IMG/VR virus record: IMGVR_UViG_3300045988_103846 | Length of the DNA stretch: 64,000 nt | DNA from: a virus | Strand: one strand, 5' to 3' | Shown here: one piece after another, positions 1 through 64,000 of the stretch | Numbering within the stretch: the stretch's first letter is position 1 | Layout of the letters: each line of letters begins with the position of its first letter | The notes under the pieces: generated by a model | What the model was told of the DNA's origin: nothing | Seen by the model: the letters and a program-made list of their open reading frames with translations, nothing else | Database searches by the model: none | Translations under genes and position numbers: made by a program

Positions 1-265
1 GTTTAGCCCTCTCATCTATTACTTTTACTCTTTGACCCATCTTAGTTGCCTCTTCATATACCTTTGGAAGAAGCCCTATTCTGAATCTACCTGCATCTGA
101 AATGTACTTGATGAAGCCATCCCATTTAGTCTTTCCCTTTTGATACATTAGGATGTGCCAAGCATTCGGATGTTTCACACGAAAAAGATCACAAAGCTTC
201 ATCAAAGCCTTGCGATCCCCGTCTAATTGGCAGATATTGCCATTCTTAATCTCAATTGTAACCAT
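1..265 (-). CDS. partial CDS: N-terminal 88 codons of a hypothetical replication-region protein (gene runs off the left edge)
   Basis: ATG at 265-263 (minus) opens a stop-free frame to position 1: MVTIEIKNGNICQLDGDRKALMKLCDLFRVKHPNAWHILMYQKGKTKWDGFIKYISDAGRFRIGLLPKVYEEATKMGQRVKVIDERAK. It is missing from the ORF track because it is truncated. It starts 10 nt after the stop of the preceding minus-strand gene. The KWDG...GLLP pattern reminds me of phage SF2 helicase N-termini, but that is only a recollection. Confidence 0.5.
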   Translation of the reverse strand, partial: MVTIEIKNGNICQLDGDRKALMKLCDLFRVKHPNAWHILMYQKGKTKWDGFIKYISDAGRFRIGLLPKVYEEATKMGQRVKVIDERAK

Positions 266-275
266 ATAGTTAGAT

Positions 276-1106
276 TTATTTGAACTGTTTCCAAGTGTCT
301 TCTGATAGAGCTGCTCTCTTAACTTGTATACCATTCTTAGCAATGAATTGGGCTAGTCTCTGCTCGGCTTTATCGTTACCCAGATCCCTTAGGTTTGGTA
401 TACCGTTGCAGAAACTGAGGGCAGCAAACTGAGCAGAGATGAAAGCATAGTAATCCATATTGTACTTGTCAGCTAATTCCCTGGCTTGAACAAAGTATAC
501 ATATTCGGATGGATTCTGGGTGTAGTCTACATACATCCCAGTCATCTCCGATACTTTGGATTGATATATACTCATAATTTCTCTAGTGTTCTGAGGATAA
601 GGGTCATTCCTTATGGATTCCTCTGCAGTATACCTACTGTCTATGTAGCTAGCCTTTTGCACCATCCAAGAAGCAGCAAAGTTGAAGTTTGGTCTCTTTG
701 CTTTAGTCATCATCTTCAGACCAAGCTCAATGAAAGCAATGTAGCCAGCCCTCTTCTCCAGATCATGGTTATCACAGAACTGATTCAATACTGTGGTTAG
801 TTGTCTAATCTGACCCCAGGTCTGATCTGTCTGCTTTATCTTAGTCACTCCCACATGTTTCATCTTTATCCTGCAAGAATATATTATATGGGCAGCAAGA
901 TTGGCATCTCCTATGGAGCCCTCACTCCTTCGGATAGTCTTCTCTTCTCTCTTAGTGTTTGCAACCATAGTTCGGTTGTCACATGACACTTCCCTTGCTG
1001 CCCTCATCAGTCTGTCTATGTTGGGCTTAGACAACTTTATACCAAGCTCCTTAGTGAGATGTATAAAGACACTTTTGGTGATGTGTATACTGGGTTCTCT
1101 ATCCAT
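276..1106 (-). CDS. hypothetical protein (276 aa), replication-module neighbour
   Basis: Long ATG-initiated ORF abutting the primase gene (2-nt gap). No motif recognised. Confidence 0.7.
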   Translation of the reverse strand: MDREPSIHITKSVFIHLTKELGIKLSKPNIDRLMRAAREVSCDNRTMVANTKREEKTIRRSEGSIGDANLAAHIIYSCRIKMKHVGVTKIKQTDQTWGQIRQLTTVLNQFCDNHDLEKRAGYIAFIELGLKMMTKAKRPNFNFAASWMVQKASYIDSRYTAEESIRNDPYPQNTREIMSIYQSKVSEMTGMYVDYTQNPSEYVYFVQARELADKYNMDYYAFISAQFAALSFCNGIPNLRDLGNDKAEQRLAQFIAKNGIQVKRAALSEDTWKQFK

Positions 1107-1108
1107 TT

Positions 1109-2059
1109 TTATAAGCTTTGTTTTAATGCTAATAGTTCTTGATAAGATTGATAATGTACTTGATAGACATATCTAAGCACTTCCTTTCTCCCCAAGTCAT
1201 TGCAATCTTTCCCCTCAGGTAAGAACACTACCTTTACCCTTTTATAATTAACTAGCTTGAGGGCAAGATCAAGCGCATACGCCTTTGCATCGGGGTCAAA
1301 GAGAAGAATTATTCTCTCAACGGGGGATTTTATCATTTCATTTATTTGGTATCTGCTAACGGCTTTTCCTCCCGATGCAATGCCCCTATCCCCCATTGTC
1401 TGAGCATTGATCGCCCCCTCACATAAAAAGATAGACTGATACATGTCAAGAGCATCTTTATTGTAGATAATGAAGGACTTTCCCAGACCAGACTCTGAAG
1501 CATCTGGGTTGTTATATCTTGGTCCGTTGCCTGCAAAGAGTCGGGCATTGAAGTATACTAGCTGGCCATGTTCATGAAAGGGTATTATCAAATAACCGAA
1601 ATATTTGTCTTTAGTTCCATACCCCCATCCTCTCTTAGATAGGTCTTCTACATTGAACCCTCTCTTGGTGACATAAGCTCTAGCCATCTTGGCTAATGTA
1701 GAGTCCCCCTGATTTAGAAGCTTAAAGCCCTCTGGAAGATACAGATCTCTCTTCCCTCTAAGCTCTATCTTCTCCTCTTTGAAGACATATCCAGAGTATT
1801 CTTCTTTATCAAGCAGCTGAATTACTTGACTGTAATTGTCTAGATTTTCTAGATACAGGACTAAGTCAATTGTAGAGGGGTGTTCTCCACATCTGAAGCA
1901 GTTGCATCGATTCATGCTCAGGTTGATACCAAACTTCAGATCTCTTCCGCAATATGGACACTTAGACTTCATCCACCCGTGACGATAATCAAATGCCCCA
2001 AGTTTGATCTGGAAGTACTTGTGGAGACGACCCTTTATATTATTTGACAATCTAGACAT
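1109..2059 (-). CDS. DNA primase (zinc-ribbon + TOPRIM, DnaG/T7 gp4-like)
   Basis: Zinc ribbon CPYCGR...CNCFRCGE near the N-terminus. TOPRIM signature with the conserved Glu in FLCEGAINAQT and DxD in LLFDPDAKAY. Located next to a DnaB-like helicase. Confidence 0.8.
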   Translation of the reverse strand: MSRLSNNIKGRLHKYFQIKLGAFDYRHGWMKSKCPYCGRDLKFGINLSMNRCNCFRCGEHPSTIDLVLYLENLDNYSQVIQLLDKEEYSGYVFKEEKIELRGKRDLYLPEGFKLLNQGDSTLAKMARAYVTKRGFNVEDLSKRGWGYGTKDKYFGYLIIPFHEHGQLVYFNARLFAGNGPRYNNPDASESGLGKSFIIYNKDALDMYQSIFLCEGAINAQTMGDRGIASGGKAVSRYQINEMIKSPVERIILLFDPDAKAYALDLALKLVNYKRVKVVFLPEGKDCNDLGRKEVLRYVYQVHYQSYQELLALKQSL

Positions 2060-2384
2060 TACGACTCCTTAAGTATTCTTCTTTAGTCACTTTGTGAAAG
2101 ACCAACCAAGTCCCATCAGTTCTAGTGTAACCTGAGCAAGTAGTATTGGCTTCCTTAGTAGTGAGTATTCTTTGACAAATCCCGCCCTCTAAGAAGTCAC
2201 ACCCTTTACAATTTCCAGGCAAGGGTGCTTCTACTGCTTGGTAATAATGCCCTCGAGAGGAGAATATATGACCGGGCTTTATGAAGATCTTAGCATAAGC
2301 CAGATTGTGGGGACTAATCATACTAGCCCTGTCCCTGTGATTGTCCATCATTGCTTTTATGGACATCGATATATCGTTTCTCAT
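2052..2384 (-). CDS. hypothetical Cys-rich protein (110 aa)
   Basis: ATG ORF overlapping the primase start by 8 nt. Contains GNCKGCDFLEGGICQ...CSGY. Confidence 0.6.
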   Translation of the reverse strand: MRNDISMSIKAMMDNHRDRASMISPHNLAYAKIFIKPGHIFSSRGHYYQAVEAPLPGNCKGCDFLEGGICQRILTTKEANTTCSGYTRTDGTWLVFHKVTKEEYLRSRNV

Positions 2385-2399
2385 TTTATTGATTATTTA

Positions 2400-3851
2400 T
2401 TAAATGTCACCTGTCTTGTGGGCTGCTTTAGAAGCATCTGCCCTTGTATTATTATTAGACTTTCGCTTGATCATTTGATCTACTATCTTCCCCTGAGTCT
2501 CATCATATTTAGCCCGAGCATCTTTGGAGAATTCTTTCCACCTCTGCCTGTCAGGATCAATATTAAAGAGACATCTCCCATGAGGTTTACCATCCCTCTG
2601 AACTACAATTTCAAGCCTCTGAATATTATGCTCTTCTTCATCATCAGTAGAGTTGAGACCCATGATGCACTGGGCATTTCTGATGATAGATATTGCAGAA
2701 GCAATATCGTTGTCTTCATACACAGTATCTTTATGCTTAGCCCCCTCTCGAGTTATATGCTGAGCAGTCCATATTGCATCTAGTCCCAGCTCATTCCCGA
2801 GATTATCTAGATCAATGTATACTTGATTGATTCTCTCTATATCCTCTTTTTGACGAAGAGTAGACCCGAGCTTTGCAGCATAATCAACCATGAGTATATT
2901 GATCTTGATTCCCAGCTCTGCTTCCACTTTCTGAATGATAGCCCTGATCGTGTTAGTGTCATCAATGAGAGCAGCTACCCTTTCTACAATGAACTCAACC
3001 CCGAGTCTCTTATATTTCCTCATGTGCTTCTGCTCCTGCTTATCATAATCTCCAGAGAGAAGGTCTAGTTTAGTTTTGTTCAAAGTAGATTGAATCATTC
3101 TCTCCATGATCTGCCTCTTTCCATTCTCAGTGTCTATATAGAGAACATTCTTCTTCATCGACAGATACCCTCTTGCTACATTGATGAGAGCAAAGGTCTT
3201 CTTGGCTTTTGGTCGATCTAGTAGAACAAAGATTGAACCCCGAGAGTAGCCCTGTCCATTAGATAGATTATTTAATTGCCAGTATGGAGTGGGAATAACA
3301 TCAGGGTCAGCTTGTCTGAATAACTGTCTCTGGCTAGTTCCCCTTACCATCATCAGAGGCTCTTCCTCTTTGACTGGCTTAGATTCTTGGATGATTTTAG
3401 AAACCTTAGATTGGTAGTCAGCATAAGTGTTGAAGTTAGAGAAATCCATTTGCTCGGTGAGAGCCTTCATCTCTACATAAGCGGCAAATTGATAGATCTT
3501 CTCTAAGATAGCATCCCCGTCCTTAAGAGGGATCCCGTACAGGTTGTCGATGACCTTATGAATATTAGGGATATCCTCTTTGGTCACCAGGTCTACATAG
3601 CTCTTGTCTTCAAGCAAATTCTTGAGAGTCTCAATCAAGAGAGGTTTACTTGGGATCTTCTTATATTTCCGGTAGAACTTATGCAGCCCCTCTAATATAA
3701 GGGAATGCTCAATCAGAGCAAAATAACCGGGCTTGACCTTGTTCATCACAAGTGAACCCTCTTTACCCTGGATCAAGAACCTCAAAACCTCCAGTTGAAA
3801 CTCCAGAGAGAATGAGAATTTGTTAGTTGCATCAAAAGTGTGCTTCTTCAT
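2400..3851 (-). CDS. DnaB-like replicative helicase (RecA-fold)
   Basis: Walker-A-like LLDRPKAKKTFALINVA (compare DnaB RPxMGKT). Walker-B-like INILMVDYAAKL, then WTAQHITREG. Start moved to the ATG at 3851 (MKKHTF...) because the track's 17-aa extension covers a promoter-like AT-rich leader. Confidence 0.7.
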   Translation of the reverse strand: MKKHTFDATNKFSFSLEFQLEVLRFLIQGKEGSLVMNKVKPGYFALIEHSLILEGLHKFYRKYKKIPSKPLLIETLKNLLEDKSYVDLVTKEDIPNIHKVIDNLYGIPLKDGDAILEKIYQFAAYVEMKALTEQMDFSNFNTYADYQSKVSKIIQESKPVKEEEPLMMVRGTSQRQLFRQADPDVIPTPYWQLNNLSNGQGYSRGSIFVLLDRPKAKKTFALINVARGYLSMKKNVLYIDTENGKRQIMERMIQSTLNKTKLDLLSGDYDKQEQKHMRKYKRLGVEFIVERVAALIDDTNTIRAIIQKVEAELGIKINILMVDYAAKLGSTLRQKEDIERINQVYIDLDNLGNELGLDAIWTAQHITREGAKHKDTVYEDNDIASAISIIRNAQCIMGLNSTDDEEEHNIQRLEIVVQRDGKPHGRCLFNIDPDRQRWKEFSKDARAKYDETQGKIVDQMIKRKSNNNTRADASKAAHKTGDI

Positions 3852-3959
3852 ATCAGTTGTTAATATTGCAATATAATTGCTCAATAGTATTTGAAAGAAC
3901 ACCTGATGCTATTCCTGAAGTAGCTCTCATAGCAGCCTCTAAGAAGATTTTTCTCAGGA

Positions 3960-4018
3960 GTCTATCAAATTTCAAAATTTATTATTATATTTGCATTGTA
4001 ATTTAATAATAAGCTTAT
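3960..4018 (+). promoter_or_regulatory. copy of the reiterated early promoter, plus-strand orientation
   Basis: TTATTATATTTGCATTG at 3982-3998 contains TATATTTG, which matches the Bacteroidota -7 consensus TAnnTTTG. An A/T-rich 20-nt leader follows, up to the ATG at 4019. The core is the same as in 8 minus-strand copies. Confidence 0.6.
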
Positions 4019-4669
4019 ATGAAAACGAAAGGCACAAACGGCTCAGAAGTTCACAGGTTGAAGACATTTGAGCACGTGGATGAAAAATTATTCAACCGAC
4101 TCTGGAAGACTTGCCAGCCCCTGATAAGGAAGCTGTCCAGGAATATAGATCTCCGGAAGTACAATGTCTCCCAGGATGTTATACAATCTTACTTTGAGGA
4201 CAAGTTCCTCTATGTCTACAACAAATATCAGGATAAATATGATGAGGATCATCTAAAATATACCCTGATACATTCCCTTACTCAATTCAGAAACAAGCTA
4301 CTTAGGGCAGCCTATACTGAGCAAGCAGAGTTTAATGATGACATGAGATCTCTAGATGATTTATCAGTGGAGAAAGATTGGGATATAGAAGATGAAGATG
4401 AAACAGCTTATAAATCAGAGCTGTCTCAGAAACTGCATAAATTCATGAAAGAACATCTCACAGATGATGAATATCTTTTATTCATCACTCAGCTCAATCC
4501 CCCTCCATTCTTTGATGAGAGAATCAAGGAGTCTCATGGAAGGATATCTGCTTATGCTTTGATTGAGTTCTTTGAGCTCCCGAAGAACATGAGATCCCAG
4601 GAGATTATATCCCAGATGAGGGCGGATATTCAGGAAGCTCTAGACTTAGCTGCTAGAACTTTACGCTAA
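4019..4669 (+). CDS. putative sigma-70/ECF-like transcription factor (216 aa)
   Basis: Region-2-like spacing (FNRLWKTCQPLIRKL...SQDVIQSYFEDKFLYVYNKY...LIHSLTQFRNKLLRA) and a C-terminal helix-rich segment (LTDDEYLLFITQL...IISQMRADIQEALDLAARTL). The similarity is weak and judged by eye only. Confidence 0.35.
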   Translation: MKTKGTNGSEVHRLKTFEHVDEKLFNRLWKTCQPLIRKLSRNIDLRKYNVSQDVIQSYFEDKFLYVYNKYQDKYDEDHLKYTLIHSLTQFRNKLLRAAYTEQAEFNDDMRSLDDLSVEKDWDIEDEDETAYKSELSQKLHKFMKEHLTDDEYLLFITQLNPPPFFDERIKESHGRISAYALIEFFELPKNMRSQEIISQMRADIQEALDLAARTLR

Positions 4670-4741
4670 AAGAGGCCAGAACTCCTTGCGGAATTCCAGC
4701 CTCCGGAATTAACCAACTCAACTGATGGCTAACGGCTATGA

Positions 4742-5206
4742 CTAAATTTTGATCTCTATGTAAATTTTCTCTCCCCTTTGATCAGCTTCTTTCAGGATTG
4801 AATACAGGGATCTAAAAGTTTCTGTGGATTCTAATACTTTCCCGACAGCTTTATTTTTGCCCACTAAGATACAGCCTGCAGTTTGAGTAGCCTTGTTTCC
4901 TATATGTATGAGGATTCCCTCATAACCTGGAACTTTAAGAAGTCGAGGAAGATACCCTTTACAGAAAGCATAAGCTGGAGTAGTGGCAAATTTAGGGGAC
5001 TGCATCTTCATATACACTTGATAAGTACCCCGAGGTATAGCTGTCTGAGTTTTTATCTTTATAGCTAGTATCTCTTCTTTTGGCATAGTTTGAGTGAGAC
5101 CCCGATCGGTATCTTCTATAGTATCGCAGAAATATTCTCCATTGATATATAGCTTACCTATGGTATATTTGGGTTTGAGGTATTTTCTAATCAAGGTTAA
5201 CTTCAT
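4742..5206 (-). CDS. putative cell-wall hydrolase / endolysin candidate (DUF5675-like)
   Basis: Pattern GTYQV...SPKF...LPRLLKVPGYEGILIHIGNKATQTAGCILVG, which I associate with a phage/Bacteroidota family of unknown biochemistry. It lies immediately downstream of a holin-like gene and overlaps it. The ATG at 5206 is preferred over the TTG at 5212. Confidence 0.4.
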   Translation of the reverse strand: MKLTLIRKYLKPKYTIGKLYINGEYFCDTIEDTDRGLTQTMPKEEILAIKIKTQTAIPRGTYQVYMKMQSPKFATTPAYAFCKGYLPRLLKVPGYEGILIHIGNKATQTAGCILVGKNKAVGKVLESTETFRSLYSILKEADQRGEKIYIEIKI

Positions 5207-5681
5207 CGTCAATATGTTTTTTTTGGTTGTACATTCTGAGCATCTCTTTAATTTCTTCTCTATCCATGAGTTTAAGAAGAAGAGCTAAAGTCTGATCCTG
5301 AGACTTCTTGGTTTTCGCATCTGCTTTTTCTCGAACTGATAGGAACTCCACTATGAGCAGGAAGATGCCCACTATTATAGTTATAATAGGAACCCCCAGG
5401 AGCAATGTTATACCGGTCAACTCCCAGAATCTAGCATAGTGTATTAACACATCTACTAGAGAAGCAATGAAAAGCCCTCCCTCATAAGTGATAAACTTAG
5501 TGAGTGTTCTCTTAAGAGCTTCTGATCGATGGACCTCATTTCGTTGCTTAGCTTTATACAAGCCAGAGCCAAGATCTATGATCATGGCCATCAGCACGCA
5601 GAGCATTACAATTACAACTTGAAAGAACATACCAGGTGTTTCGAACAATAGTTCAGGCATTGTGATTAAAATTTTAGACAT
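5187..5681 (-). CDS. holin-like membrane protein
   Basis: Several hydrophobic helices. IDLGSGLYKAK and VEFLSVREK resemble the DxxTG...ExLSIxEN signatures of the Phage_holin_4_1 family. Charged C-terminal tail. Adjacent to the putative hydrolase. Confidence 0.5.
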   Translation of the reverse strand: MSKILITMPELLFETPGMFFQVVIVMLCVLMAMIIDLGSGLYKAKQRNEVHRSEALKRTLTKFITYEGGLFIASLVDVLIHYARFWELTGITLLLGVPIITIIVGIFLLIVEFLSVREKADAKTKKSQDQTLALLLKLMDREEIKEMLRMYNQKKHIDDEVNLD

Positions 5682-5712
5682 CGGTACTTTGATTGATTAG
5701 AGATTATCTCGA

Positions 5713-6159
5713 TTAGAAGTCTGACCACGGGATCTGAAGATCTTGACCCATGACATCAGAGAGCCATCGGTTGAAGATCATTCCCTCATAGCCGTCTATG
5801 TCCATTGCAGTGTGAAGAGCAAAGTCAATGCACTGGGCCTCAGTAAGGAGGTCTGGACAGAAATCGGCATAGGCCATGTTTGCTAGATAAGTGAGGTCTC
5901 CGAGAGTAGCTTTGGGCGGGAAGTTGTCCAGAGCTTCTGCACTTTTCTTTGAGGCCTCCCTCACAGCGGCAGCATTCCAAGAGTGAGAAGAACCATCTGA
6001 GTTCTTCATTAGTGAGCTGGCATATACAGCCAGTTGATTAGTGAAATGTCTGCCGTTTCTTTTAATATAAGATTGAAAGCCAGGGTCTTCGCAGCAGGCA
6101 TTAGAATTGCCGCTAGAGCTTTCTTTTATGATTTCCCCTATAAATCTATAGCGCTTCAT
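5713..6159 (-). CDS. hypothetical protein (148 aa)
   Basis: ATG ORF with an ATGA start/stop overlap to the upstream gene. Confidence 0.6.
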   Translation of the reverse strand: MKRYRFIGEIIKESSSGNSNACCEDPGFQSYIKRNGRHFTNQLAVYASSLMKNSDGSSHSWNAAAVREASKKSAEALDNFPPKATLGDLTYLANMAYADFCPDLLTEAQCIDFALHTAMDIDGYEGMIFNRWLSDVMGQDLQIPWSDF

Positions 6160-6647
6160 GATTTGAATTCTTTGAGAAGGGTTTTCATCATGTCTTTCAT
6201 CTCACCCATAGTGTCTTCCACTTTGGAGAAACGATCTTCAATTTGAGTGAATCTAGCTTCGGTCTCTTGTTTCTCTTTGAGGGCAGGATTGAGGTCACCC
6301 AAAAGCTTCTGGGATTTCTCCAGGACCTCTTTCTGTTTGTCTACTGAAGCCAAGATCTGCTCTGCAGCATTCTTCATTGCTTCTATTTCACAGATGAGAC
6401 TACCCTTGTCTGTAGCAAGAACTAAATTGCCAGCATAGGTAACCACCAGATCATCTGGTATAGCATAAGGTCTAGTAGAGCCGTTTATCTCAATGGAGAC
6501 ATCTACCAGTGTCTCCATCTTACTGGTCTTGGGATTGATCTCTACTCTTGGCTGGGAGACTGACAAAGTCTTGCCCTGAGTAACTGTGAGATCTTCTTTA
6601 TTGAGAATGTATATCGGGTAGTTGGGTTTCAAATCTTTGAATGTCAT
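6156..6647 (-). CDS. hypothetical coiled-coil protein
   Basis: Start moved to the ATG at 6647 (MTFKDLKPNY...) because the track's N-terminal extension runs through the terminator hairpin at 6679-6702. The C-terminal half is heptad-like and charged. Confidence 0.6.
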   Translation of the reverse strand: MTFKDLKPNYPIYILNKEDLTVTQGKTLSVSQPRVEINPKTSKMETLVDVSIEINGSTRPYAIPDDLVVTYAGNLVLATDKGSLICEIEAMKNAAEQILASVDKQKEVLEKSQKLLGDLNPALKEKQETEARFTQIEDRFSKVEDTMGEMKDMMKTLLKEFKS

Positions 6648-6671
6648 ATCTTGAGTCTTTAAGTTTATAAA

Positions 6672-6702
6672 CAAAAAAGCCCGGAGACTGTTATCCCCGG
6701 GC
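6672..6702 (-). terminator. rho-independent terminator after the Q/N-rich gene
   Basis: The minus strand reads GCCCGGGGATAACAGTCTCCGGGC followed by TTTTTTG. Confidence 0.8.
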
Positions 6703-6733
6703 ACCTACATGAAAACGAATTTATTTTGAGCGA

Positions 6734-7558
6734 TTACGCTGAGGCAGTGGTCGTTGTAGTAGTCTTCAGGGCTGCTATGAGAGCGGCATTCTGTCTCTGT
6801 TGTGAGAGCTCAAGACGAGCATCATTGTACCTCTGCTGGAGGTCCTGCTGCCAGTGAACGTTGAGAAGATCCATGATCTTCTGGGTGTTGTCCTGGTTAG
6901 CACGAATGATGTCGCACTTGTCTTGCTGAGCCTGGAAGGCCGTGGCGGAGAAGCCTCTCTCAATACTTGTGTTAGTCCGATCGAAACCAGACTGCATAGC
7001 ATTTATGATGTCTTTCTGGCCGAGCTGATTCTCGTAGCCCATCTTGATGATAGACTGCTGAGTCTGGCAGCAGCAATCCTTGAGAGCCTGAGTGAGCTGG
7101 AGGTTGCCCGTGAGGACAGCATTGATAACCTTCTCAGCATTAGAGTCAGCCTTTCCAGCCAGCAGGGCAATACCCTGGCGAACATCGCAGATAGCACCCT
7201 GGAGGGTGTTGAAATCGCAATTGAGGTTACCAGCAAGCTGGTTGATAGCAGAGTTAACTCCCTTGACCGCATCCATGACGAGGTTGGAGTTCTGGTTGTC
7301 TTGCATCTGGGTTCTGATTGCAGAAAGCTGGTTCTGTATCTCGGAATCCTGCAGGCCCTCCCGATGGTTGCCCCACATACGGTTAGCGAACATCATCCAT
7401 ACGAGATAGATGAACGGGTTGTTGTTCCAGTTGTTTGCACCTCCGTTGAGAGCAGCGGCCATGGCCATAGGATCAGTCTGATTCTTCTGGCTGAGGAGTG
7501 CATACAGAGCATCATTACTGTCACGATCACAGTAGATCTTTTCAATAGTATCTGCCAT
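6734..7558 (-). CDS. hypothetical Q/N-rich protein (274 aa) with a CCC motif and poly-Thr C-terminus
   Basis: ATG ORF with its own 262-nt upstream non-coding region and its own terminator. The local stop-poor composition opens antisense and alternative frames. Confidence 0.7.
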   Translation of the reverse strand: MADTIEKIYCDRDSNDALYALLSQKNQTDPMAMAAALNGGANNWNNNPFIYLVWMMFANRMWGNHREGLQDSEIQNQLSAIRTQMQDNQNSNLVMDAVKGVNSAINQLAGNLNCDFNTLQGAICDVRQGIALLAGKADSNAEKVINAVLTGNLQLTQALKDCCCQTQQSIIKMGYENQLGQKDIINAMQSGFDRTNTSIERGFSATAFQAQQDKCDIIRANQDNTQKIMDLLNVHWQQDLQQRYNDARLELSQQRQNAALIAALKTTTTTTASA

Positions 7559-7670
7559 AATTTTGGTGATTTTAGATTAGTGTTATGAATAAAATGGGTT
7601 AGAACGATACAGGAGAATTGAAAAAACCCTTGGCGCCTTTTAGATTTTTCGCATCCCTTGTATTTAATAT

Positions 7671-7683
7671 AAAACTGGTCTTG
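7671..7683. repeat. 13-mer AAAACTGGTCTTG, copy 1 of 3
   Basis: Exact 13-mer also found at 21796-21808 and 43305-43317. All three are intergenic or upstream of minus-strand genes. Confidence 0.8.
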
Positions 7684-7820
7684 TGTTTTAATGCCTGAAT
7701 GTGAATCAGTTACGAATGGGCAGAAGATGGCCACATGGCCTTTGGTTCACAAAAAGAAAGGAAGATCACCGATTATAGGGTACCTATAAATTTTGGCAAT
7801 CTTCCTTCAAATTTTGGCAA

Positions 7821-10625
7821 CTAGCTAATTAGGGCAATCCATGATTCACCAGTGGCAGCACTAACATCCATCGTACAATCATTATTCAAGGATCCAAAAT
7901 CCCAGCCCCCATAAGATTGATCACCATCCTCATCAAACGGAGCTAACCACTTATCACCAGCAACCACAGTATCACTATCAGGACTCGTACCTACTGAGAA
8001 TCCAAAACTCATATTAGCTGAAATAGGCTCTGCGGTTAAATTTATATGTCCATCATGGGCTTCTGAAATTGTGGTATAAACACCATCATTGTTAATCAAG
8101 AATATCTCCCATCCATCAAAGATTATATAATTAGTTGACTGAGTCAACGGTATAACTCGATAGAAGCTTATATTCTTAATTATATTACCGTCTGAATCGG
8201 TTGAAGTGTTAATGTTGTCAAAAGGTTGAATAGGGATCACCGGAGCATAGCATATCTCGCTTCCTGCATGGTAATAAAGACGTAAGAATGCTTTTATACC
8301 ATAATCTGTAGGATCTTGTGAAAAGGCCACAGGGAATGTGCCCGTAAGGGTCATCTTACGAGTAGAAAGCATGTTCACACCGTAAGTCTCTGAGAGCTCT
8401 ATAGAGTTCGTATTTCCTGAAGCTGCAAAGTCTAACAGCTGATTCTTCAGATTAGAAGTAATAAGGTCATACTCATAGAACACAAAAGTAGTATTGGTAA
8501 AGTGAGTCTTAGAAGTGGATCCAAACACTGGAACTACGTTAGCTTGGGTACTTCCATTCTTAACCCAGAAGTAGAGATAGTTGTAACCCTGCCAATCACC
8601 TTCATTAAGCTTACTAGATAGCTGTTCTATAACAGAGTGTGCAACTGATAGACCAAGATCACTGTCATTTACATAATCAGTTGTCCCTAATTCAATATGA
8701 TCTTCATTAAACTCATTGAGAGTTCCAAATGGTGATACACAAATGGTGATATCGCCTGAAGAGACATTCAACTTACCACAAACTTCATGAGTAATAGTGA
8801 GAGTGTGAGCTTGTTCAGCAGAAGCATCCTGTGTACAATTGCAAGTGGCAATCACATCTCCAGTAGAAGCTTTAAGAACGAGATCAAAGGTTCTCTCTGA
8901 AGAAGTGTTAACATCCGGTGCCAGAGACAAGCTCTTATTTCCGGTACCACTTATTGGTAGCGAGTTGCCACTTACTAAACTGTTGCCAACGTAAGAAGGA
9001 CCATCGATAGTCCAACCAACATTATCTGGATCAGAGATATTCAAATCCAAGCCTGATGGGGATAGATCACTTTGACCATTGCTGTCAAAGCGGAATGTAG
9101 TAGGAACATTCCAAGAAGGACTAACTAAAGATTCCTGATGGTAGGATATAGATGCTGTAGTTGACTTGTTCCCCTCGCCCGTTATCTTCATTTCAATAGT
9201 ATCATCTCTGCTTAGGCCCGTGATGTTCTTACCAACAGTGGCCTTGAGATTAAGCTCATCAATGGTTACCAAACTTGGTACTGATGTGAACTCATAGGTA
9301 AAATCAGTTATAGTTCTAGTAGCACCAGAAGTATAGGTGGCTGTCTGGTTCGGGGATACCTTAGCGGCTATATCTACATCCCCACCAGTCTTTGGAATGT
9401 TTACAGTTGTAGATGTGGCATTAACTGATGAATAGGTTACTTGGTTGGCCTGTTGGTACACATCAATGCTTTGGGTTACTTTAGAGCCATTCCAGGTTAT
9501 AGTGGCTGTAACTGTGTCAAGTTTTGTTCTGGCCTTAACAGTTGAACCAAGATTTGAGCCGTTTACCGTTTTAGACAACGTAATGATAACATCTGAGGAT
9601 GTTATAGAAAGAGTATCGGATTCTCCAGAAGAATAATCAATCTTGCCTGAAGCTGAGATAAAGTTTGGTGAGTCAGCTGAGCCACCAGATGCTGGGATAT
9701 CGTCTAATGAAACAGAAGCAGAGCTTAAAGTGTAGGTGGCCTTATTAGAACCCTGTTTTACAGAGTCGGTGGAAGTTAAGGTCTGACCATTAACGATAAT
9801 GGTTATCTTAATAAGGGCTAACTTATAAGAATCAGTGATGTTCTTTCCCAGAGAATCCATAACTAGCTCTCCTGTTTGCTCGTTTAAGGTCCAGTTATAA
9901 GGGGAACCAGGAGGATCAGTATAATAAGTGTATTTTACAGAATGAGAAGAATTAGATTGTGTAAGAGTTCCACCACCGGATGTTTTGCCATTCCATCCCC
10001 AAGGGATTGAAAATTCGTAAGAAGGGGTAGCAACTCCTCCTTCTGCGCCGATATTCCAATTAGAATATCTCATATTGACACTTGCAGTGCCGTAGGTCTT
10101 CTCGCCTTCTGTCTGGGTAATAGTGATGATTTTAGAAGATACCCCAGGATCACCCGAATCTCGAAGCCTGAAAGTGATGTCCCTAGAGTTCTCTGTCTGA
10201 TTCTCCGCCACGTCAAAAGAGATCTCAAAAGTGTAAGAGCTAGATGCTCCAGGATCACCCGATATCTGATGAGAGGCGTTCCCGTCCCAGGAATAGGCCG
10301 TCCCGTTTACCTTAAGGGCAAAGTTTGAAAGTAAAGAAGAATTAGTGAGATTAGTCAGCTTCAGAGACGGCGAGTTGCTAGTGCCAGTGATTTTCACGGT
10401 GCCACCAAGAGCTGTGACAAAATAATAAGCCTTGTCTACTGTGATAAACTCACCAGCTCCAATCTGTGAGAGAACTACAGAATCATAGGCCCCACCAGAG
10501 GTAACACCTTTGATAGAGCCTGATCTGCTTGACCTTCCAGTATGGGAGCTTGCTTTTAATGATCTTGTTCCTGAGCCACTTCCTGTAGACCCAGATACTA
10601 CAGTGATCCAACTTGGTTTTGCCAT
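7821..10625 (-). CDS. BACON/Ig-like repeat fibre or surface-binding protein (934 aa)
   Basis: The N-terminus MAKPSWITVVSGSTGSGSG...RSGSIKGVT...VVLSQ reads as the distal two thirds of a BACON repeat. There are multiple S/T/G-rich repeats ending xTxxQ (ITITQ, IDVYQ). It lies at the distal end of the tail-fibre block. Confidence 0.65.
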   Translation of the reverse strand: MAKPSWITVVSGSTGSGSGTRSLKASSHTGRSSRSGSIKGVTSGGAYDSVVLSQIGAGEFITVDKAYYFVTALGGTVKITGTSNSPSLKLTNLTNSSLLSNFALKVNGTAYSWDGNASHQISGDPGASSSYTFEISFDVAENQTENSRDITFRLRDSGDPGVSSKIITITQTEGEKTYGTASVNMRYSNWNIGAEGGVATPSYEFSIPWGWNGKTSGGGTLTQSNSSHSVKYTYYTDPPGSPYNWTLNEQTGELVMDSLGKNITDSYKLALIKITIIVNGQTLTSTDSVKQGSNKATYTLSSASVSLDDIPASGGSADSPNFISASGKIDYSSGESDTLSITSSDVIITLSKTVNGSNLGSTVKARTKLDTVTATITWNGSKVTQSIDVYQQANQVTYSSVNATSTTVNIPKTGGDVDIAAKVSPNQTATYTSGATRTITDFTYEFTSVPSLVTIDELNLKATVGKNITGLSRDDTIEMKITGEGNKSTTASISYHQESLVSPSWNVPTTFRFDSNGQSDLSPSGLDLNISDPDNVGWTIDGPSYVGNSLVSGNSLPISGTGNKSLSLAPDVNTSSERTFDLVLKASTGDVIATCNCTQDASAEQAHTLTITHEVCGKLNVSSGDITICVSPFGTLNEFNEDHIELGTTDYVNDSDLGLSVAHSVIEQLSSKLNEGDWQGYNYLYFWVKNGSTQANVVPVFGSTSKTHFTNTTFVFYEYDLITSNLKNQLLDFAASGNTNSIELSETYGVNMLSTRKMTLTGTFPVAFSQDPTDYGIKAFLRLYYHAGSEICYAPVIPIQPFDNINTSTDSDGNIIKNISFYRVIPLTQSTNYIIFDGWEIFLINNDGVYTTISEAHDGHINLTAEPISANMSFGFSVGTSPDSDTVVAGDKWLAPFDEDGDQSYGGWDFGSLNNDCTMDVSAATGESWIALIS

Positions 10626-10642
10626 GATGATTCTGTTTTTAG

Positions 10643-10677
10643 AAAAAATTAGAAGATGAGAGGGGTTTCGCCCCCTC
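10643..10677 (-). terminator. terminator-like hairpin between the two BACON-repeat genes
   Basis: The minus strand reads GAGGGG GCGAAA CCCCTC, then TCATCTTCTAATTTTTT. The U-tract is displaced by about 11 nt. Confidence 0.45.
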
Positions 10678-10693
10678 CCACCTTATGACAGTC

Positions 10694-12346
10694 TTATTCA
10701 AGAGTCCAGCTGTCGTTTGACTCTATAGTGAGCTCCTTGGATTCTCCGGCAGCCACAAAGGTGAGGCTCTCTGGAGTGAGGTTGATGTAGGAAGAAGACC
10801 CCTGCTGACTAAACGTGAAGTCTCTGGTGGCAGTCTTGCTGCCCTCGCCGGTGACAGTAACTGTCACTACAAAGCCTCCACGAGGCTCCGTAGTAGGGTT
10901 GGCTCCAACAGAGACGATGCCGTCAGAAGAGAGAGCAAACCCAGTTGCGGCGGTCTTGACCTTTGGACTGAGATCAAAGACAACCGCAGCAGTAGTGCTG
11001 GCCTCTGTTCTGGTGGCGCCAGAAGTATAGGTGACAGTCTGCTTAGCTCCAACATTGGAGTTGTCGGTCATGTTGCGGCTTTGGGTACCATCTGCCTTGA
11101 GTGAAATCTCTGTGGCAACGGCAGAGTCAAAGGTGATGTCACCGTAAGTGGCGGTATTGGCTGCCTGATATACATCCACAGAAGCGGACTTGGTAGCTGT
11201 AGTCTTCCAGGTAACTGTAGCAGTGAGAGTGCCTTTCTTAGTTCTGTTGGTAACAGTAGTACCAAGTGAAGCAGCTGAAACTCCCTCACTAAATGTGATG
11301 GTACAATCATCAGAGCCGTTGGTGAGGGCAACATCACTGGTGACTGAACCTGAGGTATAGGTTTTGGAACCCTTGGCTGTAACGGTGGCAGAAGATACTG
11401 AACCTCCGGAAGCTGGGATGTCAGCTGGAGCAGCCAGTTTCACATCTGTAACGGCATAGGTTACAGAGTTAGCCTGCTGGCTAACTGAAACTTCCTTGGA
11501 AGCGGACTTGCCGTTAGCCGTGAGGGTGATGGTCACTGTTCCTGAAATTACCGCACCAACAGTAGTGCCACGGGAAGCCGCAGTCACCTGACCCGTAGCT
11601 GTGGCAAGGGTAAGGGCTTCTGGCCAGCCCGTCTTAGTTGCATAAGCAACAGTGCCACCGGTAGTAATGGTGCCACCCCCCGAGGTAACACCGTTCCATC
11701 CCCAAGGCTGGGAGAAGGAAACAGAAGGAGCATCAACTGTACCACCGGCAGCAGGGATTTGCTGATAAGTGCCCACGGTGAGGGTAACAGCACCATAAGA
11801 CTTAACACCCTTGGCCTGAGTGATGGTGATAGCTTCTGTGGTCACATCGCCGTTACCATTCTGAAGCTTGATCTCCAATGTTCTGGCAGCTTCTGTCTTG
11901 TTCTCTGGGATCTTGACGTCGATAGTGAAGGTGAATTCTGCATTCTTACCCGGATCGTCATCAATGCCCGTGTCAGTCTTTCCATCCCAAGAATCATCAT
12001 TGACTGCGTTGACTTGGATCTTGTAGGCTGCCCCAGGGATAATCTTGCCCGTAGTCTCGGCCACCTTGATGTTTGCCGTATTTGCGGTACCAGTGATCTG
12101 AATGGTGTCAGAACCGTCAGAGTTGCTACCTTTTGCAGCGGCATTGTAAGTCTTGGTCGGCACATTAATGAACTCAGCCTTACCGGCCTGAGAAACTGAA
12201 GTAGTGTCGGTTGCACCTCCAGTTGTTTTAGCAGTGATTGTTCCACCTCTCTGCTGACGACCCGTGTACTCACTGGCGGTAACAGTTGTGGAATCGTTCA
12301 TGGAACCTGAGCTCTTGCCCAGTTTGATCCAACTCGGTTTTGCCAT
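10694..12346 (-). CDS. BACON/Ig-like repeat fibre or surface-binding protein (550 aa)
   Basis: The N-terminus MAKPSWIKLGKSSGS...GGTITAKT...TSVSQ is paralogous to that of the 934-aa ORF. Internal repeats end ITITQ, VSVSQ, VDVYQ and FTFSQ. The C-terminus ends mid-repeat (ELTIESNDSWTLE*). Confidence 0.65.
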   Translation of the reverse strand: MAKPSWIKLGKSSGSMNDSTTVTASEYTGRQQRGGTITAKTTGGATDTTSVSQAGKAEFINVPTKTYNAAAKGSNSDGSDTIQITGTANTANIKVAETTGKIIPGAAYKIQVNAVNDDSWDGKTDTGIDDDPGKNAEFTFTIDVKIPENKTEAARTLEIKLQNGNGDVTTEAITITQAKGVKSYGAVTLTVGTYQQIPAAGGTVDAPSVSFSQPWGWNGVTSGGGTITTGGTVAYATKTGWPEALTLATATGQVTAASRGTTVGAVISGTVTITLTANGKSASKEVSVSQQANSVTYAVTDVKLAAPADIPASGGSVSSATVTAKGSKTYTSGSVTSDVALTNGSDDCTITFSEGVSAASLGTTVTNRTKKGTLTATVTWKTTATKSASVDVYQAANTATYGDITFDSAVATEISLKADGTQSRNMTDNSNVGAKQTVTYTSGATRTEASTTAAVVFDLSPKVKTAATGFALSSDGIVSVGANPTTEPRGGFVVTVTVTGEGSKTATRDFTFSQQGSSSYINLTPESLTFVAAGESKELTIESNDSWTLE

Positions 12347-12376
12347 ACTTTTTAATGGTTTTAGAAAGTTAATAAA

Positions 12377-12556
12377 TTAACCTTTGTTAGGTGTTTCGTC
12401 GTTGTATTTAACTCCAAGAGTCCATGGAGCATTAGACTCTATAGTTAGATCTTTAGTGCTCTCTGGGTCCGGGAATTCTAAGTTCTCTGGAACAAGTTTG
12501 ATAAACTCATCCAGAGGTTGATGCTTGTGCATCATCAGAGCTCTAAATACACTCAT
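12377..12556 (-). CDS. small ORF (59 aa) ending in a half BACON-like repeat
   Basis: Not in the track because it is under 60 aa. ATG at 12556-12554, TAA at 12379-12377. Sequence: MSVFRALMMHKHQPLDEFIKLVPENLEFPDPESTKDLTIESNAPWTLGVKYNDETPNKG. The segment LVPENLEF..ESTKDLTIESNAPWTL parallels the C-terminus of the 550-aa ORF (LTPESLTF..GESKELTIESNDSWTL). Confidence 0.55.
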   Translation of the reverse strand: MSVFRALMMHKHQPLDEFIKLVPENLEFPDPESTKDLTIESNAPWTLGVKYNDETPNKG

Positions 12557-12559
12557 AGC

Positions 12560-12916
12560 TTAGGCTTTTGGAAATTCTCCCCAGACAGCCAGAGACCCGA
12601 TCACTGAGATCACATATATGTGATCAGCTTGAGTGACAGGAGCCTCACCGTTCATCCATTTGATGGTGGAGTCACCCACGATAGCATGGATGGTTGCTCC
12701 CACTTCGATAGTATAGACAGTCTCTTTGTGAGATGCGCTTGCCTGAACAATGTAATCGTTCTCGAGCTCTGGGACATCTACGTAGGTGACACCATCTAGT
12801 CTATCCAGTACTTGTTTTACGTCCTCATTCTTATATTTTACCTGATCTGAGTTTGTGACATATTGGCCCTCTAATGGTCGTCTTAGTTCGCCATAGATCT
12901 TGATATAATCTGCCAT
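12560..12916 (-). CDS. hypothetical protein (118 aa), fibre-module associated
   Basis: ATG ORF packed between fibre genes. Confidence 0.6.
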   Translation of the reverse strand: MADYIKIYGELRRPLEGQYVTNSDQVKYKNEDVKQVLDRLDGVTYVDVPELENDYIVQASASHKETVYTIEVGATIHAIVGDSTIKWMNGEAPVTQADHIYVISVIGSLAVWGEFPKA

Positions 12917-12929
12917 GATATTCTAAGTT

Positions 12930-14705
12930 TTAAGAGATAACAATGGTCATAGGGTCAGTACCAGGAAGATCCTTAGTTCGATAGCACTTGTAGGTTCCCA
13001 GTGGAGTAGAAGCCTCTACTGGAGCCAAGAACGGAACATCGAAACCACTAGATGTAACCTTGTTGATTGACATGGTGTTAGGGACACAGAGCCACAGGTA
13101 CTTAGTAGCATCATCATTGTTAAGAGTCTTGGTACCATTGAGAGAAGAGCCTCCCTTAGTCAGTGAAGTGATAGTCAACTCATTTCCTGTGGTGGCCTTA
13201 GAGAATCCATAGTATACTGGGAGATATAGATTAGCACTGATAGACCTTGGTGAGTTCTTTATAGTAGTAGAACCCTTCTTAGCAGTGACTGAGCCAGATT
13301 TGTAGCCCCGAGTAGAAAGAGTGAATTTCTCTGAGCCCTCCGCTACATTCTCCAGGGTCTTAGTCTCGCCGTTGAACTGGATCTGGACAGTGTCAGCTAC
13401 TACTGGCTTAGAGTTTCTGAGAACCCTGAAAGATACACTGACCTCTACTGAGTTACCTGTCCATTCTGCCGAAGACGGCGAGATGGAAGCCTCAAGTGAA
13501 GTCGGGAAGCAATGGTCCTGCAACTCAGTAATGGCCTTGGTGACAGCCTTGTTTTGAACTGCATTGGTAGATTCTGCATCAAGCTCAGCATCTACTGTAA
13601 TACTTCCCCCCGGTGTGTCTGGCTTATTGAGGATAGCCCCTGGAGTTCCGGGCTCGGCATTCCAATCAGGCTTAACATTCTTTTGAGCCCCCTCCTCCAT
13701 ACCATCCAGTTTATCCTTATCTTCCTGGGTGAAGTCTTTGGTAGAAAGACCCTTGCCCTCTTCTTTCTGAACGTAGTTGCTGAGGTCCTGATGTTTGGTC
13801 AAGAAGTTGGAATCATTCTCAAGCTCTGACACCTTGGTGGGAACCTTGATATTTACTTCCTTGTTCTCTACTGGAAGCTCAGTTCCATTGACCTTGATCT
13901 TCTCGATAACGTTTTCTTGACCCCCTGTGCCTGAGCCTCCTGGAATCTCAATATTACCCTCACCGAAAATGGACTGACCATTGATAGTCTTAGTCTTGAG
14001 ATCATTCTCTAATTCGGAGAGCCTGCTGGGGATGTCAGTGGTATTGGCCTTCTCGTTTAGGGATTCTTCTAGAGAATCTACTTTTTGGGAAAGGGAGTCT
14101 ACTAGAGTTTTATCGGGTTTAGTCTCTAGCGCTTGGTTTACTTCCTCCTTGGTGTAAGCCTTGTCGGAACCCATAATGCCCAGATCTTCCAGAGTCTTAT
14201 TGCCCTCTAGGACTACGTCATTGATAGAAGGCTTATGCTCCAGATCATTGTAGTCTGAAGTACCGCTTCCTCCCGTGTTAACGTTCTTACCTAAATTGAC
14301 AACCTCTAGATCGATCCCCATAGTGAGATCAATGCCATAGCCATTCTCACCCTCAGTATCTTGGGTAGAATAGTCTGTATCGCCCTGGCATCGAACCACA
14401 TGGATAATATTGCACTCATAAGCCCTCTTATTCAAGCCCCCCTTAACAAAAGAGACTTCAACATCATAATCGGTAAGCTTTAATTTAGTTCCCGATACTA
14501 GAGTGCTTATGACATTCTTGCCCACAATCTTGAAAGGGGCAAGGCGGAGAACATGGCCATTGATCTGGCTGATTAACTTGACTTCTAGAGACTTAGCATC
14601 CCTTATATCATAGGGATCAGGAGCCTGAGTCTCTTTATTAGGTGTAGATAGGGCGATGTTCAGGGTAAAGTCATTACCCTGAACCACCGTTACAAAGTTA
14701 TTCAT
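12930..14705 (-). CDS. tail fibre protein (591 aa)
   Basis: Position after the large fibre gene. Repeated SELEND motif, coiled-coil-like middle, and KGLSTKDFTQEDKDKLDGMEEGAQKNV, a motif I associate with phage fibre proteins. Confidence 0.6.
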   Translation of the reverse strand: MNNFVTVVQGNDFTLNIALSTPNKETQAPDPYDIRDAKSLEVKLISQINGHVLRLAPFKIVGKNVISTLVSGTKLKLTDYDVEVSFVKGGLNKRAYECNIIHVVRCQGDTDYSTQDTEGENGYGIDLTMGIDLEVVNLGKNVNTGGSGTSDYNDLEHKPSINDVVLEGNKTLEDLGIMGSDKAYTKEEVNQALETKPDKTLVDSLSQKVDSLEESLNEKANTTDIPSRLSELENDLKTKTINGQSIFGEGNIEIPGGSGTGGQENVIEKIKVNGTELPVENKEVNIKVPTKVSELENDSNFLTKHQDLSNYVQKEEGKGLSTKDFTQEDKDKLDGMEEGAQKNVKPDWNAEPGTPGAILNKPDTPGGSITVDAELDAESTNAVQNKAVTKAITELQDHCFPTSLEASISPSSAEWTGNSVEVSVSFRVLRNSKPVVADTVQIQFNGETKTLENVAEGSEKFTLSTRGYKSGSVTAKKGSTTIKNSPRSISANLYLPVYYGFSKATTGNELTITSLTKGGSSLNGTKTLNNDDATKYLWLCVPNTMSINKVTSSGFDVPFLAPVEASTPLGTYKCYRTKDLPGTDPMTIVIS

Positions 14706-14717
14706 AAGTGTGTGAAT

Positions 14718-17700
14718 TTACAGAGTGACTTGTCGATAAGTGAATTTAATAGTGGAATTACTCAACCAGAAATCATGTCTAACTGTAGTCCATCCACTAG
14801 TACCCTCTTGAGTAGCTATCAAAGAAGCCGATAAACCATTGTAAGCACCATTATTGTTTCGGGTAATAACTAGAGGAGCTATTCCAAAACAAGTCTGAAG
14901 ATAAACAGGGTAGTGTTGAACAAGGTTCATGAGAACTAACATAGAGTTCTTAGTAAAACCAAGGTTGTTTAAGGAAACTCCATAGTTGCTGATATCTACT
15001 ACTCCATAACCAGGTCTCGGACGGTAATGAGGTATCTCAGTGGTATATAGCTTGATAGGTCCCATAAAGGCCTCCTGAGAATTAAACTTAAAACCATAGT
15101 CTTTAGCTAACATCTCCAAGTCTAACCCTCGGTCCCCCTGATCATTTATGTCTTTGAGAGATAGTTGGAAATATTCTCTTCCAGACCTGATTAGGGAGAT
15201 TCCTGAAGAGTGGATCTTTATAGATTGACCCTGATTAAAAGTATTAAGTATCAACAGAGGGTGTATAAGAGAACTATCAACAGAGCTCTTTAAGTTAAAT
15301 AAAAACTCTATGCCTTGAAGAGTAAGGGTTTCCCAACCAGTACCTTTAGCCAGTACCTTACGTGTAATTCGAAGAACAACCTCATATACTCCACCTACTA
15401 ATTCTGGTATTGCTTCTCTAACCTCAGTTTTAGAATCTCCAGAAGAAACGAAGGATGGGAAATAAGCTTCAAACTCTTCTTGATCTAACAGTGTTTGGAA
15501 TGATATAGGGTAATCTCCTGTGAGAGACATTAATACACACTCAGTGTTTTGGGTTTTATTCTTTAAGACCAAATGAAGACCAAGGTCACCTTCAAAACCA
15601 CTGATCTTTGACAATTGACTTTCAGCTGAAGAAGTAGGTCCATATTCTAGATGATCGGCTTGGGATATCTTAGAATTATAGACTGCTAAGACAGTGGATC
15701 CTGGGAACTTATACCTGTCTTTCGGTGATACCACTACATCAGGTAGTGGTTCTACATCGGGTTGCTTCAATGAAGCTTTTTCTCCTCCTATCACCCAATC
15801 AGGTATTAGAGTAATATCAATTACACTAGTACCCCCCTGAGCAATAATTCTATCTACTTCTTCTTCTTCAAAACCTATTCGTAAAGGGTCATATTTTATA
15901 GTCTCAGTATTCCCCGTTTTAATAGTCCAGAACATCAGGTCTGAGTTCAGATGTTTCTCAATATAATCAAGAATAACATTCTCTGAATTACCCGAAGAAA
16001 TAGGTATTATCCCATTATTGCCGTTATCATCAAGTATTTTATATACATGATCATAAGTATCGCCCGTAACCAGGGCAATTATAAGAGCATCTGCTTGAAC
16101 TACTTTGTCATCCCAATCATTATTTGAATCATAGTAGACTATCTTTATGGTACCACCAGTATAATTTTGCCCATATAAGCTAGTTATAGGAATCATGACT
16201 CCCAGCTGATCTACTACATTGGTAAAATCATCTCCCATAGTAGTAAATGGCTCATTAGACTCAGGATCTATAAGTATTCTCTGAATATCATCTTTATCAT
16301 ATACCGCCATTTCATTACCCTCAGTCTCTACCCTAGCTCCCTTAGAAGCAGTTTGAAGAACCCGGACAATAGCATTCTCTATTACTGCATTCTCAGTGAA
16401 GAGAAGTCCTGTAGCAATATTAGCAAACTGTCCCTGGAAAGCACCCCAATAAGCTTTACCCTCAGCAGTATTTGGAGCAGGGGTAGTCTGATCGATGAAC
16501 TGCTTAGACTGAATAGCTAAATAGTACTTACCCTCTGATTCCTCTGGGCCCTGGTAGTAAACCACATCTACTCGAATAGTAGTGTCATCTTCCATACCAG
16601 TATATAGACCATCAGCTTTCCAAGGACCCTGGTAGTTCACTACAGTAGCTTTACTAATTGCGCTAGAGCCATCTGAGCCACATCGGGAGTAACTCAAAGA
16701 TACTGTAGTAGAACCATTAGACCAAGTATAAGTTATTCTGATCCAGAGGTATTGTCCTGGGATTCCCTCTACTGGAGTAGGGCTCCAAGAAGTAGGAACC
16801 TCAGTGTTTGTAGTGATAGCATACTCGGTCTTAGTTTTAGACTCAATGATATAAGGGGTGTCACCATCATCACCGTCTTTTCCGTCTAGTATTATGAATA
16901 CGTCTTCGGTATCCCAAAGTACCCCGTCTACAGAATATTCAAAATGAATCTTACTAGAGATACGACTGCAGTCAATAGCCCCAGAATAGTTCAACAAGCT
17001 ACCGCTATCTATCTTATATTTAAGTACACCGTCTTGAGTCTCTTCCTGAGTACTACCAACGGTCTTCAGCTTTTTACAAGTGATACTTACGGGGTCAAGA
17101 TTGCCATTCTTATCTTTGTGAATGACACTTACGGAAGGCTTAAGGCTATAAAGGGTAACATCTTCCCCAGGAGTACCTGCTTTCACGCAATTGACTGAGA
17201 AGACTACCTGCTTGATATAAGACTGTTCTTTGACAGTAGCTTTTACAGTGATCTCTACCTGGAAAGAATCTACCAGAGAGTTATTGTCTATAGAGACTGT
17301 GACCTTCCCAGTAGAAACATTGGAAACAACATGAACACTGTTAATTGTATTACCCACTAATTTAGTAGTAAGGGAGTCAAGAGTGAGTTTCTTGAGACCA
17401 TACCACATAGACACTACAGGACTAAACTCCCAAGCACTCTCAGTTCTGCCATCATAAGAGAGAGCAATAGACTCAATCTCATTGTCAAGGTCAGCTACAA
17501 TTGCAGATTCACCGTCTTCTCCTGATACATCTTGCCAATGGTAGTCGGTAGGATTCTGACTATCTACACAAGTGGATGGATCCGCAGAATAATCTACATA
17601 AGTACCCATGTACTTGAACTTCTGACCAGAAGGCTTCTGAGTAGTGAAATTAGCCCAATCAGGGGCTAAAGAATTAGCCCAAGCTATATGGAGACAAGCA

Positions 17701-18704
17701 GAGTTACCCTGATCTCCCTTAATAGGTCCCACATTGGTGAACCCCCTGTGATTCTCATCATTCTCAAGAGTAGTACCTGTATAAGTCCAAAGATCTCCAT
17801 TGATGATATACCCATCTCCAGGAGTTGGTTTTGGATCCATTGGCAAATCATCAATACTCTTAATAGTACCCTTGATAGTCACGGAAGTACCATTCTTACC
17901 ATCGTTTCCATCTTTACCTATATAGGTGACTGAATAGACAGTAGAAGTAGTATCATCTGTATAGGTGATAATGGTTCTGGACCAGAGATACTTGCCAACT
18001 TCTATGTTTGGCATATTGACATTCCAACCCGTAGTCGGGGGAGTGATACCCTGATCGGATAGTACATAGCTTACTTGCGTTGTCTTGATACCACGACCAT
18101 CTTTGCCAGTATATGGCTTGAGTCTCCATATATTCCAAGCTCCACCCTCTTCTTTGAGAGCTGCCCATACAGAAGAGTCTTTCTTGACAGCATACCATAA
18201 ACTTGGATCAGTATCTGGATCAGGAGGAGTACCATCACCCTCATAATCGGAGTAAGCCCAGGTCAATGAAGCGGGTTGATCACCCCCTGAACCACCGTTT
18301 GAAGATACAGTGAAGTTATCCAAGGTCAAACCCTCCTCAGTGAAGGTATATCTAGTAGCAGTCATGGACACTATGCCCAAACCACCCTCACCAGTAGAAC
18401 CCGAATTAAGGTTGAATCTATAACCCGTAAATGCCGTAGAGCTCACCTGGGTTATAAGAACATTGTAACCCTCCCCAAACTGTACTATGACGGCCTTATT
18501 GGCATCATAAAGTTCTTTTAGGTTACTGAAAGTGGTTGGTCCATTAGTGTACCGGATCAACACTACTTGACAAGAGTCATTCAGGTCAAGCTCATCTACC
18601 ATTCTACAAAGAACAGTCTGAAGACTATTACCAGTGATCTCTTTGTTAGTGTTAGTTTTTACTCGGCCTTTGATGTACTCTTTGAGTTCGTCTTTTGTAG
18701 CCAT
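14718..18704 (-). CDS. large tail fibre / host-specificity protein (1328 aa)
   Basis: Largest ORF. It follows the gpJ/gpI-like baseplate genes, the position of P2 gpH. Rich in G/T/S/D beta-type sequence. Confidence 0.6.
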   Translation of the reverse strand: MATKDELKEYIKGRVKTNTNKEITGNSLQTVLCRMVDELDLNDSCQVVLIRYTNGPTTFSNLKELYDANKAVIVQFGEGYNVLITQVSSTAFTGYRFNLNSGSTGEGGLGIVSMTATRYTFTEEGLTLDNFTVSSNGGSGGDQPASLTWAYSDYEGDGTPPDPDTDPSLWYAVKKDSSVWAALKEEGGAWNIWRLKPYTGKDGRGIKTTQVSYVLSDQGITPPTTGWNVNMPNIEVGKYLWSRTIITYTDDTTSTVYSVTYIGKDGNDGKNGTSVTIKGTIKSIDDLPMDPKPTPGDGYIINGDLWTYTGTTLENDENHRGFTNVGPIKGDQGNSACLHIAWANSLAPDWANFTTQKPSGQKFKYMGTYVDYSADPSTCVDSQNPTDYHWQDVSGEDGESAIVADLDNEIESIALSYDGRTESAWEFSPVVSMWYGLKKLTLDSLTTKLVGNTINSVHVVSNVSTGKVTVSIDNNSLVDSFQVEITVKATVKEQSYIKQVVFSVNCVKAGTPGEDVTLYSLKPSVSVIHKDKNGNLDPVSITCKKLKTVGSTQEETQDGVLKYKIDSGSLLNYSGAIDCSRISSKIHFEYSVDGVLWDTEDVFIILDGKDGDDGDTPYIIESKTKTEYAITTNTEVPTSWSPTPVEGIPGQYLWIRITYTWSNGSTTVSLSYSRCGSDGSSAISKATVVNYQGPWKADGLYTGMEDDTTIRVDVVYYQGPEESEGKYYLAIQSKQFIDQTTPAPNTAEGKAYWGAFQGQFANIATGLLFTENAVIENAIVRVLQTASKGARVETEGNEMAVYDKDDIQRILIDPESNEPFTTMGDDFTNVVDQLGVMIPITSLYGQNYTGGTIKIVYYDSNNDWDDKVVQADALIIALVTGDTYDHVYKILDDNGNNGIIPISSGNSENVILDYIEKHLNSDLMFWTIKTGNTETIKYDPLRIGFEEEEVDRIIAQGGTSVIDITLIPDWVIGGEKASLKQPDVEPLPDVVVSPKDRYKFPGSTVLAVYNSKISQADHLEYGPTSSAESQLSKISGFEGDLGLHLVLKNKTQNTECVLMSLTGDYPISFQTLLDQEEFEAYFPSFVSSGDSKTEVREAIPELVGGVYEVVLRITRKVLAKGTGWETLTLQGIEFLFNLKSSVDSSLIHPLLILNTFNQGQSIKIHSSGISLIRSGREYFQLSLKDINDQGDRGLDLEMLAKDYGFKFNSQEAFMGPIKLYTTEIPHYRPRPGYGVVDISNYGVSLNNLGFTKNSMLVLMNLVQHYPVYLQTCFGIAPLVITRNNNGAYNGLSASLIATQEGTSGWTTVRHDFWLSNSTIKFTYRQVTL

Positions 18705-18718
18705 ATTGTGAAATTTAA

Positions 18719-19588
18719 TTAATCAAAACTGTTAGTGTTATCGAAGCTGTTGTCGAAAGAACCCTTTTTACCAGGCTGAGGAATATCTCCGAGGATTACC
18801 TTTGGGGAGCCATCATCGTATCTTCCCACTTTGCAATGGATAGGCAGATATTTCTCTATGAGAGCAGCTATGATCTCTTTAGCTTCTTCCAACTTAGCCT
18901 CACCGAGAAGACGTTCCCAGATATCGGAGTCTAGAATAGATACCTTTACTAAGAAATAGAGGCAAGACACGCAATTGCCCTCAGCATAAGGGGCACGAAT
19001 TTCCTCATCACCACGAGAATATACATTGATAGACTCATCTCCATCACTATTGGTGTAAGTAGCTAGAACTAAGTGATCATAGACAGGTATGCTCTCATCA
19101 CCTTCACCAATAGTACCACCATTGACAGTCTCTATTAGAGTAATCTTCATACCATAGAATCTACCCAAGATAGTGTAGAAATCAACTGTACCCCGGATCT
19201 TGTATAGAGAGATGGCATATCTCAGAAGCTCCCTTGGATTGACTTTTGGGAACCAAAAGCTAGTGAGCCATTCCCTGAGATCATCCTTATTGTAAGGTTT
19301 ATTCTGGATGATGAGGCCGTAAGCATAAGGTATCTCCCCGAGAAACTCCCAAAGATAATTGAGAAACAGATCAGGAGTCTTATCAAAGTCAATCAAGTCT
19401 AGAATATTATCTAGACCCGGTTGGTTAGACTCATCATCTGTTACATGAGCATCGAAATACTCTGCACAAACTCTCATGAGTCTCTGCAGAATACCCCTGC
19501 CATCTTTATCCTTATAAGTATCTTGGTCATGATACCAGAAAGGAAAGAATCGAGGAAAGATATAGTCTTTGAATCTAAACTTGCTCAT
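18719..19588 (-). CDS. baseplate/tail protein, P2 gpI-like
   Basis: Immediately downstream of the gpJ-like gene with a 14-nt overlap. LLRYAISLYKIRGTVDFYTILGRFYG resembles the gpI-family kGT motif. Confidence 0.5.
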   Translation of the reverse strand: MSKFRFKDYIFPRFFPFWYHDQDTYKDKDGRGILQRLMRVCAEYFDAHVTDDESNQPGLDNILDLIDFDKTPDLFLNYLWEFLGEIPYAYGLIIQNKPYNKDDLREWLTSFWFPKVNPRELLRYAISLYKIRGTVDFYTILGRFYGMKITLIETVNGGTIGEGDESIPVYDHLVLATYTNSDGDESINVYSRGDEEIRAPYAEGNCVSCLYFLVKVSILDSDIWERLLGEAKLEEAKEIIAALIEKYLPIHCKVGRYDDGSPKVILGDIPQPGKKGSFDNSFDNTNSFD

Positions 19589-21317
19589 GAATGTTCAGTA
19601 TAAGGGAATCAGATGTGTTCTTGAAGATTGGTATGGTCTTATAAGAAGAATCACTCTTTGATGCCAGATTAGTATTCATCTGACCGATGTAAAAGTAATA
19701 CCTATCCCCAGGATTATACATACCGAAAGCTATAGTGATAGTGAAGTCGAACTCTGTTAGCTTGATCCTGAGGGCTTCCCCATAAGTGCCTTTGAAAGTT
19801 CGGCTTCCCACTGTGAGAGTGTACCCCTTTTCCAGAATCCCAATGTAAGCATCGGTGAATTCAGAATCAGAAGTATAACTGTTCTGAACGAATGAAGTTA
19901 TCTTTAGATTTGGGGAAGCTTTGTCACTAGACTCTGAAGATACCAAAATAGGCTGAGGGAGGATGTACATCCTCTTGATGTTAAGATAGTCTACAGTAGA
20001 TAGATTATCTATGAGACTGTAGACATCTGACACCCTTACAGCCCTGCCCAGCTCGGCATTATTATAGCCATAGGACTCTTCTAGAGCTTTAACTATCTGA
20101 TCCTTGATGTCTAAGGAAGCAAATGAAGTTCTTCCGAATACTTCTAAGTCTAGATATATGTAAGCGGGATATACCGGAAGAACGGAGAGAGTAGTGGTTA
20201 TTACCTTAGACTTATTGAGCTGAGCCTCTACGGCATCAATCAAAGCCCTAGATGCTTCAACTCCACCGTTGTCTGGGGTTATGTATACTCTAACCTCTTT
20301 TCCGCAAATGTATTCTACATAAGCCTTGTTCACTCCCCCGACCAGCTTAGCCATAGCCTCAAAGTCTTCTTTAGTTATGGCTACTCCCAAAGTCTTTACT
20401 GAAAGAGGGACATGGTCTTTGAGCATAGAGAAGTTTTCATAATCAGAACCTCCTGATGCTGGATTGAAATTAGTGACAACTATATTAGACAGATCTGCAC
20501 CAGATATTGAAGGTAGGGAACTGAAAGAGCCACTAGCGATATTACCACTAGATCCATAGGTGACTTCATATTCACCCTCAATAGATCCACCAAGTTCTGG
20601 AACAGCCCCGAATTTACCGTCCCCGAATACCACTAGTGGAATGAGATCACCTCCGAGCTCAACTTTATAGACCTTGTCATCAGGTCCAGAATAAGCAAAA
20701 GTGTCTACCAGTGTCCAGGTCTCCCCATCTATAGTGAGAATCATAGAACCCTCTACGTAGAACTTGCCGTCAGGAATACCCCTGAGAGCAATAGTAATGT
20801 TTGGATCTATGATCTGACCAAAAGATATCTTAGAGGAGTCACCAACTTTCTCTTTCTGAACTACGGGTACCTTGATGGACTTAGGATATAAAGTCTTATC
20901 CCAGATTATACCGTCTTTTGCTACTACTGTCCAGACTTTACCATCATCGGAGGTGAAAGTAGTTCCAGCTGGAATGTAGATTGAAGACTTCAGATCAGAG
21001 CCGTCTTTAGTGTAGAGAGTTAAATCTACTGAAGCAGGTATAGCACTCTTTACATGATAGTCTACCAACTTAGCATGTTTGAAGAGAGAGCTATATCTTC
21101 TAGCGGAGACAAAGAATGTCTCTCTAGCCATATTATCTATGTAGTAATGTATTACCTCAGCAATACCTGCTAGAATAGATATAATGATGATAAAAATATT
21201 ACCCTCACTGTAATCTGTGATCTCAGGAACATTATTTCTCAGAGAGATCTTAAGTTGTTCCTTAATACTGTTGAAAGATCTCTGGTAGGGGTTTACCCAA
21301 GGATTTTTAGTAGGCAT
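19575..21317 (-). CDS. baseplate protein, gpJ-like
   Basis: Size and position after the gpW/gp25-like gene. Start moved to the ATG at 21317 (MPTKNPWVNPYQ...), which overlaps the upstream stop by 11 nt. Confidence 0.6.
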   Translation of the reverse strand: MPTKNPWVNPYQRSFNSIKEQLKISLRNNVPEITDYSEGNIFIIIISILAGIAEVIHYYIDNMARETFFVSARRYSSLFKHAKLVDYHVKSAIPASVDLTLYTKDGSDLKSSIYIPAGTTFTSDDGKVWTVVAKDGIIWDKTLYPKSIKVPVVQKEKVGDSSKISFGQIIDPNITIALRGIPDGKFYVEGSMILTIDGETWTLVDTFAYSGPDDKVYKVELGGDLIPLVVFGDGKFGAVPELGGSIEGEYEVTYGSSGNIASGSFSSLPSISGADLSNIVVTNFNPASGGSDYENFSMLKDHVPLSVKTLGVAITKEDFEAMAKLVGGVNKAYVEYICGKEVRVYITPDNGGVEASRALIDAVEAQLNKSKVITTTLSVLPVYPAYIYLDLEVFGRTSFASLDIKDQIVKALEESYGYNNAELGRAVRVSDVYSLIDNLSTVDYLNIKRMYILPQPILVSSESSDKASPNLKITSFVQNSYTSDSEFTDAYIGILEKGYTLTVGSRTFKGTYGEALRIKLTEFDFTITIAFGMYNPGDRYYFYIGQMNTNLASKSDSSYKTIPIFKNTSDSLILNIHEQV

Positions 21318-21771
21318 AAGAAGTATTAGTTGAATGGTCATACTGAAGCACTGCTTCTCCCTGGTTATCCAGGTCTGTAGCAAACTTCACTTGAATAAAA
21401 AGCTGGGAGTCTTGACGAAAACTAGATACCTCTATGGCCTTGATCCTAGATTCCCACTGCTGTATAGAAGTCTTGACAAATTCTCTGGTCATGTGTTCAA
21501 GAAGAACAGTATTCTGTTCCTCTATACATTCCCAGAGACGAGAACCAAAGTTCTCTTGTCTAAACCTCTGTCCTATCTGATAGATGAATAGGGCTGTGAG
21601 ATTATTCTTGATGAGAATCAGCCCAGACTTAGGGTACCATCCCACCTTCTTGATCTTAGAGCCATCGGGCTGTTCTATGTACTCGTCATTGCCCTGAGCA
21701 TCTTTTGGTGTAGTCAATTGGATAGGGAATATCATTCCAGATCCAAAGGTAGACAGTTGTTTAAGGTTCAT
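21307..21771 (-). CDS. baseplate wedge protein, gpW / T4 gp25-like
   Basis: IKNNLTALFIYQIGQRFRQENFGSRLWECIEEQN...SIQQWESRIKAIEV matches the GPW_gp25 pattern (I..sI..il.T..GeR...p.FGs.l....e...W EpRi). Confidence 0.75.
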   Translation of the reverse strand: MNLKQLSTFGSGMIFPIQLTTPKDAQGNDEYIEQPDGSKIKKVGWYPKSGLILIKNNLTALFIYQIGQRFRQENFGSRLWECIEEQNTVLLEHMTREFVKTSIQQWESRIKAIEVSSFRQDSQLFIQVKFATDLDNQGEAVLQYDHSTNTSYAY

Positions 21772-21795
21772 GGGCCTTGAGATTTTATAAGGGTT

Positions 21796-21808
21796 AAAAC
21801 TGGTCTTG
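21796..21808. repeat. 13-mer AAAACTGGTCTTG, copy 2 of 3
   Basis: Exact repeat, 24 nt upstream of the gpW-like ATG in the minus-strand sense. Confidence 0.8.
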
Positions 21809-21816
21809 AGTTTTTA

Positions 21817-22560
21817 TTAATGTAGTACCTTAGTGTCTTCTAGACTAGGTAGTTGAGTAGTTATGAATTGAGTCACTTGGGTACCTGATTTTGCAGCAAT
21901 CAAATCAGCTTGAACAGCGGTGATAAATTGCTGCAGAACCCGAATGTCTATCAGACCTCTAGTGCCCTTGTTTAGAGTGATCTTACTAGATGAAACATTG
22001 ATATTAGACTGGCCCACAGTGACATCTACCTCTTTGTTGGAAGATATAGATATATCATCAGAGATCTTTACCTGGGTGTCCCCCTGGTTGAGGGTCAACC
22101 CATTTTGGTCTATCTCTAGAGTAAATTTTTCCCCAAAGATAAGATGCAAAGCATCGCCATCTTCTTTCTCTTCTAAATAAAGCTTATGCCCCTTTGGGGT
22201 GACAATTCCGCAAGTGCTTTTAGAATTGGTGTCCCTTAATTCCTCGGGGCATTCCCCCTGTGCCCAAGTATGAGGATGCCATACTGCTTGAGTGGGATTA
22301 CCATACTCAAACTCAATCCAGACAACCTCACCTTTCTTAGGCAAGAAAGACTTGACACCAAAGCCGGGACCACCCTGAATGCTTCCAGCCCGAGCAATAA
22401 GCTTCATCCCCCCTTGAACTTTAGGGATTTCCACCAGGATATTGCCAGTGTTCTTGTTATCTGGTAAATTGTCTAATACTACAGCTCGATATTGAGAATA
22501 CCACCTACCTAGTTTCTCAAAACCTTCTTTTCGAAGAATTTCCCAAACATCTATAGCCAT
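21817..22560 (-). CDS. baseplate central spike, gpV / gp5 OB-fold-like
   Basis: GNILVEIPKVQGGMKLIARAGSIQGGPGFGVKSFLPKKGEVVWIEFEYGNPTQAVW matches the Phage_base_V pattern. Start moved to the ATG at 22560 (MAIDVWEIL...), 1 nt after the upstream stop. The track's extension overlaps the gpD-like gene. Confidence 0.75.
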   Translation of the reverse strand: MAIDVWEILRKEGFEKLGRWYSQYRAVVLDNLPDNKNTGNILVEIPKVQGGMKLIARAGSIQGGPGFGVKSFLPKKGEVVWIEFEYGNPTQAVWHPHTWAQGECPEELRDTNSKSTCGIVTPKGHKLYLEEKEDGDALHLIFGEKFTLEIDQNGLTLNQGDTQVKISDDISISSNKEVDVTVGQSNINVSSSKITLNKGTRGLIDIRVLQQFITAVQADLIAAKSGTQVTQFITTQLPSLEDTKVLH

Positions 22561-22561
22561 A

Positions 22562-24904
22562 TTACTTATGCTTTTGAAGATCCTGATAATACTCACCAGG
22601 ACTATACTCGACCTTGTGAGGACTATTGACAATAAAACTACCAGAAGAGATATCAGTTTGACCATAGACTGCTTGACCTGTCTTTGGATCAATCCAACTT
22701 ATGACAGTCTTATCAGGTCTGTCTTTTCTCTGTTTCTTTACCTCTTTGGTTATTTGAGTCACTCCCATATAGCTGCCTGATTCAGAAGCAGCCCTAGAAG
22801 CTTCTATCAACTCTTTAGCATAATCTCTCTTAGAGATAGTTGACTGAATAGTGATAGTAGATACAGGGATAGTGCGCTGAATGAATTCAAGGTTACAGAT
22901 ATAACCCTGGTCACTGATGGTGTGAACCACCTTCTTAGAATACCACAGACCCTGATATTTATCAGAGACATTCTGTATCTGGAAATTCATAGAAGACTCC
23001 AAAACTGGATCACCTATTACCTGAGCCTGAGCTTTCACCTGGTTAGATATAGACTCATTAACACTATTGCCAAAAGAATTGCCCAGATTGATACTATTAG
23101 CCCCAGCTATAATATCTACTCCATTGAGCTCGATAGTAACCTCTACCTCATAGACTATCTGATGGGGGTGTACAGCATCATTTGGATCTCCCAAGATCTT
23201 AAGACCCGGAACAGAAGAGAGTAAAGCCCAACCTTGTCTGTGACCAACTCCATGTGCTCGGCGATTAGATATTGAAGTAGAGTTACTTCCTGGTAATATC
23301 CAGGGTCTCTTATAATCTGCACTAGTCAAGTCTATTTGACCTGATTGAACGGCGTTAACGAATTCTTGAGTCTGCTCAGTGGTAACATCTGTGTTATTGA
23401 CCCGGTTCTTAGTTCGATTATATAAGAAAGTATTACCCACAGTGTTGACTCGAACTTCAGTAAACAATTTCACTTTACGTTTGATTCTAAAAGGAGGTAT
23501 CTTATCCAAACCCTTAGTAGGATCCATAGGTTGTTTAGCACCTTCTCTCCATTTAGTCAATTGTTCATTGAAATACTGATCAATCTCTTCCTGAGAAATC
23601 TGAGGGTGTTCTGTGTAATACCTCTTAGCATCATTCAGAGTCTTAAAGGAATTCTTCTGAAGAAGAGCTGTATTATCTTCTTTAGCATCAACTTTAACAG
23701 GGACTGGAGTCTGAGCTACTCTAGTCTTGTCTCTTGGATTACCTTTCTCCCAAATGTTGCCAAACCAGCTACGACTGCGTTTACGAGGAATACCATCATT
23801 CCAGTCTACATAGGCATCGATATCTTTACCATCTTCATTGCCTTGATTGGGGTCAGTTACCCCTTGAACCATAGTGGTATCGATGGACTTGTCATCTGGA
23901 TCAATGTCAGTAGAAGATTTAACTTCAGTAGAGGACTTGACAAACTTAGACTCAACTGAGAACTCTAAAAGTTCTCCATCCCCTCCCCAATAATCATATA
24001 TCTTAACTATACTCCGAGTAGTCTGGGCATTATGAATCACCAATCTACCATCTCTAGAGTCCATGAAGTAAGGGCCGTTAGATAAACCCCCAATGGCATC
24101 TTTGATCTGGTAGTACTTGTTTCGAGAAGTACCCATGATTACACCTAGTTGGGTAGAGCTGTCTTTCACATAAACTGTCTTAAAATTCTCTGGGTCTTGT
24201 TGAATCAAAGCTTGAGTCTCTGGATTAAACTCCAAAAGTTTAACTCCCACAGCATTGGGATTACTAGTAGTGGGATTCTGAAGATTATTTTTTGGATCTA
24301 GTGGATCTTTAGGTGTACCTTTTGACACTACATCTTCGAACTCTGGATCTTGTTGTCTAATCTCTGAGCCGTCGGTTACTTTCTGAGCAACCTTTGGAAC
24401 TACCATAGGCTTACTCTGATGGTCTACTATCTCGATACCGATGGGAATACCCTTACATAGATCCTTAAAATACTCCACAAAACCTCTAGTAGTGTCATAG
24501 TGAGTAGCAGGGATATTCTTGAGAAGCTCAGAAGAGTCAGTAAATTCTATAGTGATATTTACTCCTCTCTGACCAAAGGTCACTTTCTGACCCACGATTA
24601 TAACCCTGCGAATAGGGCCATAATATCCAGTACCATCGGGATAGATATAACCCCACTGAAGCTGTAATCCCTGCTGATAGCCAAGCTCAGTAAGAGCACA
24701 TAAATTAGGATTTTTAGTAGAGATCTCTATATGTCCCTTGTCGGTCTTCTCTTCTTCATAGATATACTCAAAAAGGGTTACCAGGGAACCCAGAGTGATA
24801 TTACTCTCGGGATCTCTGATAACCTCTCCTTGGGAATTGAATATAGCGATATAAGGGGTAGCACTACCAGTTGGCAGATGTCTGCTCTTGCTTGACTCTT
24901 CCAT
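22562..24904 (-). CDS. tail/baseplate hub protein, gpD (late control D)/Mu gp44-like, enlarged (780 aa)
   Basis: Position between the LysM gpX-like protein and the spike. About twice the usual gpD length. Assignment is by synteny only. Confidence 0.45.
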   Translation of the reverse strand: MEESSKSRHLPTGSATPYIAIFNSQGEVIRDPESNITLGSLVTLFEYIYEEEKTDKGHIEISTKNPNLCALTELGYQQGLQLQWGYIYPDGTGYYGPIRRVIIVGQKVTFGQRGVNITIEFTDSSELLKNIPATHYDTTRGFVEYFKDLCKGIPIGIEIVDHQSKPMVVPKVAQKVTDGSEIRQQDPEFEDVVSKGTPKDPLDPKNNLQNPTTSNPNAVGVKLLEFNPETQALIQQDPENFKTVYVKDSSTQLGVIMGTSRNKYYQIKDAIGGLSNGPYFMDSRDGRLVIHNAQTTRSIVKIYDYWGGDGELLEFSVESKFVKSSTEVKSSTDIDPDDKSIDTTMVQGVTDPNQGNEDGKDIDAYVDWNDGIPRKRSRSWFGNIWEKGNPRDKTRVAQTPVPVKVDAKEDNTALLQKNSFKTLNDAKRYYTEHPQISQEEIDQYFNEQLTKWREGAKQPMDPTKGLDKIPPFRIKRKVKLFTEVRVNTVGNTFLYNRTKNRVNNTDVTTEQTQEFVNAVQSGQIDLTSADYKRPWILPGSNSTSISNRRAHGVGHRQGWALLSSVPGLKILGDPNDAVHPHQIVYEVEVTIELNGVDIIAGANSINLGNSFGNSVNESISNQVKAQAQVIGDPVLESSMNFQIQNVSDKYQGLWYSKKVVHTISDQGYICNLEFIQRTIPVSTITIQSTISKRDYAKELIEASRAASESGSYMGVTQITKEVKKQRKDRPDKTVISWIDPKTGQAVYGQTDISSGSFIVNSPHKVEYSPGEYYQDLQKHK

Positions 24905-24906
24905 TA

Positions 24907-25161
24907 CTAAGGTATATAGATTTGCATGTTTGGCTTCAAGTCAGTGAAAGGGTTATAGATACTGTTCACATCAGCTATAGCTGGCCAGTAACCAGAATCC
25001 CCGTAATATTGGAAAGCAATGCTCTGGAGAGTTTCCCCCTCCAGAACTGTATGGATAGCCTTGGGATTAGAAATAGTAGCTGGTTGAGCTGGGGTTCTCT
25101 CTACTAAGATATCCCCATCACCCAGATCAACTATAACACTATCAGAATATGGATCGTACAT
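24907..25161 (-). CDS. LysM-domain tail protein X-like (84 aa)
   Basis: HTVLEGETLQSIAFQYYGDSGYWPAIADVNSIYNPFTDLKPNMQIYIP is a clear LysM pattern. Size and position match P2 gpX-type proteins. Confidence 0.7.
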   Translation of the reverse strand: MYDPYSDSVIVDLGDGDILVERTPAQPATISNPKAIHTVLEGETLQSIAFQYYGDSGYWPAIADVNSIYNPFTDLKPNMQIYIP

Positions 25162-25163
25162 GA

Positions 25164-26210
25164 TTACTTGGTTCTTATACCTTTGATGCCCTTCAGAGCA
25201 TTCAAGTCAATAATGTCACTATGAGAAGTGTTACCAGCAGTCACTTTCTTGAAAGTGAGGGACTGAGTAGCATAGTTAGGATATAGCTTGAGATCTTGGA
25301 TCTCTCCATAAGGATCTGATCCATCGCTCTTCTTTTGATACTGTCGAGCCTTGTCCTGGAAGTGAGTAAGGATATAGCTAGCAGATTCTAGAATAAATCT
25401 TTGATCTTTGAAGATGTTACTCTGACCCCAGATGATTTGAAGAACAGGAGGTGAAGCTAGATAACCATCGGCTCGAGTCCAACTCTCCAGAAGCTTGCAC
25501 TTAGCTATAACTTCCTCTCTGTGAGAGGGATCACTGGCATACCAAGAGATATCAAAGCTTACAGTATCTTCTCCACCTGTATACATCATGAAAGGATTAT
25601 TCCTTCCAGCAGAGACGATATTTACCCAAGTACTCTGGGGAGTTATGCGAAGCTCATTCGGGCGGTTTTGGATCACTAGAGAAACGTAAGGAGAAATATT
25701 ATCGTTTACAATAATAATCTCATTCTTGGATAGGCTAGAGGCATCATTAAGAGCATGCCTTAAAGCATTCTCTCGAGCTTGAGTAAAATTTATAGGGGAA
25801 GCAGCCCATTGAGAACGCTTAGCTTCATCTCTTCGTGATAATATCTTGAAACTCTCCTGTGACTCTCTCTCGGCAGGGGAGAGAGTATAGGTATAATGCT
25901 CATTCCTTAGATTATTGGGCTGTTTATTAAGAGGCCTTGGAGAATAATCAGTTTTTTCCATCAAGGTTTTCTTCAAGAGCAATTTCATTCTCCAGAACTT
26001 ACTATAGTTCATGAGAGAAAGACCTTCTAATGGAGTACCCTCAAGTATCTCTCCACTAGAGATAGTCTGAAGGCTGTTTGATACAAGGCCTCCGGCTATC
26101 CCTATTGGATTCTGTATTATCTGAATAAAAGGCTTAGCAGCAGCCCTCTTTTGTTTAAGAAGCAGTCGTTGCCAAGTAGAGTTGGCAGCTGAGGGTTTGA
26201 TATTAGCCAT
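25164..26210 (-). CDS. tail protein downstream of the tape measure (Mu gp43 / P2 gpU position)
   Basis: Synteny only. Confidence 0.35.
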   Translation of the reverse strand: MANIKPSAANSTWQRLLLKQKRAAAKPFIQIIQNPIGIAGGLVSNSLQTISSGEILEGTPLEGLSLMNYSKFWRMKLLLKKTLMEKTDYSPRPLNKQPNNLRNEHYTYTLSPAERESQESFKILSRRDEAKRSQWAASPINFTQARENALRHALNDASSLSKNEIIIVNDNISPYVSLVIQNRPNELRITPQSTWVNIVSAGRNNPFMMYTGGEDTVSFDISWYASDPSHREEVIAKCKLLESWTRADGYLASPPVLQIIWGQSNIFKDQRFILESASYILTHFQDKARQYQKKSDGSDPYGEIQDLKLYPNYATQSLTFKKVTAGNTSHSDIIDLNALKGIKGIRTK

Positions 26211-26212
26211 GG

Positions 26213-28273
26213 TTATCGAACGTTTTGTGATAAGTCACTATCTGTGACCTCTCTGGTTTGACCATCAGGGGTAGTTACCCGGATATTCACATTCTTGCCC
26301 TGTCTCATCTGATCCAACATTTGCTGGAGAATGTTGATGATACCAACAAGCTCTTCCCTCTCCCTAGCCTTTCTAGCTTCTTCTGCAGCTTGTCTTTTAG
26401 CTTCACTCTCAGCATCATATTTAGCAGATAGACTATTCACTGAAGCCGTGTTAGAATCTTGGGCAGAGGTGTTAGCTTCAGTAGCTTTCTTGTTTCCACT
26501 CAAAGCCCCGAAAATAAGAGGCAAGAAGGTGAGAATACCTGTGATAGCAAATCCCCAAGGACCAGTGAAGAATCCCAACAACTTACTAGCTATTTTACCG
26601 ATTCCAGCCCCGAAAGCCCCAATCTTACCCAAACCCTTGCCAAGAACTCCAGCAGTCATAGCCCCAGCAGACATCCCTAAAGCTTTTTTCTTTACTGAAT
26701 CTGCTACAGCTTTACTAACAAATTTACCCTTATCATCTCTAACTACCATTCTACCAGATTTGCTCATAGAGGCTGAATAACCGGGTACAGAACCCATAGC
26801 TAAAGCAGCCCAGCCAGGATTGCCCATGACACCAAGCTTCTGCTGGATATTGATACCGTTAAGGATTCTCTGATATTGCTTAGCAGAAATGGTAGCAGCT
26901 TTCCACCCCGCAACCCACACAGCAAATAGGTTTCTACTACCAACTATAGAGTCAGTTTTCCACATCAACCACTTAGATCGAATGATCATAAAGGCTGAGC
27001 TAATACCTACAAGAGTACCAGAGATAAGAGCTAATCCAGCAATAAATTTGCCAAGACCCGTACCTAAACCCTTTCTAAGAACATCAAACACTTTAGTAAG
27101 AGTCTTGAATACCGGGATCAAAACTCCAGAAGCTGCTTCTGTAAAGCTAGCTTTTAAGTTCTGCCAGGTAGACTTCATAGCATTAAACTGACCAGCAACG
27201 GTGGCCATTCTTTGATCTACGATAGATTTAGCATATCCCTCCTCAGTAGACCCTACTTTATCATATAGGCTTCTAAACCCCTCTAGATCTCTCATCAAGG
27301 CCATAGCAGCACGATTACCTCTGACTCCAAAGATACCAGTAGTAAATAAGTTCATCTCAGTCGGATCTAGGTCTTTAGTCACTAACTGAATCGTCTTCAT
27401 GATAGAATATAGATCCTTAAGGTGACCATCTGCCGTAGTGAGATCTTCTTTCGTAAGACCCACAGATTCAAGAAACTTATGACCCTTATAGCTTGGATCT
27501 GAGATAGACTTGTTAAGATACCTGGCCATGTTTGCCAAAGCAGTACCGGCCATAGAACCCTGAATACCCATATTACCAAGAGTACCTATGGCTGCAGATA
27601 CTTCAGGCAGAGTATAACCCAAATTGGTCATATCTGCTGCAGCATACCTAATAGAAGCAGCCAAGTCTTGCATAGATATATTGGCAGAAAGAGTAGCCTT
27701 GGTCATGACATCTCCCACCCAGTTAGCAGCTTTCTCACCTGATAACTGGAAGGTTCTCATCACATTAGTGATGACGTCAGCAGCTCCACCCTTTCCACCA
27801 AGGGCCATACCAGTAGCTCCTGCAGCATAAGTGGCACCTTTGATCATACCCTTGATCTCCTCTGCGGTGTTACCAGCCATAGCCAGGTATTTCATACCCG
27901 AAGCAATGTCTTGAGAACTGAACATGGTTTGAGCACCCAAGTCCATAGCTACATCTTTGAGAGCTGTCATTTGAACTGTAGTAGCTTCAGTGATAGCCTC
28001 AACGGTGGTCATGGTATCTACAAACTCTATTCCATAGGATATCATATCGGCTACTCCAGCAGCCATAGCTCCGAAAGCCGCTAACCCATATTTCCCTATC
28101 TGACCTGCGGCAATGAGATTAGACTGCACAGCAGATCTAGCATCCATCTGGAGCTTACGTATTTGAGCTGAAGCTTGTCCAGCTTGATTAGAAAATCTGT
28201 CATGTAGTACTAGAGCAATTCCGATCTCCATCATTCCTGATTTCGGAACCCCAGCATTAAATCCCAGTGCCAT
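26213..28273 (-). CDS. tail tape measure protein (686 aa)
   Basis: Long A/G/M-rich helical protein with hydrophobic glycine-zipper segments. Located after the tube and chaperone genes. Confidence 0.8.
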   Translation of the reverse strand: MALGFNAGVPKSGMMEIGIALVLHDRFSNQAGQASAQIRKLQMDARSAVQSNLIAAGQIGKYGLAAFGAMAAGVADMISYGIEFVDTMTTVEAITEATTVQMTALKDVAMDLGAQTMFSSQDIASGMKYLAMAGNTAEEIKGMIKGATYAAGATGMALGGKGGAADVITNVMRTFQLSGEKAANWVGDVMTKATLSANISMQDLAASIRYAAADMTNLGYTLPEVSAAIGTLGNMGIQGSMAGTALANMARYLNKSISDPSYKGHKFLESVGLTKEDLTTADGHLKDLYSIMKTIQLVTKDLDPTEMNLFTTGIFGVRGNRAAMALMRDLEGFRSLYDKVGSTEEGYAKSIVDQRMATVAGQFNAMKSTWQNLKASFTEAASGVLIPVFKTLTKVFDVLRKGLGTGLGKFIAGLALISGTLVGISSAFMIIRSKWLMWKTDSIVGSRNLFAVWVAGWKAATISAKQYQRILNGINIQQKLGVMGNPGWAALAMGSVPGYSASMSKSGRMVVRDDKGKFVSKAVADSVKKKALGMSAGAMTAGVLGKGLGKIGAFGAGIGKIASKLLGFFTGPWGFAITGILTFLPLIFGALSGNKKATEANTSAQDSNTASVNSLSAKYDAESEAKRQAAEEARKAREREELVGIINILQQMLDQMRQGKNVNIRVTTPDGQTREVTDSDLSQNVR

Positions 28274-28278
28274 AAATG

Positions 28279-29204
28279 TTATTTTTTAGTTTTGATGCGT
28301 TTGTCTAGCTCACTGTAGTAGTCCTTTGCTAAGTCTAGAAACTTGATACGTCTACGGAGAGGTAGTTTAGCAAAGGACTCGTAATCTATGGGGATCTCTG
28401 CCCGAGAAACATATACAAAGTCTCTCTCTAGATCTCCCCCGGATAGAAAAAATCCTTGATAGCTACGATACTGATAGTCTGTTTCTGATTGGTGACTGGG
28501 TTTTCTATGTCTGTATTGCCCATAAATACAGGGTCATTAGCTAAAACATAGTTTCGAATCTCAATCATATCTTTAGTAGAGAACATAGAGAAGTTATGCA
28601 CTTTCTCATATTTCTCACCAAGCTTTACCTGAAGATTTCTAGCAACGAAAACCTGGTTCTTAGTCTGTTTCTCCAGAGGGAGGTTCATGATGTAAGCTTC
28701 CCCCTTAGCATTGAGCAGATCAAACTTCAACTCTTTGCCAGAAGTAGTAGTGAAAGTCAGATCAGTTGCCTGGCCTCCATTAGGATAGAAAGGTATGGCA
28801 TTCGGCTTAGCATTGAGTTCTTCCTCAGTTGGTATCTGACTATAGTCAAAGATGAAGTCTCTGAGATCCTGCTCATAATTGACCTGACCACCGTCTTGGC
28901 CCCAGTCAAAAGTAAACTCCATGATCTCTCCAAGAGAGAAGATACGAGAGTTGAAAAGAATGCAGTACCTATCGAGAGAAGGTATTAACTGGGCCTCATC
29001 AGCAGTGATTTTAGTCTTGCCCTCTATGTAATCGCAAGAAGTAATGATTGATGCCAGGAACTGAGATATATTCATTCCTGTAGAGGCCAAAGCAGGATTA
29101 GACAGAATGTCATCGTCGGCCCCATTTTGCTCTCTTATCGTCACATTATGACCTGAGGGTGTGACGAAAGTAAATTTCCTTGTTTCAAATACGTTTGTTT
29201 CCAT
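28279..29204 (-). CDS. tail assembly chaperone, -1 frameshift product (about 308 aa; G-T / E-E' type)
   Basis: The -1 frame is open from the slip site to TAA at 28281-28279, 5 nt before the tape-measure ATG. It adds LSGGDLERDFVYVSRAEIPIDYESFAKLPLRRRIKFLDLAKDYYSELDKRIKTKK. Confidence 0.6.
28428..29204 (-). CDS. tail assembly chaperone, zero-frame product (258 aa)
   Basis: Lies between the tube and tape-measure genes and ends 7 codons after a slippery heptamer. Confidence 0.65.
   Translation of the reverse strand: METNVFETRKFTFVTPSGHNVTIREQNGADDDILSNPALASTGMNISQFLASIITSCDYIEGKTKITADEAQLIPSLDRYCILFNSRIFSLGEIMEFTFDWGQDGGQVNYEQDLRDFIFDYSQIPTEEELNAKPNAIPFYPNGGQATDLTFTTTSGKELKFDLLNAKGEAYIMNLPLEKQTKNQVFVARNLQVKLGEKYEKVHNFSMFSTKDMIEIRNYVLANDPVFMGNTDIENPVTNQKQTISIVAIKDFFYPGEI
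28446..28452 (-). promoter_or_regulatory. -1 ribosomal frameshift slippery heptamer U_UUU_UUC
   Basis: The minus strand reads GAT TTT TTC TAT CCG GGG GAG ATC TAG. T_TTT_TTC is in the X_XXY_YYZ phase of the zero frame. Confidence 0.6.
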
Positions 29205-29220
29205 TTTGTTGAGTTGTTAA

Positions 29221-29260
29221 ATTGATAAAAGGGAGGCAGCCCTTCCGAAGACTGTCTCCC
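29221..29260 (-). terminator. rho-independent terminator after the tail tube gene
   Basis: The minus strand reads GGGAGACAG tcttcggaaggg CTGCCTCCC (9-bp stem with one G-U pair), immediately followed by TTTTATCAAT. Confidence 0.7.
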
Positions 29261-29271
29261 ATATAAAAATA

Positions 29272-29736
29272 TTAGAGCTTATTCACAGTACCAACTGAGA
29301 ACTCGATCTCTTCAAGAGTATTATCGGAACTCATCCTGTCTAGATCTTGGCTATTGACCTTGGATGGCCAAACTTCTTCGCAGATCCAGGAGTTAAGGAT
29401 AGATACACCATCCTCAGCAAGCTCATCTACTCTAACCGTTTCCCAATACTCAGAAGGAGTTAGACCACCTCCGAGAATAAGATCTTGGACTGACATGAGC
29501 CAATCCCAGAGCCAAGTGTCAGAACCAGAAGTAGACTCAAGTTTGCGACAAACTAGATTGCCAACAGTGATTCTACCACCGGTCTTTACATCCCTATTGA
29601 TGTCTCCATGTGATACCTGCTCTATCTCAAGCTCAGGTAGAGATACTTCCTGAAACAGATACGGGTTGAGAGGATGCTTAACAAAGGTGATCTGCCAAAG
29701 GAATTTCTTCCTTGGATTCTTTACTTTTGCACTCAT
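29272..29736 (-). CDS. tail tube protein (T4 gp19 / PF06841-like)
   Basis: FLWQITFVKHP...FQEVSLPELEIEQVSHGD...KTGGRITVGNLVCRKLES fits the conserved phage tail-tube pattern. It follows the sheath gene. Confidence 0.7.
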   Translation of the reverse strand: MSAKVKNPRKKFLWQITFVKHPLNPYLFQEVSLPELEIEQVSHGDINRDVKTGGRITVGNLVCRKLESTSGSDTWLWDWLMSVQDLILGGGLTPSEYWETVRVDELAEDGVSILNSWICEEVWPSKVNSQDLDRMSSDNTLEEIEFSVGTVNKL

Positions 29737-29749
29737 ATTGCTTTAGTTT

Positions 29750-31423
29750 TTATTCTGTTGTGATGTCAATAGTGCTGTCAGAAGCAGAGATGATCACATC
29801 CAGGGTGATCTCCTGCATAGTGACTACATCCTTGAACTTCAGCTTTGCGTGGTACTTGCCCTGGCGAACATCAGCCTCTTTGTTTACCTGAAGATCAGAA
29901 TAAGACTGGGCATTCTGATCACCAAGCCACTCGGGTTCGGTCATGGCATTCCTGGTAACAAGGTCATCAAGGATAGGCTTAACCTGATAGAAGATGTTCT
30001 TCCAAGTACTGAAGGTGTTTGGCTCCTCCAGATAGCTCTCAACAATAGGTCTAAGATTCTTCTTGAGATAGAGGATTAAGTTCACAATACCAATGAACCT
30101 GAAGGAATCAGTGATAGGGTTCGAAGTGAAGTTCTGCCATAGCATGGTTCTCTTGCCCGCATACTGAGTATCCTTGATCACGAAGAGGTTCATGTACCAG
30201 TCAGCAAACCTTTGAAGATTCTCCAGCTGTGATGGAGTACCAAGATTAGGCATAACTGGACCAAGAGCATCAGCAACAATTCCTCTGTTTTGTCCGGCAG
30301 GAGAAATCCAGGGACCGTAAGAAGAAGCAGAAGCATCGTGTAAACCCATAACGGTACCCATGACATCGCAATCCCTGAGAATGCCCATATCGTCGTAGTA
30401 CTTGATACCACCGCCGAAGTAGCAGATGAACTTGTCCTGACCAACTTTGTTCACCAACTCTTTCACAGCTGCCAAATAAGTATCTAGAGTGTCGGTAGAT
30501 TTGTACTTAGGTACCTCTACGCAAAGCTTGATCTCCTGAACAGCCTTTACTTTCTTAGCAATAGCCGTGTACACTTCGGTGTAGTTTGTTGGAAGGTGCT
30601 GATGAACATGAGAACATATGAGGTTATACCCATCATTGTAATCAGTCAGAGCATCATAAGCAGTAACCCAATCTGCTGCCAGAGGGGTAGAACTGTCAGT
30701 ACCACAAGTGATACTGTAAACAGTCTCTCCAGCAAGAGCCTCAGAAGGAACATAGTCAGAATGGTTAGTGAGCCAAGCAACAATCCCGTAGATGTCAAGA
30801 TTCTGACCTCCGAATGTTCCAACCACCTCAAAATCAAGGTTTGGAACATTGTTCAAGAAATTCAGAAAAACCTTGGCATCAAATGAACCTTTAGGCTGCC
30901 AAGCCATCATCACCCTCTGATCAACGATATCGTTAACCCCCATAGCTTCAGCTTTAGCCTGAGTCAGGATGATTCTAGACTTAGGACCATCGCTCTCGAT
31001 AGAGAACTTCAGGTAAAGCTTAGAGTACTTGTCGTCAAACTTAGCACCCTGCTGTTTGCTCCTGATCTTGAAGTTCAGGTTAACGATCTCACCGGAAACG
31101 TTCGAAGTGAACGGAACAGAGAACTCTTTTGTAGTGTCTTCGGAAGAAGCATAGCCGTAGGCAGCTCCTGTACCAACTACTCTAGAGATACGCAGTTTTG
31201 AACCCAACTCCAGGGCCTTCTGGATATTCGAGACAGAACCGTCGGGCACAATCTCTGAACCAAAAACTCTCTGGAACTGAGCAAAAGAAGTAATTAGCTC
31301 ACTAGGGTCATTAGCTGGACCCTGAGTAGTACGGGCAATAACGTGTGACACTCCATTGAGAGGTACACTTACCTGCACATTTTGATTGATGAAGTTAAAG
31401 TTAACTTGCGGTGTAGTAGGCAT
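29750..31423 (-). CDS. contractile tail sheath protein (557 aa)
   Basis: Size and position immediately upstream of the tube gene in a contractile-tail module. Confidence 0.7.
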   Translation of the reverse strand: MPTTPQVNFNFINQNVQVSVPLNGVSHVIARTTQGPANDPSELITSFAQFQRVFGSEIVPDGSVSNIQKALELGSKLRISRVVGTGAAYGYASSEDTTKEFSVPFTSNVSGEIVNLNFKIRSKQQGAKFDDKYSKLYLKFSIESDGPKSRIILTQAKAEAMGVNDIVDQRVMMAWQPKGSFDAKVFLNFLNNVPNLDFEVVGTFGGQNLDIYGIVAWLTNHSDYVPSEALAGETVYSITCGTDSSTPLAADWVTAYDALTDYNDGYNLICSHVHQHLPTNYTEVYTAIAKKVKAVQEIKLCVEVPKYKSTDTLDTYLAAVKELVNKVGQDKFICYFGGGIKYYDDMGILRDCDVMGTVMGLHDASASSYGPWISPAGQNRGIVADALGPVMPNLGTPSQLENLQRFADWYMNLFVIKDTQYAGKRTMLWQNFTSNPITDSFRFIGIVNLILYLKKNLRPIVESYLEEPNTFSTWKNIFYQVKPILDDLVTRNAMTEPEWLGDQNAQSYSDLQVNKEADVRQGKYHAKLKFKDVVTMQEITLDVIISASDSTIDITTE

Positions 31424-31424
31424 G

Positions 31425-32099
31425 TTACTTAGAGTTAATGTTTAATAAATATTCTTTATATTCTGTTAAGAAGACATCGATGCTGTTGATTGGCACAAGG
31501 TCATTTTGTATATCTTCCACTTCTCCAACCAAAGTATCATAAATCTTAAACTGGTATACCTTTTCTAATATGCCCAGGTTTATATTACTGTAGTCAAAGA
31601 AGTTCCCCAGCTCTATAAAGATATTACCACTAGTTAGTAATTTCTTTGAAGTATAGGGCTTGATATAACCCCTCTGGGGGATAGACCAAAAGAGTATTTG
31701 ATGTAGCAATCTCAAGTCTTCTTGATTTTGAGCTACCAGATGAATGTCAACATATTGATCTATGGTCTCATAAGGTTCCATATCAATATTAAAACGGACA
31801 GAACCATGAACCTCTTCTTTATTTTGAAGGTACTTGGGAAGGCCTATACTACCAGGGTAGAAGCCCTTAGCATTGATAACTATGCGAGGGGTTATCTTCT
31901 GATCTTTAGAAGAGGCATTCCCAGTACCATATATAAAGATGAATTTAGAAAGGTTTTTCTTATCTTCCTGCATCCTCCTCACATTCTCTTCGGTTTTAGG
32001 AAGATAAGAGTTAGGATCCAGTGTATAGCTTAGATCTATAGCTGTGGTTAGTATAGCTTTATAGATTGATCTCTCTATGATCTCTTGTGAGTTTACCAT
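31425..32099 (-). CDS. hypothetical neck/tail-terminator region protein (224 aa)
   Basis: Tightly packed ORF between the head-completion and sheath genes. Confidence 0.55.
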   Translation of the reverse strand: MVNSQEIIERSIYKAILTTAIDLSYTLDPNSYLPKTEENVRRMQEDKKNLSKFIFIYGTGNASSKDQKITPRIVINAKGFYPGSIGLPKYLQNKEEVHGSVRFNIDMEPYETIDQYVDIHLVAQNQEDLRLLHQILFWSIPQRGYIKPYTSKKLLTSGNIFIELGNFFDYSNINLGILEKVYQFKIYDTLVGEVEDIQNDLVPINSIDVFLTEYKEYLLNINSK

Positions 32100-32674
32100 T
32101 TCACTTGATTTGGTTTAAAGCCTAAAGGGATCAGTTTCCTTCGAATCTCTTGTATGATATTGGCTTTTAGTTTTCTTCGCCCTCCAGCAGTTTCGAATGA
32201 TGGCTTGAACAAAGGTCTACCCGGAATATTTCTTTTAATAGACCCTGTCTCAAGTAATCTGACTAACTGGATAAAGGTTAAGCCTGAGTCTTCACCCCTC
32301 AGAGAATCAGGGTATGGGGCATTGCTTGGAAGACCAATATAAACCCTATCTCCGTAGTTGTATACCCCCAGAGATCTCGACAGTATACCTGTTCTTAACC
32401 AGGGTGAAGTATCGGTCAAACCCTTTTTGGCATAAGTCTTGATAGTCTCGGGGGATAATGGGGCCCAATAAATGCCCTCTGGTCCACCTGAGTATATGGC
32501 ATCTCGTATAAGAGCTATAAGCTTTTTACTGAAGCTATCTACTGCAGAATCATATCCTTGCCTGATAGCTTTGGGTAAACCATCTATGCCAGCAGTGACT
32601 TTTTCCCAGTCTCCCTCAAGCTTGATTTGAACCGTTGGGGCTGGCATGTATACGTTAGTAGTATAACGAGGCAT
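32093..32674 (-). CDS. hypothetical tail-completion protein (possibly HK97 gp10-like)
   Basis: Position, plus a weak TGILSRSL motif. Confidence 0.4.
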   Translation of the reverse strand: MPRYTTNVYMPAPTVQIKLEGDWEKVTAGIDGLPKAIRQGYDSAVDSFSKKLIALIRDAIYSGGPEGIYWAPLSPETIKTYAKKGLTDTSPWLRTGILSRSLGVYNYGDRVYIGLPSNAPYPDSLRGEDSGLTFIQLVRLLETGSIKRNIPGRPLFKPSFETAGGRRKLKANIIQEIRRKLIPLGFKPNQVKW

Positions 32675-32677
32675 AGC

Positions 32678-33457
32678 CTATATGGATCGTTCTGAATATC
32701 CACACTTATTGAATACGAAGACAGGTATACCTCCTGTCTTGTACATCTGTACAGCTACTACCTGAGCTTCAGTAGCAGGAGCTATGTCAAAAGATTCACT
32801 GAAGTATATCTTACCGCTCTCACAGGATATAGATTTAGAAGTGATGTTAGTATTAACAGCCATGATAGAAGCTGTATACTGACCACCTTTCAAGGACTCC
32901 CAGTAGGCCTTTTTCAACTGAATGATAGGAGCAGAAGAAGTACTGAACACTACATCTCCAGGCTTGAGAATTATGGAGTTTGACTCATTTGTATATAAGT
33001 TGTCTGGATGAGTGAGTGTTATGTAGTTCCCCTTATTCTCGAGGTATTGATACAAACCTTGTGGGGTCCATAGTCTCTCAACCTCATCACCCGAATAGTC
33101 AGCATACTTGGCTTTTAGAGATCCGTCGCCGCTTATCCACATGCCCCACACTTGGGTGCTTATATCGCGATCTAAGAAGATCGCCATACCATCATAACAA
33201 CCAACAAAACTACTAGACCCACCAACTCTACCTAAAAGATAGGCTATAATCTCTTCCAGGGTATCATCTGGCTGTGGCTCATATGTAAGATCTATAGAAC
33301 TGAAATCTTTTGGTGTAATGGTTTTATTAGTAGAACCCTTTATCACAGCTGATAGAAGTGCCTTAAGGGTTGTATATTCTGTAGCACTTATCTGGATCTT
33401 CTCATCCCCCTCGGGAACTTTGAAGAGAAGAGTGTTTATATTGGGAAAGAGAGGCAT
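32678..33457 (-). CDS. hypothetical virion protein
   Basis: The track's start is a TTG at 33466. The ATG at 33457 (MPLFPNINT...) lies 2 nt after the upstream stop. Confidence 0.55.
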   Translation of the reverse strand: MPLFPNINTLLFKVPEGDEKIQISATEYTTLKALLSAVIKGSTNKTITPKDFSSIDLTYEPQPDDTLEEIIAYLLGRVGGSSSFVGCYDGMAIFLDRDISTQVWGMWISGDGSLKAKYADYSGDEVERLWTPQGLYQYLENKGNYITLTHPDNLYTNESNSIILKPGDVVFSTSSAPIIQLKKAYWESLKGGQYTASIMAVNTNITSKSISCESGKIYFSESFDIAPATEAQVVAVQMYKTGGIPVFVFNKCGYSERSI

Positions 33458-33459
33458 AG

Positions 33460-33969
33460 TTAACAACGGTTACAATTACACTTTCCAGCTTTATACTGGT
33501 CTAATATAGCCTTAGACTCTTCTGGACTCATTCTCTGTAGAATGATGAAGAAGAGAAGTGCTTTGTCATTACTTTGAGCTACCTGGGTATCTCCTGAAGG
33601 CTGGTACACATGTCCATTAAGGATGAATCTGTCTTCAGCCCAGTTAAACCTCCAGTAGCCATATTCGTCAAGAAAACCCCGGGATCTTAGTAGATCAGCC
33701 GAGATATAAAGTACACAGTCTGTAGCATCAAGCTCTCCAGAGATATAGTTCTGCTGGTTATTGCTTGGCCAAGTCTTGATGTAGTTGTAGTGGAAAAGAC
33801 CCTCTAGATCATGTTTAACATAGGTTTCATCTGAGTCTTCTCCCCACTCTGACATGAGAGGAACTTTCTCTAGCCATACAAAAGGCTGTTTGCCAGCATC
33901 GTTATTGATAAACTTGTTGACAATGTTCTCATATCGTCTCCAAGCTTTGGAAGATACAAAAGAACCCAT
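33460..33969 (-). CDS. hypothetical head-tail joining region protein (169 aa)
   Basis: ATG ORF sharing 1 nt with the upstream stop. Confidence 0.55.
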   Translation of the reverse strand: MGSFVSSKAWRRYENIVNKFINNDAGKQPFVWLEKVPLMSEWGEDSDETYVKHDLEGLFHYNYIKTWPSNNQQNYISGELDATDCVLYISADLLRSRGFLDEYGYWRFNWAEDRFILNGHVYQPSGDTQVAQSNDKALLFFIILQRMSPEESKAILDQYKAGKCNCNRC

Positions 33970-34826
33970 TACTTAATCACTTCAAGAGGATCTGGGCCTC
34001 CCAAGAAAGTATTGTGTCTTCGATTCTCTACCCTTGGCACTACTACCCGTTTACTTGGTCTGCTGCATATAGGGAGATATATCTCTAACCTCTCAGCCAG
34101 CATACAGATATTAGCTTTCAAAAGGTCTATGAGACCATCTGGTTTCATAGCTTTAATGATATTGGCAGAATAATCTGAGCTAGCTGTAGCTGAATCGAAG
34201 TACTCCACTTCGGTTGGTCCAGTGGTTATATGTTTAACATTTCCAGCCCTATCACCACCATTCTCTTCTGAAGAGTCTGGGGTATATTCAGAACTACTGC
34301 TCTTATTGCTGGAATACACATAATTAGATAGAGCCTGCACCATCTGATTTACTTTCAGAACCATGTAGTCGTATGCAGCCAATTCCATGATTAATTGGTT
34401 CTCTAGAGCTTCATAATAAAGCTCATTAGAATATTCTTCTACGGGAACGTCATGATTCACTAGAGGCTGTAAATACAGCTGCCATTTCTGAATAAATTTT
34501 CTCTTTTGGGAGAAATCGAGCTCCCCGAATATATCAGAGGGAAGATAGGCATCTATCAAATGGTAAATGGTATCAGACAGGGTTGTGTGAACCTTATCTG
34601 ATACCAAGATGTCTTGAATGCAGCTACCCACCATCTGACCATCTGCAAAGTACCTGAGACTTACAGTGTATCTTCTGGACTGCTCATAAGTATGTACGGG
34701 CTCCCTTTCGGTAGAGGTAGAACCATCCCCGAAGTCCCAGAGAAGAGTGAAGTCTTCTACATCCCGGGAGTAGTTCAAGAAAGTTACAGTCAGCTCCTTA
34801 CAGGAGAAGGTGAATTCTGCATTCAT
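33969..34826 (-). CDS. PKD-domain-containing virion protein (285 aa)
   Basis: N-terminal FTFSCKELTVTFLNYSRDVEDFTLLWDFGDGSTSTEREPVHTYEQSRRYTVSLRY matches the PKD signature WDFGDG....HtY...G.YtV.L. Confidence 0.7.
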   Translation of the reverse strand: MNAEFTFSCKELTVTFLNYSRDVEDFTLLWDFGDGSTSTEREPVHTYEQSRRYTVSLRYFADGQMVGSCIQDILVSDKVHTTLSDTIYHLIDAYLPSDIFGELDFSQKRKFIQKWQLYLQPLVNHDVPVEEYSNELYYEALENQLIMELAAYDYMVLKVNQMVQALSNYVYSSNKSSSSEYTPDSSEENGGDRAGNVKHITTGPTEVEYFDSATASSDYSANIIKAMKPDGLIDLLKANICMLAERLEIYLPICSRPSKRVVVPRVENRRHNTFLGGPDPLEVIK

Positions 34827-34831
34827 GGTGT

Positions 34832-35212
34832 TTAGTTATTGTTTACTTCGGCCTTGATAGCTTCAAGGATATCCAGAGCCTTGTCTGACTCCTCTACTTC
34901 AATGTCGTAGAGAGCAGCAATGGCAGTCAGGTCAGCCTTCTTGTAGAGCTTGAGAATTTTCTTATCCTCAACGCCCTTAGAGAGCTCATCAAGAAGAGAG
35001 TCTCTAAGCTCTTCTGGGGATAGAGCCTTTGGCTCTTCTACGGTAGCATAAACCAGATGACCTCCTCTCAATGCACCAGCAACTCTGCCGGAATTGAGCT
35101 GACGAAGATTGAGTTCTACCGTCTCACCTGGACGAACTGAAATACCCTGGACTGGGTCTCTGAAGAAACTTGCTTTTGGGCCGAGTTTCACAAACTTATT
35201 AGATGTTGCCAT
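34832..35212 (-). CDS. hypothetical head-associated protein (126 aa)
   Basis: ATG ORF downstream of the capsid gene. Confidence 0.55.
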   Translation of the reverse strand: MATSNKFVKLGPKASFFRDPVQGISVRPGETVELNLRQLNSGRVAGALRGGHLVYATVEEPKALSPEELRDSLLDELSKGVEDKKILKLYKKADLTAIAALYDIEVEESDKALDILEAIKAEVNNN

Positions 35213-35289
35213 ATTTGATGTTGAGTTAAGTTAAGGGAGCCCCAAAGAATTATGGAGCCCCCAAATATTTAGAAATGAGCAAGAAAGGC

Positions 35290-36402
35290 TTAGCCCTCCA
35301 TATTATACTGGATGTAAGAATCCTTCTCCAAGTACTCTGGGAATGGGTTCTCAGTGAGGTTCTTGCTGCCGTCCAGAAGGATAGCGGCATCCTGATACAT
35401 CTTGGAGAATCCGGTGGTCAGAGTTGCATAGGTGGCCTCTGTCTGGTTAGATACGATCCTCTCTGACTCGAGCATGAGGCTCTGAGCATTGAGCTTGATC
35501 ATAGCAAAGCGAGGGTCTACCAGCAAGATCTGATTCTCATCTACACCCGTATGGATGAAGCAGTTTGCCTGGTTCGGAACTGGGGTCTTGAGATTGAGAG
35601 TAGCCTGAGTGGTACCCTGCTGACGAAGCTTGAACTCAGGGAGATCCAGGAGCTCAACTGCCTTGTCTTCTCCAGCGATGATATCCTGGAAGCTTCTTCC
35701 GAGACGAGCACCACGGATCCAGAGACGAAGGAGATCTTTGTACTGGATGCCAGCAGTAGTGTCATTCACTCCGATAACTGGAGAAGACTCAGAGCCATCC
35801 TTGGCGTTACCGTTAGTGAGAACGTCCAGAGCAAGGCTGTCAAGAGCATAGCCAAGCTGAACACCGAAGTCACGGAGGAAGATACCGAGAACATCAAGAG
35901 AAACGTAGTTCTTCACCTCATCAGTGAGCTTGAATCCGCGTCCAATCTTGAAGAGGTTCACAGACTTCTGACCGAAGCTAACGGAGCCAACTGGAATGGT
36001 CTCAGCCTCATTGATCCTTGAAGGAGCAGCCTCTGCCGGGTTGATGATAGGCATGATAGCGGACAACCCATTGATTCCCTGCTCACTAGCAATGAGATTC
36101 GGGTAGAATGGTGCCTCCCTGATGCCGAGATCGATAGCAGAACGGATAATCTCCGGAACAATCCAACGAATGGACTGATCAGGCATCGTGAAGATGTTCT
36201 GCATTGTGGTGGACTTAAGGTTGACTCCCAGCTTGTCGCAGTAGTCATCCATAGACATGTTGTACTTCTCCTGAATAAACTCAGAGAATGAGATGTCGGT
36301 CGGCCTCATCTGAGCACCGCCGGCACGATAACCATCAAGCTGCTGAATATTGGAAGGAAGCTCCTGGAGCAGTTCCTGAGCAGTGAGTGTTTTTTCTGCC
36401 AT
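35290..36402 (-). CDS. major capsid protein (370 aa)
   Basis: Position after the protease/scaffold and decoration-like genes (lambda C-Nu3-D-E order). Appropriate size, and a stop-poor, highly biased composition. Confidence 0.7.
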   Translation of the reverse strand: MAEKTLTAQELLQELPSNIQQLDGYRAGGAQMRPTDISFSEFIQEKYNMSMDDYCDKLGVNLKSTTMQNIFTMPDQSIRWIVPEIIRSAIDLGIREAPFYPNLIASEQGINGLSAIMPIINPAEAAPSRINEAETIPVGSVSFGQKSVNLFKIGRGFKLTDEVKNYVSLDVLGIFLRDFGVQLGYALDSLALDVLTNGNAKDGSESSPVIGVNDTTAGIQYKDLLRLWIRGARLGRSFQDIIAGEDKAVELLDLPEFKLRQQGTTQATLNLKTPVPNQANCFIHTGVDENQILLVDPRFAMIKLNAQSLMLESERIVSNQTEATYATLTTGFSKMYQDAAILLDGSKNLTENPFPEYLEKDSYIQYNMEG

Positions 36403-36425
36403 AGTTTTGAAATGTTTTTTGGTTG

Positions 36426-36908
36426 TTAGCGAATGAGAACCTGGATGAGATCACCCTTAGCAGCACTTGGAGTGATGCAGATGAACTTAGGGTCAGTGCT
36501 GGCCTCGTCTACAGCATAAGGAGTGTAGAACTCGTTTTCTTCAGACTTTACGAGAGCTACAGGCTTTATAGCCCCGCATTTTGTGATCTCGGCATTGGCA
36601 ATACCGTAGGTGAGAGCAAAAGCTTCAACCATTACAGTTACCTCTGGGCCGAGTGCTCCCTCTGGATAGCAAGGGAATTCACTGCCTGTGACAGCCATGC
36701 CAAGGTAGACGCCCTCTCCAACATAGGCCTCAATTGTGCCGTCTTCGTTGAGTTTAACAGGCATACCCGGAACAATGAGCTTGGCAACATTACCTTCTTT
36801 CTTTACCGGAAAAGCTTGATGCAGCTTCTGTGACTCACTCTTGTAAATCACGGTCTGAGGAGTCTTGATACCGACCTTTCTCAGATGCTGAGGGTTTGTA
36901 TACTTCAT
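36426..36908 (-). CDS. head decoration-like protein (DUF2190-like)
   Basis: Position directly upstream of the capsid gene. G/V-rich beta pattern GMPVKLNEDGTIEAYVGEGVYLGMAVTG...VTVMVEAFALTYG. Confidence 0.4.
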   Translation of the reverse strand: MKYTNPQHLRKVGIKTPQTVIYKSESQKLHQAFPVKKEGNVAKLIVPGMPVKLNEDGTIEAYVGEGVYLGMAVTGSEFPCYPEGALGPEVTVMVEAFALTYGIANAEITKCGAIKPVALVKSEENEFYTPYAVDEASTDPKFICITPSAAKGDLIQVLIR

Positions 36909-36927
36909 AATAAAGTGTTTTGAGATT

Positions 36928-38415
36928 TTACTGTTTTGACTTAGCGATCTTCTTGAGGATAGACTGAGTGTCGTTTACCTTCTCGTTATGCTCCTTATTG
37001 GAGTCTACAGAAGACCCACGGTTAACATTCTTAGAGCCGCAATCAGCACAGTGAAGAGGGAACTTCTCCTCAAGCTGGGCATCATAGTTGGCCTTGAGAG
37101 AAAGGAGCGTAGAGAGAGAATCAACGTTCTCGATGAGGGTAAGGATGTTTGAATCCTCTTTCTCCCCCATAAGCTTCTTGTATGAAGCCAGGGTAGCCTC
37201 TTTTACCTCCTTAAAATGATCCTGACCCATCTGGATGAAAGAAGCATTAGCTTTAGCATCTTTCTCCAAATTGGCTACCTTTTCCTGAAGCTCCGTTACA
37301 GAAGCCTCTGACGCAGTCACTTTCTCTGAGAGTGACTTGTTTTCTGTGAGAAGCCTCTTCACTTCAGAAAGGACTAGCTCACTGGAAGCGGTCTGACCTT
37401 CTCCCAAAGAGAGCATACCCTCACCAAAGAGGCTCTCCAAAAATGCTTGTAATTCCTGTGGCATTGTGTTGGATTGATTGTTAGGGTTAATATTGATTTT
37501 CTGAGAATTTCCCTTTAGTGGGTCTGCCTCTGCGTTAGAGACAGTATCACTGCGAAGAATATTCTCGAAGTCACGAAGAATATTCTTGAAGTCAAAGAAA
37601 TAAGAGTCTCTGGTAGAGTTAGATACTCTCTCTTTGACCTGTTCAGAGAACGAGTTATATACTGAATCAGCATAGCCCGGGTTGATGATCTTACCATCTC
37701 TGATTATCTGAGCATAAGGGTCTGCACCGTGAGAAACCAAGGATGTCTCTTTATAGGAAATGATCTTGGTAACAATTCTGCGAACCATAGTGCCATCTTT
37801 AGCATAAGTTCCCAGCTTGTCCCAGAACTCCCATTCATGCTCAAACTCATGAGAAGGCTTCCATTCAAACTGAACGGTGACCGAATTAGAGTGAATAGAA
37901 GGAGGATCCATGTTGATTCCCCTGGCTATTCTTGGATTAGCTTTACCATCAATGCGAAAGACTCCATTGATTCCAGCAGGGATCTTCAACCCTTTATCGG
38001 AATAGGCCTCTTGCCAAGTGACGGCTTTAATTGAGCCGATAGCATTAGCAATGTCAGTAGAATGATCACAGTTGATAGTCTGACCAACCAGAAGAGGCAT
38101 AGAAGCCTTGAGCACATCAGCTGGAAACTCTGTCGGATTGTAGTTCTTAGATACAATACAGTTAGAGATCAACCTAAATACTGGCTCTATGAACTCATCA
38201 TCAGCAGGGTTAAACTGTGCAGCTTCTACGTCTGGGTAGAAAGTGTTGTAGTCAATGCTACTAAAAAGACCGAACTGCTCAATTGTTTGAGGGTTAGCCC
38301 CTATGGCATTGAAATAACTGTCTGAAAGTCTCTGGGGATCCAAGTTTCTTGGTTTATGGTTGATCATCATGCTATGATCAGCACCCAGAGTAAGAGTAGC
38401 TACAAGTGGTGGCAT
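36928..38415 (-). CDS. prohead protease (S78/HK97 gp4-like) fused to a scaffold-like coiled coil (495 aa)
   Basis: NCDHSTDIANAIGSI and IHSNSVTVQF resemble the His and Ser blocks of Peptidase_S78. The C-terminal half is coiled-coil (SEKVTASEASVTELQEKVANLEKDAK). TAATG overlap with the portal stop. Confidence 0.6.
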   Translation of the reverse strand: MPPLVATLTLGADHSMMINHKPRNLDPQRLSDSYFNAIGANPQTIEQFGLFSSIDYNTFYPDVEAAQFNPADDEFIEPVFRLISNCIVSKNYNPTEFPADVLKASMPLLVGQTINCDHSTDIANAIGSIKAVTWQEAYSDKGLKIPAGINGVFRIDGKANPRIARGINMDPPSIHSNSVTVQFEWKPSHEFEHEWEFWDKLGTYAKDGTMVRRIVTKIISYKETSLVSHGADPYAQIIRDGKIINPGYADSVYNSFSEQVKERVSNSTRDSYFFDFKNILRDFENILRSDTVSNAEADPLKGNSQKININPNNQSNTMPQELQAFLESLFGEGMLSLGEGQTASSELVLSEVKRLLTENKSLSEKVTASEASVTELQEKVANLEKDAKANASFIQMGQDHFKEVKEATLASYKKLMGEKEDSNILTLIENVDSLSTLLSLKANYDAQLEEKFPLHCADCGSKNVNRGSSVDSNKEHNEKVNDTQSILKKIAKSKQ

Positions 38416-39884
38416 TATCTTGGTCTTGAATCTTGATCTTTACGTTTTGGAGTAGGGTTATTTTTATCCCTAGTCTTGCGGTCGGAGGTGTCCTTATCGG
38501 CTTCCCTCTTTCGATTTGGAGTACTAACCCCCTCGGCATCTTCGAGAGGTATGCGCGGTTCTTTCTGGTCAGCTTTTGCATACCCAAGTTCCCAAGCAGC
38601 CTGATCTTGACTGATGAGACCCTGGTTGTATTTTGAGATGACATTTTTGATCTTATACTCTTGGGCTTGCTGAACCTTGATCTCATCTGATACTGTAGAA
38701 GTACCAAAAGTAACTTCGATGCCCTTGTTGGGCAGCCCAGCTAATCTGAGTTCCAGAGTATAAATGAACTCAAGAGCATGAGTGACCATCATCTGAATAT
38801 TCTTGAGCTGAGATATCATCTTAGAAAGCATGATACCAGCACCGCCCTCAGTATTCTGAGTCTGAACCCCGATGATAGTAGAAGTGACACCCAAACCGTT
38901 AGCAACAGCTTGCTCATTCATTTTCCAAGGGATATCCAGATTTTGCATTGAAGCAGAGGTAGAATTCATCTCAAACTCATGATCATCAATAAAACCTGTT
39001 ACGATACCGTCTTTCATACCATCTTTAAGGTTCTTCTTTAGATCTCGAAGGATCTTGCTCAAGCGAGCAGCATAAGCAGCCTCAGACTCGGAGCCTCTTC
39101 TAGCAGGCTTCTGCATCTTAGCTTCTAAAAACCCTACCATACCCATGAGCTCCATGATCTGCTTGAAGTTAATTCTCATGTCATGTTGGGTCTTCAAAGA
39201 GTCAAGAGCCCCAAGGAAAGGTGGAATACCATAAGGCTCATCCACATCGTTGTACATTCCGATGTACTGATAAGTCTCGGTGTTCAGCTTAATGAGAGAT
39301 GGCTTCTTGTTGTTGACCCTGAATCGATTGATCTGGTAGGGTTGATAGACCCCGTTATCTTCTCTCTTAAAGAGAATATCTTCTGGATTCAGAAAAAGCA
39401 AAGTAGACAAGCCGTCCAAATTTTCATCTGGAACGGCTTCAACTGAAATAGCACCCCCAATGAGCGTTTGGCAGATCATTTTGTTTACTAGTCCGTTTAT
39501 ACCAGCAGTATATCGGGACCATTTTTTTGACGCCTCTTTGAGGTGCTTTCTCATCTTCTCAGATTCTTGAGCAGTATTGTTCGGGAAATTGATGATATGC
39601 TCAGTGTTGGCTAACTTGAACATGTCCTGAACAGCAATGCTCATATCTGGGTTGATCTTGTACAGATCCCTAATCAGAGGAATCAGCTCAGTCCTGAAAG
39701 AGGGGTTCACCATTGCAGCAGTCTCCCCCAACACTCTTATGGTGTTGGCAGGGCTGCTGTCGTTTGGTACTGATACTCTTCCGGGAGATATAGCTGATAT
39801 ATCTGGCTCGGGCTTCTTCTCCTTGAGCTCTGGTGAAGATCTTCGGAACCAGGTCAAGGGATTGAGTATGCTCATATATGTCAA
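38415..39884 (-). CDS. portal protein (489 aa)
   Basis: Size and position directly downstream of TerL. The track's start is a TTG at 39884 and the first ATG is at 39875. K/R/D-rich C-terminal tail. Confidence 0.7.
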   Translation of the reverse strand: MTYMSILNPLTWFRRSSPELKEKKPEPDISAISPGRVSVPNDSSPANTIRVLGETAAMVNPSFRTELIPLIRDLYKINPDMSIAVQDMFKLANTEHIINFPNNTAQESEKMRKHLKEASKKWSRYTAGINGLVNKMICQTLIGGAISVEAVPDENLDGLSTLLFLNPEDILFKREDNGVYQPYQINRFRVNNKKPSLIKLNTETYQYIGMYNDVDEPYGIPPFLGALDSLKTQHDMRINFKQIMELMGMVGFLEAKMQKPARRGSESEAAYAARLSKILRDLKKNLKDGMKDGIVTGFIDDHEFEMNSTSASMQNLDIPWKMNEQAVANGLGVTSTIIGVQTQNTEGGAGIMLSKMISQLKNIQMMVTHALEFIYTLELRLAGLPNKGIEVTFGTSTVSDEIKVQQAQEYKIKNVISKYNQGLISQDQAAWELGYAKADQKEPRIPLEDAEGVSTPNRKREADKDTSDRKTRDKNNPTPKRKDQDSRPR

Positions 39885-39886
39885 TT

Positions 39887-41374
39887 TTATTGTGGCAACG
39901 GAATAACGGTATTGATAGGACTCTTCCTGATATGATTTGTGATAGCCTTGCCGAAGATATCATCATCAGCATAAGCAATACCATCATCTATATCAATGTC
40001 TTCAGAAGCAGCTCTTGAGTGTTTGCCCAGAGCAATTGGTCTTCCTTGAGTGTCATAGATGAAAGTATAAGCTTCCTGAACAAAGAAAGGATCTTTGATT
40101 ATCACTTCTTCATTACGGATATCTTTCTCTAGACCCTCAATTATGAGGGACCTATTTTTGTTTGTAGTGAGCCATCCCGGGATCTTCTCTTCCCTTGGCT
40201 TACTCATGTGCTTCTCTTTGATGAGCTTAGTGGAGTAATACAGGTTCGGATAAGCTTCATCCTGTAAAGCCAGAGTTACGGCCATTCCAATATCATTAGT
40301 CTCTGGGGCTAAGCAAGCATAGTTGTATTTCTCACCAATATCTCCGAGAAGCTTAGCATACTTGTCAAGAGGAATCTTACCCTTAAAGACCGCATGTTCT
40401 TCTCCCCATCGATCCATACAGGTAAAAGAAGAGAAGTCAGCACCTCTACCGGTAGCACAGTCTGCCCCGATAAAATAAAGCTCGTTTATATCTGGATCTT
40501 TGAATTCCCTGTAAGCTCCCCCGAAACGGGTCTGTAGAGTCGGATAATCAGTGAGGCAGTCTTCAATAGCTTTGATATCAGCAGGACTAAATACGGTGTT
40601 TCCAGATGATAGGAAGTCTCCATCAATCTCTTGGGCAGTTCTTTTAGGGCCGAGGGCCTTAGCCATTTCCTCATACCATTTCAAATCTCTGTCTGGGTGC
40701 ATGTCCCAGAGAAGTCTGATTGGTGTGAAATTATTGGCATGTTGAAGAGCATCAACCCAAGTCTTGTGATAAAACCCACCGATACCTAAAGGTGTGCTAT
40801 TGATGATACAACTACCTCCAGTAGCCAGTGTAGGAGCAGCAGCAGCCCAAATCTGATTAGCCCACCTAACAGCAGCAGCTTCATCAATGATCAGAAGAGA
40901 AAGGGATTCAGATCGGCCAGCATTTTCGGATGTTGGTATTGACTCTATGACTGATCCATTACAGAACTGCATCTCAGTAGCGGATCCGAATTCCCCTGCC
41001 CTTCCGTTTATGATTGGGGTCTGAAGGAACCACGGAAGATTCTTGTACATAAACTTGATTCTTCGAAGGACCTTCTTAGCAACTGTATCTTTGATGGAGA
41101 TGATGTTTATCTTCTTGTTGTCATGGTAGGAAGCAAGCCAGAGACTGTGCATTGACATGAGCTCTGTGATTCCCATCTGACGACATTTCAGAATGATATT
41201 GAATCTGGATCGGTTGAACTCATACAGAACTGATTTCTGATAGGGGTATAGGTCAAATCGAACCTTACCGAGCACAGGATTGACTACATTCACAAACTGA
41301 GAGTAGTAGAAAGGATCTCTACTGACTCTAGCTAGAATCTGTACCTGTTCTCTTGTTAATGTTCTCTGTTCCAT
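39887..41374 (-). CDS. terL: terminase large subunit
   Basis: ATPase block ILKCRQMGITELMS. Walker B/coupling motif LSLLIIDEAAAV. C-terminal nuclease-type acidic blocks (YFIGADCATGRGADFS). Followed by the portal gene. Confidence 0.85.
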   Translation of the reverse strand: MEQRTLTREQVQILARVSRDPFYYSQFVNVVNPVLGKVRFDLYPYQKSVLYEFNRSRFNIILKCRQMGITELMSMHSLWLASYHDNKKINIISIKDTVAKKVLRRIKFMYKNLPWFLQTPIINGRAGEFGSATEMQFCNGSVIESIPTSENAGRSESLSLLIIDEAAAVRWANQIWAAAAPTLATGGSCIINSTPLGIGGFYHKTWVDALQHANNFTPIRLLWDMHPDRDLKWYEEMAKALGPKRTAQEIDGDFLSSGNTVFSPADIKAIEDCLTDYPTLQTRFGGAYREFKDPDINELYFIGADCATGRGADFSSFTCMDRWGEEHAVFKGKIPLDKYAKLLGDIGEKYNYACLAPETNDIGMAVTLALQDEAYPNLYYSTKLIKEKHMSKPREEKIPGWLTTNKNRSLIIEGLEKDIRNEEVIIKDPFFVQEAYTFIYDTQGRPIALGKHSRAASEDIDIDDGIAYADDDIFGKAITNHIRKSPINTVIPLPQ

Positions 41375-41377
41375 AAC

Positions 41378-42052
41378 CTAAAATATGTATCGTACCCTGA
41401 TGTACGGATCTAATCCGAAAGGGGTTTCCCAACCAGGGTACCAATGGGAATTCAAACCGATTTCATAATACAAAAAGCTGGTCTCGCGTCCTAATCCGAG
41501 ATTGACATCATATAGATTAGACAGGGGTCGTATCATGATTTCTGAAGATAATCGAAATTTTTTCAGAAATTTTTGGGGGTTCTTGGTCATAGTTCCCCCG
41601 AAGTAACTGTACCGGTAAAGGTTTGGATTTACCTTATACTCTCTTGTAGATATGTCTCCATAAGAGTCTAACTCAGTCAAGGTGAGAATATTATGATCCA
41701 AGAGTATCTGGACTAACTTATTAGACTCAGGGTACTTAGCTAAGAACTGAGTAGAGTAACTCTTCAACTGATTGAAGCCAAAGTTAACATCTATTCGCTT
41801 AAGATCAGCTTCAACCTTATGCACCGGGACTGAGTCCTTGGGATAGAATACAACCAGCTTTGGTACTTGTATAGTCTTGTACTCTTTTTCGGGTTGAAAA
41901 ACTTTTGTTTTGTATATTGTGTCAACTCTCGGCATAGTGTCATCATCTCTCATCTTGTTCATCTTAACTTTGAGAGACAGAGTTATCATCCAACTCAATA
42001 TGAGCAGAGACAACAAAATAAAATTCACATTCACTTTCATATCGTCTATCAT
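41378..42052 (-). CDS. membrane-anchored protein with an outer-membrane beta-barrel-like C-terminus (224 aa)
   Basis: N-terminal hydrophobic helix FILLSLLILSWMITLSL. The C-terminus ...DPYIRVRYIF has alternating aromatic/hydrophobic residues ending in Phe, like an OMP beta-signal. It occupies the slot where a small terminase is usually found. Confidence 0.4.
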   Translation of the reverse strand: MIDDMKVNVNFILLSLLILSWMITLSLKVKMNKMRDDDTMPRVDTIYKTKVFQPEKEYKTIQVPKLVVFYPKDSVPVHKVEADLKRIDVNFGFNQLKSYSTQFLAKYPESNKLVQILLDHNILTLTELDSYGDISTREYKVNPNLYRYSYFGGTMTKNPQKFLKKFRLSSEIMIRPLSNLYDVNLGLGRETSFLYYEIGLNSHWYPGWETPFGLDPYIRVRYIF

Positions 42053-42057
42053 CTATC

Positions 42058-42152
42058 TATACTGAGTCTGACGACTCAGTATATACGCGTATGCGTATAA
42101 ATAACAACCTATCTACTTCGTAGATAGGGCTATACTAGTAAACTAGTATAGC
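42058..42152. repeat. array of four tandem perfect inverted repeats
   Basis: TATACTGAGTC-tgac-GACTCAGTATA (42058-42083). TATACGC-gtat-GCGTATA (42082-42099). CCTATCTAC-ttc-GTAGATAGG (42108-42128). GCTATACTAG-taaa-CTAGTATAGC (42129-42152). Confidence 0.9.
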
Positions 42153-42206
42153 ATTAGCTATGTGTTATAACTATAAGACTGTGTTGTTATTTTTCTCTTT
42201 CTTTAT

Positions 42207-43274
42207 TTATTTCTTTCTCTTTTTAGAAAGGGTTTGGGAAAACCTTTTTCTCTTTCTTTTTTCTTTCTTTCTCTTGTCTAAGGCTGATCTCAAGCAGCTT
42301 CTCAACCAAAGCCCGATCTCATATACAGCTCCCTTTGAGAGAGCATTTCTCCCCTTGTTCAGCCAATAGGTGGGATTAGACTCATCAAACCAGACCTTGA
42401 ACCTCTTAGGGAATCCCATTATGACTCTGAACTCCTCAAGACCCATAGGCCACCCCTCTGGGTTGAACTGCCTATTTGAAGGTCTAAGAGTGAGAGGGGG
42501 AGCCCAGTTCCTGTTTCTGTATACTCCGGGGAGGGTTTTCATCTTCTGGGTTCTCATTGGCCACTTAAACTCTTGCTTGAACTTCCCATTCCATAGCTCA
42601 TGTACTTCATCTACAGTCAAAGTAGTTCTATTTGGGTCCCAATACTTGTACATTGACAGCTTTCTATCCCCCGTTTCTCGGTAGTTTAGCTCGGGTCTAA
42701 TCATCCCAGAGATGTCACAGGTAAGGAATCTTTCACGCCTCCCAGAGAAAATTCTAGAGAAATATTTTTCAAATTCAGTGGAATCAGCTCGTATTCCCAC
42801 TAATAGAAGCCTCTTTCTCGAAGTTTGGGAATTACCAAATGCCGAAACTGAATGGGAATGGACTATAAACTTGTACCCAGGCAAATTTGCTTCCCACTCG
42901 GGCAGTGGAATTAGGTCTAAGAGCTTCGGAAGATTCTCCATGACAAAGATTCTGGGTGTAAATTTTTTGACACATGACAGGAAAAGGTTCAAACATACGT
43001 CTTCACGGGGTTTCCCAAGGGTCTTTTTTCTCGAGTAAGAGAAAACAGAGCTGTGACCACAGGAGGGAGACCCCACAATCATGTCTGGGCTATCAATTTT
43101 CAGAGCATCAAGACTTTTTACAAACGGTACTTCCCCGAAATTCAGTCTCCACTGCTCTTCGTTTGGGGTATGAAACACCCCTCGAGGCTCGATGTTACCG
43201 ATCAGCCATCTTCTCAACGGGTACAGAAGAGCTCCTTGAGCTCCACAGACACCCAAAATCTTCCAGTTTTGCAT
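42207..43274 (-). CDS. DNA (cytosine-5) methyltransferase with a K/R-rich C-terminal tail
   Basis: Motif I-like KILGVCGAQGAL. Motif IV-like GSPSCGHSS (PC dipeptide context). Motif VI FVMENLPKLL (ENV-like). Motif VIII-like SQTSRKRLLLVG. Start moved to the ATG at 43274 (MQNWKILG...). The C-terminus is KRKKEKRKRKRFSQTLSKKRKK. Confidence 0.7.
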   Translation of the reverse strand: MQNWKILGVCGAQGALLYPLRRWLIGNIEPRGVFHTPNEEQWRLNFGEVPFVKSLDALKIDSPDMIVGSPSCGHSSVFSYSRKKTLGKPREDVCLNLFLSCVKKFTPRIFVMENLPKLLDLIPLPEWEANLPGYKFIVHSHSVSAFGNSQTSRKRLLLVGIRADSTEFEKYFSRIFSGRRERFLTCDISGMIRPELNYRETGDRKLSMYKYWDPNRTTLTVDEVHELWNGKFKQEFKWPMRTQKMKTLPGVYRNRNWAPPLTLRPSNRQFNPEGWPMGLEEFRVIMGFPKRFKVWFDESNPTYWLNKGRNALSKGAVYEIGLWLRSCLRSALDKRKKEKRKRKRFSQTLSKKRKK

Positions 43275-43304
43275 TGTTTCAAAAGAATTGAGTATATGAG
43301 GTAC

Positions 43305-43317
43305 AAAACTGGTCTTG
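43305..43317. repeat. 13-mer AAAACTGGTCTTG, copy 3 of 3
   Basis: Exact repeat, about 30 nt upstream of the methyltransferase ATG in the minus-strand sense. Confidence 0.8.
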
Positions 43318-43354
43318 CGAGGAGCTATTTCAATGCAAATAATCAAAATTTTCA

Positions 43355-43693
43355 ATGCAAATGAATCAAAACAGATTGAAAGTAGGGGATCCAGTGCTCA
43401 TAACAGGGTCCTTTCACTATGACAAAGCTCTGGTGGAGAAGGTAGAAAAGGGGGTTGTATACCTCAACAACGGGATGAAGATAGATCATAACTATCAGAA
43501 TCTCCAGAGATCTGAGTGCACCGCTCAGCCTTGGGATGAAGCAGAGTGGGAATACCAGAGGGCTATGCACTCTTATAAGAGCAATCTCACTATCATTCGG
43601 GACAATTTCCCTGCTCTGGAGAAGCCCTATGCTATCGGGATCAACCAGAAGCTCGAGAAGATAATCAATAAGTATGGCTTCAAACACATGTAA
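43355..43693 (+). CDS. hypothetical protein (112 aa), first gene of the plus-strand operon
   Basis: ATG ORF, 2-nt gap to the next gene. Confidence 0.6.
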   Translation: MQMNQNRLKVGDPVLITGSFHYDKALVEKVEKGVVYLNNGMKIDHNYQNLQRSECTAQPWDEAEWEYQRAMHSYKSNLTIIRDNFPALEKPYAIGINQKLEKIINKYGFKHM

Positions 43694-43695
43694 TC

Positions 43696-43905
43696 ATGAA
43701 ACTAGCTTTTTGGATCATCCTTGTAGTGCTCTATGGTATAGGCACTGTCACTGTTAAATGGCTTGACACTATTCTGCCTGATCAATATGTCAACAATAAG
43801 GTTCACTACCCAGTGCTTCTCACTATGTGGATCATATCACCGCTTCTGGTGATCTGGTTTGCTTTCAAATTTATCTCTAGCCTCATCTTCAAAAAACGCA
43901 GATAA
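43696..43905 (+). CDS. small membrane protein (69 aa, two predicted TM helices)
   Basis: LAFWIILVVLYGIGTV and VLLTMWIISPLLVIWFAF hydrophobic stretches, with a KKRR C-terminus. Confidence 0.55.
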   Translation: MKLAFWIILVVLYGIGTVTVKWLDTILPDQYVNNKVHYPVLLTMWIISPLLVIWFAFKFISSLIFKKRR

Positions 43906-44276
43906 TGGGATTCATAGACTCGTGCAAAGGGGTGTTCCTCTCTTCTTTTCAAATATGTAAGCTCAAGAAGTTCAACCGAAACTACAGGAGATATGAGATC
44001 TTGGACATATACCGACATCTAGTGGACTCAATAAAGTGGGCTATGATGAATCGGGACTACGTATGTCTGATCCCGTACAAGGGTAATCAGTGGTACATCA
44101 CTTCTAGTGACAAGAGGATAATAGTTGATCCCGGGTTCACAGGTCATGAAGACACTATGAAAGCAGCTATCAGGTTGTTCTACATCAAGCAAGGTAAAAT
44201 GTTTGTTCCTGGCTCTTCTAAGCTACCTATATTCAATATCATAAACGTCACCTATTCTAATTTCAAGTATGTCTAG
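43905..44276 (+). CDS. hypothetical protein (123 aa)
   Basis: Start overlaps the upstream stop (TAATG). Confidence 0.55.
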   Translation: MGFIDSCKGVFLSSFQICKLKKFNRNYRRYEILDIYRHLVDSIKWAMMNRDYVCLIPYKGNQWYITSSDKRIIVDPGFTGHEDTMKAAIRLFYIKQGKMFVPGSSKLPIFNIINVTYSNFKYV

Positions 44277-45102
44277 AGTATTCAATTTCCAGAACCAGTC
44301 CAATCCCTATGGCACTGTGTTTCTCAATTTCTTAGACCGAAGCGGCAATGTAAATGTGCAAGCCATTCGCAATGATGGGGAAGATACTGATGAAGTAGAT
44401 ATATCCTACTTATTCAGATGCAAGAATCCAAAGATCTCTTATCCCTACGGGGGAGGCATCCACTTCTGCAACTACCACTTGAAGTCTAAGTCTCCAGATA
44501 TGATGGTATTTGAACTAAATCAGAAAGAGGTCACCTATCAGGGCAAGACTTATCTCATGTACGACTACCCATCAGCAGCTTTTGTCACTGCAATGCAGAA
44601 CAATCGAATGGGCCTGGTATGTGTCTCTTCTATCATGGTTCATCGCAAGGGAGTAGTAGATCTGTACAGGTTCGGGAATATTCAAGCTCCGAACATCCCT
44701 CTGGTTATGTCTTCTGAGACCGATGACACTGTTCAGGGTCAGGCTCCGTACAACTTCCGCATCATCTTCAATGAAGAATCCTTTAACAAGATGCCTGACA
44801 ACCTGGTCAACTACTTTCTCAATCCAGAGAATTCTCTCATAGTAGAGAGGGTGAACACAGACTCGGTGTTCGGCAATTCCTTTAGGCCTGTAGTAGCATT
44901 CTACCCAGCTTTTGGCAAGGGAGACGGAGACTATATGTCTTTCCATGTAGTCACGGGAGAAGAAGTCTTTGCTCTGGACCTGGATCCAAGAGCAGAGAAC
45001 CTCTGTTCTGGTGTCTCTATATCATCTGCTTATTCTGATGAGCAAGTGATCTCTGAAGAGAGTATCTCTAAGGCTAGACCTTACGATGTCTTAATTGGTT
45101 AG
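44269..45102 (+). CDS. hypothetical protein (277 aa)
   Basis: Overlaps the upstream gene by 8 nt. No motif recognised. Confidence 0.6.
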   Translation: MSRVFNFQNQSNPYGTVFLNFLDRSGNVNVQAIRNDGEDTDEVDISYLFRCKNPKISYPYGGGIHFCNYHLKSKSPDMMVFELNQKEVTYQGKTYLMYDYPSAAFVTAMQNNRMGLVCVSSIMVHRKGVVDLYRFGNIQAPNIPLVMSSETDDTVQGQAPYNFRIIFNEESFNKMPDNLVNYFLNPENSLIVERVNTDSVFGNSFRPVVAFYPAFGKGDGDYMSFHVVTGEEVFALDLDPRAENLCSGVSISSAYSDEQVISEESISKARPYDVLIG

Positions 45103-45352
45103 AGCTATGGAAGAGGCTAAATCGAGACCCTTTGAGAGAGAAGCATACGCTTATGCTAGTTCACTTAAGACTAACTCTGTAAGAGTAATGTGCAGATTAG
45201 CCTTCATGGCAGGAGCTAGATTAGCTGCACAAAGGGGAGCTGCTTGGGTCCAGCAGTATGGTCCTAATCTTTCTCACATGAACCTTTCTGATATACAGAT
45301 CAGGGAGCTCTTTTTGGAGTCCATATCTGATTTCAAGTCTCATGAAGAGTAA
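45095..45352 (+). CDS. hypothetical protein (85 aa)
   Basis: Overlaps the upstream gene by 8 nt. Last gene of the plus-strand operon. Confidence 0.5.
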   Translation: MVRAMEEAKSRPFEREAYAYASSLKTNSVRVMCRLAFMAGARLAAQRGAAWVQQYGPNLSHMNLSDIQIRELFLESISDFKSHEE

Positions 45353-45757
45353 AGAAGATTCAGAGGGATCCTGGATATCCAGTTGGGCAATGAATAAAAG
45401 TCATCGGGACTGGATAGAATTTCTCAGGGTATGGGGCATTCTTAGGGGGTCCAAGTGATTCTTTAGATATATTGCTAAGGGTTTACTAGTAAAAATATTT
45501 ATTCTATTCTGGGAGGTCCTCTGGGCTTCCCTTTCTTGTTGAATAAGGAACAGGGTTTATAGGGCCCATTACCATTGGGTAGCGGAGAGATGTGGTAATA
45601 TTCTAACTTCGGGTCTAAGTCTCTAGAGGATGTGGTATAAAGCTTCTTTGTGTGTTAGTCGGTGTTCAGCGGGTCCGTATAGCTCGTCGGAGGTCAGGTA
45701 GCCCATTACTATAAGTGCCTAAACACCAGGCAGTTAGAGGGGGGGACGGTTCCCCAT

Positions 45758-45786
45758 AAATGAAAAATCCCCTATAAAAATAGGGG
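45758..45786 (-). terminator. rho-independent terminator (weakly bidirectional) ending the AT-rich island operon
   Basis: The minus strand reads CCCCTAT tttt ATAGGGG followed by ATTTTTCATTT. It lies 29 nt past the stop at 45815. Confidence 0.7.
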
Positions 45787-45814
45787 GACTTCTTTATGAA
45801 ACATTTTGAAACTT

Positions 45815-46168
45815 TTAGGCGTTGCCATCTATCATTTCATCAGAGAATAACTCCTCAAAAGGGGAAAAAGTTATTTCGCTTTCCCACGTTTCAAAAAATG
45901 TTTCAAAGTTTTCATTTTTCAAAAAATGTTTCATAGTTTCTTCTGTTTCATTTGGGTATAAAGTTTCAAAATTGGATTTCATTTTCATACCCATAAAGAA
46001 AGCATATCGGGCAAGTCTTGCAATATATTGACTTAAAGCATTTTCTTTGTTGTCAACTGAAAAATACCAAAAGTATAAAGCAATTTTTCCGATTTCAGAA
46101 TCTGAAACATTTTTCAGAGAAGTAATTACATCTGAAATTAGTTCAACATCAAATTTTTTTATTTTCAT
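45815..46168 (-). CDS. hypothetical protein, AT-rich island
   Basis: Start moved to the ATG at 46168 (MKIKKFDVELISD...). F/E/N/K-rich. Confidence 0.5.
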   Translation of the reverse strand: MKIKKFDVELISDVITSLKNVSDSEIGKIALYFWYFSVDNKENALSQYIARLARYAFFMGMKMKSNFETLYPNETEETMKHFLKNENFETFFETWESEITFSPFEELFSDEMIDGNA

Positions 46169-46430
46169 TTTTCTTTCGGTTTTGGATTTGAAACATTTGA
46201 AACTTTTGAGTTGAAACATTCAGAATCTCTTTGTAATGCTTTTTAATTAATTTATTCAAGCATTTTTGTATAGTTATATCTCTAACCCTATTTTCTTCAA
46301 GTTCCTTTTTTAATTCGGGAGTCTCGAAAAAATCGTCAGAATATACCAACCCTTTGAAAAAAGATACTGAAATTAACGTATCAAGAAAATTTTCAAATTC
46401 TTGATAATTTTCAAATTTTGGAATTACCAT
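46149..46430 (-). CDS. hypothetical protein, AT-rich island
   Basis: The track's start is a TTG inside a hairpin. The first ATG is at 46430 (MVIPKFENYQEF...). Confidence 0.5.
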   Translation of the reverse strand: MVIPKFENYQEFENFLDTLISVSFFKGLVYSDDFFETPELKKELEENRVRDITIQKCLNKLIKKHYKEILNVSTQKFQMFQIQNRKKNENKKI

Positions 46431-46445
46431 GGGAAAAAAGTTTAT

Positions 46446-46480
46446 AAAGGGGTTGCGCAACCCTTTGCAACCCCTTTTTT
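46446..46480. terminator. strong hairpin with flanking A/T runs (bidirectional terminator/attenuator) inside the AT-rich island
   Basis: AAAGGGGTTGC (46446-46456) pairs with GCAACCCCTTT (46467-46477). It is followed by more T on the plus strand and preceded by A-runs. It sits between the stop at 46484 and the ATG at 46430. Confidence 0.55.
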
Positions 46481-46483
46481 ACC

Positions 46484-46864
46484 TTACTTTGTTGTCGTCA
46501 ACTCTTTGCGGAGAATTTGGGTAAATGTGGCTAAATCTGCCAATTTGTCCGTACTCGTATTGCTTTCGTACACCGTGAAAATATCCTTGTAAATTCCCGT
46601 TGCATACTCTTTCCAAGTTTGGCACAAACTTTTACGCTTTTCTTCGTTTTTTGTTGAAAGCATTTCAGAAACGAAATTGTCGCGATTATTGCGCAATTTT
46701 TTTCGCATGGCTTTTCTTTCCTTTTCAGTTTTTCCCGAAAAGATTTCCAAACAGTAAATAGATTCTTTTCGACTTGCGGAAATTATTCCATTTGACGCTA
46801 ACAAATTAAATTTTGCCGTCATATCCACTTTTGTAGGTGTGGCTACTTTTTTATCATTTGTCAT
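46484..46864 (-). CDS. K-rich protein, family C paralogue 1 (island copy)
   Basis: The first ATG is at 46864 (MTNDKK...). ...KERKAMRKKLRNNRDNFVSEM..KNEEK...WKEYATGIYKDIFTVYESNT aligns with 52457..52900 (...KKAKRRELRHTLASYVSKY..KNKDDK...WTSYAKETYRDINKLFESNT). Confidence 0.6.
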   Translation of the reverse strand: MTNDKKVATPTKVDMTAKFNLLASNGIISASRKESIYCLEIFSGKTEKERKAMRKKLRNNRDNFVSEMLSTKNEEKRKSLCQTWKEYATGIYKDIFTVYESNTSTDKLADLATFTQILRKELTTTK

Positions 46865-46920
46865 ATTATTAATTTTTAGCAAAATGACAGGTAATTTCTT
46901 ACAACTTTTTTAAGTCTTTT

Positions 46921-46960
46921 ATAAGTAGGTTAAAATTACCTAATTAAAAAACCTACTTAT
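46921..46960. repeat. 11-bp perfect inverted repeat upstream of the island operon
   Basis: ATAAGTAGGTT (46921-46931) ... AACCTACTTAT (46950-46960), with an 18-nt spacer. Confidence 0.85.
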
Positions 46961-47633
46961 ATAATGACAATGTAGCCGATATATAGGGTTACTTTTAGAC
47001 AATACGCCTAATTTCACGTATGGTATATTATACCCTTATAATAACATATTTTTCAAACTTGTCAAAGAACTTTTCAACCCCCTCAACCTTACGACGACAA
47101 AGATATGGCGACTTTTTATTTCTTGCAAATTTTCTGATTAATTTTATCAAAATTTGAAGTTAATAGCCCTTACAGATATTTCTAAAGCATTATTTTTTTA
47201 GCCGACTTTCAAATTTGATACGCAAAATCTAAAACCATTTAATATAAAAATCGTTTTAAGAGTATAAAATATTTTATAAACACCATTTGTTTTTTGTTTA
47301 ATAAAATTTTACTAAATATTTTATAATATTTTAATAAAAAGTTTAATTTGGAAAAGTTCCGAATTTGGAATGACTATAATTTTTGGGAGGGACAAAAGTT
47401 GGCCGGGGTGCGTTGAGTTGGTGGTCCCAGCCGTGTATGTATTCTACGTCTGTGGCCATGTTACCAGTCCTAAAGTTGGACGGTATGTGCATGACGTAAT
47501 GAAATATGGCCATTGTAGCGCAGTAATGTATACTTATGCTATGGCCATGTTACCCGGTACGTATGGTAATATTACTCTAGTAATGAGTTAGATGGCTTCT
47601 GAAAGCGCTATGGGAATCTTACCTGTGGGAATC

Positions 47634-47830
47634 AGATAGCGAATTAGCCAAATAGTGTCAGATAGGCCTTTAGGCCATATAAGATAGCGCTATAGATAGC
47701 CATTTATGCTAAACCTATTTTTAACCTCTACAAAGGGCCTCTTAGAGGTACGTAGAGAATGTTGCTATAAGCGCGTAAAGAAAAGGCCCTATGTGTAGTA
47801 GGGCCTAGATAGCTAGTTAGCGAATTAGCC
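47634..47830. repeat. iteron-like short direct repeats (AGATAGC x4, plus one AGATAGG variant at 47660-47666; TAGCGAATTAGCC x2)
   Basis: AGATAGC at 47634, 47682, 47694 and 47807. TAGCGAATTAGCC at 47637-47649 and 47818-47830. TGGCCATGTTACC occurs at 47452 and 47542, just upstream. Confidence 0.8.
47771..47806 (-). terminator. rho-independent terminator after the A1-B1 cassette
   Basis: The minus strand reads AGGCCCTA ctacaca TAGGGCCT followed by TTTCTTTAC. Confidence 0.7.
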
Positions 47831-47832
47831 TG

Positions 47833-48204
47833 TTAGCATTCCAGTTGGAATATGGCCAGATGGACCTCCCGTAGGGTGTAACAGTCTATGAATAGGTTGT
47901 CATCGTCCAGTAGTTCCCGTATTCCTTTGACCGTTCGGTAAAAGTCCCCACTGGTTTCAGTGTTGATCTTGAAGGCAAAGCCCCAGAGGGAATCGTCGTT
48001 ATCCTGAGTAGTTTCCAGATGGATATCCAGGATCTGGATATCGGTCCTGTTCAGTAGATCTGGATCCCCATATTGAAGGAGAAGATCGAAGTAACCAGGG
48101 TCTTCTGTATCTCCCGTGTAGATGTGACCTTCGCAAGTTTTGTTCTGTTCCAGGTATTTGCCGATTGTGATGAGCTGTTCCGAGAATGTTGCATTTGTTT
48201 TCAT
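47833..48204 (-). CDS. acidic small protein, family B paralogue 1 (123 aa)
   Basis: Start at the ATG at 48204 (MKTNATF...). Shares EDPGYFDLLLQ..DP, IQILDIHL, LLDDD and the terminal QLEC with 50676..51074 (ENPGYFDGLLQ..DP, IQILDIHL, LLDDD, QVEC). Confidence 0.65.
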   Translation of the reverse strand: MKTNATFSEQLITIGKYLEQNKTCEGHIYTGDTEDPGYFDLLLQYGDPDLLNRTDIQILDIHLETTQDNDDSLWGFAFKINTETSGDFYRTVKGIRELLDDDNLFIDCYTLREVHLAIFQLEC

Positions 48205-48239
48205 GATATGTATTGTTTTTAGAGGGCCCTTGGTTTGAC

Positions 48240-48800
48240 TTAGAGAATGATGCAAGGTGCATATTCGTTGAAGTTGCTGTTGAGCCCCGTTTCCCAGTTA
48301 GTTATCGTTGTATCGATTTGGGCATACTTTGGGATCAGGTTGTCGTAGAGTTCCGTCCAGGTTTTGAGTGGAAGTTCCTGTAGAGCTTTCTGAATGGTAG
48401 CATTGTTGGAGTTTGTTAGTGCCTTAAGCATAGAGAAGAAAGCATCGATTCCGTTAGGGATATAGTCGAAGCATTCGTTATCTGTGAATGCAGTGAGAAT
48501 CCCCCTGATGAGATTTGCGAAGGCTTCTGTGATGAAGAGTTCCAGTGTTCCTGTGTAACCATCCTTGGTATTGATGGAGTAGACCCTGAAGTTTTCGAGG
48601 GAGTAGTCTTCCAGTAACCTTTGAACTGTTTCAGTTCCGATTTGGGTTTTGAGAGCATCCAGATTGGCATCATTCGCCAGTCTGATAGAGTTGAACTGAG
48701 TAACCATTGGATCGAAATCCTGATTGTTGCAGTTGATCTGCATGAATGTAACTTGTTGCATAACGTTTGTGTGTTTTGAGTTGTTGTTAGTATGTTGCAT
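48240..48800 (-). CDS. acidic small protein, family A paralogue 1 (186 aa)
   Basis: MQHTNNN... N-terminus, then FMQINCNNQDFDP, LRVY-type strand and ECFDYIPNGIDAFFSML...W..LYDN. Aligns with four other ORFs. Confidence 0.7.
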   Translation of the reverse strand: MQHTNNNSKHTNVMQQVTFMQINCNNQDFDPMVTQFNSIRLANDANLDALKTQIGTETVQRLLEDYSLENFRVYSINTKDGYTGTLELFITEAFANLIRGILTAFTDNECFDYIPNGIDAFFSMLKALTNSNNATIQKALQELPLKTWTELYDNLIPKYAQIDTTITNWETGLNSNFNEYAPCIIL

Positions 48801-48856
48801 ATTGCATTTAATTTTATTTATGCAAATATAATAATAATATATTGCAATGCAAAAGG
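48801..48856 (-). promoter_or_regulatory. early promoter copy (P1)
   Basis: The minus strand reads CTTTTGCATTGCAATATATTATTATTATATTTGCATAAATAAAATTAAATGCAAT-ATG, i.e. TTTG, a 19-nt spacer, then TATATTTG. Positions 48794-48852 (59 nt) are identical to 51648-51706. Confidence 0.65.
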
Positions 48857-49848
48857 GCCGCCAACAGCTCTACCGGAGCTATTTTTAACCCTATAAAATA
48901 AGCCTCAAAGAGGAAGATTTTAGGGGTACGTAGTGTAATTATATCCTCGGTAAGTTGGGAATTTCTAGGAAAGTTGGGCAATATTACCTCTATGGTAAGT
49001 TTACCTTAGGGTATATTGGTAGGGCCCAAAGGCTTTAGTGGCCTATACAATTCTTACTAAACTTTATTCTAGACCTACCCTATGTAGTTGAGCCCTGGCG
49101 CTCATTTGTTGAGCTAGATGAACAAAGGCCAAAAGGCTCAATCTCCTGGAGCCCTGTGGAGTCCCAGAGTCGCGCTAAACTCACTTTTGAGACTCTCTTA
49201 CTTTTACCATACGTAAATACCTTAAATTAACACGTAGCTTTTTAACCAACAGCATTATATATAGGGGGAAGCTCCTAAAGGCCTTTTTTGACTTCGTGTT
49301 CATTTCCATAGTAACTTAGCTAGCGTTTTGGCTCTTCTACAAAAATTACAAATTTTTCAATTTTAGCTCTCCACGGCTTTCGCTATCTCGTAACAGAGCA
49401 CTTCCGGATCTCCCCGTTCGCGGATGGCCGGTGCCGCCTGACGTCTACCCCATTTGACTAATACTTCCTCCCAATCTGACAAGAAAATTACTAATAAAAA
49501 ATTACCCACAGAATGAACAAAAGAGAAACTGACCAACTACATACTTTGAAAGTGAGAAGGTAAGGAAAGAAAGAAAAGAGTATAGTGTTAATGTATTGTA
49601 TTTCATATAGAGGAGTATAACGTATAGCCCCTTTATGTATATGTATATGTATATAATGTATACGTAGCCTTGTGTTAGTGGCTTTTATATAATTGTTTTG
49701 TTTTTTGGGGTGAGGGGGGTTTTTGGGATATGTGTATACGCCAGAAGAGAGATACCTTTATGGAAGTATCTCTCTTAGTTTTAGGGTTAGAAGTCTTCTG
49801 AATATATTGTAACCCCTAGTTTTAGTCATAGGTTACTGGTGTGCTTCT
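48857..49848. other. about 1 kb with no ORF of 60 aa or more in any frame; hairpins, short repeats, a GC-rich patch
   Basis: The ORF track is empty here. See the findings for the internal structure. Confidence 0.8.
49635..49661. repeat. hexamer tandem repeat (ATGTAT)3 plus one further copy
   Basis: atgtat atgtat atgtat ata atgtat. Confidence 0.85.
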
Positions 49849-50100
49849 TTAGCTAGAGTATTGGAATGAGAAAGCTTGATAGACTATTCCATCGATGTAT
49901 TTGAGATAGACAGTAGCTTGAATGGAATTGTTGAAATAGACGGAGTCTAGAGAATAATAAGAGTCTAGATGGAGCATTCTTAGCCAGGTCTTTATTTGAT
50001 CCTCTAGGAGCAGTAGATTCTTGTTGTAGAAGAATCTTTGGGTTGCTTGTTGGAGAATCCCTAGCCTGTCCTTTATTGATAGTGTGAGATAATGTTTCAT
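49849..50100 (-). CDS. hypothetical small protein (83 aa)
   Basis: ATG ORF, 11 nt after the stop of the upstream family A gene. Confidence 0.5.
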   Translation of the reverse strand: MKHYLTLSIKDRLGILQQATQRFFYNKNLLLLEDQIKTWLRMLHLDSYYSLDSVYFNNSIQATVYLKYIDGIVYQAFSFQYSS

Positions 50101-50111
50101 TATTTGTGTTT

Positions 50112-50609
50112 TTAGAGTTTTACCATCGGTGTGTGAAAGGGAGAGAATTCGTAATTGAGTCCCATGTGCCAGGTTTTAATCTCGTTTGTCTCTAGATCGT
50201 CCCCGTATTTTTGCATTACGGTATTGTATACTGTTGCCCAGATAGGATCATCTGGAGAATACTCCAGAGTCTGGAGAATAGTGAAGAAGTCTTCGATTTG
50301 GGATGGAATGAAGTCTATCCTGTAGTCATCGTTATCATGTTGAGTGATGATTGCATCAATGATTAAGGTAAAGGTTGTAGCCAGCCATTTATCGAAGTCT
50401 ATACATTTGATTGTGTAGACCCTTAGGTCTCCCTCAATGAGAGTATTTTTGATATCTTGGATATCGTCCGGGTTTACTTTGGAGAAGAATGTTTTGAGTT
50501 GTTCTTCGTTTGGTAATGTTACCTCGGCATGACAGTTGGCTTTGGGGTCGAAGTCCCTGTTGCAGCAGTTAAGCTGCATAAAGGTGATGTTGTTGTTTGT
50601 GTGTATCAT
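50112..50609 (-). CDS. acidic small protein, family A paralogue 2 (165 aa)
   Basis: MIHTNNNITFMQLNCCNRDFDP...LRVYTI...IDFIPSQIEDFFTIL... Confidence 0.7.
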   Translation of the reverse strand: MIHTNNNITFMQLNCCNRDFDPKANCHAEVTLPNEEQLKTFFSKVNPDDIQDIKNTLIEGDLRVYTIKCIDFDKWLATTFTLIIDAIITQHDNDDYRIDFIPSQIEDFFTILQTLEYSPDDPIWATVYNTVMQKYGDDLETNEIKTWHMGLNYEFSPFHTPMVKL

Positions 50610-50675
50610 AATGTTTTATTTTTGGTGTTTTTTGGGAGGGGGCTAGAGGGATTGGGACTAGCCCCCTGGTATATA

Positions 50676-51074
50676 TTAGCATTCGACTTGGATTATGATA
50701 TATCCTGAGTCTAGCAAGACTCTGTGATCTATTGCAACTGAGTCATCGTCCAGGAGATCTCTTAGACTATAGAGGTAGTCTGGTATCAAGTCTGGATCAT
50801 TTGTTGGATTCGGGATGTAGAATGCAAATGACCAGCAGCTTGAGTATGGTGGATTTGGATATGTTGGGATATCCAGGTGGATGTCCAGAATCTGGATATG
50901 GTCATCGTCCAGGATATTGAGTTCAGGTATATCCGGGTTGTAGGGGTCTTGGAATTGGAGTAGTCCGTCGAAATAGCCCGGGTTCTCTGAGTCAAAGGTG
51001 ATGATTGTGCATTCTGGGTGTTGTGCTTGTAATTCGATTCCCCAGTCTTTGAGTTGTTTTCTGAGTGTTTTCAT
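50676..51074 (-). CDS. acidic small protein, family B paralogue 2 (132 aa)
   Basis: See 47833..48204. By hand count about 24 D/E versus 6 K/R. Confidence 0.65.
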   Translation of the reverse strand: MKTLRKQLKDWGIELQAQHPECTIITFDSENPGYFDGLLQFQDPYNPDIPELNILDDDHIQILDIHLDIPTYPNPPYSSCWSFAFYIPNPTNDPDLIPDYLYSLRDLLDDDSVAIDHRVLLDSGYIIIQVEC

Positions 51075-51123
51075 GATTTATTGAGTTTTGTGGAGCCCTT
51101 TGTTAGAGGGCTCCGAGTTTGAC

Positions 51124-51654
51124 TTAGATAATGATAGCAGGGAAATCGAATTCAGCTTTGAGCAGTGATTCCCATGTTGGAAGGTCCGTGTCGATGTAGC
51201 GATAAGTCCCTCTGCCTGGGTGACCGAATGTTTCCATATAGGCATCGTAGAGTTTCCCGTAGAGATCCAGATTTATTTGAGGGATATACTGGATTTGGGA
51301 TTGGATCAGCACCTGCAGTATTGATGAGAATTCATAGATTCCGCATGGGATATCGTCGAAGCAGGTATCGTCCCCTGAGGCAGTGAGCAGATCGTGCATG
51401 AGATTGGAGAAGACTTCGTTGAGGAAGTTTTCCAGTGTGAAGGAGAATTCGAGATGAATGGTGTAAAGGTGGAATTCCTCGATTTCGCAGTCAGCAGGCA
51501 AGAATTTGTCTGGGGTGTTGACCCGTTCCTTGTAGAGATGGAAGAGTTCCGGGGTGAGTTCCTCTGATTGAGAGTATTTGGTATTGAACCAATGGGTTTC
51601 GCCCGTGTAGTTATGGGCAATGAGTTTGATTGTGTTTTTGTTTGTGTGTTGCAT
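51124..51654 (-). CDS. acidic small protein, family A paralogue 3 (176 aa)
   Basis: MQHTNKN...FHLYTI...TCFDDIPCGIYEFSSIL...LYDAYM... Confidence 0.7.
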   Translation of the reverse strand: MQHTNKNTIKLIAHNYTGETHWFNTKYSQSEELTPELFHLYKERVNTPDKFLPADCEIEEFHLYTIHLEFSFTLENFLNEVFSNLMHDLLTASGDDTCFDDIPCGIYEFSSILQVLIQSQIQYIPQINLDLYGKLYDAYMETFGHPGRGTYRYIDTDLPTWESLLKAEFDFPAIII

Positions 51655-51710
51655 ATTGCATTTAATTTTATTTATGCAAATATAATAATAATATATTGCA
51701 ATGCAATGGG
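51655..51710 (-). promoter_or_regulatory. early promoter copy (P2), identical to P1
   Basis: 59-nt identity with 48794-48852. Confidence 0.65.
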
Positions 51711-51716
51711 GCCCCG

Positions 51717-52031
51717 TTAGAGCTTCTCGCAGAGCTTTTCGGGAAAGTTAATTATGAATTTGTATTCCCCGAGTTCTAGATTCTCTTTGAGGCCGTTTTG
51801 GCGGGTTATTTTGATATACTTAGTAAAGGTATCTATATTCCCGTGACAGATATAGAGGAAAGTATTGTACTTCACCTGGTGTTCAAGTAGATCTGCATGA
51901 TCTGGATTAGACTGAGTGAACTTGAGAATGAAGACCATTTGGTGACCCTGTCTCTTAGAGTGATATCTGAAGTTGAGACCCCATTTCTTGAAATGGGAGA
52001 TCCAGCGTTGCACTTTTGTAGTGAAATACAT
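51717..52031 (-). CDS. hypothetical small protein (104 aa)
   Basis: ATG ORF, 4 nt after the upstream stop. Confidence 0.5.
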   Translation of the reverse strand: MYFTTKVQRWISHFKKWGLNFRYHSKRQGHQMVFILKFTQSNPDHADLLEHQVKYNTFLYICHGNIDTFTKYIKITRQNGLKENLELGEYKFIINFPEKLCEKL

Positions 52032-52035
52032 ATTC

Positions 52036-52401
52036 TTAGTCTTTTGAGTGTGTCCAATTTATGAATAGTATATGATCACTTTCGTCATATTGAAAGACAA
52101 GAACCTCCTGGTGTCCCTTGTAACTACCGTAAATAAAGGTAATTTTTCGAATCATCTCGAAACTGTCCCATTGGAATTTCTTATGAGTATGGCCTGCATA
52201 AAAGGTCTTCTCCAGAATAGTTTTGAAGTGATCCCTAATGAAGTCTACTGTAGGGTTGTCGGGAATATCAGTGATATACCAGGTAGTGTCTTTGATATCA
52301 TAAAGAAAGCTCTTTATCTTAGCTCCCTGGAGTTGGCATATCTCCTGTAGTTTCTTAGTGAGATATATTTCTCTGTCTAGATTAGTTGGAAGATTGTACA
52401 T
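52036..52401 (-). CDS. hypothetical small protein (121 aa)
   Basis: ATG ORF. Confidence 0.55.
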   Translation of the reverse strand: MYNLPTNLDREIYLTKKLQEICQLQGAKIKSFLYDIKDTTWYITDIPDNPTVDFIRDHFKTILEKTFYAGHTHKKFQWDSFEMIRKITFIYGSYKGHQEVLVFQYDESDHILFINWTHSKD

Positions 52402-52456
52402 AGCTAGCGATTTTAAGTTTGGGGGAGGGGTTGCCTCCCCCTGATGAGTCCCCGAT

Positions 52457-52900
52457 TTACTTTGTCATGGCCTTGAGAAAGCGGTTGTATGCTTCTTGGT
52501 TTTCTTCCTTGGTATTGGATTCGAAGAGCTTATTGATGTCCCGATAGGTTTCCTTGGCATAGGAGGTCCAGTCTTTCTTGAGTTCTTGGATAGCCTTGTC
52601 ATCCTTGTTCTTGAGAGCTTTGTCATATTTGGAGACATAGCTGGCAAGGGTATGCCTGAGCTCCCTGCGTTTGGCTTTTTTCTGCAGTGAGGTGAGGCCA
52701 GCCATTACCTGATCGGTGTAGACTGATACCCTGACGGATTTTACCTTGGTCTCTTTCTTGGCCTTGGTCTCCTTTGTTGGGGTGTCGGCTGCTTTTGCAG
52801 TTACTTCCTGGATAGAGTTTTCCAGTGTCTCAGTGTTGATGAGTTCGGCCTTTTGTGTTTTCTGGGTCTTAGCCTTGACCTGTTTCTTTGTTGTTTTCAT
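52457..52900 (-). CDS. K-rich protein, family C paralogue 2 (147 aa)
   Basis: Lys-rich N-terminal half. The C-terminal half aligns with 46484..46864. Confidence 0.6.
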   Translation of the reverse strand: MKTTKKQVKAKTQKTQKAELINTETLENSIQEVTAKAADTPTKETKAKKETKVKSVRVSVYTDQVMAGLTSLQKKAKRRELRHTLASYVSKYDKALKNKDDKAIQELKKDWTSYAKETYRDINKLFESNTKEENQEAYNRFLKAMTK

Positions 52901-52930
52901 GATGTGTAATATTTAGTATTAGTACTTGAA

Positions 52931-53470
52931 TTAATCTTGGATGAAGATAGCAGGCATATCTGGTATAGTGGTCATTCCCTGTTCCCAGGTGAGAAACCCT
53001 GTTCCGATGTAGTTTGGACTTGTCTCGTCATCCGGGTCAAAGGATTGCATATATGTGTTGTAGAGATTAGCCCAGAGATTGAGATCGCATTCGGGTAAAG
53101 CTTTCTGAATATCGGGATTGTCAGATTCCTTGAAAGCCCGGAGCACTGAAAAGAATTCCTCGATAGCACTTGGGATGTAGTCAAAGCATTCATCGTCTCC
53201 GACAAAGGTAACCAGATCTTTGAGAAGGTTACCGAAAGCTTCATGAAGAAAGATGTCAGCTGCCCAGGATGTACCGTGTATCTCATAGACTGATAGACAT
53301 TCGGTTCCCATTATTTCGAGCCTTTCGAGCTGTTCCTTGTTGAGTCTAGCCTTGTAGAGTTCAAGTTGTTCTGAGTTTGGGAACCCCTGGATTGTAGTAC
53401 TTGTGCAAAGGAGATATGTCTCCCCGTTGTTTGCATTGAAGCTGATGAATTTAGTGACTGTGTTTTGCAT
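52931..53470 (-). CDS. acidic small protein, family A paralogue 4 (179 aa)
   Basis: MQNTVTKFISFNANNGETY...LSVYEI...ECFDYIPSAIEEFFSVL...LWANLYNTYMQ. By hand count about 29 D/E versus 9 K/R. Confidence 0.7.
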   Translation of the reverse strand: MQNTVTKFISFNANNGETYLLCTSTTIQGFPNSEQLELYKARLNKEQLERLEIMGTECLSVYEIHGTSWAADIFLHEAFGNLLKDLVTFVGDDECFDYIPSAIEEFFSVLRAFKESDNPDIQKALPECDLNLWANLYNTYMQSFDPDDETSPNYIGTGFLTWEQGMTTIPDMPAIFIQD

Positions 53471-53540
53471 AAAATTTATTAATTTTTAATTTGCAATGCA
53501 AATATAATAAGGAAGTTGCTCTAGTTATTGAGAGCTGCTA
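53471..53540 (-). promoter_or_regulatory. early promoter copy (P3, long form)
   Basis: The minus strand reads GCAGCTCTCAATAACTAGAGCAACTTCCTTATTATATTTGCATTGCAAATTAAAAATTAATAAATTTT-ATG. Confidence 0.65.
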
Positions 53541-53786
53541 TCATAGCTGCTTGAGGAGCTCATCTAGCTCATTTTCTAGCATTGTCACCCTCTCTTTTAG
53601 AACTCGATCTGTTTTACATTGGAAACAATCATATTGATACCTTTTACAGTATTTATTCCCATTCTTTTTCAGGTAGTAGAATGCTGCACAATATCTCGTG
53701 GATAAACGTTCCCTCTCATAAAGTACTAATTGCTGTGCTGCTAATTGAAATACCTGAGAAACGCATTTTCTTTCTTCGGTAGTCAT
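53541..53786 (-). CDS. hypothetical small Cys-containing protein (81 aa)
   Basis: ATG ORF. YCKRYQYDCFQCK. Confidence 0.5.
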   Translation of the reverse strand: MTTEERKCVSQVFQLAAQQLVLYERERLSTRYCAAFYYLKKNGNKYCKRYQYDCFQCKTDRVLKERVTMLENELDELLKQL

Positions 53787-53790
53787 ATTC

Positions 53791-54033
53791 TTATACCATT
53801 TCTAGCCATTCCTTTGCAAGAGCCTCAGTGTTGAAATCTTGGATTATGAGCATGATGTTAGTGTTGTCCCAAGCAGTCCAGGCATCACTCTCTGGGTCAT
53901 AGTGATAACCTTTCTGATAGCCCGGTTTGAGAGTTTTGATGTCTCTATCCTTATCCAAGAATCGTTCCCGGATAAGGTGTTCCAGTCTTTTTTGTGAGGC
54001 TTTACCTCTCAGTATTTGTACCCGTGTTTTCAT
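53791..54033 (-). CDS. hypothetical small protein (80 aa)
   Basis: ATG ORF overlapping the upstream gene by 32 nt. Confidence 0.5.
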   Translation of the reverse strand: MKTRVQILRGKASQKRLEHLIRERFLDKDRDIKTLKPGYQKGYHYDPESDAWTAWDNTNIMLIIQDFNTEALAKEWLEMV

Positions 54034-54331
54034 CTTCGATGATGTTTAGAGCAAATTTAGTTATGACCCTGATCTGAACCCTGAGACCCGCAAGATAGAC
54101 TTTTACTGTCTTGCCTTCTGAGAAAGCCTGAGCAGCAATTGTAGCACCCAATTCTGAAAGCCTTTGGTCTAGATCCTTAAGAGCAATTTCTGGATTCTCA
54201 TCGTCCCAGAGTCCCAAGTTTGAAGATACATCCTGGAGAACTTCCTTTGGAAGGATTCCGATTCCCTGTGCCAGGTTCATATATGTCCAGAGCCTGTCTT
54301 GGTAGTTGAGTTTTGATTTGAATGTGATCAT
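54002..54331 (-). CDS. hypothetical small protein (109 aa)
   Basis: Start moved to the ATG at 54331 (MITFKSKLNYQ...). The track's extension is a translation of the promoter copy. Confidence 0.55.
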   Translation of the reverse strand: MITFKSKLNYQDRLWTYMNLAQGIGILPKEVLQDVSSNLGLWDDENPEIALKDLDQRLSELGATIAAQAFSEGKTVKVYLAGLRVQIRVITKFALNIIEDENTGTNTER

Positions 54332-54400
54332 AATGTTTATTAATTTTTTAATTTGCAATGCAAATATAATAGGGGAGTTGCTAGGGTTATCGAGAGCTCC
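54332..54400 (-). promoter_or_regulatory. early promoter copy (P4, long form)
   Basis: The minus strand reads GGGAGCTCTCGATAACCCTAGCAACTCCCCTATTATATTTGCATTGCAAATTAAAAAATTAATAAACATT-ATG. Its distal part overlaps the last codons of 54387..54887. Confidence 0.65.
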
Positions 54401-54887
54401 CATCTGAAGCTCTAATCAGGGTATAGCAAAACCTTTTTGCATCCCCAGGAGCCATCTCTATGGTATAGGGCATAAGCTCCTCATTAGCATATAACCTGAG
54501 CTGATTGTTACGAGGTTTCTCGATAACTTGAGCAGGACCAATACCACATAGGTCTCCAGGAAGAATCTCGTCAGCTTCTAAATAGAGAGCGAACAGTTCT
54601 TCCTTCTGTTTCGGGAGAAGCTGCAGAATGAATTCATCATCGGTTCTGAGTATGCACCTCCGGTATCGTCCCAAGAAATCTTTGATGAAGATGCGATTGT
54701 AGTGAGCATTGAAGCTGAATCCCAGTTTATCATCTCCATAGAAGTAGATAGCACCTTCGATAGAGTTCTTATAGAAGCCCTTAAGAGGAGTATAGAAAGG
54801 ATTTCCCGTAAAAGAAATATTGATGAATACGGTGCCTGAAAGCTTTGGATCAAGCAGTGCATTGAGAATTTGTTTTGGTGTTGCCAT
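54387..54887 (-). CDS. hypothetical protein (166 aa)
   Basis: ATG ORF. Confidence 0.55.
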   Translation of the reverse strand: MATPKQILNALLDPKLSGTVFINISFTGNPFYTPLKGFYKNSIEGAIYFYGDDKLGFSFNAHYNRIFIKDFLGRYRRCILRTDDEFILQLLPKQKEELFALYLEADEILPGDLCGIGPAQVIEKPRNNQLRLYANEELMPYTIEMAPGDAKRFCYTLIRASDGSSR

Positions 54888-54928
54888 GTTGTTAAAAGTT
54901 TTAAGGGGATCTTAAAGACCCCCTTGGA

Positions 54929-55444
54929 TTAATAAAGTAAGAAAGCTGGGAATCTTGGTGTCTGATTCATCCCCTGTTCCCAAGTGAGGATATCAGTGTC
55001 GATGTATCCCGGAGCTTTTTGCATATAAGTATTGTAAATACTAGCCCAGAGATCAAGATTGCATTGAGCAAGCCCCTCCCTGATGTTAGGGTTATCTGAC
55101 TTGCTAAAAGTCTGCAGCACTGAGAAGAATTCTTCAATAGAAGCTGGAAGAAAGTCCTCCCGTTCATCTTCCCCGAAAGCCCCGATTAATTCTTTGAGAA
55201 GATTACCGAAAGCTTCCTTGATAAAATCTTCGATAGCATAAGGTCTAGAACCCTGGAGAAGTTCATAGACTGAGAGGCACTCTGGATCAAATTCTTTGAG
55301 CTGTTCTGGAGTGAGTTTAGCTAAGTAGAAATCGATCTGATAAGAATCAGGTCTTCTTTTAAGCGAATTCCCCGTGACAAGGGTGAAAGTATCCATGTTG
55401 CAGCTGTTGAAGCTGATAAACCAGACTAGATTGTTGTTTTGCAT
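54929..55444 (-). CDS. acidic small protein, family A paralogue 5 (171 aa)
   Basis: MQNNNLVWFISFNSCNMDTF...LSVYEL...EDFLPASIEEFFSVL...LWASIYNTYMQ. Confidence 0.7.
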   Translation of the reverse strand: MQNNNLVWFISFNSCNMDTFTLVTGNSLKRRPDSYQIDFYLAKLTPEQLKEFDPECLSVYELLQGSRPYAIEDFIKEAFGNLLKELIGAFGEDEREDFLPASIEEFFSVLQTFSKSDNPNIREGLAQCNLDLWASIYNTYMQKAPGYIDTDILTWEQGMNQTPRFPAFLLY

Positions 55445-55512
55445 AATGTTTATTAATTTTTAATTTGCAATGCAAATATAATAAAGGGGTTGCTCTAGTT
55501 ATCGAGAGCTCT
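55445..55512 (-). promoter_or_regulatory. early promoter copy (P5, long form)
   Basis: The minus strand reads AGAGCTCTCGATAACTAGAGCAACCCCTTTATTATATTTGCATTGCAAATTAAAAATTAATAAACATT-ATG. Confidence 0.65.
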
Positions 55513-55544
55513 ATTGAGAGCCCAGAAGATCTCCACTCCTACCC

Positions 55545-56384
55545 TTAAGCGGGATATATCTCGATCTCAGGGTCTTCGGCATTTCTGTCTATATTCAACT
55601 CTATTTCTCTTCTTATCTCATGATGCTCATCTTCAAACGAGCCAAGAATGCCCTTATAATCCCCAGAGATCTGATCCATATCTTCCTGGGATATAGAGAC
55701 CATCTCTTTAGATGTGTCTACCCCCTGCTGTTGGGTAGCTACTACTACAGGGAATTCTGATGTATCATAATGCTCCTCTATGAATTTAGCATTAGTGACT
55801 GGCTTATCGAGTTTCTTGTTTTCTTCAATTATAACCTCAATAGCTTTGTCTAAGGTTATGCCCACATTCTCTTGGGTGTTGGTGTTTTGGTTGAATATGT
55901 TGATAGACCCTCCTCCCTGGAGAGATCGAAGGATTCCCTGGAGATTTGCAGTGCTCTGCATCTTTAGGCCCAGGACTTTGTTGACTTCTGCCGTGACAAA
56001 TGGAACATATTTCTGTCCCTGAGATCTCTGTAGTATCTTAGCCTGTCCCTCAATGGCCATTCGATCTTCTAGTGCCCAGGTTATTTGTTGGCCTATCATT
56101 GAGTTTATCAGCTCTTCTTGCTTATCTCTATCCCACAGCTTAGTGCTTAGCAGAGAGTCCCTCATCTGCATTCTTATCCTCTCGGGATCTGTCTTAAGAA
56201 AGTCTGCTAACTCTACTGCTGACATAATTCTGCCACATAACATTCCACTATTAGTTATCCAATACTGGATGAACAGAGAGTGTATTCTATCCAGAAACTC
56301 AGGTGTGGGATCCTTTCTGTAAGCTGCCATTGCCTGGGTCATTCCCAAAGGTCTTGGCAATCTGAATTCTTTAGTTTTTTTCAT
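55545..56384 (-). CDS. hypothetical protein (279 aa)
   Basis: The track's start is a GTG. The first ATG is at 56384 (MKKTKEFRLP...). Acidic C-terminus. Confidence 0.55.
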   Translation of the reverse strand: MKKTKEFRLPRPLGMTQAMAAYRKDPTPEFLDRIHSLFIQYWITNSGMLCGRIMSAVELADFLKTDPERIRMQMRDSLLSTKLWDRDKQEELINSMIGQQITWALEDRMAIEGQAKILQRSQGQKYVPFVTAEVNKVLGLKMQSTANLQGILRSLQGGGSINIFNQNTNTQENVGITLDKAIEVIIEENKKLDKPVTNAKFIEEHYDTSEFPVVVATQQQGVDTSKEMVSISQEDMDQISGDYKGILGSFEDEHHEIRREIELNIDRNAEDPEIEIYPA

Positions 56385-56470
56385 TATTCCAAAAGTTTTT
56401 ATCTGACATAGTATATACACACCAAGATTCCCCTGTGCAGAGGGGAATCTCTAGTAATATCTTTAATGAC

Positions 56471-56761
56471 CTACCATTTCAGGCTGATCTCTATGTAATC
56501 CCAATCCCTGTTCAACTTAAATACTTTGAAAGAATCTCCTGGAAAATCTGGGCTTTGGAGCAGTTTCTCAAGGGTACATATCGTGTCGGTATGTACTAAT
56601 CCTAAATCTAATCTAATATCAGCTCTATTGTTGCCCTGAAAGATGCTTATCCTGAAGGTTTGACCATTGAGCAGGGTAAAAATTTTGTCAAGGACCTGGG
56701 GAATAGGGCCTGGTGGCCCTACTTCCTTTGGTCTCGCATCTAAGTGATTATCCTTTTGCAT
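56471..56761 (-). CDS. hypothetical small protein (96 aa)
   Basis: ATG ORF. Confidence 0.5.
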   Translation of the reverse strand: MQKDNHLDARPKEVGPPGPIPQVLDKIFTLLNGQTFRISIFQGNNRADIRLDLGLVHTDTICTLEKLLQSPDFPGDSFKVFKLNRDWDYIEISLKW

Positions 56762-56764
56762 ACC

Positions 56765-57157
56765 CTAACCCTGCATTTCGGAGATTTTGCCCTGCTCAGC
56801 CTTTTTTGCCAGGGCCCTGTTTCTCCGATTTTCGATCTCCTCATGTTCTTTTGGAAAGTATTCTTTCCTGAAAGGAATTATCACCTTTGCGTAGAATGCC
56901 CCCCAAAGCTCTTTCCTTAAAGGGCCGCAGGCCTTCTTATTGGATATCGCAGAGAACTTATTTTGAATTTCCCCTATAATTATTTGGAAAATTCTAAAAT
57001 CGAACTCTAGGCCGGCATTTTTTCGGGTCTCTACTGTGATCCTTACTCTGTCCATGAATTCAGCCTTGAGATCTTCAAGGAAGAGATTTGTGTTGAAATG
57101 ATTTGCAAGCTCTGGATTATCCAGATTGTACTTTTTTACGTATTCCTTAGTTGTCAT
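56765..57157 (-). CDS. hypothetical small protein (130 aa)
   Basis: ATG ORF. Confidence 0.55.
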   Translation of the reverse strand: MTTKEYVKKYNLDNPELANHFNTNLFLEDLKAEFMDRVRITVETRKNAGLEFDFRIFQIIIGEIQNKFSAISNKKACGPLRKELWGAFYAKVIIPFRKEYFPKEHEEIENRRNRALAKKAEQGKISEMQG

Positions 57158-57158
57158 A

Positions 57159-57566
57159 TTAGATGGATTTAATGATTTGTGTTAGATAACCATATTTAGT
57201 GTCTTCCCAGTAATAGATGAAAGATAAATCTTGTCCCCGGAATGCTTGAGAAGCTTCTTTAGTCAAGCCCTTGGGTATTCCTGTTACATATAGATAATGT
57301 AGTCCTCTTGGGTCTAGAACCAGATAGGGAAATAGTTGTCCCTCAGTCCCCCAGTTGAAAGTACCCCTGACCCAGAAATCTGGAACATGAGGATCATAAT
57401 TCTGACCCGAGGGCTGGTCTTTGTCTAGAGGAAGCAGCACATCTTCTATTAAGAAGTTGGGATCGATCTCCCTCTTGGGAGTGAGCCAGTCATAGTAATG
57501 CTCTGTATTGAGAAAACGAATTCCCGTAAACTCTAATGGCAGTGTTTTTACTTGATCCGTGAACAT
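57159..57566 (-). CDS. hypothetical small protein (135 aa)
   Basis: ATG ORF. Confidence 0.55.
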   Translation of the reverse strand: MFTDQVKTLPLEFTGIRFLNTEHYYDWLTPKREIDPNFLIEDVLLPLDKDQPSGQNYDPHVPDFWVRGTFNWGTEGQLFPYLVLDPRGLHYLYVTGIPKGLTKEASQAFRGQDLSFIYYWEDTKYGYLTQIIKSI

Positions 57567-57883
57567 TTTCTTTTGGGTTTTCGGTTCTCAACTATAGCTT
57601 CTTCTTGTTCTTCTAGATCAGGCTCTGGATCCTTGGGGACTAGATGCTTGATAGAGTCGAGGCTGTTCTGGACAATTGCCCTGATGAAGAGTCTACTAGG
57701 AGCAAAGAAGTAATCTTTGATATTGTCCTTATTGATGAGCATATCATAGAGCTGGAAGAATTTTTTTCGGGTTCTGAACTTGACATCTTCTTGGATGAGA
57801 TATTGGGTCAGAACCCTTTTATGTAATTCGATAAGCTCTTTGAGTGATCTCTCAATAGCTCTTTTGGGAATAAGAGGTACCAT
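57548..57883 (-). CDS. hypothetical small protein (111 aa)
   Basis: ATG ORF. Confidence 0.5.
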   Translation of the reverse strand: MVPLIPKRAIERSLKELIELHKRVLTQYLIQEDVKFRTRKKFFQLYDMLINKDNIKDYFFAPSRLFIRAIVQNSLDSIKHLVPKDPEPDLEEQEEAIVENRKPKRKCSRIK

Positions 57884-57916
57884 AGCATTAGCATTAAAAG
57901 CATGATATAGTCAGAC

Positions 57917-58312
57917 CTAGACTAACCCTGCGGCACCCTTGAGATACTTCTTTCTGTAGTCGTTGTACTCCTTCTGAAGAGCTTTGAATTCCTTGGATGA
58001 AGAATCGACCCGTCCCATTTTGAGTTCGAGCTTGTGAAGAGTTGCCCTTACTGTGCAACGGAATTTCTTCCTGTCCATAGAAGTAATGCAGTCTTCTGGG
58101 TAAAGGTATTTGACCTCCCTTACGGTAGAGACTTCCTCGATCAGTTTCTTGTTGACTTTCTTGACGGGTGACTCCTTTGGTCGTTTGATCTTAGGCAGAC
58201 CCTTGGTCTTCGGGTCGGACTTTTTGGCCTCGGCCTTTGGCTTTGCCTGGATTGATTCCAGGGTCTTGTTCAGGATAACTTCCTGAAGTTTCTTGTTGTT
58301 TACCTGTTTCAT
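57917..58312 (-). CDS. K-rich protein, possible distant family C member (131 aa)
   Basis: Lys-rich N-terminal half, like family C. The C-terminal similarity is weak (KEFKALQKEYNDYRKKY). Confidence 0.5.
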   Translation of the reverse strand: MKQVNNKKLQEVILNKTLESIQAKPKAEAKKSDPKTKGLPKIKRPKESPVKKVNKKLIEEVSTVREVKYLYPEDCITSMDRKKFRCTVRATLHKLELKMGRVDSSSKEFKALQKEYNDYRKKYLKGAAGLV

Positions 58313-58400
58313 GACAGTTATAATTAAAATTAACGTTGGTATAATTGCATTCCCTTTGCAATTATTTCAATGCAAATATAAATATAATTTTATAAATAAT
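58313..58400 (-). promoter_or_regulatory. early promoter copy (P6, longer leader)
   Basis: The minus strand reads ...TTATATTTATATTTGCATTGAAATAATTGCAAAGGGAATGCAATTATACC... with about 57 nt to the ATG. Confidence 0.5.
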
Positions 58401-58408
58401 AAGGTGGC

Positions 58409-58684
58409 TCACTTTTGAGCTCTCTTGGAGGCTTTCTGATAAGTCTTAGCGACAGTTCTTCCTTTGTTGTCTTTGTGATAAGTAACGATCTTATTACCCT
58501 GAACTTTAGTCGTGGATGATCCAACCGATCGTCCCTGAGTATCCCTGTACTTCACCGTAATGGACCCGTTCCTGTGAGTTTGGGTAGTGTAGCTTCCCAC
58601 CGTTCTTCCCTGTCTGTCTCTTATGATTGTTTTCTGAGGAACTGTTAAAGCTAGACAGATTCCCAAGATTGCTAGTGTTCTCAT
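58409..58684 (-). CDS. small secreted protein with three tandem about 22-aa repeats (91 aa)
   Basis: Signal-peptide-like MRTLAILGICLALTV. Repeats are RDRQGRTVGSYTT..., RDTQGRSVGSSTT... and KDNKGRTVAKTY.... Confidence 0.6.
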   Translation of the reverse strand: MRTLAILGICLALTVPQKTIIRDRQGRTVGSYTTQTHRNGSITVKYRDTQGRSVGSSTTKVQGNKIVTYHKDNKGRTVAKTYQKASKRAQK

Positions 58685-58893
58685 TTGCTTTCATTTATTA
58701 GATCATTGAGTAATTCTTTGAAATGTTTCATATACCAGCAGTTCCCGCTGCAGTCTCTCTGCTGATAGATATTGTAAGCCCCACAGTGTGGAGGTGGCTC
58801 TAAACCCGCTGAATTGGGACTATAGTAGGGACAAGTAAACTTATGAGCATTTATAGCCAGCTCCAGGCTAATAGAGTTCTTCTGCTCCGCCAT
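58681..58893 (-). CDS. hypothetical small Cys-rich protein (70 aa)
   Basis: The track's start is a TTG. The first ATG is at 58893 (MAEQKNSISL...). Confidence 0.45.
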   Translation of the reverse strand: MAEQKNSISLELAINAHKFTCPYYSPNSAGLEPPPHCGAYNIYQQRDCSGNCWYMKHFKELLNDLINESK

Positions 58894-59275
58894 AGTAATC
58901 GTATAAATCTGCGTAATCAAGTGATAATTGACCGAGTACCTCTTCAACTGTGGTAGTAACGGTTGTCCCGTTGAAGTGAAGAGTGATAGTGCTAGAGGGG
59001 TTGAAATTCTTTGGGTTCACCCCCTCGGGTAGAGACTTGTTGGCAAACCTTCCCAGATCGGGTTGTTTTATCTGATAGTCATACACCTTAGTTGGCTTAG
59101 GTATTCTTATTTTAGCTTCCCTTTGACCAGCTATATATGTTACTGTAGCAAGAGCAAGAGGTATGGCAATAAACACTAGCCCAACTACCAGCTTATCCCA
59201 AGCAGTGAGTTTGTTATCTTCTATCTCTGGACCAGGGAGATTAGGTATTGGGTCCTTGATGTCGGGTATTTCCAT
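58868..59275 (-). CDS. single-pass membrane protein (135 aa)
   Basis: Hydrophobic helix LVVGLVFIAIPLALATVTYIAG. Confidence 0.55.
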   Translation of the reverse strand: MEIPDIKDPIPNLPGPEIEDNKLTAWDKLVVGLVFIAIPLALATVTYIAGQREAKIRIPKPTKVYDYQIKQPDLGRFANKSLPEGVNPKNFNPSSTITLHFNGTTVTTTVEEVLGQLSLDYADLYDYYGGAEELY

Positions 59276-59278
59276 ATT

Positions 59279-59530
59279 CTAGTGAGGAAGTTTATTGAGA
59301 TCCCATGTATTTAACTCTAGATAATCTCGACCTTGGTTATCTGGTAGATAGCCTTCGAAACAATTACCAAACTGGGTTTGAGAAGCATAGATTCGGGTAT
59401 TCAGGAGATCCTTGCGTAGTCCCTTAAAGTAATCCATAGCCCTGGACTCTTGAGTGAATACCTGAACTGTAGAAATATCGGTAACGGCATTGTAAAATTG
59501 CACCGTGTAAATCTTATAGAACCCTTTCAT
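59279..59530 (-). CDS. hypothetical small protein (83 aa)
   Basis: ATG ORF. Confidence 0.5.
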   Translation of the reverse strand: MKGFYKIYTVQFYNAVTDISTVQVFTQESRAMDYFKGLRKDLLNTRIYASQTQFGNCFEGYLPDNQGRDYLELNTWDLNKLPH

Positions 59531-59771
59531 AGATGTATTTGTTTGTTGATATTACTCTTGACCTTAACTCTTTGCCCACAGAATCAGCTGAGGCAATAGC
59601 TTCGAAGTCTTTTCTAGGTACATTGAAGTAGCGATATACACCCCCTTTATTGAAGCCTACTTCTAGAATGTTAGTCTCTCCCTCTAAGTATTGTAGAAGG
59701 ATGACATTAGAGGAATCCCGAACATCTACTGTGGTCAGATTCCCGACTGTTGTTGTGTTTCGTGTAACCAT
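59514..59771 (-). CDS. hypothetical small protein (85 aa)
   Basis: ATG ORF directly behind promoter copy P7. Confidence 0.5.
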   Translation of the reverse strand: MVTRNTTTVGNLTTVDVRDSSNVILLQYLEGETNILEVGFNKGGVYRYFNVPRKDFEAIASADSVGKELRSRVISTNKYIYERVL

Positions 59772-59830
59772 ATTGCATTTATTTTTTATTGCAATGCAAA
59801 TATAATATTAATTTGCATAATATAATAGTC
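59772..59830 (-). promoter_or_regulatory. early promoter copy (P7)
   Basis: The minus strand reads ATTATATTATGCAAATTAATATTATATTTGCATTGCAATAAAAAATAAATGCAAT-ATG. Confidence 0.6.
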
Positions 59831-60045
59831 GCCCAGAAGAGAGCTTCTATATAGCTCAAGAAAAGGGCCCATCTCCCGACGGACCCTTTCTGCGAGTGAA
59901 TAAATCAACAAATAATCAATGATAAGAAATCTATGATAAGAAATCAGAGGGAACTTCCCAGCGCCCCAGGATTTATAACAATTATACGATTATAATATAG
60001 CGAATTCTAAGCGAGAAAGTTATATCCACCCGCATTATTAATTAG

Positions 60046-60606
60046 TTAATCTAGTTCTTCATCTAAAACCCTAAAGTCCCTGACCTTTGGACCAGTCTTC
60101 TTAACCTTATAGAGAGTGGGATCATCTGAGTTATCCCATCTCATAGCCCAGTCTAAAGCCACCCCTTTAGCTTTCTCTATTCCCATGTTTGCTTGAAGAA
60201 GTCTCCTCATCTTCCTACGATATTTCTTCTTCATCTGTTCTGACATGGGTTTTCCATCTATCTGGGGGTAGTCATAAATCCCTGGCTGCTTATTTACGGT
60301 CTTGACCTTCCGATGTACTTCAGGCTTGATCAATTTCTTGGGTTGAGATATGATCTTCTGTTCAGCTACCCGGATAAGGTCATAATACTTCTTTAACTTG
60401 GGCCCATGTTCAGGATCCTTAGAGTAGTCTATCTCAGGGTTCAAGTGATTCTTCTTAAGGTATTGAACCAATTTAAGAAGAGCATCCTTCCTAACTATCT
60501 GAGGACTCTTGTCGAGATCCATCGGATCTGGCTCCCTTAATTCTGTCTTGGTGATGTCTCGATTCTGTCTAACCTTCACCTGTGGTTGTTTTTCTTTCTT
60601 AGCCAT
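60046..60606 (-). CDS. hypothetical basic protein (186 aa)
   Basis: ATG ORF, K/R-rich. Confidence 0.55.
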   Translation of the reverse strand: MAKKEKQPQVKVRQNRDITKTELREPDPMDLDKSPQIVRKDALLKLVQYLKKNHLNPEIDYSKDPEHGPKLKKYYDLIRVAEQKIISQPKKLIKPEVHRKVKTVNKQPGIYDYPQIDGKPMSEQMKKKYRRKMRRLLQANMGIEKAKGVALDWAMRWDNSDDPTLYKVKKTGPKVRDFRVLDEELD

Positions 60607-60612
60607 ATTACT

Positions 60613-60990
60613 CTACTTGTATTGTGTGACTGTGTAACTTGATAATTTAATATAGCTATCTAGAGTATATCTAACTGGACCATAGGAATTCAAGAAATTA
60701 ATGTATTCTCGTATCTGGTCTTCAGATTCGAGTGTCAAAAATATCTTATGATAAGTATTATCACTGCCCCTCAAACCCACTGACCACAAATCCTTGGGTA
60801 TAGCCTTTTTCTGAATATCTCCGAAACTAGACTCTATTTTAGCTTTTATAAACACTAGTTCTCTGGATAAAGTAGCTTTCTTTCCAGAAGAAAGTTTGGG
60901 ATCTTCAAGCTTCTCTTTTATCCCCTGATAATAGTCAAGCATATCCCTGAAGCGGGATATGCTTTGAGTTATGGAGTTGAGATATCCCAT
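60613..60990 (-). CDS. hypothetical protein (125 aa)
   Basis: ATG ORF. Confidence 0.55.
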   Translation of the reverse strand: MGYLNSITQSISRFRDMLDYYQGIKEKLEDPKLSSGKKATLSRELVFIKAKIESSFGDIQKKAIPKDLWSVGLRGSDNTYHKIFLTLESEDQIREYINFLNSYGPVRYTLDSYIKLSSYTVTQYK

Positions 60991-61457
60991 CAGTTACAGT
61001 ATTTAGAGGGTTTTATAATAATCGGAAATGTTGTTGTTTTCTGATTCTTAACCTCTTCTTTGAGATCAAGATTATCTTGAAAGAAAGGCTCCCAGTAATC
61101 TTCATACCAGCCCAAGTCTTTGAATACGGCCTTTAGAGCTTCAGACTCTAAATCTGTTGGGGTCTCTAGCTTGGTCCGGGTATCATAAGCGGTGCTCATC
61201 ATGAGAAGCCAAGCCATAGGGAAGCAGGGAAATACCCCCTCTCTCTTAGATACTGGACAATCGGGATCTTGCTGAGCGGCTTCCCAGCTAAGAGCTGCGG
61301 TGTACCAAGCACCCTTTCTGACGGGGAATTTCTCCATGTTCTGAAGAGCCCATGAACAAGTGGCTTTGAGGGAATCAAATATAGTAATGTTGCTGTCCAC
61401 GTTTTTCCAGATTTTCAATATCTGGTTCTTCAATTCTTCGTTAGCTTTGAGTTGCAT
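60990..61457 (-). CDS. hypothetical protein (155 aa)
   Basis: ATG ORF directly behind promoter copy P8. Confidence 0.55.
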   Translation of the reverse strand: MQLKANEELKNQILKIWKNVDSNITIFDSLKATCSWALQNMEKFPVRKGAWYTAALSWEAAQQDPDCPVSKREGVFPCFPMAWLLMMSTAYDTRTKLETPTDLESEALKAVFKDLGWYEDYWEPFFQDNLDLKEEVKNQKTTTFPIIIKPSKYCN

Positions 61458-61526
61458 AATGTTTATTAATTTTTAATTTGCAATGCAAATATAATAAGGG
61501 AGTTGCTGGGGTTATCGAGAGCTCTA
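61458..61526 (-). promoter_or_regulatory. early promoter copy (P8, long form)
   Basis: The minus strand reads TAGAGCTCTCGATAACCCCAGCAACTCCCTTATTATATTTGCATTGCAAATTAAAAATTAATAAACATT-ATG. Confidence 0.65.
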
Positions 61527-61739
61527 TAGATCGCCCCAGTTCGGCCTATCTATATTCTCAACATCTTGCCTCATTTTATCCTCTATGGCTAGAGCCCTTT
61601 GAAGTATATTCTCAAGTATTTCTATTTCTTCTCTAGATTGATGCTCTGGCGGTAGTTTTTTAGACCGTTCTAGAGAATCTGCACAATTCAATATTAAATT
61701 GCTTATAGCAAGATAAATTATTTCTCTTTCGCCGTCCAT
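61524..61739 (-). CDS. hypothetical small protein (71 aa)
   Basis: Start moved to the ATG at 61739 (MDGEREIIY...) because the track's extension runs through the terminator at 61759-61791. Confidence 0.45.
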   Translation of the reverse strand: MDGEREIIYLAISNLILNCADSLERSKKLPPEHQSREEIEILENILQRALAIEDKMRQDVENIDRPNWGDL

Positions 61740-61758
61740 ATCTGCTTTTAACAAGTAC

Positions 61759-61791
61759 AAAAAAAGCCCGGTCCCAGAAAAGGGAGCGGGC
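61759..61791 (-). terminator. rho-independent terminator after the K/A-rich acidic-tail gene
   Basis: The minus strand reads GCCCGCTCCC ttttct GGGACCGGGC followed by TTTTTTT. Confidence 0.75.
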
Positions 61792-61826
61792 AAAATCATG
61801 ACCTAAAGAACCGTTGGCAAAAAGAA

Positions 61827-62258
61827 CTAGTCCTCTTCCTCCTCTTCGGTTTCCTCTTCCTCTTCCTCCTCTTCGGAGTCATCCTTGCCTTTCTTGCCAG
61901 CACCCGGGGTCTTGTCCACCAGATAGCCGTGGCCCTTCTTGGACTTCGGGGATACTCCCTCTACCATGACTACTGAGGTAGATACTACCTCTCCGTCGGC
62001 ATTGAGAGCAACGGAAGTGATGAGGGAACCGTGCTTGCGAACTGGAGCAGCAAAGTTGAGAACCTTGGAACCGTTGGCGAGCTCGATAACATCGATCTGC
62101 TTAGAGTTCGGCCTCTGGCCGGCAGGACGATTCTTGAGAGCCTCCATACGGGCCTTTCTCTTTGCGGCCTTCTCTTCTGGGGTCATCTTTGTTTTCTTTG
62201 CTGCTTCCTTAGCAGCTGGGGCGGCCTTTGCGGCCTCTTTGTTTACTTTCTTTGCCAT
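61827..62258 (-). CDS. protein with a histone-H1-like K/A-rich N-terminus and a poly-Glu C-terminal tail (143 aa)
   Basis: MAKKVNKEAAKAAPAAKEAAKKTKMTPEEKAAKRKARMEALK... and ...KKGKDDSEEEEEEEETEEEEED*. It has its own terminator. Confidence 0.65.
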   Translation of the reverse strand: MAKKVNKEAAKAAPAAKEAAKKTKMTPEEKAAKRKARMEALKNRPAGQRPNSKQIDVIELANGSKVLNFAAPVRKHGSLITSVALNADGEVVSTSVVMVEGVSPKSKKGHGYLVDKTPGAGKKGKDDSEEEEEEEETEEEEED

Positions 62259-62342
62259 AGCATTTGAAAATTTGAGTTGTGTTAATTTGAAGCCCCGGTG
62301 TTTTAAGCCGGGGACATTATTCCATAGTGAAAGGAGAATTTA

Positions 62343-62849
62343 TTACTTCTTGGACTTCTTGGACTTCTTTTCCTTTTTAGGGAGCTCAATGCCCAATTCC
62401 TTGGCGATCGCCTTGCGAAGCTTCTCAACCTCTTCCTCGTCGAAGTCGTCTGGGTCGGTATCGAGATCCTGATCATCGCATACATCCTCGAGCTCTTCGA
62501 AGTCCATGTTAGCGAGATCCTCTCCGGTCAGTTCTGGAGTTTCTTCCTCCTCTTCCTCCTCCTCAGTTTCTTCCTCCTCTTCCTCATCGGAGTCGTCCTC
62601 GTCCTCCTCTTCTTCCTCGGATTCCTCATCCTCAGAATCGTCCTCATCGGAGTCGTCCTCCTCTTCGGTTTCCTCTTCCTCTTCCTCCTCCTCAGTTTCT
62701 TCCTCACCGAAGATAGATTCAGCCTCCTCAGCAGTCAGGTCAATTGGAGCAGGGATGATCTGAATTGACCCATCATCAAAAGTGATGATAATGTTACCGT
62801 TGATCTCTTTCCTTGAGATCTCTTTCTTTGCAGCTTTTTTCTTAGCCAT
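62343..62849 (-). CDS. poly-acidic protein (168 aa) with K-rich termini
   Basis: MAKKKAAKKE... N-terminus. A central run of about 55 residues is composed only of E/D/S/T. C-terminal KKEKKSKKSKK. Confidence 0.65.
   Translation of the reverse strand: MAKKKAAKKEISRKEINGNIIITFDDGSIQIIPAPIDLTAEEAESIFGEEETEEEEEEEETEEEDDSDEDDSEDEESEEEEEDEDDSDEEEEEETEEEEEEEETPELTGEDLANMDFEELEDVCDDQDLDTDPDDFDEEEVEKLRKAIAKELGIELPKKEKKSKKSKK
62538..62705. repeat. low-complexity GAA/GAG/GAC codon tract (plus strand is a CT-rich pyrimidine run)
   Basis: tcctcttcctcctcctc-type sequence over about 170 nt. It encodes the acidic tract and creates the spurious poly-Ser ORF on the plus strand. Confidence 0.85.
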
Positions 62850-62910
62850 AATCTTAAATATTAAGGGTTAATAAAACGTGTTATCGTTTGCATTCATATA
62901 GTTTGAAGCA

Positions 62911-63300
62911 TCAAAGAGAGTAATTCCAGTCTACCCGGGTATACCCTGATATACCCACTTCTTTGTGAAAGTTATAGGCATTGGGATAACGTGACCAATG
63001 CTTAACAGTGCAACCAACTACAAGTTTCTTGGGATATACATAAAAAGTACCATTTATTGGTTGATTACTCTCTATATAGTTGAACCCAGGTCTCTTTTTA
63101 TAAGAGTCTCTTGGAACAAACCCTCTGAAGATAAATTCTTTCTCTAGATAAGGTCCATTATCTTCTGTCCTTACTAAATAAAAGTTTCTACCTGTCCAGC
63201 GCAAATAGTCATTATAATGGTGTTCTGCCATTCGCAAAGCTTTTCGCATTGAACATTTGAGTATAGATCTCAAAGTCAAAGCAAAGCATTTATAGGTCAT
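62911..63300 (-). CDS. hypothetical protein (129 aa)
   Basis: Start moved to the ATG at 63300 (MTYKCFALTL...), which overlaps the upstream stop by 11 nt rather than 128 nt. Confidence 0.5.
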   Translation of the reverse strand: MTYKCFALTLRSILKCSMRKALRMAEHHYNDYLRWTGRNFYLVRTEDNGPYLEKEFIFRGFVPRDSYKKRPGFNYIESNQPINGTFYVYPKKLVVGCTVKHWSRYPNAYNFHKEVGISGYTRVDWNYSL

Positions 63301-63979
63301 AGCCAGGGGGGAAGATGTAATAACGATTCTTTGCTTTGTTGTCAGCCGCTTTTCTCTTCGATAAGCGAGCTTCCTTGATCTTGCGATCTTGATAATTAAT
63401 TTCTCCGCTAGAGCCATTCTGAAAATACGTTAGACTATCATCCAATTCCTTCCTTTTTTGATGAGTATTGGTACCTTGGATGAATGAGGTGAATACTTCT
63501 TTATTGCCGAACTTACTAAGAGCCAGAAGCCCTGTCTTGCTCGGTATATACTGCCAGTGATTATTTATATATAGGGATATGCCCACAGAAAAGTTTCTCT
63601 CTAAAGCTCTTTTTCCTGAGATAAACTTTATGTGATCAAGAGCATGAGGCCCAAATATTTTTTTATACACCTTTTTGGCTTTCTTCTCTGAATACCAACC
63701 TTGGAGAATGAGAGTCGGGATATAATCCTTATAACTCCAAGGGTAGTACTTATGAATGAAAATCTGGGTATCAAGATCCCATACTGAATGTTGTAAATCT
63801 TGGTTAGCCTTGTTCTTAAGTCTTTTTTGAAGAAGCTTTGATTTAACCTCAACATCAGTTATCTCATCCTCTAAATACTTGCCCTTAAGTTTTGGGACTG
63901 TAGACATTATCTCCCGGTATCTCTCTTCCAGGGTTAGTTTTCTTTTTCTTTTGCTTTTGCGCTTGCTATCCTGTACCAT
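63290..63979 (-). CDS. hypothetical basic protein (229 aa)
   Basis: ATG ORF with a K/R-rich N-terminus (KRKSKRKRK). Confidence 0.55.
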   Translation of the reverse strand: MVQDSKRKSKRKRKLTLEERYREIMSTVPKLKGKYLEDEITDVEVKSKLLQKRLKNKANQDLQHSVWDLDTQIFIHKYYPWSYKDYIPTLILQGWYSEKKAKKVYKKIFGPHALDHIKFISGKRALERNFSVGISLYINNHWQYIPSKTGLLALSKFGNKEVFTSFIQGTNTHQKRKELDDSLTYFQNGSSGEINYQDRKIKEARLSKRKAADNKAKNRYYIFPPGYDL

Positions 63980-64000
63980 TGCTTGATGGATTTGAGATTA

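Follow-up and report, generated by a model that had tools for sequence, protein, structure and literature searches.

At two consecutive gene junctions of the 64,000-nucleotide virus record IMGVR_UViG_3300045988_103846 (the window), a BACON-type Ig-like domain is divided between two genes, the upstream protein ending in the N-terminal third of the domain (the tail) and the downstream protein beginning with the C-terminal two thirds (the head). From comparison with related loci we propose, with a probability of roughly 0.7, that these pieces complement each other's fold non-covalently and so connect each fibre subunit to the next by a uniform plug and socket. The initial annotation had offered three explanations, namely fission of a giant fibre gene inside its repeats, complementation of half-domains in trans, and translation across the junctions; the second appears to be the best supported, on comparative evidence. 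The ORF coordinates, ends and junction geometry given there were borne out by direct reading of the sequence (Table 1), and the tail/head split reported at both junctions is real and is conserved in related loci.

Table 1. Features of the split-BACON cluster in the window (positions in nt; an asterisk marks a stop codon).
Feature	Position	Strand	Description
118-aa protein	12560..12916	(-)	C-terminus ...AVWGEFPKA
mini-ORF, 59 aa, tail-only	12377..12556	(-)	C-terminus ...LTIESNAPWTLGVKYNDETPNKG*
BACON tail of mini-ORF	12416..12505	(-)	aa 18-47, FIKLVPENLEFPDPESTKDLTIESNAPWTL; PF19190 join match, tail HMM match
junction 1 spacer, 30 nt	12347..12376	(-)	A/T-rich, without hairpin; TAA, then stop-free in-frame nt
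550-aa fibre subunit	10694..12346	(-)	MAKPSWIKLG... to ...LTIESNDSWTLE*
head 1	12188..12346	(-)	C-terminal two thirds of BACON from Met1, MAKPSWIKLG...TSVSQ
tail 2	10697..10804	(-)	N-terminal third of BACON, extreme C-terminus of 550-aa protein, ...YINLTPESLTFVAAGESKELTIESNDSWTLE*
junction 2, 68 nt, out of frame	10626..10693	(-)	GC-rich hairpin 10653-10684
934-aa distal fibre subunit	7821..10625	(-)	N-terminal head, without tail, variable C-terminal tip
head 2	10464..10625	(-)	C-terminal two thirds of BACON from Met1, MAKPSWITVV...VVLSQ
internal unsplit degenerate BACON-like domain of 934-aa protein	8826..9143	(-)	about aa 495-600

Joined, tail and head match whole-domain profiles of BACON (PF13004/PF19190); single pieces are incomplete. 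At junction 1 the head alone covered positions 42-93 of the 94 in PF19190, a viral model longer than PF13004, with 31 bits, and the join covered 6-93 with 37 bits; the tail alone had no Pfam match. At junction 2 the join was colinear with residues 35-119 of 8va4_A. A profile built from 10 naturally paired tails and heads matched 3zmr_A 16-91 (E=1e-8) and 8va4_A 35-120 (E=6e-8) with a gap of just one residue at the split point, and the segment equivalent to the tail is an integral part of the domain in these solved BACON structures. The top matches in a search of 1.84 billion proteins aligned residues ~2-94 of the window join to single contiguous repeats; most of what this search matched were BACON proteins with multiple repeats. 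The break between the genes falls between the two conserved tryptophans of BACON.

It had been suggested that a full-length hit would be obtained only with the concatenated pieces. This held for PF19190 at junction 1 and for the solved domains at junction 2, but not for PF13004 (61 positions), of which head 1 alone covers 8-61 and head 2 alone 8-59; because this profile is nearly fully covered, the head might be a smaller unit that folds stably by itself. Joining was expected to restore the W-(7 to 8 aa)-W spacing, and does so at junction 2 (8 residues; 7 in 3zmr, 8va4 and the related protein P0332) but not at junction 1, where the tryptophans of the window lie 19 residues apart (13 in most relatives) because the mini-ORF tail has 3-12 additional residues past WTL. 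The 550-aa protein consists of a head (aa 1-53), four Ig-like domains and a tail (aa 515-550), and the xTxxQ domain ends noted initially were confirmed, with Q53 and the residues closing the four Ig-like domains (Q177, Q290, Q394 and Q514) invariant in 49 homologues. The mini-ORF product opens with a conserved peptide (MSVFRALMM), which is followed by a short linker and the BACON tail. None of the 550-aa, 934-aa and mini proteins belongs to a PHROGs family.

Loci related to the window were collected from crAss-like, Flandersviridae-like and other gut phages, giving 48 loci with narrower profiles or 52 with broader ones, each in addition to the window. With the narrower profiles all 103 tails ended 0-12 aa from the stop and 97 of 105 heads began at the initiator Met, while with the broader profiles 103 of 104 tails were C-terminal and 102 strong heads were N-terminal, the sole internal tail being that of the fused protein P0332. 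This pattern is far beyond chance since every related locus that was examined shows it, and a control scan of a 49-kb stretch of crAss001 (11000-60000) returned neither heads nor tails. Homologues of the 550-aa protein at 45 to 96% identity keep both the M[AP]KPxWI start and the SNDSWTL[ES]* end; the comparison of relatives that had been proposed gave related termini and a retained split. Every tail and head piece is under purifying selection, with pN/pS values of 0.32 for the mini-ORF, 0.12 for head 1, 0.20 for tail 2 and 0.33 for head 2, and residues P11, F16, I27, S29, N30 and W33 of the join are invariant over lineages diverged to about 45% protein identity. An assembly error or pseudogene was rejected on the grounds of this selection and of conservation in thousands of sequences. 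Neither megablast of positions 7000-13000 nor tblastn of the 550-aa protein and P0075 gave a match among INPHARED phages (a set without prototype crAssphage records), and no annotated isolate relative was found in that set.

The pieces also occur as free-standing genes. Tail-only mini-proteins are found in several lineages as 28 distinct variants of 49-59 aa, a range that sets aside upstream extensions of a few variants, and head-only mini-proteins of 80-90 aa exist as well. Most loci carry two heads and two tails or three of each, despite differing gene order (L039, L042); with the narrower profiles, unbalanced loci have three tails against two heads (L001/L044) or two against one (L003). In the crAss-like locus L001 the C-terminus of a 532-aa HFD-type protein is a tail. 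In close relatives the same tail adjoins heads beginning MAKPSWITVV... or MALPDWLRISP..., which are very different heads. The first ~600 aa of the 934-aa protein are 70-94% conserved, with tip types giving proteins of 701, 794 and 910-934 aa, and in some relatives the whole protein is replaced by an 82-aa head-only protein. In related loci the gene that directly precedes the mini-ORF always encodes a member of the 118-aa protein family, with homologous C-termini ...VWGIFK, ...VWGIF and ...VWGEFPKE in L001, L003 and L005, and this protein is a candidate partner or anchor of the mini-protein.

As to history, the evidence supports the suggestion of the initial annotation that a repeat protein was split within one of its repeats. 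Over aa 1-541 the 550-aa and 934-aa proteins are paralogues in colinear arrangement (34% identity, E=2e-69), and where the 550|934 gene boundary would fall in the 934-aa chain, that chain is unbroken: the tail of the 550-aa protein aligns to residues ~500-541 of the 934-aa protein, where the chain runs on to ...CNCTQ. The hhalign match of this internal segment to the joined profile was weak (E=0.011, probability 3.7%). P0332 (408 aa) aligns colinearly to two tandem copies of a 203-aa head-D2-tail unit (48% identity, E=2e-117), its tail|head join coincides with an intact internal BACON, and by this alignment it represents a natural (Rosetta-stone) fusion of two such units. A search of 5.8 billion proteins with the junction chimera gave 115 matches, comprising 76 N-terminal head-only, 36 C-terminal tail-only and 3 junction-spanning proteins; none was an orthologue in which the 550-aa and 934-aa proteins are fused.

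Translation across the junctions, with stop readthrough at junction 1 and a frameshift or bypass of the T4 gene 60 type at junction 2 yielding a giant fibre protein, is extremely improbable. Junction 1 in the window is in frame, its TAA being followed by 30 stop-free nucleotides as initially described, and the stop and hairpin of junction 2 superficially resemble the gene 60 take-off site. However, relatives do not conserve the frame relation of junction 1, their spacers being 2-102 nt long and falling in all three frames; the in-frame junction of the window is a coincidence because of a stop loss at 12395-12397 (GAA in the window, TAA in most relatives), from which the last six mini-ORF codons (ETPNKG) derive. 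Among 46 distinct junction sequences the downstream gene is in frame 0, 1 or 2 in 10, 8 and 5 cases for long-to-head junctions and in 14, 3 and 6 for mini-to-head junctions, with gaps of 2 to 103 nt, and A-run length polymorphism alters the frame between relatives that share about 95-97% identity with the window. The length, frame and hairpin reported for junction 2 were correct, and with a GC-rich hairpin of 13 pairs (7 G-C; the strongest terminator-like hairpin in the region) followed by a T-rich stretch and an A-rich leader, it resembles an intrinsic terminator lying between two cistrons. A hairpin is present in 23/23 distinct long-to-head junctions of the window's family, the stem sequence differing per lineage, and the L001/L044 junction contains a terminator together with a Bacteroides-type TAnnTTTG promoter box. 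In the downstream frame of junction 2 a TGA and a TAA precede the ATG, and an ATG with the conserved M-A-K-P opens every head. Programmed recoding and ribosomal bypass were rejected, as frames and spacing vary, the sole GAA landing codon at junction 2 is out of frame, and Rfam returned nothing on 7000-13000 at E<=0.1. The variable frames and gaps, the hairpins and the promoter box refute translation through the junctions.

In the proposed scheme, the three genes would give separate polypeptides of one virion fibre. The tail would comprise about 30-35 C-terminal residues in roughly three strands, ending ...SNxxW[TS]L, and the head the first ~54 residues (M-A-K-P-x-W-I...Q) in roughly four strands, such that the tail of one protein and the head of another would form one complete BACON beta-sandwich, with subunits at 1:1. 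The likely chain in the window runs from the 59-aa mini-protein to the 550-aa protein (head...tail) and on to the 934-aa protein (head and variable tip), and the mini-protein may serve as an adaptor through its conserved MSxFRxLL N-terminus. A standard connector would let recombination exchange distal modules while proximal genes are left untouched, and how strongly tail and head genes are expressed relative to each other may be governed by the terminator-like hairpin that separates them. By synteny the locus is the tail-fibre module of a contractile-tailed gut phage; sheath, tape measure, Baseplate_J, capsid and terminase genes are present in the window genome, which fits the description of 'Flandersviridae' in PMC8008677, and in crAss-like relatives the same parts come after a head-fibre-type protein. 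PF25641 (Head_fiber_dimeric), the crAss-type dimeric head fibre, has no match in the window proteins scanned and occurs only in crAss-like relatives. We hold it slightly more probable than the opposite that one portable split-BACON connector is common to unrelated lineages of abundant human-gut phages (crAss-like, Flandersviridae-like and others), is reassembled post-translationally and concatenates fibre or adhesin subunits, with ~200-aa units that could polymerise in a pilin-like way and mini-proteins acting as adaptors or caps.

The AF2 model of the full-length 550-aa protein is all-beta with a pLDDT of 87.7; both termini are moderate (about 71-83), and strands are present in the head as well as in the tail. 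The protein resembles strings of beta-sandwich domains of the protocadherin and RTX-adhesin kind. Join 2 modelled by AF2 as a single chain without an MSA gave a pLDDT of 35.

Tails and heads might instead be non-interacting leftovers of fission and recombination, the tail-hairpin-head DNA serving only as a homology linker, the head folding alone and the tail being disordered. The coverage of PF13004 8-61 by the head alone is in keeping with this, as are the clear shuffling of distal modules at the tail/head boundary and the conservation of junction DNA between close relatives. It is nevertheless an unlikely explanation, given selection at the protein level (pN/pS 0.12-0.33), tail BACON core residues that stay invariant down to about 45% identity, free-standing tail-only and head-only genes, persistence of the split in lineages without the hairpin whose junctions are 11 nt long or overlapping (L050, L051), and the inclusion of the tail-equivalent segment in solved BACON domains. 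Less unlikely, though still improbable, is that complementation is real but that head...tail proteins close on themselves or polymerise like pilins, with the mini-proteins as caps or chaperone-like placeholders; head and tail counts are compatible alike with a linear chain, self-closure and homopolymerisation. P0332 joins two units of the same type tail to head, strong heads and tails are confined to a single ~200-aa head-D2-tail unit in L051-L053, one tail type can stand beside very different heads, which suggests low pairing specificity, and in L039-L041 the mini-ORF adjoins a different head protein (2-nt gap) while the 548-aa head...tail protein stands alone. Against this, the gene order of the window and L005 types fits a simple chain of mini, 550-aa and distal proteins, and to close on itself an elongated protein with five or six domains in a row would have to make a U-turn.

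Tail plus head has the same sequence signature and length as known BACON domains (PF13004/PF19190; BoGH5A 3ZMR, GH16 8VA4), and the BACON repeat proteins of crAss-like and 'Flandersviridae' phages are likewise strings of Ig-like domains in structural modules of Bacteroidota gut phages; in the phage loci described here, one domain extends across two genes. In chaperone-usher pili an incomplete Ig-like fold is completed by a strand from the neighbouring subunit, giving head-to-tail fibres, and this process uses a single N-terminal donor strand placed in a groove and needs a periplasmic chaperone and an usher. The phage donor would be about three C-terminal strands (about 30-35 aa) of the preceding protein, with assembly proposed to be cytoplasmic; the term 'donor-strand-like' used initially may thus understate the case, as about three strands would be donated and not one, and the likeness is no more than an analogy of mechanism. 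When 15 window proteins around the cluster were scanned with Pfam and PHROG, phage structural proteins were the only matches, and chaperone or usher homologues were absent. In the type V pili of Bacteroidia (FimA/Mfa1), made by the same host phylum, C-terminal strands enter the beta-sandwich of the next subunit after a protease has removed the N-terminal strand of a lipoprotein precursor. The phage heads are incomplete from Met1, starting MAKPSW without a signal peptide or lipobox, and do not belong to the type V pilins.

Fragments of one fold also associate to join two polypeptides in SpyTag/SpyCatcher (CnaB2 domain), split GFP and split inteins. Such engineered split domains are man-made or covalent, whereas the phage pair would be natural, non-covalent and virion-building. 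Trans-splicing by a split intein was rejected, as there was no intein or Hint Pfam match and the WTLE*/MAKPSW termini align to an ordinary BACON loop. Neighbouring fibre genes with conserved N-terminal docking and exchangeable tips are also seen in the joints of T4 gp34-37, the anchor-branch systems of Klebsiella phages and crAss001 gp22/gp29 (for the N-terminal docking of the latter, see PMC10172136), but these use complete domains or hub-bound N-terminal peptides, and none is described as a two-chain split domain. The 122-aa gp29 of crAss001 is without BACON. We found no mention of split or partial terminal BACONs in the gut-phage BACON literature (PMC6949934, PMC8008677, 10.64898/2026.02.02.702849) and no published description of the fibre assembly predicted here.

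Docking of the two halves, if it occurs, would explain how fibres are built and re-tooled in some of the most abundant phages of the human gut, and would represent a new way for virion fibres to assemble and for host-range or mucus-adhesin modules to be exchanged, in which distal modules are swapped at a protein-level connector and not by in-frame recombination within one gene. BACON-rich gut-phage fibres are implicated in host glycan or mucus binding, and experiments that display single BACON proteins could suffer where what is displayed is a half-domain carrying a head. The tail/head pair is also a candidate split-domain tag for protein engineering and, if it docks as predicted, a natural non-covalent means of protein ligation. 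For annotation, ORFs of ~50 aa at such loci are real structural genes, and terminal 'BACON domain' calls are half-domains for which gene-by-gene structure prediction will mislead. A 96%-identical protein in BFVD (A0A8S5UWT5) is catalogued as 'BACON domain-containing protein'.

The order, coordinates and termini of the fibre genes described in the initial annotation were all found in the window, and both junctions were confirmed, junction 1 being in frame and junction 2 out of frame with a hairpin (see table). The 59-aa ORF (mini-ORF) and the 550-aa gene each end in a tail, the N-terminal third of the Ig-like domain BACON, and the genes that follow them each begin at Met1 with a head, the remaining two thirds. 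The window, which encodes a terminase, capsid, sheath, tape measure and Baseplate_J, comes from a contractile-tailed phage, and the fibre genes sit at the distal end of its tail-fibre module. Its genome agrees with published descriptions of 'Flandersviridae' gut myophages (PMC8008677; preprint 10.64898/2026.02.02.702849), to which it may belong. In the 260-nt non-coding gap (7559-7820) that follows the 934-aa gene, the region's best match to a sigma-70-like promoter (7799-7772, minus strand, TTGCCA-16-TATAAT, 11/12) lies upstream of a 274-aa gene.

Fibre genes, junctions and the conserved protein preceding the mini-ORF
Feature	Locus	Position	Strand	Description
118-aa gene, ...AVWG(E/I)F protein	window	12560-12916	minus	first in order
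59-aa ORF	window	12377-12556	minus	C-terminal end ...KDLTIESNAPWTLGVKYNDETPNKG*
Junction 1 (59-aa ORF to 550-aa gene)	window		minus	TAA, then 30 in-frame nt without stop
550-aa gene	window	10694-12346	minus	N-terminus MAKPSWIKLG..., C-terminal end ...KELTIESNDSWTLE*
Junction 2 (550-aa to 934-aa gene)	window		minus	68 nt, out of frame
Terminator-like hairpin in junction 2	window	10653-10684		13 pairs, strongest of the region
934-aa gene	window	7821-10625	minus	N-terminus MAKPSWITVV...
...AVWG(E/I)F protein	L001	4735-5181
...AVWG(E/I)F protein	L003	6401-6844
...AVWG(E/I)F protein	L005	5352-6803		C-terminal part

It had been proposed that PF13004 models the whole unit and would be matched in full only when tail and head are joined. 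This did not hold for PF13004, in which the head alone matched positions 8-61 of 61, almost the entire model, but it did at junction 1 for PF19190, a longer model of viral origin with 94 positions, where the head alone covered 42-93 (31 bits) and the join of the 59-aa ORF with its head 6-93 (37 bits). The join at junction 2 aligned unbroken to the GH16 BACON (8va4_A residues 35-119). A profile built from ten natural tail and head pairs (A2) matched BoGH5A (3zmr_A 16-91, E=1e-8), 8va4_A (35-120, E=6e-8) and a sulfatase BACON, with the split falling between both conserved tryptophans (WtlemakPdW versus WHISTS-ESW) at a one-residue gap in the alignment. Using phmmer against 1.84 billion representatives, the window join gave 3074 matches, the best of which were multi-repeat BACON proteins with query residues of about 2-94 lying on one contiguous repeat of about 85-90 aa. 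Because the join matches both single contiguous repeats and solved BACON structures, tail and head together constitute one BACON unit. Joining had also been said to restore the spacing between the tryptophans, as was seen at junction 2 (8, against 7 in intact domains) but not at junction 1 (19 in the window, 13 in most relatives). The wider spacing there comes from extra residues that the mini-ORF carries past WTL.

The C-terminal 150 aa of the 550-aa protein were fused to the N-terminal 150 aa of the 934-aa protein, and this chimera served as the query against 5.8 billion proteins. Among 115 re-aligned matches, 76 covered the head half only, starting at residue 1-3, and 36 the tail half only, ending at the C-terminus; the join was crossed in only three. 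In two of these, both distant proteins, the BACONs are ordinary and intact and the long N-terminal regions seem to be unrelated. The third, P0332 (408 aa, from a crAss-like contig), reads head, second domain (D2), intact BACON, D2, tail, and aligned end to end with an artificial tandem dimer of P0345, a 203-aa head-D2-tail unit (48% identity, E=2e-117), the tail|head join of the unit falling on the intact internal BACON of P0332. By this alignment P0332 is a natural Rosetta-stone fusion. Such units of about 200 aa form a large family, with 1305 members in one cluster alone. Two further comparisons point the same way: an HFD-type 659-aa protein of L003 has a complete C-terminal BACON that aligns across the join between the tail of the 532-aa protein and the head of the 555-aa protein of L001, and in the window the 550-aa protein, including its tail, aligns colinearly to aa 1-541 of its 934-aa paralogue, which itself continues unbroken into a degenerate BACON-like domain. 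The profile match to this continuation of the 934-aa protein was weak. L001, a crAss-like relative, also carries a GIY-YIG/NUMOD homing-endonuclease-like gene (1-368) and a second inserted gene with a GIY-YIG-like N-terminus (2793-3515) among its structural genes.

Head and tail HMMs were used to search stop-to-stop translations of 48 related phage loci and the window. All 103 tail matches lay 0-12 aa from a stop, and 97 of 105 head matches began at the initiator Met of their ORF, the remaining eight being weak matches to ordinary internal BACONs. Broader profiles, applied to 52 loci and the window, gave 103 C-terminal tails out of 104 and 102 N-terminal heads, with 23 more weak head matches that were internal; a crAss001 control region gave neither heads nor tails. 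Purifying selection acts on each of the four pieces (pN/pS: mini-ORF, 0.32; tail, 0.20; head 1, 0.12; head 2, 0.33). The 550-aa protein had 2870 scored homologues, and among those listed the start M-[AP]-K-P-x-W-I and the end ...SNDSWTL[ES]* were kept from 96% to about 45% identity. Its domain ends at Q53, Q177, Q290, Q394 and Q514 proved invariant, in line with the xTxxQ signature pointed out in the initial annotation. Distant homologues occur in crAss-like genomes, adjoining Crass_capsid, ring and muzzle proteins; the BACON head/tail module is therefore common to unrelated phage lineages. In another crAss-like lineage (L050 7200-7778), a 192-aa Cys-rich protein unrelated to the Ig-like strings has the C-terminal tail ...FDINPIELNFGFNDIYEKYVEVNTNIDWNVK*, evidence that the plug can be attached to proteins of a very different kind.

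The 59-aa ORF is a member of a conserved tail-only protein family (49-59 aa, 28 variants) with the consensus MS[VM]FRxL[LM], a linker, [YF]I[RK]LxPxxLx[FY]...ESNxxW[TS]L and 3-12 further residues. The family always lies directly downstream of a protein or domain ending in ...VISV(I/L)xxxAVWG(E/I)F, which exists on its own (118-148 aa) or as a fusion with a 483-aa fibre protein and had no Pfam or PHROG match. Head-only proteins also occur: one of 80-82 aa replaces the 934-aa gene in some close relatives, and in another lineage one of 90 aa is followed by a Gp53-like tip protein. Head and tail counts per locus are mostly equal (2/2 or 3/3) despite altered gene order in L039 and L042; exceptions include L001/L044 with three tails and two heads. 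Head-only mini-proteins from the unrelated lineages L030 (10084-10332) and L051 (8609-8881, followed by a Gp53-like_C tip protein) share the C-terminal motif F[IL]LSDG[GS]TFNV[LI]K, which may be a second docking peptide.

Translation across the junctions, one of the explanations first offered, is ruled out by a comparison of 46 distinct junction sequences. Long genes are separated from heads by 58-103 nt (frame relations 10/8/5) and mini-ORFs from heads by 2-102 nt (14/3/6); variation in the length of an A-run is by itself enough to shift the frame between relatives that share about 95-97% identity with the window. Junction 2 offers a single GAA landing codon, which is not in frame, and no Rfam family matched at 7000-13000. 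Junction 1 seems to be in frame because the window mini-ORF has lost its stop, reading GAA where most relatives have TAA and running six codons longer (12377-12397). We propose instead that the subunits are made from separate cistrons and that their terminal half-domains would co-fold, about three tail strands with four head strands, into one BACON sandwich linking them non-covalently. Proteins with both a head and a tail may also close on themselves or homopolymerise.

Under the proposed linkage between subunits, the simplest chain in the window would run from the mini-protein through the 550-aa protein to the 934-aa protein. The mini-protein may serve as an adaptor via the conserved peptide at its N-terminus; the 934-aa protein, with its conserved first ~600 aa and variable C-terminal types, would bear an exchangeable tip. 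In close relatives the same tail of the 550-aa protein adjoins very different heads, which would fit a generic connector that allows modules to be swapped. An AF2 model of the 550-aa protein (49-sequence MSA; pLDDT 87.7, pTM 0.50) was an all-beta string of Ig-like domains resembling protocadherin ectodomains and RTX-adhesin extenders, with moderate confidence (about 71-83) for head and tail. The nearest viral models both came from a single uncultured phage genome: a 'BACON domain-containing protein' with 96% identity, and the 921-aa protein next to it. Join 2, modelled as a single sequence without an MSA, reached a pLDDT of only 35. That tail and head complement each other physically is our inference. 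One might speculate that the split site is held by a clasp between the conserved M-A-K-P at the start of the head and the final residue of the tail, which is acidic or polar.

Among known mechanisms, the proposed one comes nearest to the donor-strand complementation of chaperone-usher pili and to the strand exchange seen in type V pili of Bacteroidia. The former are defined by a single N-terminal strand with a chaperone and usher, and the latter by a lipoprotein precursor and proteolysis; these features are absent from the phage system. The literature found on phage BACON proteins and the crAss001 structure does not mention split domains, and crAss001 gp29 differs in being a 122-aa protein without BACON. 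On these grounds we rate the split BACON as a putative case of inter-subunit fold complementation, a known principle not previously described for phage fibres or BACON in the literature found. The split BACON is widespread among the phages that are most abundant in the human gut.

A GC-rich hairpin with a lineage-specific stem is present in every long-to-head junction of the window's family. It is absent in other lineages, where an 11-nt gap or a gene overlap is found, so it is not part of the splitting principle and is probably a regulatory add-on. The L001/L044 junction has a Bacteroides-type TAACTTTG box 3' of the hairpin and T-run. The A-run, just 5' of the distal-gene ATG (window 10626-10650; L007-L038), varies from 4 to 8 A, a difference in spacing but not in coding that might tune translation initiation. 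In L005 (6965-7000) and its equivalents in L006 and L037, the spacer between the mini-ORF and a 562-aa head gene is a 12-nt tandem repeat, TTATATTTTTGT, in 3, 4 or 5 copies among otherwise near-identical phages. Every copy contains a Bacteroides-type TAnnTTTG box, suggesting that the array may be a variable-number promoter-like repeat.

Follow-up and report, generated by a model that had tools for sequence, protein, structure and literature searches.

Five ORFs of 165-186 aa, all on the minus strand, lie in the non-structural part of the window, where the window is the whole 64,000-nucleotide stretch of viral DNA analysed (IMG/VR record IMGVR_UViG_3300045988_103846). They are true, diverged paralogues, which we refer to as family A (A1 to A5). 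The same locus holds promoter-like repeats, the companion family B and a paralogue pair, C. The features are as follows.

55445..55523, minus strand: promoter-like repeat of A5, with the -7 element TATATTTGC at 55480..55472, 27 nt before the ATG
54929..55444, minus strand: family A member A5, 171 aa, pI 4.32, net charge -12; promoter copy directly upstream
53471..53549, minus strand: promoter-like repeat of A4, -7 element at 53506..53498, 27 nt before the ATG
52931..53470, minus strand: family A member A4, 179 aa, pI 4.09, net charge -20; promoter copy directly upstream
52457..52900, minus strand: basic paralogue C2, 147 aa, pI 9.8; directly downstream of A4
51655..51713, minus strand: promoter-like repeat of A3, -7 element at 51684..51676, 21 nt before the ATG
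51124..51654, minus strand: family A member A3, 176 aa, pI 4.57, net charge -17; promoter copy directly upstream, B2 next
50676..51074, minus strand: companion B2, 132 aa, pI 4.05; directly downstream of A3
50112..50609, minus strand: family A member A2, 165 aa, pI 4.42, net charge -15; the most divergent of the five
48801..48859, minus strand: promoter-like repeat of A1, -7 element at 48830..48822, 21 nt before the ATG
48240..48800, minus strand: family A member A1, 186 aa, pI 4.47, net charge -10; promoter copy directly upstream, B1 next downstream
47833..48204, minus strand: companion B1, 123 aa from the ATG at 48204, pI 4.21; directly downstream of A1

All five proteins align end to end with pairwise identities of 25-47% (BLASTP), the extremes being E 8e-4 for 50112 vs 51124 and E 7e-55 for 52931 vs 54929. 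The five-member HMM, run against all six-frame ORFs of the window, recovers just these five, and the next match has E 0.7. The first-pass annotation of this DNA had described five ORFs aligning over their whole length; its coordinates, the end-to-end alignment and the HMM count all agree, its common sequence blocks are present in the alignment, and the identities measured fall below the 50% that it gave as an upper limit. Two further paralogue pairs, B and C, occupy the same locus: C2 is paralogous to C1 (46484-46882), and B2 is unrelated to family A by profile comparison.

The window encodes TerL, portal, protease, major capsid protein, sheath, tape measure and DnaB, with PolA and DnaG outside it. 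The phage infects gut Bacteroidota and has a contractile tail and a genome of ~83 kb. In module content and in contig sizes of 80-84 kb it fits the candidate family "Flandersviridae" (Benler et al. 2021, PMC8008677), of which it may be a member; that family has a genome of ~85 kb, a DnaB/DnaG/PolA module, some 20 kb of unknown ORFs in one locus, and Bacteroides or Parabacteroides as hosts. Common to both are a genome of ~83-85 kb, the TerL, portal, protease, major capsid protein, sheath and DnaB genes, a ~20-kb locus without annotatable genes and Bacteroidota host signals; the paper (PMC8008677) describes neither family A nor the promoter repeats. Searches of 5.8 billion proteins gave 35 clusters of family A, and searches of 1.84 billion gave 11 representatives, all within a single clade of gut myoviruses of ~80-84 kb. 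The proteins are 92-188 aa long and have no domain fusions.

The 14-mer TTATATTTGCATTG occurs nine times (up to two mismatches) vs 0.78 expected. Eight of the nine copies are on the minus strand at 48.8-61.5 kb and none is in the 38-kb structural module, so that the copies cluster in the non-structural "dark" locus. The repeated element TATATTTGC fits TANNTTTGY, the Bacteroidota -7 consensus (PMC12632263). The ATGs at 48800, 51654, 53470 and 55444 each have a copy 21-27 nt upstream and the one at 50609 has none, in line with the earlier claim that four of the five ORFs come first behind a promoter copy. The sole member without its own copy, A2, comes after B2 and a GC-rich hairpin, and distant family A relatives are the second gene behind the same motif. 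In the A5 repeat the -7 element overlaps the palindrome TTTGCA-T-TGCAAA, with a GAGCTC box upstream. Hairpins upstream of the promoters, around the conserved GAGCTC box, are short and weak (z -0.2 to -2.1), without a clear U-tract. Shine-Dalgarno motifs are scarce (2 of 35 genes vs 4.7 at random positions).

The repeats reach 11-25 nt into the family A ORFs; those of A3 and A1 are 93% identical over 84 nt, the first 8 codons included. The resulting MQHT leader also starts unrelated proteins in related phages, and some variants of family B begin with the A1 leader, fused ahead of their own start. The MQHTNN block listed in the first-pass annotation is thus present as part of the repeated promoter DNA, and is not a family-specific protein motif.

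The number of family A genes varies between near-identical phages: five slots are occupied in the window, four in L002, three in L009, two in L008 and at least one in L003/L004, while flanking genes are 85-100% identical between phages that differ in copy number. This answers a comparison that the first-pass annotation had proposed. A2 is missing from all seven related loci covering its slot (L002, L003, L004, L006, L008, L009 and L011), A1 is lost in L008, and the A4 slot is empty in L003, L004, L006, L008 and L009. In the phages without A4 its promoter repeat is kept, directly ahead of C2: homology stops right after the promoter palindrome and returns in the first C2 codons. The A3 slot of L003/L004 holds an unrelated 117-aa ORF which retains the MQHT leader. 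No related phage examined lacks a gene in the A5 slot, where the alleles are 57-94% identical. For the A4 and A5 slot alleles dS is 0.8-2.3 vs ~0.1-0.6 in the flanks. Accessory host-interaction genes would be expected to vary in this way.

In our reading, family A genes are promoter-proximal accessory cassettes comparable to the PeSL (promoter-early stem-loop) cassettes that T4-type phages carry in their hyperplastic regions (Arbiol et al. 2010, PMC2839356; Comeau et al. 2014, PMC4122927). In both, strong promoters of the host sigma type occur many times over among small non-essential ORFans, and the indel and replacement breakpoints between near-identical phages fall at the repeats (here the slot 4 junction, the slot 3 replacement and the A1 leader-B1 fusion). 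However, the promoter here is of the Bacteroidota type with the TANNTTTGY -7 element, whereas that of PeSL is of the sigma-70 type; the repeat here covers the first 4-8 codons; and the genes carried here are five paralogues of one family, unlike the unrelated ORFans of PeSL. The upstream stem-loops are only putative terminators, and their weakness leaves the analogy (terminator plus promoter) incomplete. Mini-circles are described for the PeSL cassettes.

Family A members are real proteins, as indicated by orthologue dN/dS of 0.10-0.52, below 1 throughout, and by a confident AlphaFold2 model of A4 (pLDDT 90.4, pTM 0.89, from just 18 sequences). The predicted fold is a compact alpha/beta globule and not an elongated charged rod. 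A1 orthologues vary only at residues 6-13 and 51-68, with the C-terminal two-thirds nearly invariant; together with dN/dS below 1, this leaves no sequence-level signature of rapid diversifying selection, a point against the best explanation given below. Most of the invariant or near-invariant columns are hydrophobic and the others hold N, S, T, D or E, while H, C, K and R are conserved nowhere; this composition and the short, fusion-free proteins would suit a non-enzymatic role. D97 and P100 show no variation at all, not even in P0037 and P0041, which are the most distant relatives. Each of columns 17, 77, 92, 93, 97, 104, 105 and 163 has an acidic residue in five or more of seven diverse members. 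These ~8 conserved positions make one local patch and no surface-wide array: the motif GDDxxFDxIPxxIEEF at the junction of helix 3 and helix 4, plus E/D17, E77 and E163.

The pI of the five members is 4.09-4.57 and the net charge is -10 to -20. D/E make up 11.3-16.4% vs the phage mean of 13.1%, and K/R 5.0-7.6% vs 12.3%, so that the low pI results mainly from K/R depletion. The earlier hand count for 52931..53470 (29 D/E, 9 K/R) is exact; its description of the family as strongly acidic goes too far. A far more acidic protein, with 47% D/E, is encoded at 62343-62849 of the same phage.

The first-pass annotation proposed these proteins as candidate DNA mimics and an anti-restriction arsenal. 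In DNA mimics in general, surface carboxylates superimpose on the phosphates of DNA and the protein competes with DNA for a DNA-binding protein; ArdA (PF07275) has three domains in an elongated fold, with its carboxylates in a helical array like that of DNA. Family A resembles ArdA in length (~165 aa), acidity and, as predicted, first expression on DNA entry. It resembles T7 Ocr (gp0.3) as a small acidic protein with K/R under-represented and as the predicted first product of host-polymerase promoters. Ocr, however, is an elongated all-alpha dimer, and of its 116 aa 34 are acidic (29%; 12 expected) and 6 basic (PMC3439906). Its acidic content is ~2.8 times the globular-protein expectation vs ~1-1.5 times in family A. 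The searches gave no support to a relationship. Pfam-A, which includes PF07275, has no hmmscan match for the five members at E<=1, nor, ArdA again included, for 18 family members at E<=0.1. The family profile finds just the unrelated 3fh3 and 3fgg among PDB sequences at E<=10 (best E 0.25), and Foldseek of the model against the PDB gives nothing better than E 0.3, with ArdA absent among the 50 matches listed; the PDB holds structures of both ArdA and Ocr. The likeness that had been seen between the N-terminal FISFNANNGE and YIANLGKYNEG of ArdA was recovered by no search. PHROG and NCBIfam have no match either, and PADLOC defence profiles give chance-level matches alone (E>=0.019). Family A is thus without known relatives or fold among the databases searched.

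We consider anti-restriction by DNA mimicry of the Ocr/ArdA type improbable; an anti-restriction arsenal as such would be a possibility. A mimic role would suit the net charge and pI, the acidic patch conserved on helices 3 and 4, the first place behind host-type promoters, as for T7 gene 0.3, and the differing copy number; moreover, Ocr activity needs far fewer acidic residues than its 34 (PMC3439906). Against it, besides the searches and the compact model, stand a D/E content around the phage mean, the few and clustered conserved acidic columns, the 47% D/E protein of the same phage, and a C5 methyltransferase of the phage's own. Somewhat less doubtful, while still unlikely, is a host takeover or regulatory role outside defence, directed at host RNA polymerase, a sigma factor, replication, metabolism or the phage early-to-late switch, with sub-functionalised paralogues. 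The promoter-proximal position and small, non-enzymatic character agree with it, purifying selection and the conserved C-terminal two-thirds suit a conserved host target, and the A5 slot, filled in all related phages seen, suggests that at least one copy is needed. However, each of the slots A1 to A4 is vacant in one or more of the related phages seen, it would be unusual for a core takeover function to range from one to five copies between ~90% identical phages, and the PDB sequence search shows no likeness of these proteins to known anti-sigma or RNA polymerase-binding proteins.

The breakpoints at promoter and leader repeats, the B and C pairs in the same locus and the PeSL precedent of ORFan cassettes that are shuffled and give rise to mini-circles (PMC2839356) could also be expected of selfish promoter-linked cargo, or of genes for inter-phage competition or superinfection exclusion, with copy number reflecting cassette mobility and not selection by host defences. 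Yet dN/dS of 0.1-0.5 and a fold kept across paralogues 25-47% identical argue for long-term selection on the protein, and no nuclease or recombinase associated with the cassettes is recognised; we rate this reading slightly below the DNA mimic. Virion-packaged (injected) or structural accessory proteins are very improbable: nothing specific favours them, the genes are not part of the structural module, their host-type promoters have no copy in that module, and no PHROG structural family matches. Finally, the conserved D/E cluster could be the metal site of an unrecognised enzyme instead of a binding patch.

Our joint best explanation, which we hold tentatively and at somewhat less than an even chance, is that family A genes are clade-restricted accessory cassettes for early-made, non-enzymatic host-protein binders, likely serving counter-defence or host takeover. 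They appear to encode small, soluble, compact alpha/beta proteins in the ~20-kb uncharacterised non-structural locus, placed first behind what is probably a strong, repeated promoter of the host sigma-A type. With this host-type promoter directly upstream, the unmodified RNA polymerase of the host would suffice for expression from the moment of DNA entry. The proteins would most likely act as stoichiometric binders or inhibitors of host proteins, through the GDDxxFDxIPxxIEEF patch and E/D17, E77 and E163, which probably form the surface that touches a basic partner, and the diverged remainder of each paralogue may set which target variant is bound. Gain, loss and swapping of cassettes at the promoter and leader repeats is the pattern observed, and would presumably proceed by recombination. 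The most likely role would be counter-defence or another early takeover of the host, directed against strain-variable host factors.

Anti-CRISPR and anti-defence loci contain small orphan proteins, strong early promoters, presence/absence between close relatives and adjacent unrelated small families, and all four traits are common to the family A locus. On the other hand, no Aca-type HTH regulator is recognised near family A, and five paralogues of one family per genome are unusual in such loci. Homology to a described anti-defence protein is found in none of Pfam, PHROGs and the PDB, and no known anti-defence gene adjoining family A is recognised, the whole locus being unannotatable, which counts against the best explanation. 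A putative anti-defence role of family A is nevertheless plausible. We suggest, as a possibility that we hold with distinctly less confidence than the joint explanation, that family A, perhaps together with family B, is an anti-defence family of new fold directed at the strain-variable defences of gut Bacteroidota and put to use through a promoter-linked cassette-exchange system. If this is true, one of the most prevalent groups of human-gut phages would re-assort its counter-defence repertoire between strains.

The five minus-strand ORFs of family A are all present, as the first-pass annotation had claimed, and the whole-length alignment it described is recovered:

48240-48800, minus strand: family A member A1
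50112-50609, minus strand: family A member A2
51124-51654, minus strand: family A member A3
52931-53470, minus strand: family A member A4
54929-55444, minus strand: family A member A5

Pairwise BLASTP identities are 25-47% (E 8e-4 for the pair furthest apart, 7e-55 for the closest pair), in line with the estimate by eye of below 50%. The HMM of the five members recovers those five alone among 558 six-frame ORFs of the window, with the next match at E 0.7. The hand count of 29 D/E and 9 K/R in A4 is exact, and the five proteins have pI of 4.09-4.57 and net charge of -10 to -20. The description "very acidic" is too strong: D/E account for 11.3-16.4% of residues against the phage mean of 13.1%, taken from 80 predicted proteins of the window phage. 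K/R content is 5.0-7.6% against a mean of 12.3%, and the low pI results mainly from the depletion of K/R. In Ocr, an anti-restriction DNA mimic, 34 of the 116 residues are acidic and 6 are basic (PMC3439906).

Family A is restricted to one phage clade, and neither its sequence nor its fold has a known relative. Scans of the five members and their neighbours against Pfam, PHROGs, NCBIfam and PADLOC give nothing above chance. DUF6270 is matched by the A1 subtype only, in 2 of 18 members, with a score of 21 bits that falls below the 27.5-bit cut-off, and we take this as chance. The family profile finds no relative among PDB sequences. In 50,697 phage records neither the locus nor A4 is matched by megablast or tblastn, and family A is absent from relatives whose portal proteins are 62% identical (MT121964, MT835790). 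Scans of IMG/VR and GTDB (185,579 bacterial and archaeal genomes) give no relatives, and therefore no prophage-based host assignment. The family is common in metagenomes: among 5.8 billion proteins the word-indexed search yields 35 clusters, all unnamed and all metagenomic, reaching 181 member sequences. An exhaustive search of 1.84 billion representatives with the family profile gives 11 matches, including two genuine distant relatives, P0037 and the singleton P0041, each of which is second behind a promoter motif shared with the window, on equally unannotated contigs. One match is spurious, namely P0038 (1511 aa, E 4e-12), a repeat protein with one 37-residue stretch matched seven times.

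The AlphaFold2 model of A4 (pLDDT 90.4, pTM 0.89) is a compact alpha/beta fold, where strands 5-11, 26-29, 59-65 and 175-177 are packed with seven helices. Foldseek of this model against PDB gives nothing better than E 0.3; the sole match in BFVD, at E 0.015 and TM 0.39/0.49, is to a 136-aa protein of the gut myovirus Myoviridae sp. ct3Pt8, and as this protein is itself uncharacterised the match is uninformative. Conserved columns are chiefly hydrophobic, with N, S, T, D and E in addition. The conserved acidic columns (17, 77, 92, 93, 97, 104, 105 and 163) form one cluster, with the motif GDDxxFDxIPxxIEEF at the junction of helices 3 and 4; D97 and P100 do not vary even among the most remote members. 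The alignment contains no conserved His, Cys, Lys or Arg, and no domain fusions are found; hence, judging from the sequences, the family A protein probably acts by binding and not as an enzyme.

Two further families accompany family A, and the locus contains several other features:

47833-48204, minus strand: B1, family B, 123 aa, acidic, directly downstream of A1
50676-51074, minus strand: B2, family B, 132 aa, acidic, directly downstream of A3
46484-46882, minus strand: C1, family C, basic and K-rich
52457-52900, minus strand: C2, family C, basic and K-rich, directly after A4
62343-62849, minus strand: 168-aa ORF, 47% D/E
46883-47832: AT-rich stretch (33% G+C) with no ORF in any frame
48801-49848: stretch with no ORF in any frame

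Family B proteins (~40% identical) are confined to the phage clade of family A, with 43 clusters. Their model (pLDDT 87) has no PDB fold match, and kinship between A and B is rejected by hhalign (probability 0.1%). Family C proteins have pI 9.7-9.8 and are 33% identical over 72 aa; in phages lacking A4, C2 is driven directly by the A4 promoter. The 168-aa ORF (net charge -0.36 per residue, pI 4.05) is built of imperfect E/D-rich repeats (repeat families D1 and D2), and neither Pfam nor PADLOC contains a match to it; judged by its composition, this ORF is a much stronger candidate for a DNA mimic or polyanion than family A. In both ~1-kb stretches stop-codon recoding is ruled out by 18-32 stops of mixed type per frame, and neither contains an Rfam family or significant RNA structure. 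The 48801-49848 stretch is ~90% conserved at the nucleotide level in the related loci L002 and L006 and has a global folding z-score of -1.0.

The window encodes TerL, portal, prohead protease, major capsid protein, tail sheath, tape measure, fibre-like proteins and the DnaB helicase. Three further genes are listed here:

42207-43355, minus strand: C5 cytosine DNA methyltransferase (PF00145, E 6e-10), directly upstream of the terminase genes
7821-10625, minus strand: 934-aa protein with no PHROG match
10694-12346, minus strand: 550-aa paralogue of the preceding protein

The latter two are neighbours within the tail/fibre portion of the structural module and share 34% identity over 577 aa (E 1e-67). 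With the methyltransferase the phage already has a self-methylation route around restriction. Contigs with family A are repeatedly 80-84 kb. The G+C content of the window (~41%), missing Shine-Dalgarno motifs (2 of 35 genes, against 4.7 at random positions) and the exact promoter consensus match described below point to a Bacteroidota host. Phages of the candidate family 'Flandersviridae' infect Bacteroides or Parabacteroides, are contractile-tailed and have genomes with a median of 85 kb, in which the DnaB/DnaG/PolA module precedes ~20 kb of ORFs without detectable similarity (PMC8008677). In contig size, gene content and host signals the window phage matches this published description, which makes it a candidate member, and family A sits in the dark, unannotated locus.

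The element TTATATTTGCATTG occurs nine times in the window with at most two mismatches, against 0.78 expected, and TATATTTGC within it is an exact match to TANNTTTGY, the Bacteroidota -7 consensus (PMC12632263):

3985, plus strand: promoter copy preceding ORF 4019-4669, which adjoins the DnaB gene
48818, minus strand: promoter copy
51672, minus strand: promoter copy
53494, minus strand: promoter copy
54356, minus strand: promoter copy
55468, minus strand: promoter copy
58368, minus strand: promoter copy
59792, minus strand: promoter copy
61481, minus strand: promoter copy

Four copies precede the start codons at 48800, 51654, 53470 and 55444 by 21-27 nt, so that four of the five members are indeed first behind a promoter; A2 (start 50609) has no copy upstream and a GC-rich hairpin instead. 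Eight of the nine copies are on the minus strand at 48.8-61.5 kb and none is in the 38-kb structural module. This clustering in the dark locus suggests that family A genes would be expressed early by the host RNA polymerase. The perfect palindrome TTTGCA-T-TGCAAA overlaps the -7 element in seven copies, those preceding A1 and A3 reading TTTGCATAA in its place, and a conserved box with GAGCTC lies ~25 nt upstream. Either the palindrome or the box could serve as the operator at which a phage regulator shuts off this promoter class. For the minus-strand ORF 54002-54403 the mechanical start at 54403 is probably wrong: with the promoter copy at 54356-54369, the repeat sets the ATG at 54334 and gives a 110-aa protein (MITFKSKL...), and related contigs have 109-aa genes called.

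MQHTNN, regarded earlier as a shared block of the family, belongs instead to the promoter repeat and also heads unrelated proteins. Direct repeats (families D3 and D4) extend 11-25 nt into the family A ORFs, and some family B proteins carry the MQHT leader fused ahead of their usual MKT start. In the related phage locus L003 the A3 slot, i.e., the genomic place held by A3, contains a 117-aa ORF (13285-13638) unrelated to family A, which starts with MQHTQSQN and has inherited the promoter-proximal leader.

Slot occupancy, determined by tblastn with the window genes (g numbers denote neighbouring genes) and tabulated in transcription order, varies among related phages:

Window: g291-A5-g166-g110-g80-g81-A4-C2-g121-g104-A3-B2-A2-g83-(1 kb)-A1-B1-...-C1
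L002 (83.6 kb contig): four family A copies, A2 absent
L009: three copies, A5, A3 and A1
L008: two copies, A5 and A3, A1 lost
L003 and L004: A5 alone within the stretch seen, unrelated gene in the A3 slot

Copy number thus ranges over 5, 4, 3 and 2, down to A5 alone in the L003/L004 stretch, with flanking genes 85-100% identical across the compared loci. Phages lacking A4 keep its promoter; homology stops right after the promoter palindrome and restarts in the first codons of C2. Family A is accessory: its members come, go or are exchanged at the promoter/leader repeats, and the 'arsenal' organisation proposed earlier is confirmed as an arrangement, not as a function. The dS of A4 and A5 slot alleles is 0.8-2.3 against about 0.1-0.6 in the flanks, which points to the replacement of whole alleles and not to rapid point evolution. 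Orthologues of family A have dN/dS of 0.10-0.52, and are therefore under purifying selection; g291, g166 and C2 are stricter (0.01-0.13). Gene-wide positive selection is rejected, as dN/dS does not exceed 0.52. Among 35 distinct A1 orthologues variation is concentrated at residues 6-13 and 51-68. Family A is real and, by sequence and model, codes for a folded protein under selection. The closest described genomic phenomenon is the promoter-early stem-loop (PeSL) cassettes in hyperplastic regions of T4-type phages (PMC2839356, PMC4122927), although the stem-loop half of the analogy is weak in the window locus. The sequence agrees throughout with what is currently expected of accessory loci in phages, and the promoter-plus-leader repeats offer a testable mechanism for accessory-gene shuffling in these phages.

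We suggest that family A proteins may be stoichiometric binders of host proteins, acting via the acidic patch, with the paralogues presumably directed at different target variants. DNA mimicry of the Ocr or ArdA type, where the protein takes the place of DNA, is an improbable minority reading: part of a DNA-binding site could still be filled by a local acidic patch, but the suspected kinship to these mimics is found neither in sequence, nor in fold, nor in composition. A broader anti-defence role, suggested by the genomic context, is a better though still tentative proposition than mimicry. To our knowledge, almost no anti-defence proteins are known for Bacteroidota hosts.

Gut Bacteroidota phages are among the most abundant human-associated viruses, and their early, 'dark' loci are functionally blank. 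Family A is a genuine, well-delimited orphan family in this important but unstudied phage group. It folds confidently in the model without a known fold match, is common, varies in copy number and stands behind consensus host promoters, which makes it a concrete, cloneable entry point and a good experimental lead. Work in Bacteroides could bring to light a new class of inhibitors together with its host targets.

What the first reader, a model, noticed from the sequence alone, without database searches (positions are those of the whole stretch)
48857..49848. A 1-kb stretch with no ORF of 60 aa or more in any frame, containing nested stems, a GC-rich patch, a hexamer repeat and a G-run
Phage genomes are normally densely coding, yet nothing of 60 aa or more is open here on either strand. 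The region contains the following elements.

- 48880-48935: a 50-nt element, CTATTTTTAACC..GCCTC..AGAGG..TACGTAG, repeated from 47714-47753.
- 48952-48992: direct repeats AAGTTGGGAAT / AAGTTGGGCAAT. AGTTGGGCAAT also occurs at 45392-45402.
- 49088-49141: nested complementary segments. TTGAGCC pairs with GGCTCAA, enclosing TTTGTT and AACAAA.
- 49395-49450: a distinctly GC-rich patch, CCGGATCTCCCCGTTCGCGGATGGCCGGTGCCGCC, which includes a C(UUCG)G-type tetraloop motif.
- 49635-49661: (ATGTAT)3 plus one further copy.
- 49703-49727: TTTTGGGGTGAGGGGGGTTTTTGGG.
- 49745-49776: a perfect 11-bp hairpin followed on the plus strand by AGTTTTAG. This would fit termination of a plus-strand, antisense-oriented transcript.

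Candidate explanations are one or more structured non-coding RNAs, a replication origin, or decayed cassette copies.
Basis: seen in the sequence. Interest (0 to 1): 0.65.

Follow-up and report, generated by a model that had tools for sequence, protein, structure and literature searches.

The report
Conserved non-coding spacer in gut phage
A 1-kb gene-free stretch in an uncultured Bacteroidota gut phage is real and is kept under selection in related phages, but it shows no sign of a folded RNA or a dead gene, and it most likely acts as a DNA control site such as a replication origin.

Summary
The gap is real. Window 48801-49848 is the longest ORF-free stretch in the window, and no stop-codon recoding, tRNA or Rfam family explains it. 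Nine close relatives keep a gap of about 1.07 kb at the same place. Its promoter-proximal 540-600 nt (about 48861-49470) diverges 1-7% between relatives, while the adjacent gene differs at 4-14.5% of synonymous sites. Indels are 1-2 nt. So this half is non-coding and constrained.

The other half (about 49470-49848) holds the ATGTAT repeat, the G-run and a polypyrimidine tract. It is fast-evolving low-complexity spacer plus terminator-like hairpins.

Structured RNA is not supported. Folding z-scores are near 0 on both strands in three lineages, and substitutions break predicted pairs more often than they preserve them. A decayed cassette or pseudogene is not supported either.

Two more distant lineages (TerL about 74% identical in the one measured) have an equivalent gap. 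The only detectable shared sequence is an inverted repeat, GAACACGTAG...TATATATA...CTACGTGTTC (window 49228-49301). This 10-mer occurs nowhere else in the 64 kb.

Best reading, held with modest confidence: a one-per-genome cis-acting DNA site, probably a replication origin or a regulatory platform. A weakly structured RNA is not excluded.

The parts
48823..48853 (-). Bacteroidota-type early promoter of the downstream 186-aa/123-aa operon (TTTG, 19 nt, TATATTTG). It marks the lower boundary of the gap.
   Evidence: An 84-nt block at 48776-48859 recurs 93% identical at 51630-51713, and similar blocks precede other early cassettes. TATATTTG matches on the minus strand at 48823, 51677, 53499, 54361, 55473 and further sites. 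The block is conserved in all relatives.
48866..48880 (.). Short GC-rich hairpin AGCTC(T)-loop-(G)GAGCT. On the plus strand it is followed by ATTTTTAACC.
   Evidence: The terminator scan lists it on the plus strand. The stem is kept in relatives despite loop changes.
48879..48940 (.). An element of about 55 nt (CTATTTTTAACC .. GCCTC-AAA-GAGG .. GGTACGTAG), partly repeated at 47715-47758. The two copies flank the 186-aa/123-aa cassette as direct repeats.
   Evidence: Local alignment. The L041 A-to-G change in the CCTC/GAGG hairpin keeps pairing only as G-U on the minus-strand RNA (by inspection).
48861..49470 (.). Conserved non-coding core, constrained relative to synonymous sites.
   Evidence: The 540 nt at 48861-49400 are 95.4-97.4% identical between L001 and four relatives. 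The adjacent 186-aa gene is 92-94% identical and the 83-aa gene 67-77%. Pairwise core divergence is 0.011-0.068 against pS of 0.042-0.145. Only 1-2-nt indels occur. The upper limit of about 49470 was read by eye from the alignments.
48974..49003 (+). Plus-strand promoter-like site: TTGG, 18 nt, TAAGTTTA. The -7 box is a perfect TAnnTTTG (TAAGTTTG) in most relatives.
   Evidence: Regex scan of the gaps and alignment column showing T in L001 and L030 and C in the others on the sense strand. This is a consensus match only. The chance of such a match in 1 kb is not negligible.
49088..49141 (.). Nested complementary segments (TTGAGCC/GGCTCAA and TTTGTT/AACAAA) with repeated GCTCAA / GGGCTC words.
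   Evidence: Sequence. One variable column (C/T in GGCC/GGCT, L041) across nine relatives, so there is essentially no variation to test pairing. Local folding z is about -1.1 to -1.7.
49228..49301 (.). Deeply conserved inverted repeat. TAACACGTAG (49228-49237) and CTTCGTGTTC (49292-49301, the reverse complement of GAACACGAAG) flank ATTATATATAG (49254-49264). This is the only sequence shared with the two distant lineages.
   Evidence: Found by comparison with L019 and L026. Pattern scans recovered L026, L030, L032, L036, L039, L041 and L047. The 10-mer with at most 1 mismatch occurs only here in the 64-kb window, and only in the equivalent gaps of the other loci that carry it. The L026 lineage has a third, direct copy, and a fourth weaker copy seen by eye.
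49395..49450 (.). It is the most variable part of the core.
   Evidence: Two linked haplotypes occur (GCGGCA/GTGCGA, GG/AT/AG, C/G, C/A). L002 has a 7-nt replacement of AGATAGC. CpG observed/expected is 0.9-1.2 for windows starting at 49201-49401, against 0.45 genome-wide.
49540..49610 (.). Tract that is polypyrimidine on the minus strand and polypurine on the plus strand.
   Evidence: A block of about 30-37 nt is inserted or deleted between L001 and its relatives. CT-rich tracts occupy the same relative position in L019 and L026.
49635..49727 (.). ATGTAT microsatellite (49635-49661) and G-run (49703-49727). Both are low-complexity and indel-prone.
   Evidence: Relatives differ by 4- and 6-nt copy-number changes and by variable C-run lengths. 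Several short contigs start inside this region (L004, L010, L011).
49745..49836 (.). Two hairpins just downstream of the 83-aa gene's stop codon (that gene ends at 49849 on the minus strand). One is the 11-bp perfect stem 49745-49776. The other is GTAACC/GGTTAC at 49809-49836. The word TAGTTTTAG follows the first stem and lies in the loop of the second on the plus strand.
   Evidence: inverted repeat I5, direct repeat D16. Local z is -3.3 to -4.75 on the sense strand. The U-rich tail is present only on the plus strand, by inspection.

Best explanation
What the region is. It is a non-coding intergenic control region in the early-gene array of an uncultured gut phage with Bacteroidota-type promoters. 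The phage's gene order fits the published description of 'Flandersviridae'. The region has two parts.

Distal third (about 49470-49848). This part holds terminator-like hairpins that close the upstream operon, followed by fast-evolving low-complexity spacer: C/G runs, an ATGTAT microsatellite and a polypyrimidine tract.

Proximal part (about 48861-49470). This part is a selectively constrained, one-per-genome cis-acting DNA element. Its invariant heart is a pair of inverted 10-bp sites, GAACACGTAG, centred about 64 bp apart around a TATATATA tract.

Inferred mechanism. A sequence-specific DNA-binding protein, phage or host, recognises these sites. The surrounding conserved DNA provides further lineage-specific contacts. 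The most likely role is a replication origin, where an initiator binds next to an easily melted AT tract. The alternative role is a master regulatory or insulator site between two early operons.

Shown: the region is non-coding, it is constrained, the 10-mer sites are unique to it, the sites do not covary, and there is no RNA-structure signal.

Inferred: protein binding and the origin function.
For: - Non-coding. No ORF of 60 aa or more, no rescue by recoding, and indels of 1-2 nt only. The small ORFs of 34, 42 and 57 aa are frameshifted in relatives.
- Constrained. Core divergence is 0.011-0.068 against pS of 0.042-0.145 in the adjacent gene, over 21 pairwise comparisons. pS in other neighbouring genes is 0.08-0.24.
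- Retained. All nine close relatives keep the gap. Two further lineages, L019/L039 and L026/L036/L047, have a gene-free gap of 0.8-1.0 kb in the same layout upstream of an early promoter.
- Shared sequence. The only sequence shared across the three lineages is the inverted repeat, and the arm sequence is identical in all three, so there is no covariation.
- Extra copies. The L026 lineage carries further direct copies, TGAACACGTATTCA.
- Uniqueness. The 10-mer with at most 1 mismatch occurs only in this gap in the 64 kb, and only in the equivalent gaps elsewhere.
- RNA structure is disfavoured.
- CpG is retained here (O/E about 1) in a genome with CpG O/E of 0.45.
- GC skew changes sign locally at 49.0-49.5 kb.
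Against: - There is no experimental or read-depth evidence for replication initiation here.
- This lineage has only two copies of the site, and L001, L030 and L041 carry a T-to-A mismatch in one arm. That is a weak iteron array.
- The AT tract between the arms is only about 10 bp.
- No recognisable initiator gene lies next to the region. Neighbouring proteins have no informative Pfam or PHROG hits.
- Another gene-poor stretch, 46883-47832, is more AT-rich (GC 21-29%) and carries AGATAGC repeats, so it is a competing origin candidate.
- In the L026 lineage the whole gap is only mildly constrained: 8.6-10.4% divergence against pS of 0.03-0.21.
- Eighty more distant relatives (TerL 55-74% identical) show no trace of the element within 10 kb of TerL. 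It is therefore not universal in the family.
- Promoter-like and terminator-like signals on the plus strand leave room for an RNA product.
Confidence: 0.4

Rival explanations
1. The region is a non-coding RNA gene or a long untranslated RNA with little stable structure. One version is a plus-strand RNA of about 780 nt, running from the promoter-like site at 48974-49003 to the hairpin and U-run at 49745-49784, convergent with the upstream operon. The other version is a minus-strand 3' UTR or RNA of about 600 nt, ending at the small hairpins at 48866-48913.
For: - A plus-strand -7 box that is a perfect TAAGTTTG in most relatives, with TTGG 18 nt upstream.
- The plus-strand hairpin at 49745-49776 is followed by AGTTTT(T)AG, conserved or improved in L002 and L003.
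- In relatives only, a sense-strand site TTTG-N19-TAATTTTT sits just upstream of the conserved core.
- The L041 substitution in the CCTC/GAGG hairpin is tolerated only as G-U on the minus strand.
- The minus strand is G-rich relative to C across 49000-49500.
- A high density of constrained sites over about 550 nt is more typical of an RNA than of a set of separate binding sites.
Against: - No Rfam family matches.
- Folding z-scores are about 0 or positive through the core on both strands in three lineages.
- There is no covariation, and most variable predicted pairs are broken.
- L001 itself lacks a perfect -7 box on either strand.
- The promoter-like sites are not found at equivalent places in the other two lineages.
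- The inverted-repeat arms are conserved in sequence and do not covary.
Confidence: 0.3
2. The region is neutral spacer, and its high similarity between relatives reflects recent recombinational exchange of this block between phage genomes, as happens at mosaic module junctions, and not purifying selection.
For: - The neighbourhood is clearly mosaic. The 83-aa gene next door is only 67-77% identical.
- The 165-aa paralogue is present only in the window's own contig (L001) among the five loci with called genes here (L001, L002, L003, L006, L008).
- The 126-aa gene has pS of about 0.84 while its neighbours have about 0.1.
- In the L026 lineage the whole gap diverges at about 0.6 of the mean neighbouring pS.
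Against: - Core divergence is below the adjacent gene's pS in all 21 pairs compared, not only in some.
- A gap with the same layout, and the same 10-bp inverted repeat, persists across lineages whose other intergenic sequence is unalignable.
- CpG is retained against the genome-wide trend.
Confidence: 0.12
3. The region is a decayed gene or cassette copy (a pseudogene), or it encodes one or more small proteins.
For: - The flanks are arrays of paralogous cassettes.
- Two short ORFs, 49080-49184 on the minus strand (34 aa) and 49118-49216 on the plus strand (32 aa), are intact in all six full-length relatives compared. They lie in nearly invariant sequence, so intactness is uninformative.
Against: - No similarity to any window ORF at the DNA or protein level.
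- No similarity to 9906 ORFs from related loci, beyond self-hits.
- Stops of all three kinds lie in all six frames.
- The 34-, 42- and 57-aa ORFs are frameshifted in relatives.
- The region is non-coding in three lineages.
Confidence: 0.06
4. The region is a DNA packaging or genome-terminus site (pac, cos or a terminal repeat).
For: - The site is unique, one per genome, with an inverted repeat.
- One unrelated-looking phage contig (L048) has the same arms in a non-coding region that follows a 154-aa ORF and precedes small ORFs and 509- and 796-aa ORFs. I read these by eye as terminase small subunit, terminase large subunit and portal, and did not check them against any library.
- Several assemblies break inside or near the gap.
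Against: - The element lies 7-8 kb from the terminase genes.
- By my own knowledge of phage taxa, the more distant GenBank matches of TerL (29-36% identity) are mostly T4-like phages, which package by the headful without a fixed site; the three closest records (67-69%) are uncultured gut phages.
- The assembly breaks fall in the microsatellite, a trivial cause.
- The L048 match may be chance: I estimated about 28 random hits for that pattern, and about 15 of the 23 hits look random.
Confidence: 0.07

Closest known systems
Iteron or inverted-repeat replication origins of phages and plasmids (for example lambda ori, SPP1 oriR, plasmid oriV)
   Same: A unique, non-coding, one-per-genome element. 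Repeated short sequence-specific sites, 2 here and at least 3 in a sister lineage, sit next to an AT tract. The element is conserved in sequence and does not covary. CpG and GC composition differ from the flanks.
   Different: There are only two inverted sites in this lineage, the AT tract is very short, and no adjacent or overlapping initiator gene is recognisable. No functional data exist. The constrained block of about 550 nt is larger than most such origins.
Transcription-primed origins (T4 oriF/oriG, the T7 primary origin, ColE1 RNA II)
   Same: A promoter-like site points into a non-coding region that contains an AT tract, a downstream G-run and a hairpin. The host phage has T4-like terminase affinities.
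   Different: The promoter-like site is imperfect in this genome and is not conserved in the other lineages. The G-run is on the opposite strand in the L026 lineage. No R-loop evidence exists. This comparison rests on my own knowledge of those systems and was not tested here.
Large phage-associated non-coding RNAs in Rfam (for example GOLLD and ROOL)
   Same: Size class (0.5-1 kb), location in a phage genome, and absence of ORFs.
   Different: No match to any Rfam model, no excess folding stability, and no covariation. Those RNAs are highly structured.
Intergenic terminator-promoter junctions of this phage's own early cassettes
   Same: The two ends of the gap look like ordinary junction parts: hairpins after the upstream stop codon, and a hairpin plus the standard TTTG..TATATTTG promoter block before the next gene.
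   Different: Ordinary junctions here are under 100 nt. This one carries about 900 nt of extra sequence, much of it constrained.

Membership tests
Any Rfam RNA family (structured ncRNA, riboswitch, ribozyme, intron, tmRNA) | Match to a covariance model at or near the gathering score | tested here: not met
   No hits at gathering thresholds over the whole window. In the E-value search of 47000-50500, the only hits were miRNA/snoRNA models on low-complexity sequence, plus one weak MS2-operator match at 49910-49948 (E = 1.9), outside the gap. No hits in the equivalent gaps of L019 and L026. No tRNA or tmRNA.
Structured non-coding RNA (generic) | Folding energy significantly below dinucleotide shuffles | tested here: not met
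   Whole gap: z = -0.79 on the minus strand and -1.91 on the plus strand. Conserved core, 704 nt: z = +0.63. 150-nt windows through the core are mostly 0 to +1.9 in three lineages. Only the terminal hairpins and the windows holding the inverted repeat fall below -2.5.
Structured non-coding RNA (generic) | Compensatory base-pair changes across relatives | tested here: not met
   RNAalifold on seven full-length relatives. Sense strand: 213 pairs, 1 covarying, 13 one-sided, 22 with broken members. Antisense strand: 197 pairs, 1 covarying, 10 one-sided, 17 broken. Power is low because there are few substitutions.
Iteron-type replication origin | Several copies of a short sequence-specific site clustered in a non-coding region and unique in the genome | tested here: inconclusive
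   Two inverted copies here, one of them mutated in L001. The L026 lineage has three copies at one mismatch or fewer and a fourth weaker one. None occurs elsewhere in the 64 kb.
Iteron-type replication origin | Adjacent AT-rich unwinding element | tested here: inconclusive
   An ATTATATATAG tract of about 10 bp lies between the arms in all three lineages. GC in 200-nt windows across the gap is 0.30-0.455, lowest (0.30-0.35) around 49500-49800. There is no extended AT-rich block like the one at 46900-47400.
Iteron-type replication origin | Replication demonstrably starts there, or an initiator protein binds | not testable with these tools
   Needs marker-frequency analysis, cloning for autonomous replication, or binding assays.
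Bacteroidota primary-sigma promoter | -33 TTTG and -7 TAnnTTTG, 17-23 nt apart | tested here: not met
   No exact TAnnTTTG on either strand between 48857 and 49848 in this genome. Near-matches: TTGG-N18-TAAGTTTA on the plus strand, which is a perfect -7 box in L003 and L008, and TTTG-N19-TAATTTTT on the sense strand in relatives only.
Intrinsic terminator | GC-containing hairpin followed by a U-run on the transcribed strand | tested here: inconclusive
   The plus-strand hairpin at 48866-48880 with ATTTTTAACC passes the scan.
Pseudogene or decayed paralogous cassette | Residual DNA or protein similarity to an intact gene in this genome or in relatives | tested here: not met
   BLASTN and TBLASTN against the rest of the window gave only chance-level hits. 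TBLASTN of 9906 ORFs from related loci gave only self-hits from homologous gaps and noise at E of 0.001 or more.
Small-protein gene | ORF intact and in frame across relatives | tested here: not met
   The 34-aa ORF (49502-49606), the 42-aa ORF (49181-49309) and the 57-aa ORF (49363-49536) all change length by non-multiples of 3, or by +3 with other frame changes, in relatives. Two ORFs of 32-34 aa are intact but lie in nearly invariant sequence.
'Flandersviridae'-like gut phages (host genome context) | Collinear structural block with BACON-domain proteins, then DnaB helicase and DnaG-type primase, then a locus of about 20 kb of unknown small ORFs, with a Bacteroidota host | tested here: inconclusive
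   TerL, protease, major capsid protein, Baseplate_J, tape measure, BACON, DnaB_C and Toprim were found in that order. The promoters are of Bacteroidota type. The family description comes from PMC8008677. No phylogeny with named members and no polA check was done. The genome is about 71 kb, against a family median of 85 kb.

The most novel reading that the evidence does not exclude
The conserved core is transcribed as a phage non-coding RNA of about 0.6-0.8 kb that belongs to no Rfam family. One version couples this to replication: a promoter fires across the GAACACGTAG/TATATATA element towards the G-run and hairpin, making a transcription-primed origin of a kind not yet described for Bacteroidota phages.
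Probability: 0.2. Interest if true: 0.6.

Novelty: new member of a known kind. Interest (0 to 1): 0.35.

Why it matters
These gut phages are reported to be common in human gut viromes (PMC8008677), and relatives found here also come from pig-gut samples. They are uncultured, and nothing is known about how they replicate or time their gene expression. A unique, selectively constrained non-coding block with a deeply conserved 10-bp inverted repeat is the best available candidate for their origin or master control site. It gives a concrete target for binding assays, for reading replication from metagenomic read depth, and for building vectors if a host is found. This work also removes a tempting false lead, because the region is not a large structured RNA and not a pseudogene.

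Tried and rejected
- Stop-codon reassignment (TAG, TGA or TAA read-through). No long frame opens.
- Rfam at gathering and E-value thresholds on this gap, the other non-coding stretches and two homologous gaps. Nothing credible. ARAGORN found nothing.
- BLASTN of 47500-51000 against GenBank phages. No match.
- Protein-anchored searches of IMG/VR with the two flanking genes. No relatives.
- Two exact core patterns in IMG/VR. No hits.
- The inverted-repeat pattern in GTDB genomes. Only three GC-rich hits in unrelated bacteria (Nevskia, Armatimonadetes, Dokdonella) that I judged chance from the organism names, without reading the loci.
- nhmmer with the gap profiles against MT121964 and 80 IMG/VR relatives. 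Only promoter-block matches or nothing.
- TerL-anchored contigs at 80-89% identity (L014-L018). These end just upstream of the terminase genes, so they did not reach the gap.
- DnaA boxes. Not enriched: 18 found against 18 expected, with one 1-mismatch site in the gap.
- Genome-wide search for the palindrome TGAAYACGTRTTCA. One 2-mismatch site falls in the gap (49289-49302, the mutated arm). The count is modestly above chance (15 against 7 expected), but the other sites are scattered through the genome.
- The AAGTTGGG motif as a general signal. Not enriched.
- Compensatory reading of the linked substitutions in the GC patch. One candidate G-C to C-G swap sits next to a disruptive change, so it is not convincing (inspection).
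- Cumulative GC skew. There is a broad minimum at 32-48 kb, too flat to place an origin.
- ACGT avoidance. It is explained by general CpG depletion and is not specific.
Full report
**Context**

The window is most of a phage contig of about 71 kb (ena:ERZ27296286:k119_80815). Nearly all genes lie on the minus strand. In order they are:
- TerL, head protease and major capsid protein.
- Tape measure, Baseplate_J and BACON-domain proteins.
- A DnaB-like helicase and a Toprim primase.
- A long array of small unknown ORFs at 45.8-64 kb.

That array consists of paralogous cassettes. Each is preceded by a nearly identical block of 60-90 nt carrying TTTG, 19 nt, TATATTTG. From my own knowledge this is the Bacteroidota primary-sigma promoter pattern (-33 TTTG, -7 TAnnTTTG).

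The gene order fits the published description of 'Flandersviridae', gut phages of Bacteroides and Parabacteroides with a locus of about 20 kb of unknown ORFs (PMC8008677). I did not test membership phylogenetically. The nearest GenBank record is MT121964, from human faeces, with TerL 69% identical. Relatives come from pig and human gut samples.

**The observation**

The stretch 48801-49848 has no ORF of 60 aa or more on either strand. It is the longest such stretch in the window: 1048 nt, against 487 and 462 nt for the next two. Read-through of any single stop codon does not open a long frame. Gene callers on public assemblies also left the region empty.

- The third AGTTGGGCAAT copy is at 45381-45391.
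- The repeat shared with 47714-47753 is partial.

Being ORF-free is simply what non-coding sequence looks like. In a shuffle test, 198 of 500 shuffles also lacked such an ORF. The interest therefore lies in the length of the stretch and in its conservation.

**Conservation**

Homologues of the adjacent 186-aa protein (about 90% identical) led to contigs of close relatives. All of them keep a gap of about 1.07 kb at the same place. A later DNA-pattern scan added three more close relatives.

The gap divides into two parts.

The promoter-proximal part is well conserved.
- The 540 nt at window 48861-49400 are 95.4-97.4% identical to L001.
- For comparison, the 186-aa gene is 92-94% identical, the 123-aa gene 86-88% and the 83-aa gene 67-77%.
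- Over 21 pairs, core divergence is 0.011-0.068, while the adjacent gene differs at 0.042-0.145 of synonymous sites.
- Other neighbouring genes have pS of 0.08-0.24.
- Indels in the core are 1-2 nt long.
- By eye in the alignments, this conserved core extends to about 49470.

This part is therefore non-coding and evolves at roughly a third of the synonymous rate.

The distal part (about 49470-49848) is different.
- The polypyrimidine tract, the ATGTAT microsatellite and the C/G runs change by indels.
- Several short contigs break there.
The 42-aa and 57-aa ORFs are frameshifted too.

**Not a pseudogene**

The gap has no DNA or protein similarity to the paralogous cassettes or to anything else in the window. 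It has none to 9906 ORFs from more than 100 related loci, apart from self-hits.

**Not a recognisable or stably folded RNA**

- Rfam gives nothing credible here or in the homologous gaps.
- Folding energies are ordinary: z = -0.79 (minus strand) and -1.91 (plus strand) for the whole gap, and +0.63 for the conserved core on the sense strand.
- 150-nt windows through the core are mostly between 0 and +1.9 on both strands in all three lineages. Only the terminal hairpins and the inverted repeat stand out.
- In RNAalifold consensus structures of seven relatives, variable pairs are mostly broken: 22 broken against 1 covarying on the sense strand, and 17 against 1 on the antisense strand.
- The linked substitutions in the GC-rich patch form two haplotypes, and by inspection they do not fit a compensatory scheme. 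L002 has replaced 7 nt of it.

Statistical power is limited by the small number of substitutions. This is absence of support, not disproof.

**Deeper relatives**

TerL homologues are numerous: 2158 with E below 1e-100. One contig with TerL 74% identical (L019) has a gene-free stretch of about 1.0-1.26 kb upstream of an early promoter.

Global alignment showed one clearly shared piece: GAACACGTAGT, 40-55 nt containing TATATATA, then GCTACGTGTTC. Scanning public collections for that pattern found:
- An IMG/VR contig, L026.
- Metagenome contigs, among 23 hits of which about 15 look random.

These define three lineages: the window's own; L026/L036/L047; and L019/L039. All three share the same layout:
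- upstream gene;
- hairpins and C/A-rich sequence;
- AT-rich ATACAT-type repeats;
- a CT-rich tract;
- a complex core;
- the inverted repeat;
- a further 240-330 nt;
- an early promoter.

Apart from the inverted repeat, and the promoter block at the downstream boundary, nhmmer and BLASTN detect no similarity between the gaps of different lineages. Eighty further IMG/VR relatives (TerL 55-74% identical) have neither the repeat nor any similarity within 10 kb of TerL.

**The inverted repeat**

In window coordinates the arms are 49228-49237 (TAACACGTAG, plus strand) and 49292-49301 (GAACACGAAG, minus strand), flanking ATTATATATAG.

- The arm sequence is the same in all three lineages, including a few flanking bases (AAT(T)GAAC...). 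There is no covariation.
- L001, L030 and L041 tolerate a T-to-A mismatch in one arm.
- The L026 lineage has extra direct copies, TGAACACGTATTCA, which are nearly palindromic 14-mers.
- The 10-mer with at most 1 mismatch occurs nowhere else in the 64-kb window. In the other loci it occurs only inside the equivalent gap.
- GTDB genomes gave only three GC-rich hits in unrelated bacteria, which I judged chance from the organism names.

A sequence-conserved, non-covarying, one-per-genome site argues for recognition of the sequence itself, most simply by a DNA-binding protein.

**Other features**

- CpG is depleted genome-wide (O/E 0.45) but not for windows starting at 49201-49401 (O/E 0.9-1.2).
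- GC skew reverses locally at 49.0-49.5 kb.
- DnaA boxes are not enriched.

**Transcription signals**

No exact TAnnTTTG lies inside the gap in this genome.

Most relatives have a perfect -7 box, TAAGTTTG, on the plus strand at 48996-49003, with TTGG 18 nt upstream. L001 and L030 have an A at the last position.

About 780 nt downstream lies the 11-bp hairpin at 49745-49776. Relatives, but not L001, also have TTTG-N19-TAATTTTT on the sense strand just upstream of the conserved core. These sites are not found at equivalent places in the other two lineages.

On the minus strand the gap ends with small hairpins (48902-48913 and 48866-48880) just before the next promoter. An RNA product on either strand therefore remains possible.

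**Verdict**

The finding is a genuine, selectively maintained non-coding region.

I favour a DNA-level, one-per-genome cis element built around the GAACACGTAG/TATATATA inverted repeat (confidence about 0.4). It is most likely a replication origin, and otherwise a regulatory or insulator site between early operons. The distal third would then be terminator hairpins plus disposable low-complexity spacer.

The rivals, in order:
- A weakly structured RNA on either strand (about 0.3).
- Recombinational homogenisation of neutral spacer (about 0.12).
- A packaging or terminus site (about 0.07).
- A pseudogene or small-peptide gene (about 0.06).

None of the functional steps is shown. Read-depth profiles, strand-specific transcript maps and binding assays would decide.

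Noticed in passing
window 45353-45814: A second ORF-free stretch of 462 nt lies between the plus-strand gene block and the low-GC island. It is G-rich on the plus strand (GC skew about +0.3). It has no Rfam hit, and its folding z is -1.1 (plus strand) and -0.5 (minus strand). It starts with a perfect 12-nt palindrome, CTGGATATCCAG, next to the third AGTTGGGCAAT copy.
   Followed up: partly
window 45815-47400: A low-GC island (24-38% GC) with CpG O/E above 1, in a genome where CpG O/E is 0.45. It carries three small minus-strand genes and an AT-rich upstream region. Its 126-aa gene has pS of about 0.84 between relatives whose other genes have pS of about 0.1. This suggests a different evolutionary history for the island.
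   Followed up: partly
window 47634-47830, and 49379-49388: AGATAG(C/G) occurs five times on the plus strand within about 180 nt (47634, 47660, 47682, 47694, 47807), together with two copies of TAGCGAATTAGCC. One inverted copy, AGATAGCGAA on the minus strand, sits in the gap's GC-rich patch, exactly where relative L002 has a 7-nt replacement. This could be a second protein-binding motif linking the two non-coding regions.
   Followed up: no
window 47715-47758 and 48879-48940: The 186-aa/123-aa cassette, with its promoter and terminator, is flanked by direct partial repeats of about 55 nt. The cassette may have been inserted into a non-coding region that was once continuous.
   Followed up: no
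window 47833-55444 and beyond: The early region is built of paralogous gene pairs (a 186/176/165/179-aa family and a 140/132-aa family), each with nearly identical promoter blocks. Among the loci with called genes here (L001, L002, L003, L006, L008), the 165-aa copy at 50112-50609 is present only in the window's own contig (L001).
   Followed up: partly
whole window; methyltransferase gene 42207-43355 (minus strand): There is strong genome-wide CpG depletion (O/E 0.45), and the phage encodes a C5 DNA cytosine methyltransferase (PF00145). Deamination at methylated CpG could explain the depletion. The few regions that retain CpG are the non-coding ones, plus a few coding stretches with O/E 0.85-1.13 (around 8.0, 16.8, 41.9, 59.7 and 62.2-62.4 kb).
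   Followed up: no
window 61826-62704: Long imperfect repeats of TCTTCCTCC-type units on the plus strand. If read on the minus strand (not checked) they would encode a highly acidic Glu/Asp-rich low-complexity protein segment.
   Followed up: no
TerL homologues P0032, P0058, P0070, P0099 and others: Many relatives have TerL proteins of 820-850 aa carrying intein and homing-endonuclease domains (PF14890, PF07463, PF13392). The window's TerL, at 495 aa, has no intein.
   Followed up: no
L021 and L022 (TerL 99% identical); their ends correspond to about window 47885: Two independent assemblies of near-identical phages end at the same point, just downstream of the 123-aa gene. Contigs L014-L017 all start 115 nt upstream of the 218-aa gene that precedes TerL (the counterpart of the window's 224-aa gene, presumed small terminase). 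These recurrent break points suggest strain-variable or repeated sequence there.
   Followed up: no
L048 (OCZT010001525.1), reverse strand 2345-2833: A phage contig of different appearance has the same GAACACGTAGTC ... GCTACGTGTTC arms in a non-coding region of about 490 nt. An ATACAT-rich run lies just upstream. The region sits between a 154-aa ORF that looks like a terminase small subunit by eye (not searched against any library) and a block with 509- and 796-aa ORFs. This could be chance, or a sign that the site is used more widely.
   Followed up: partly
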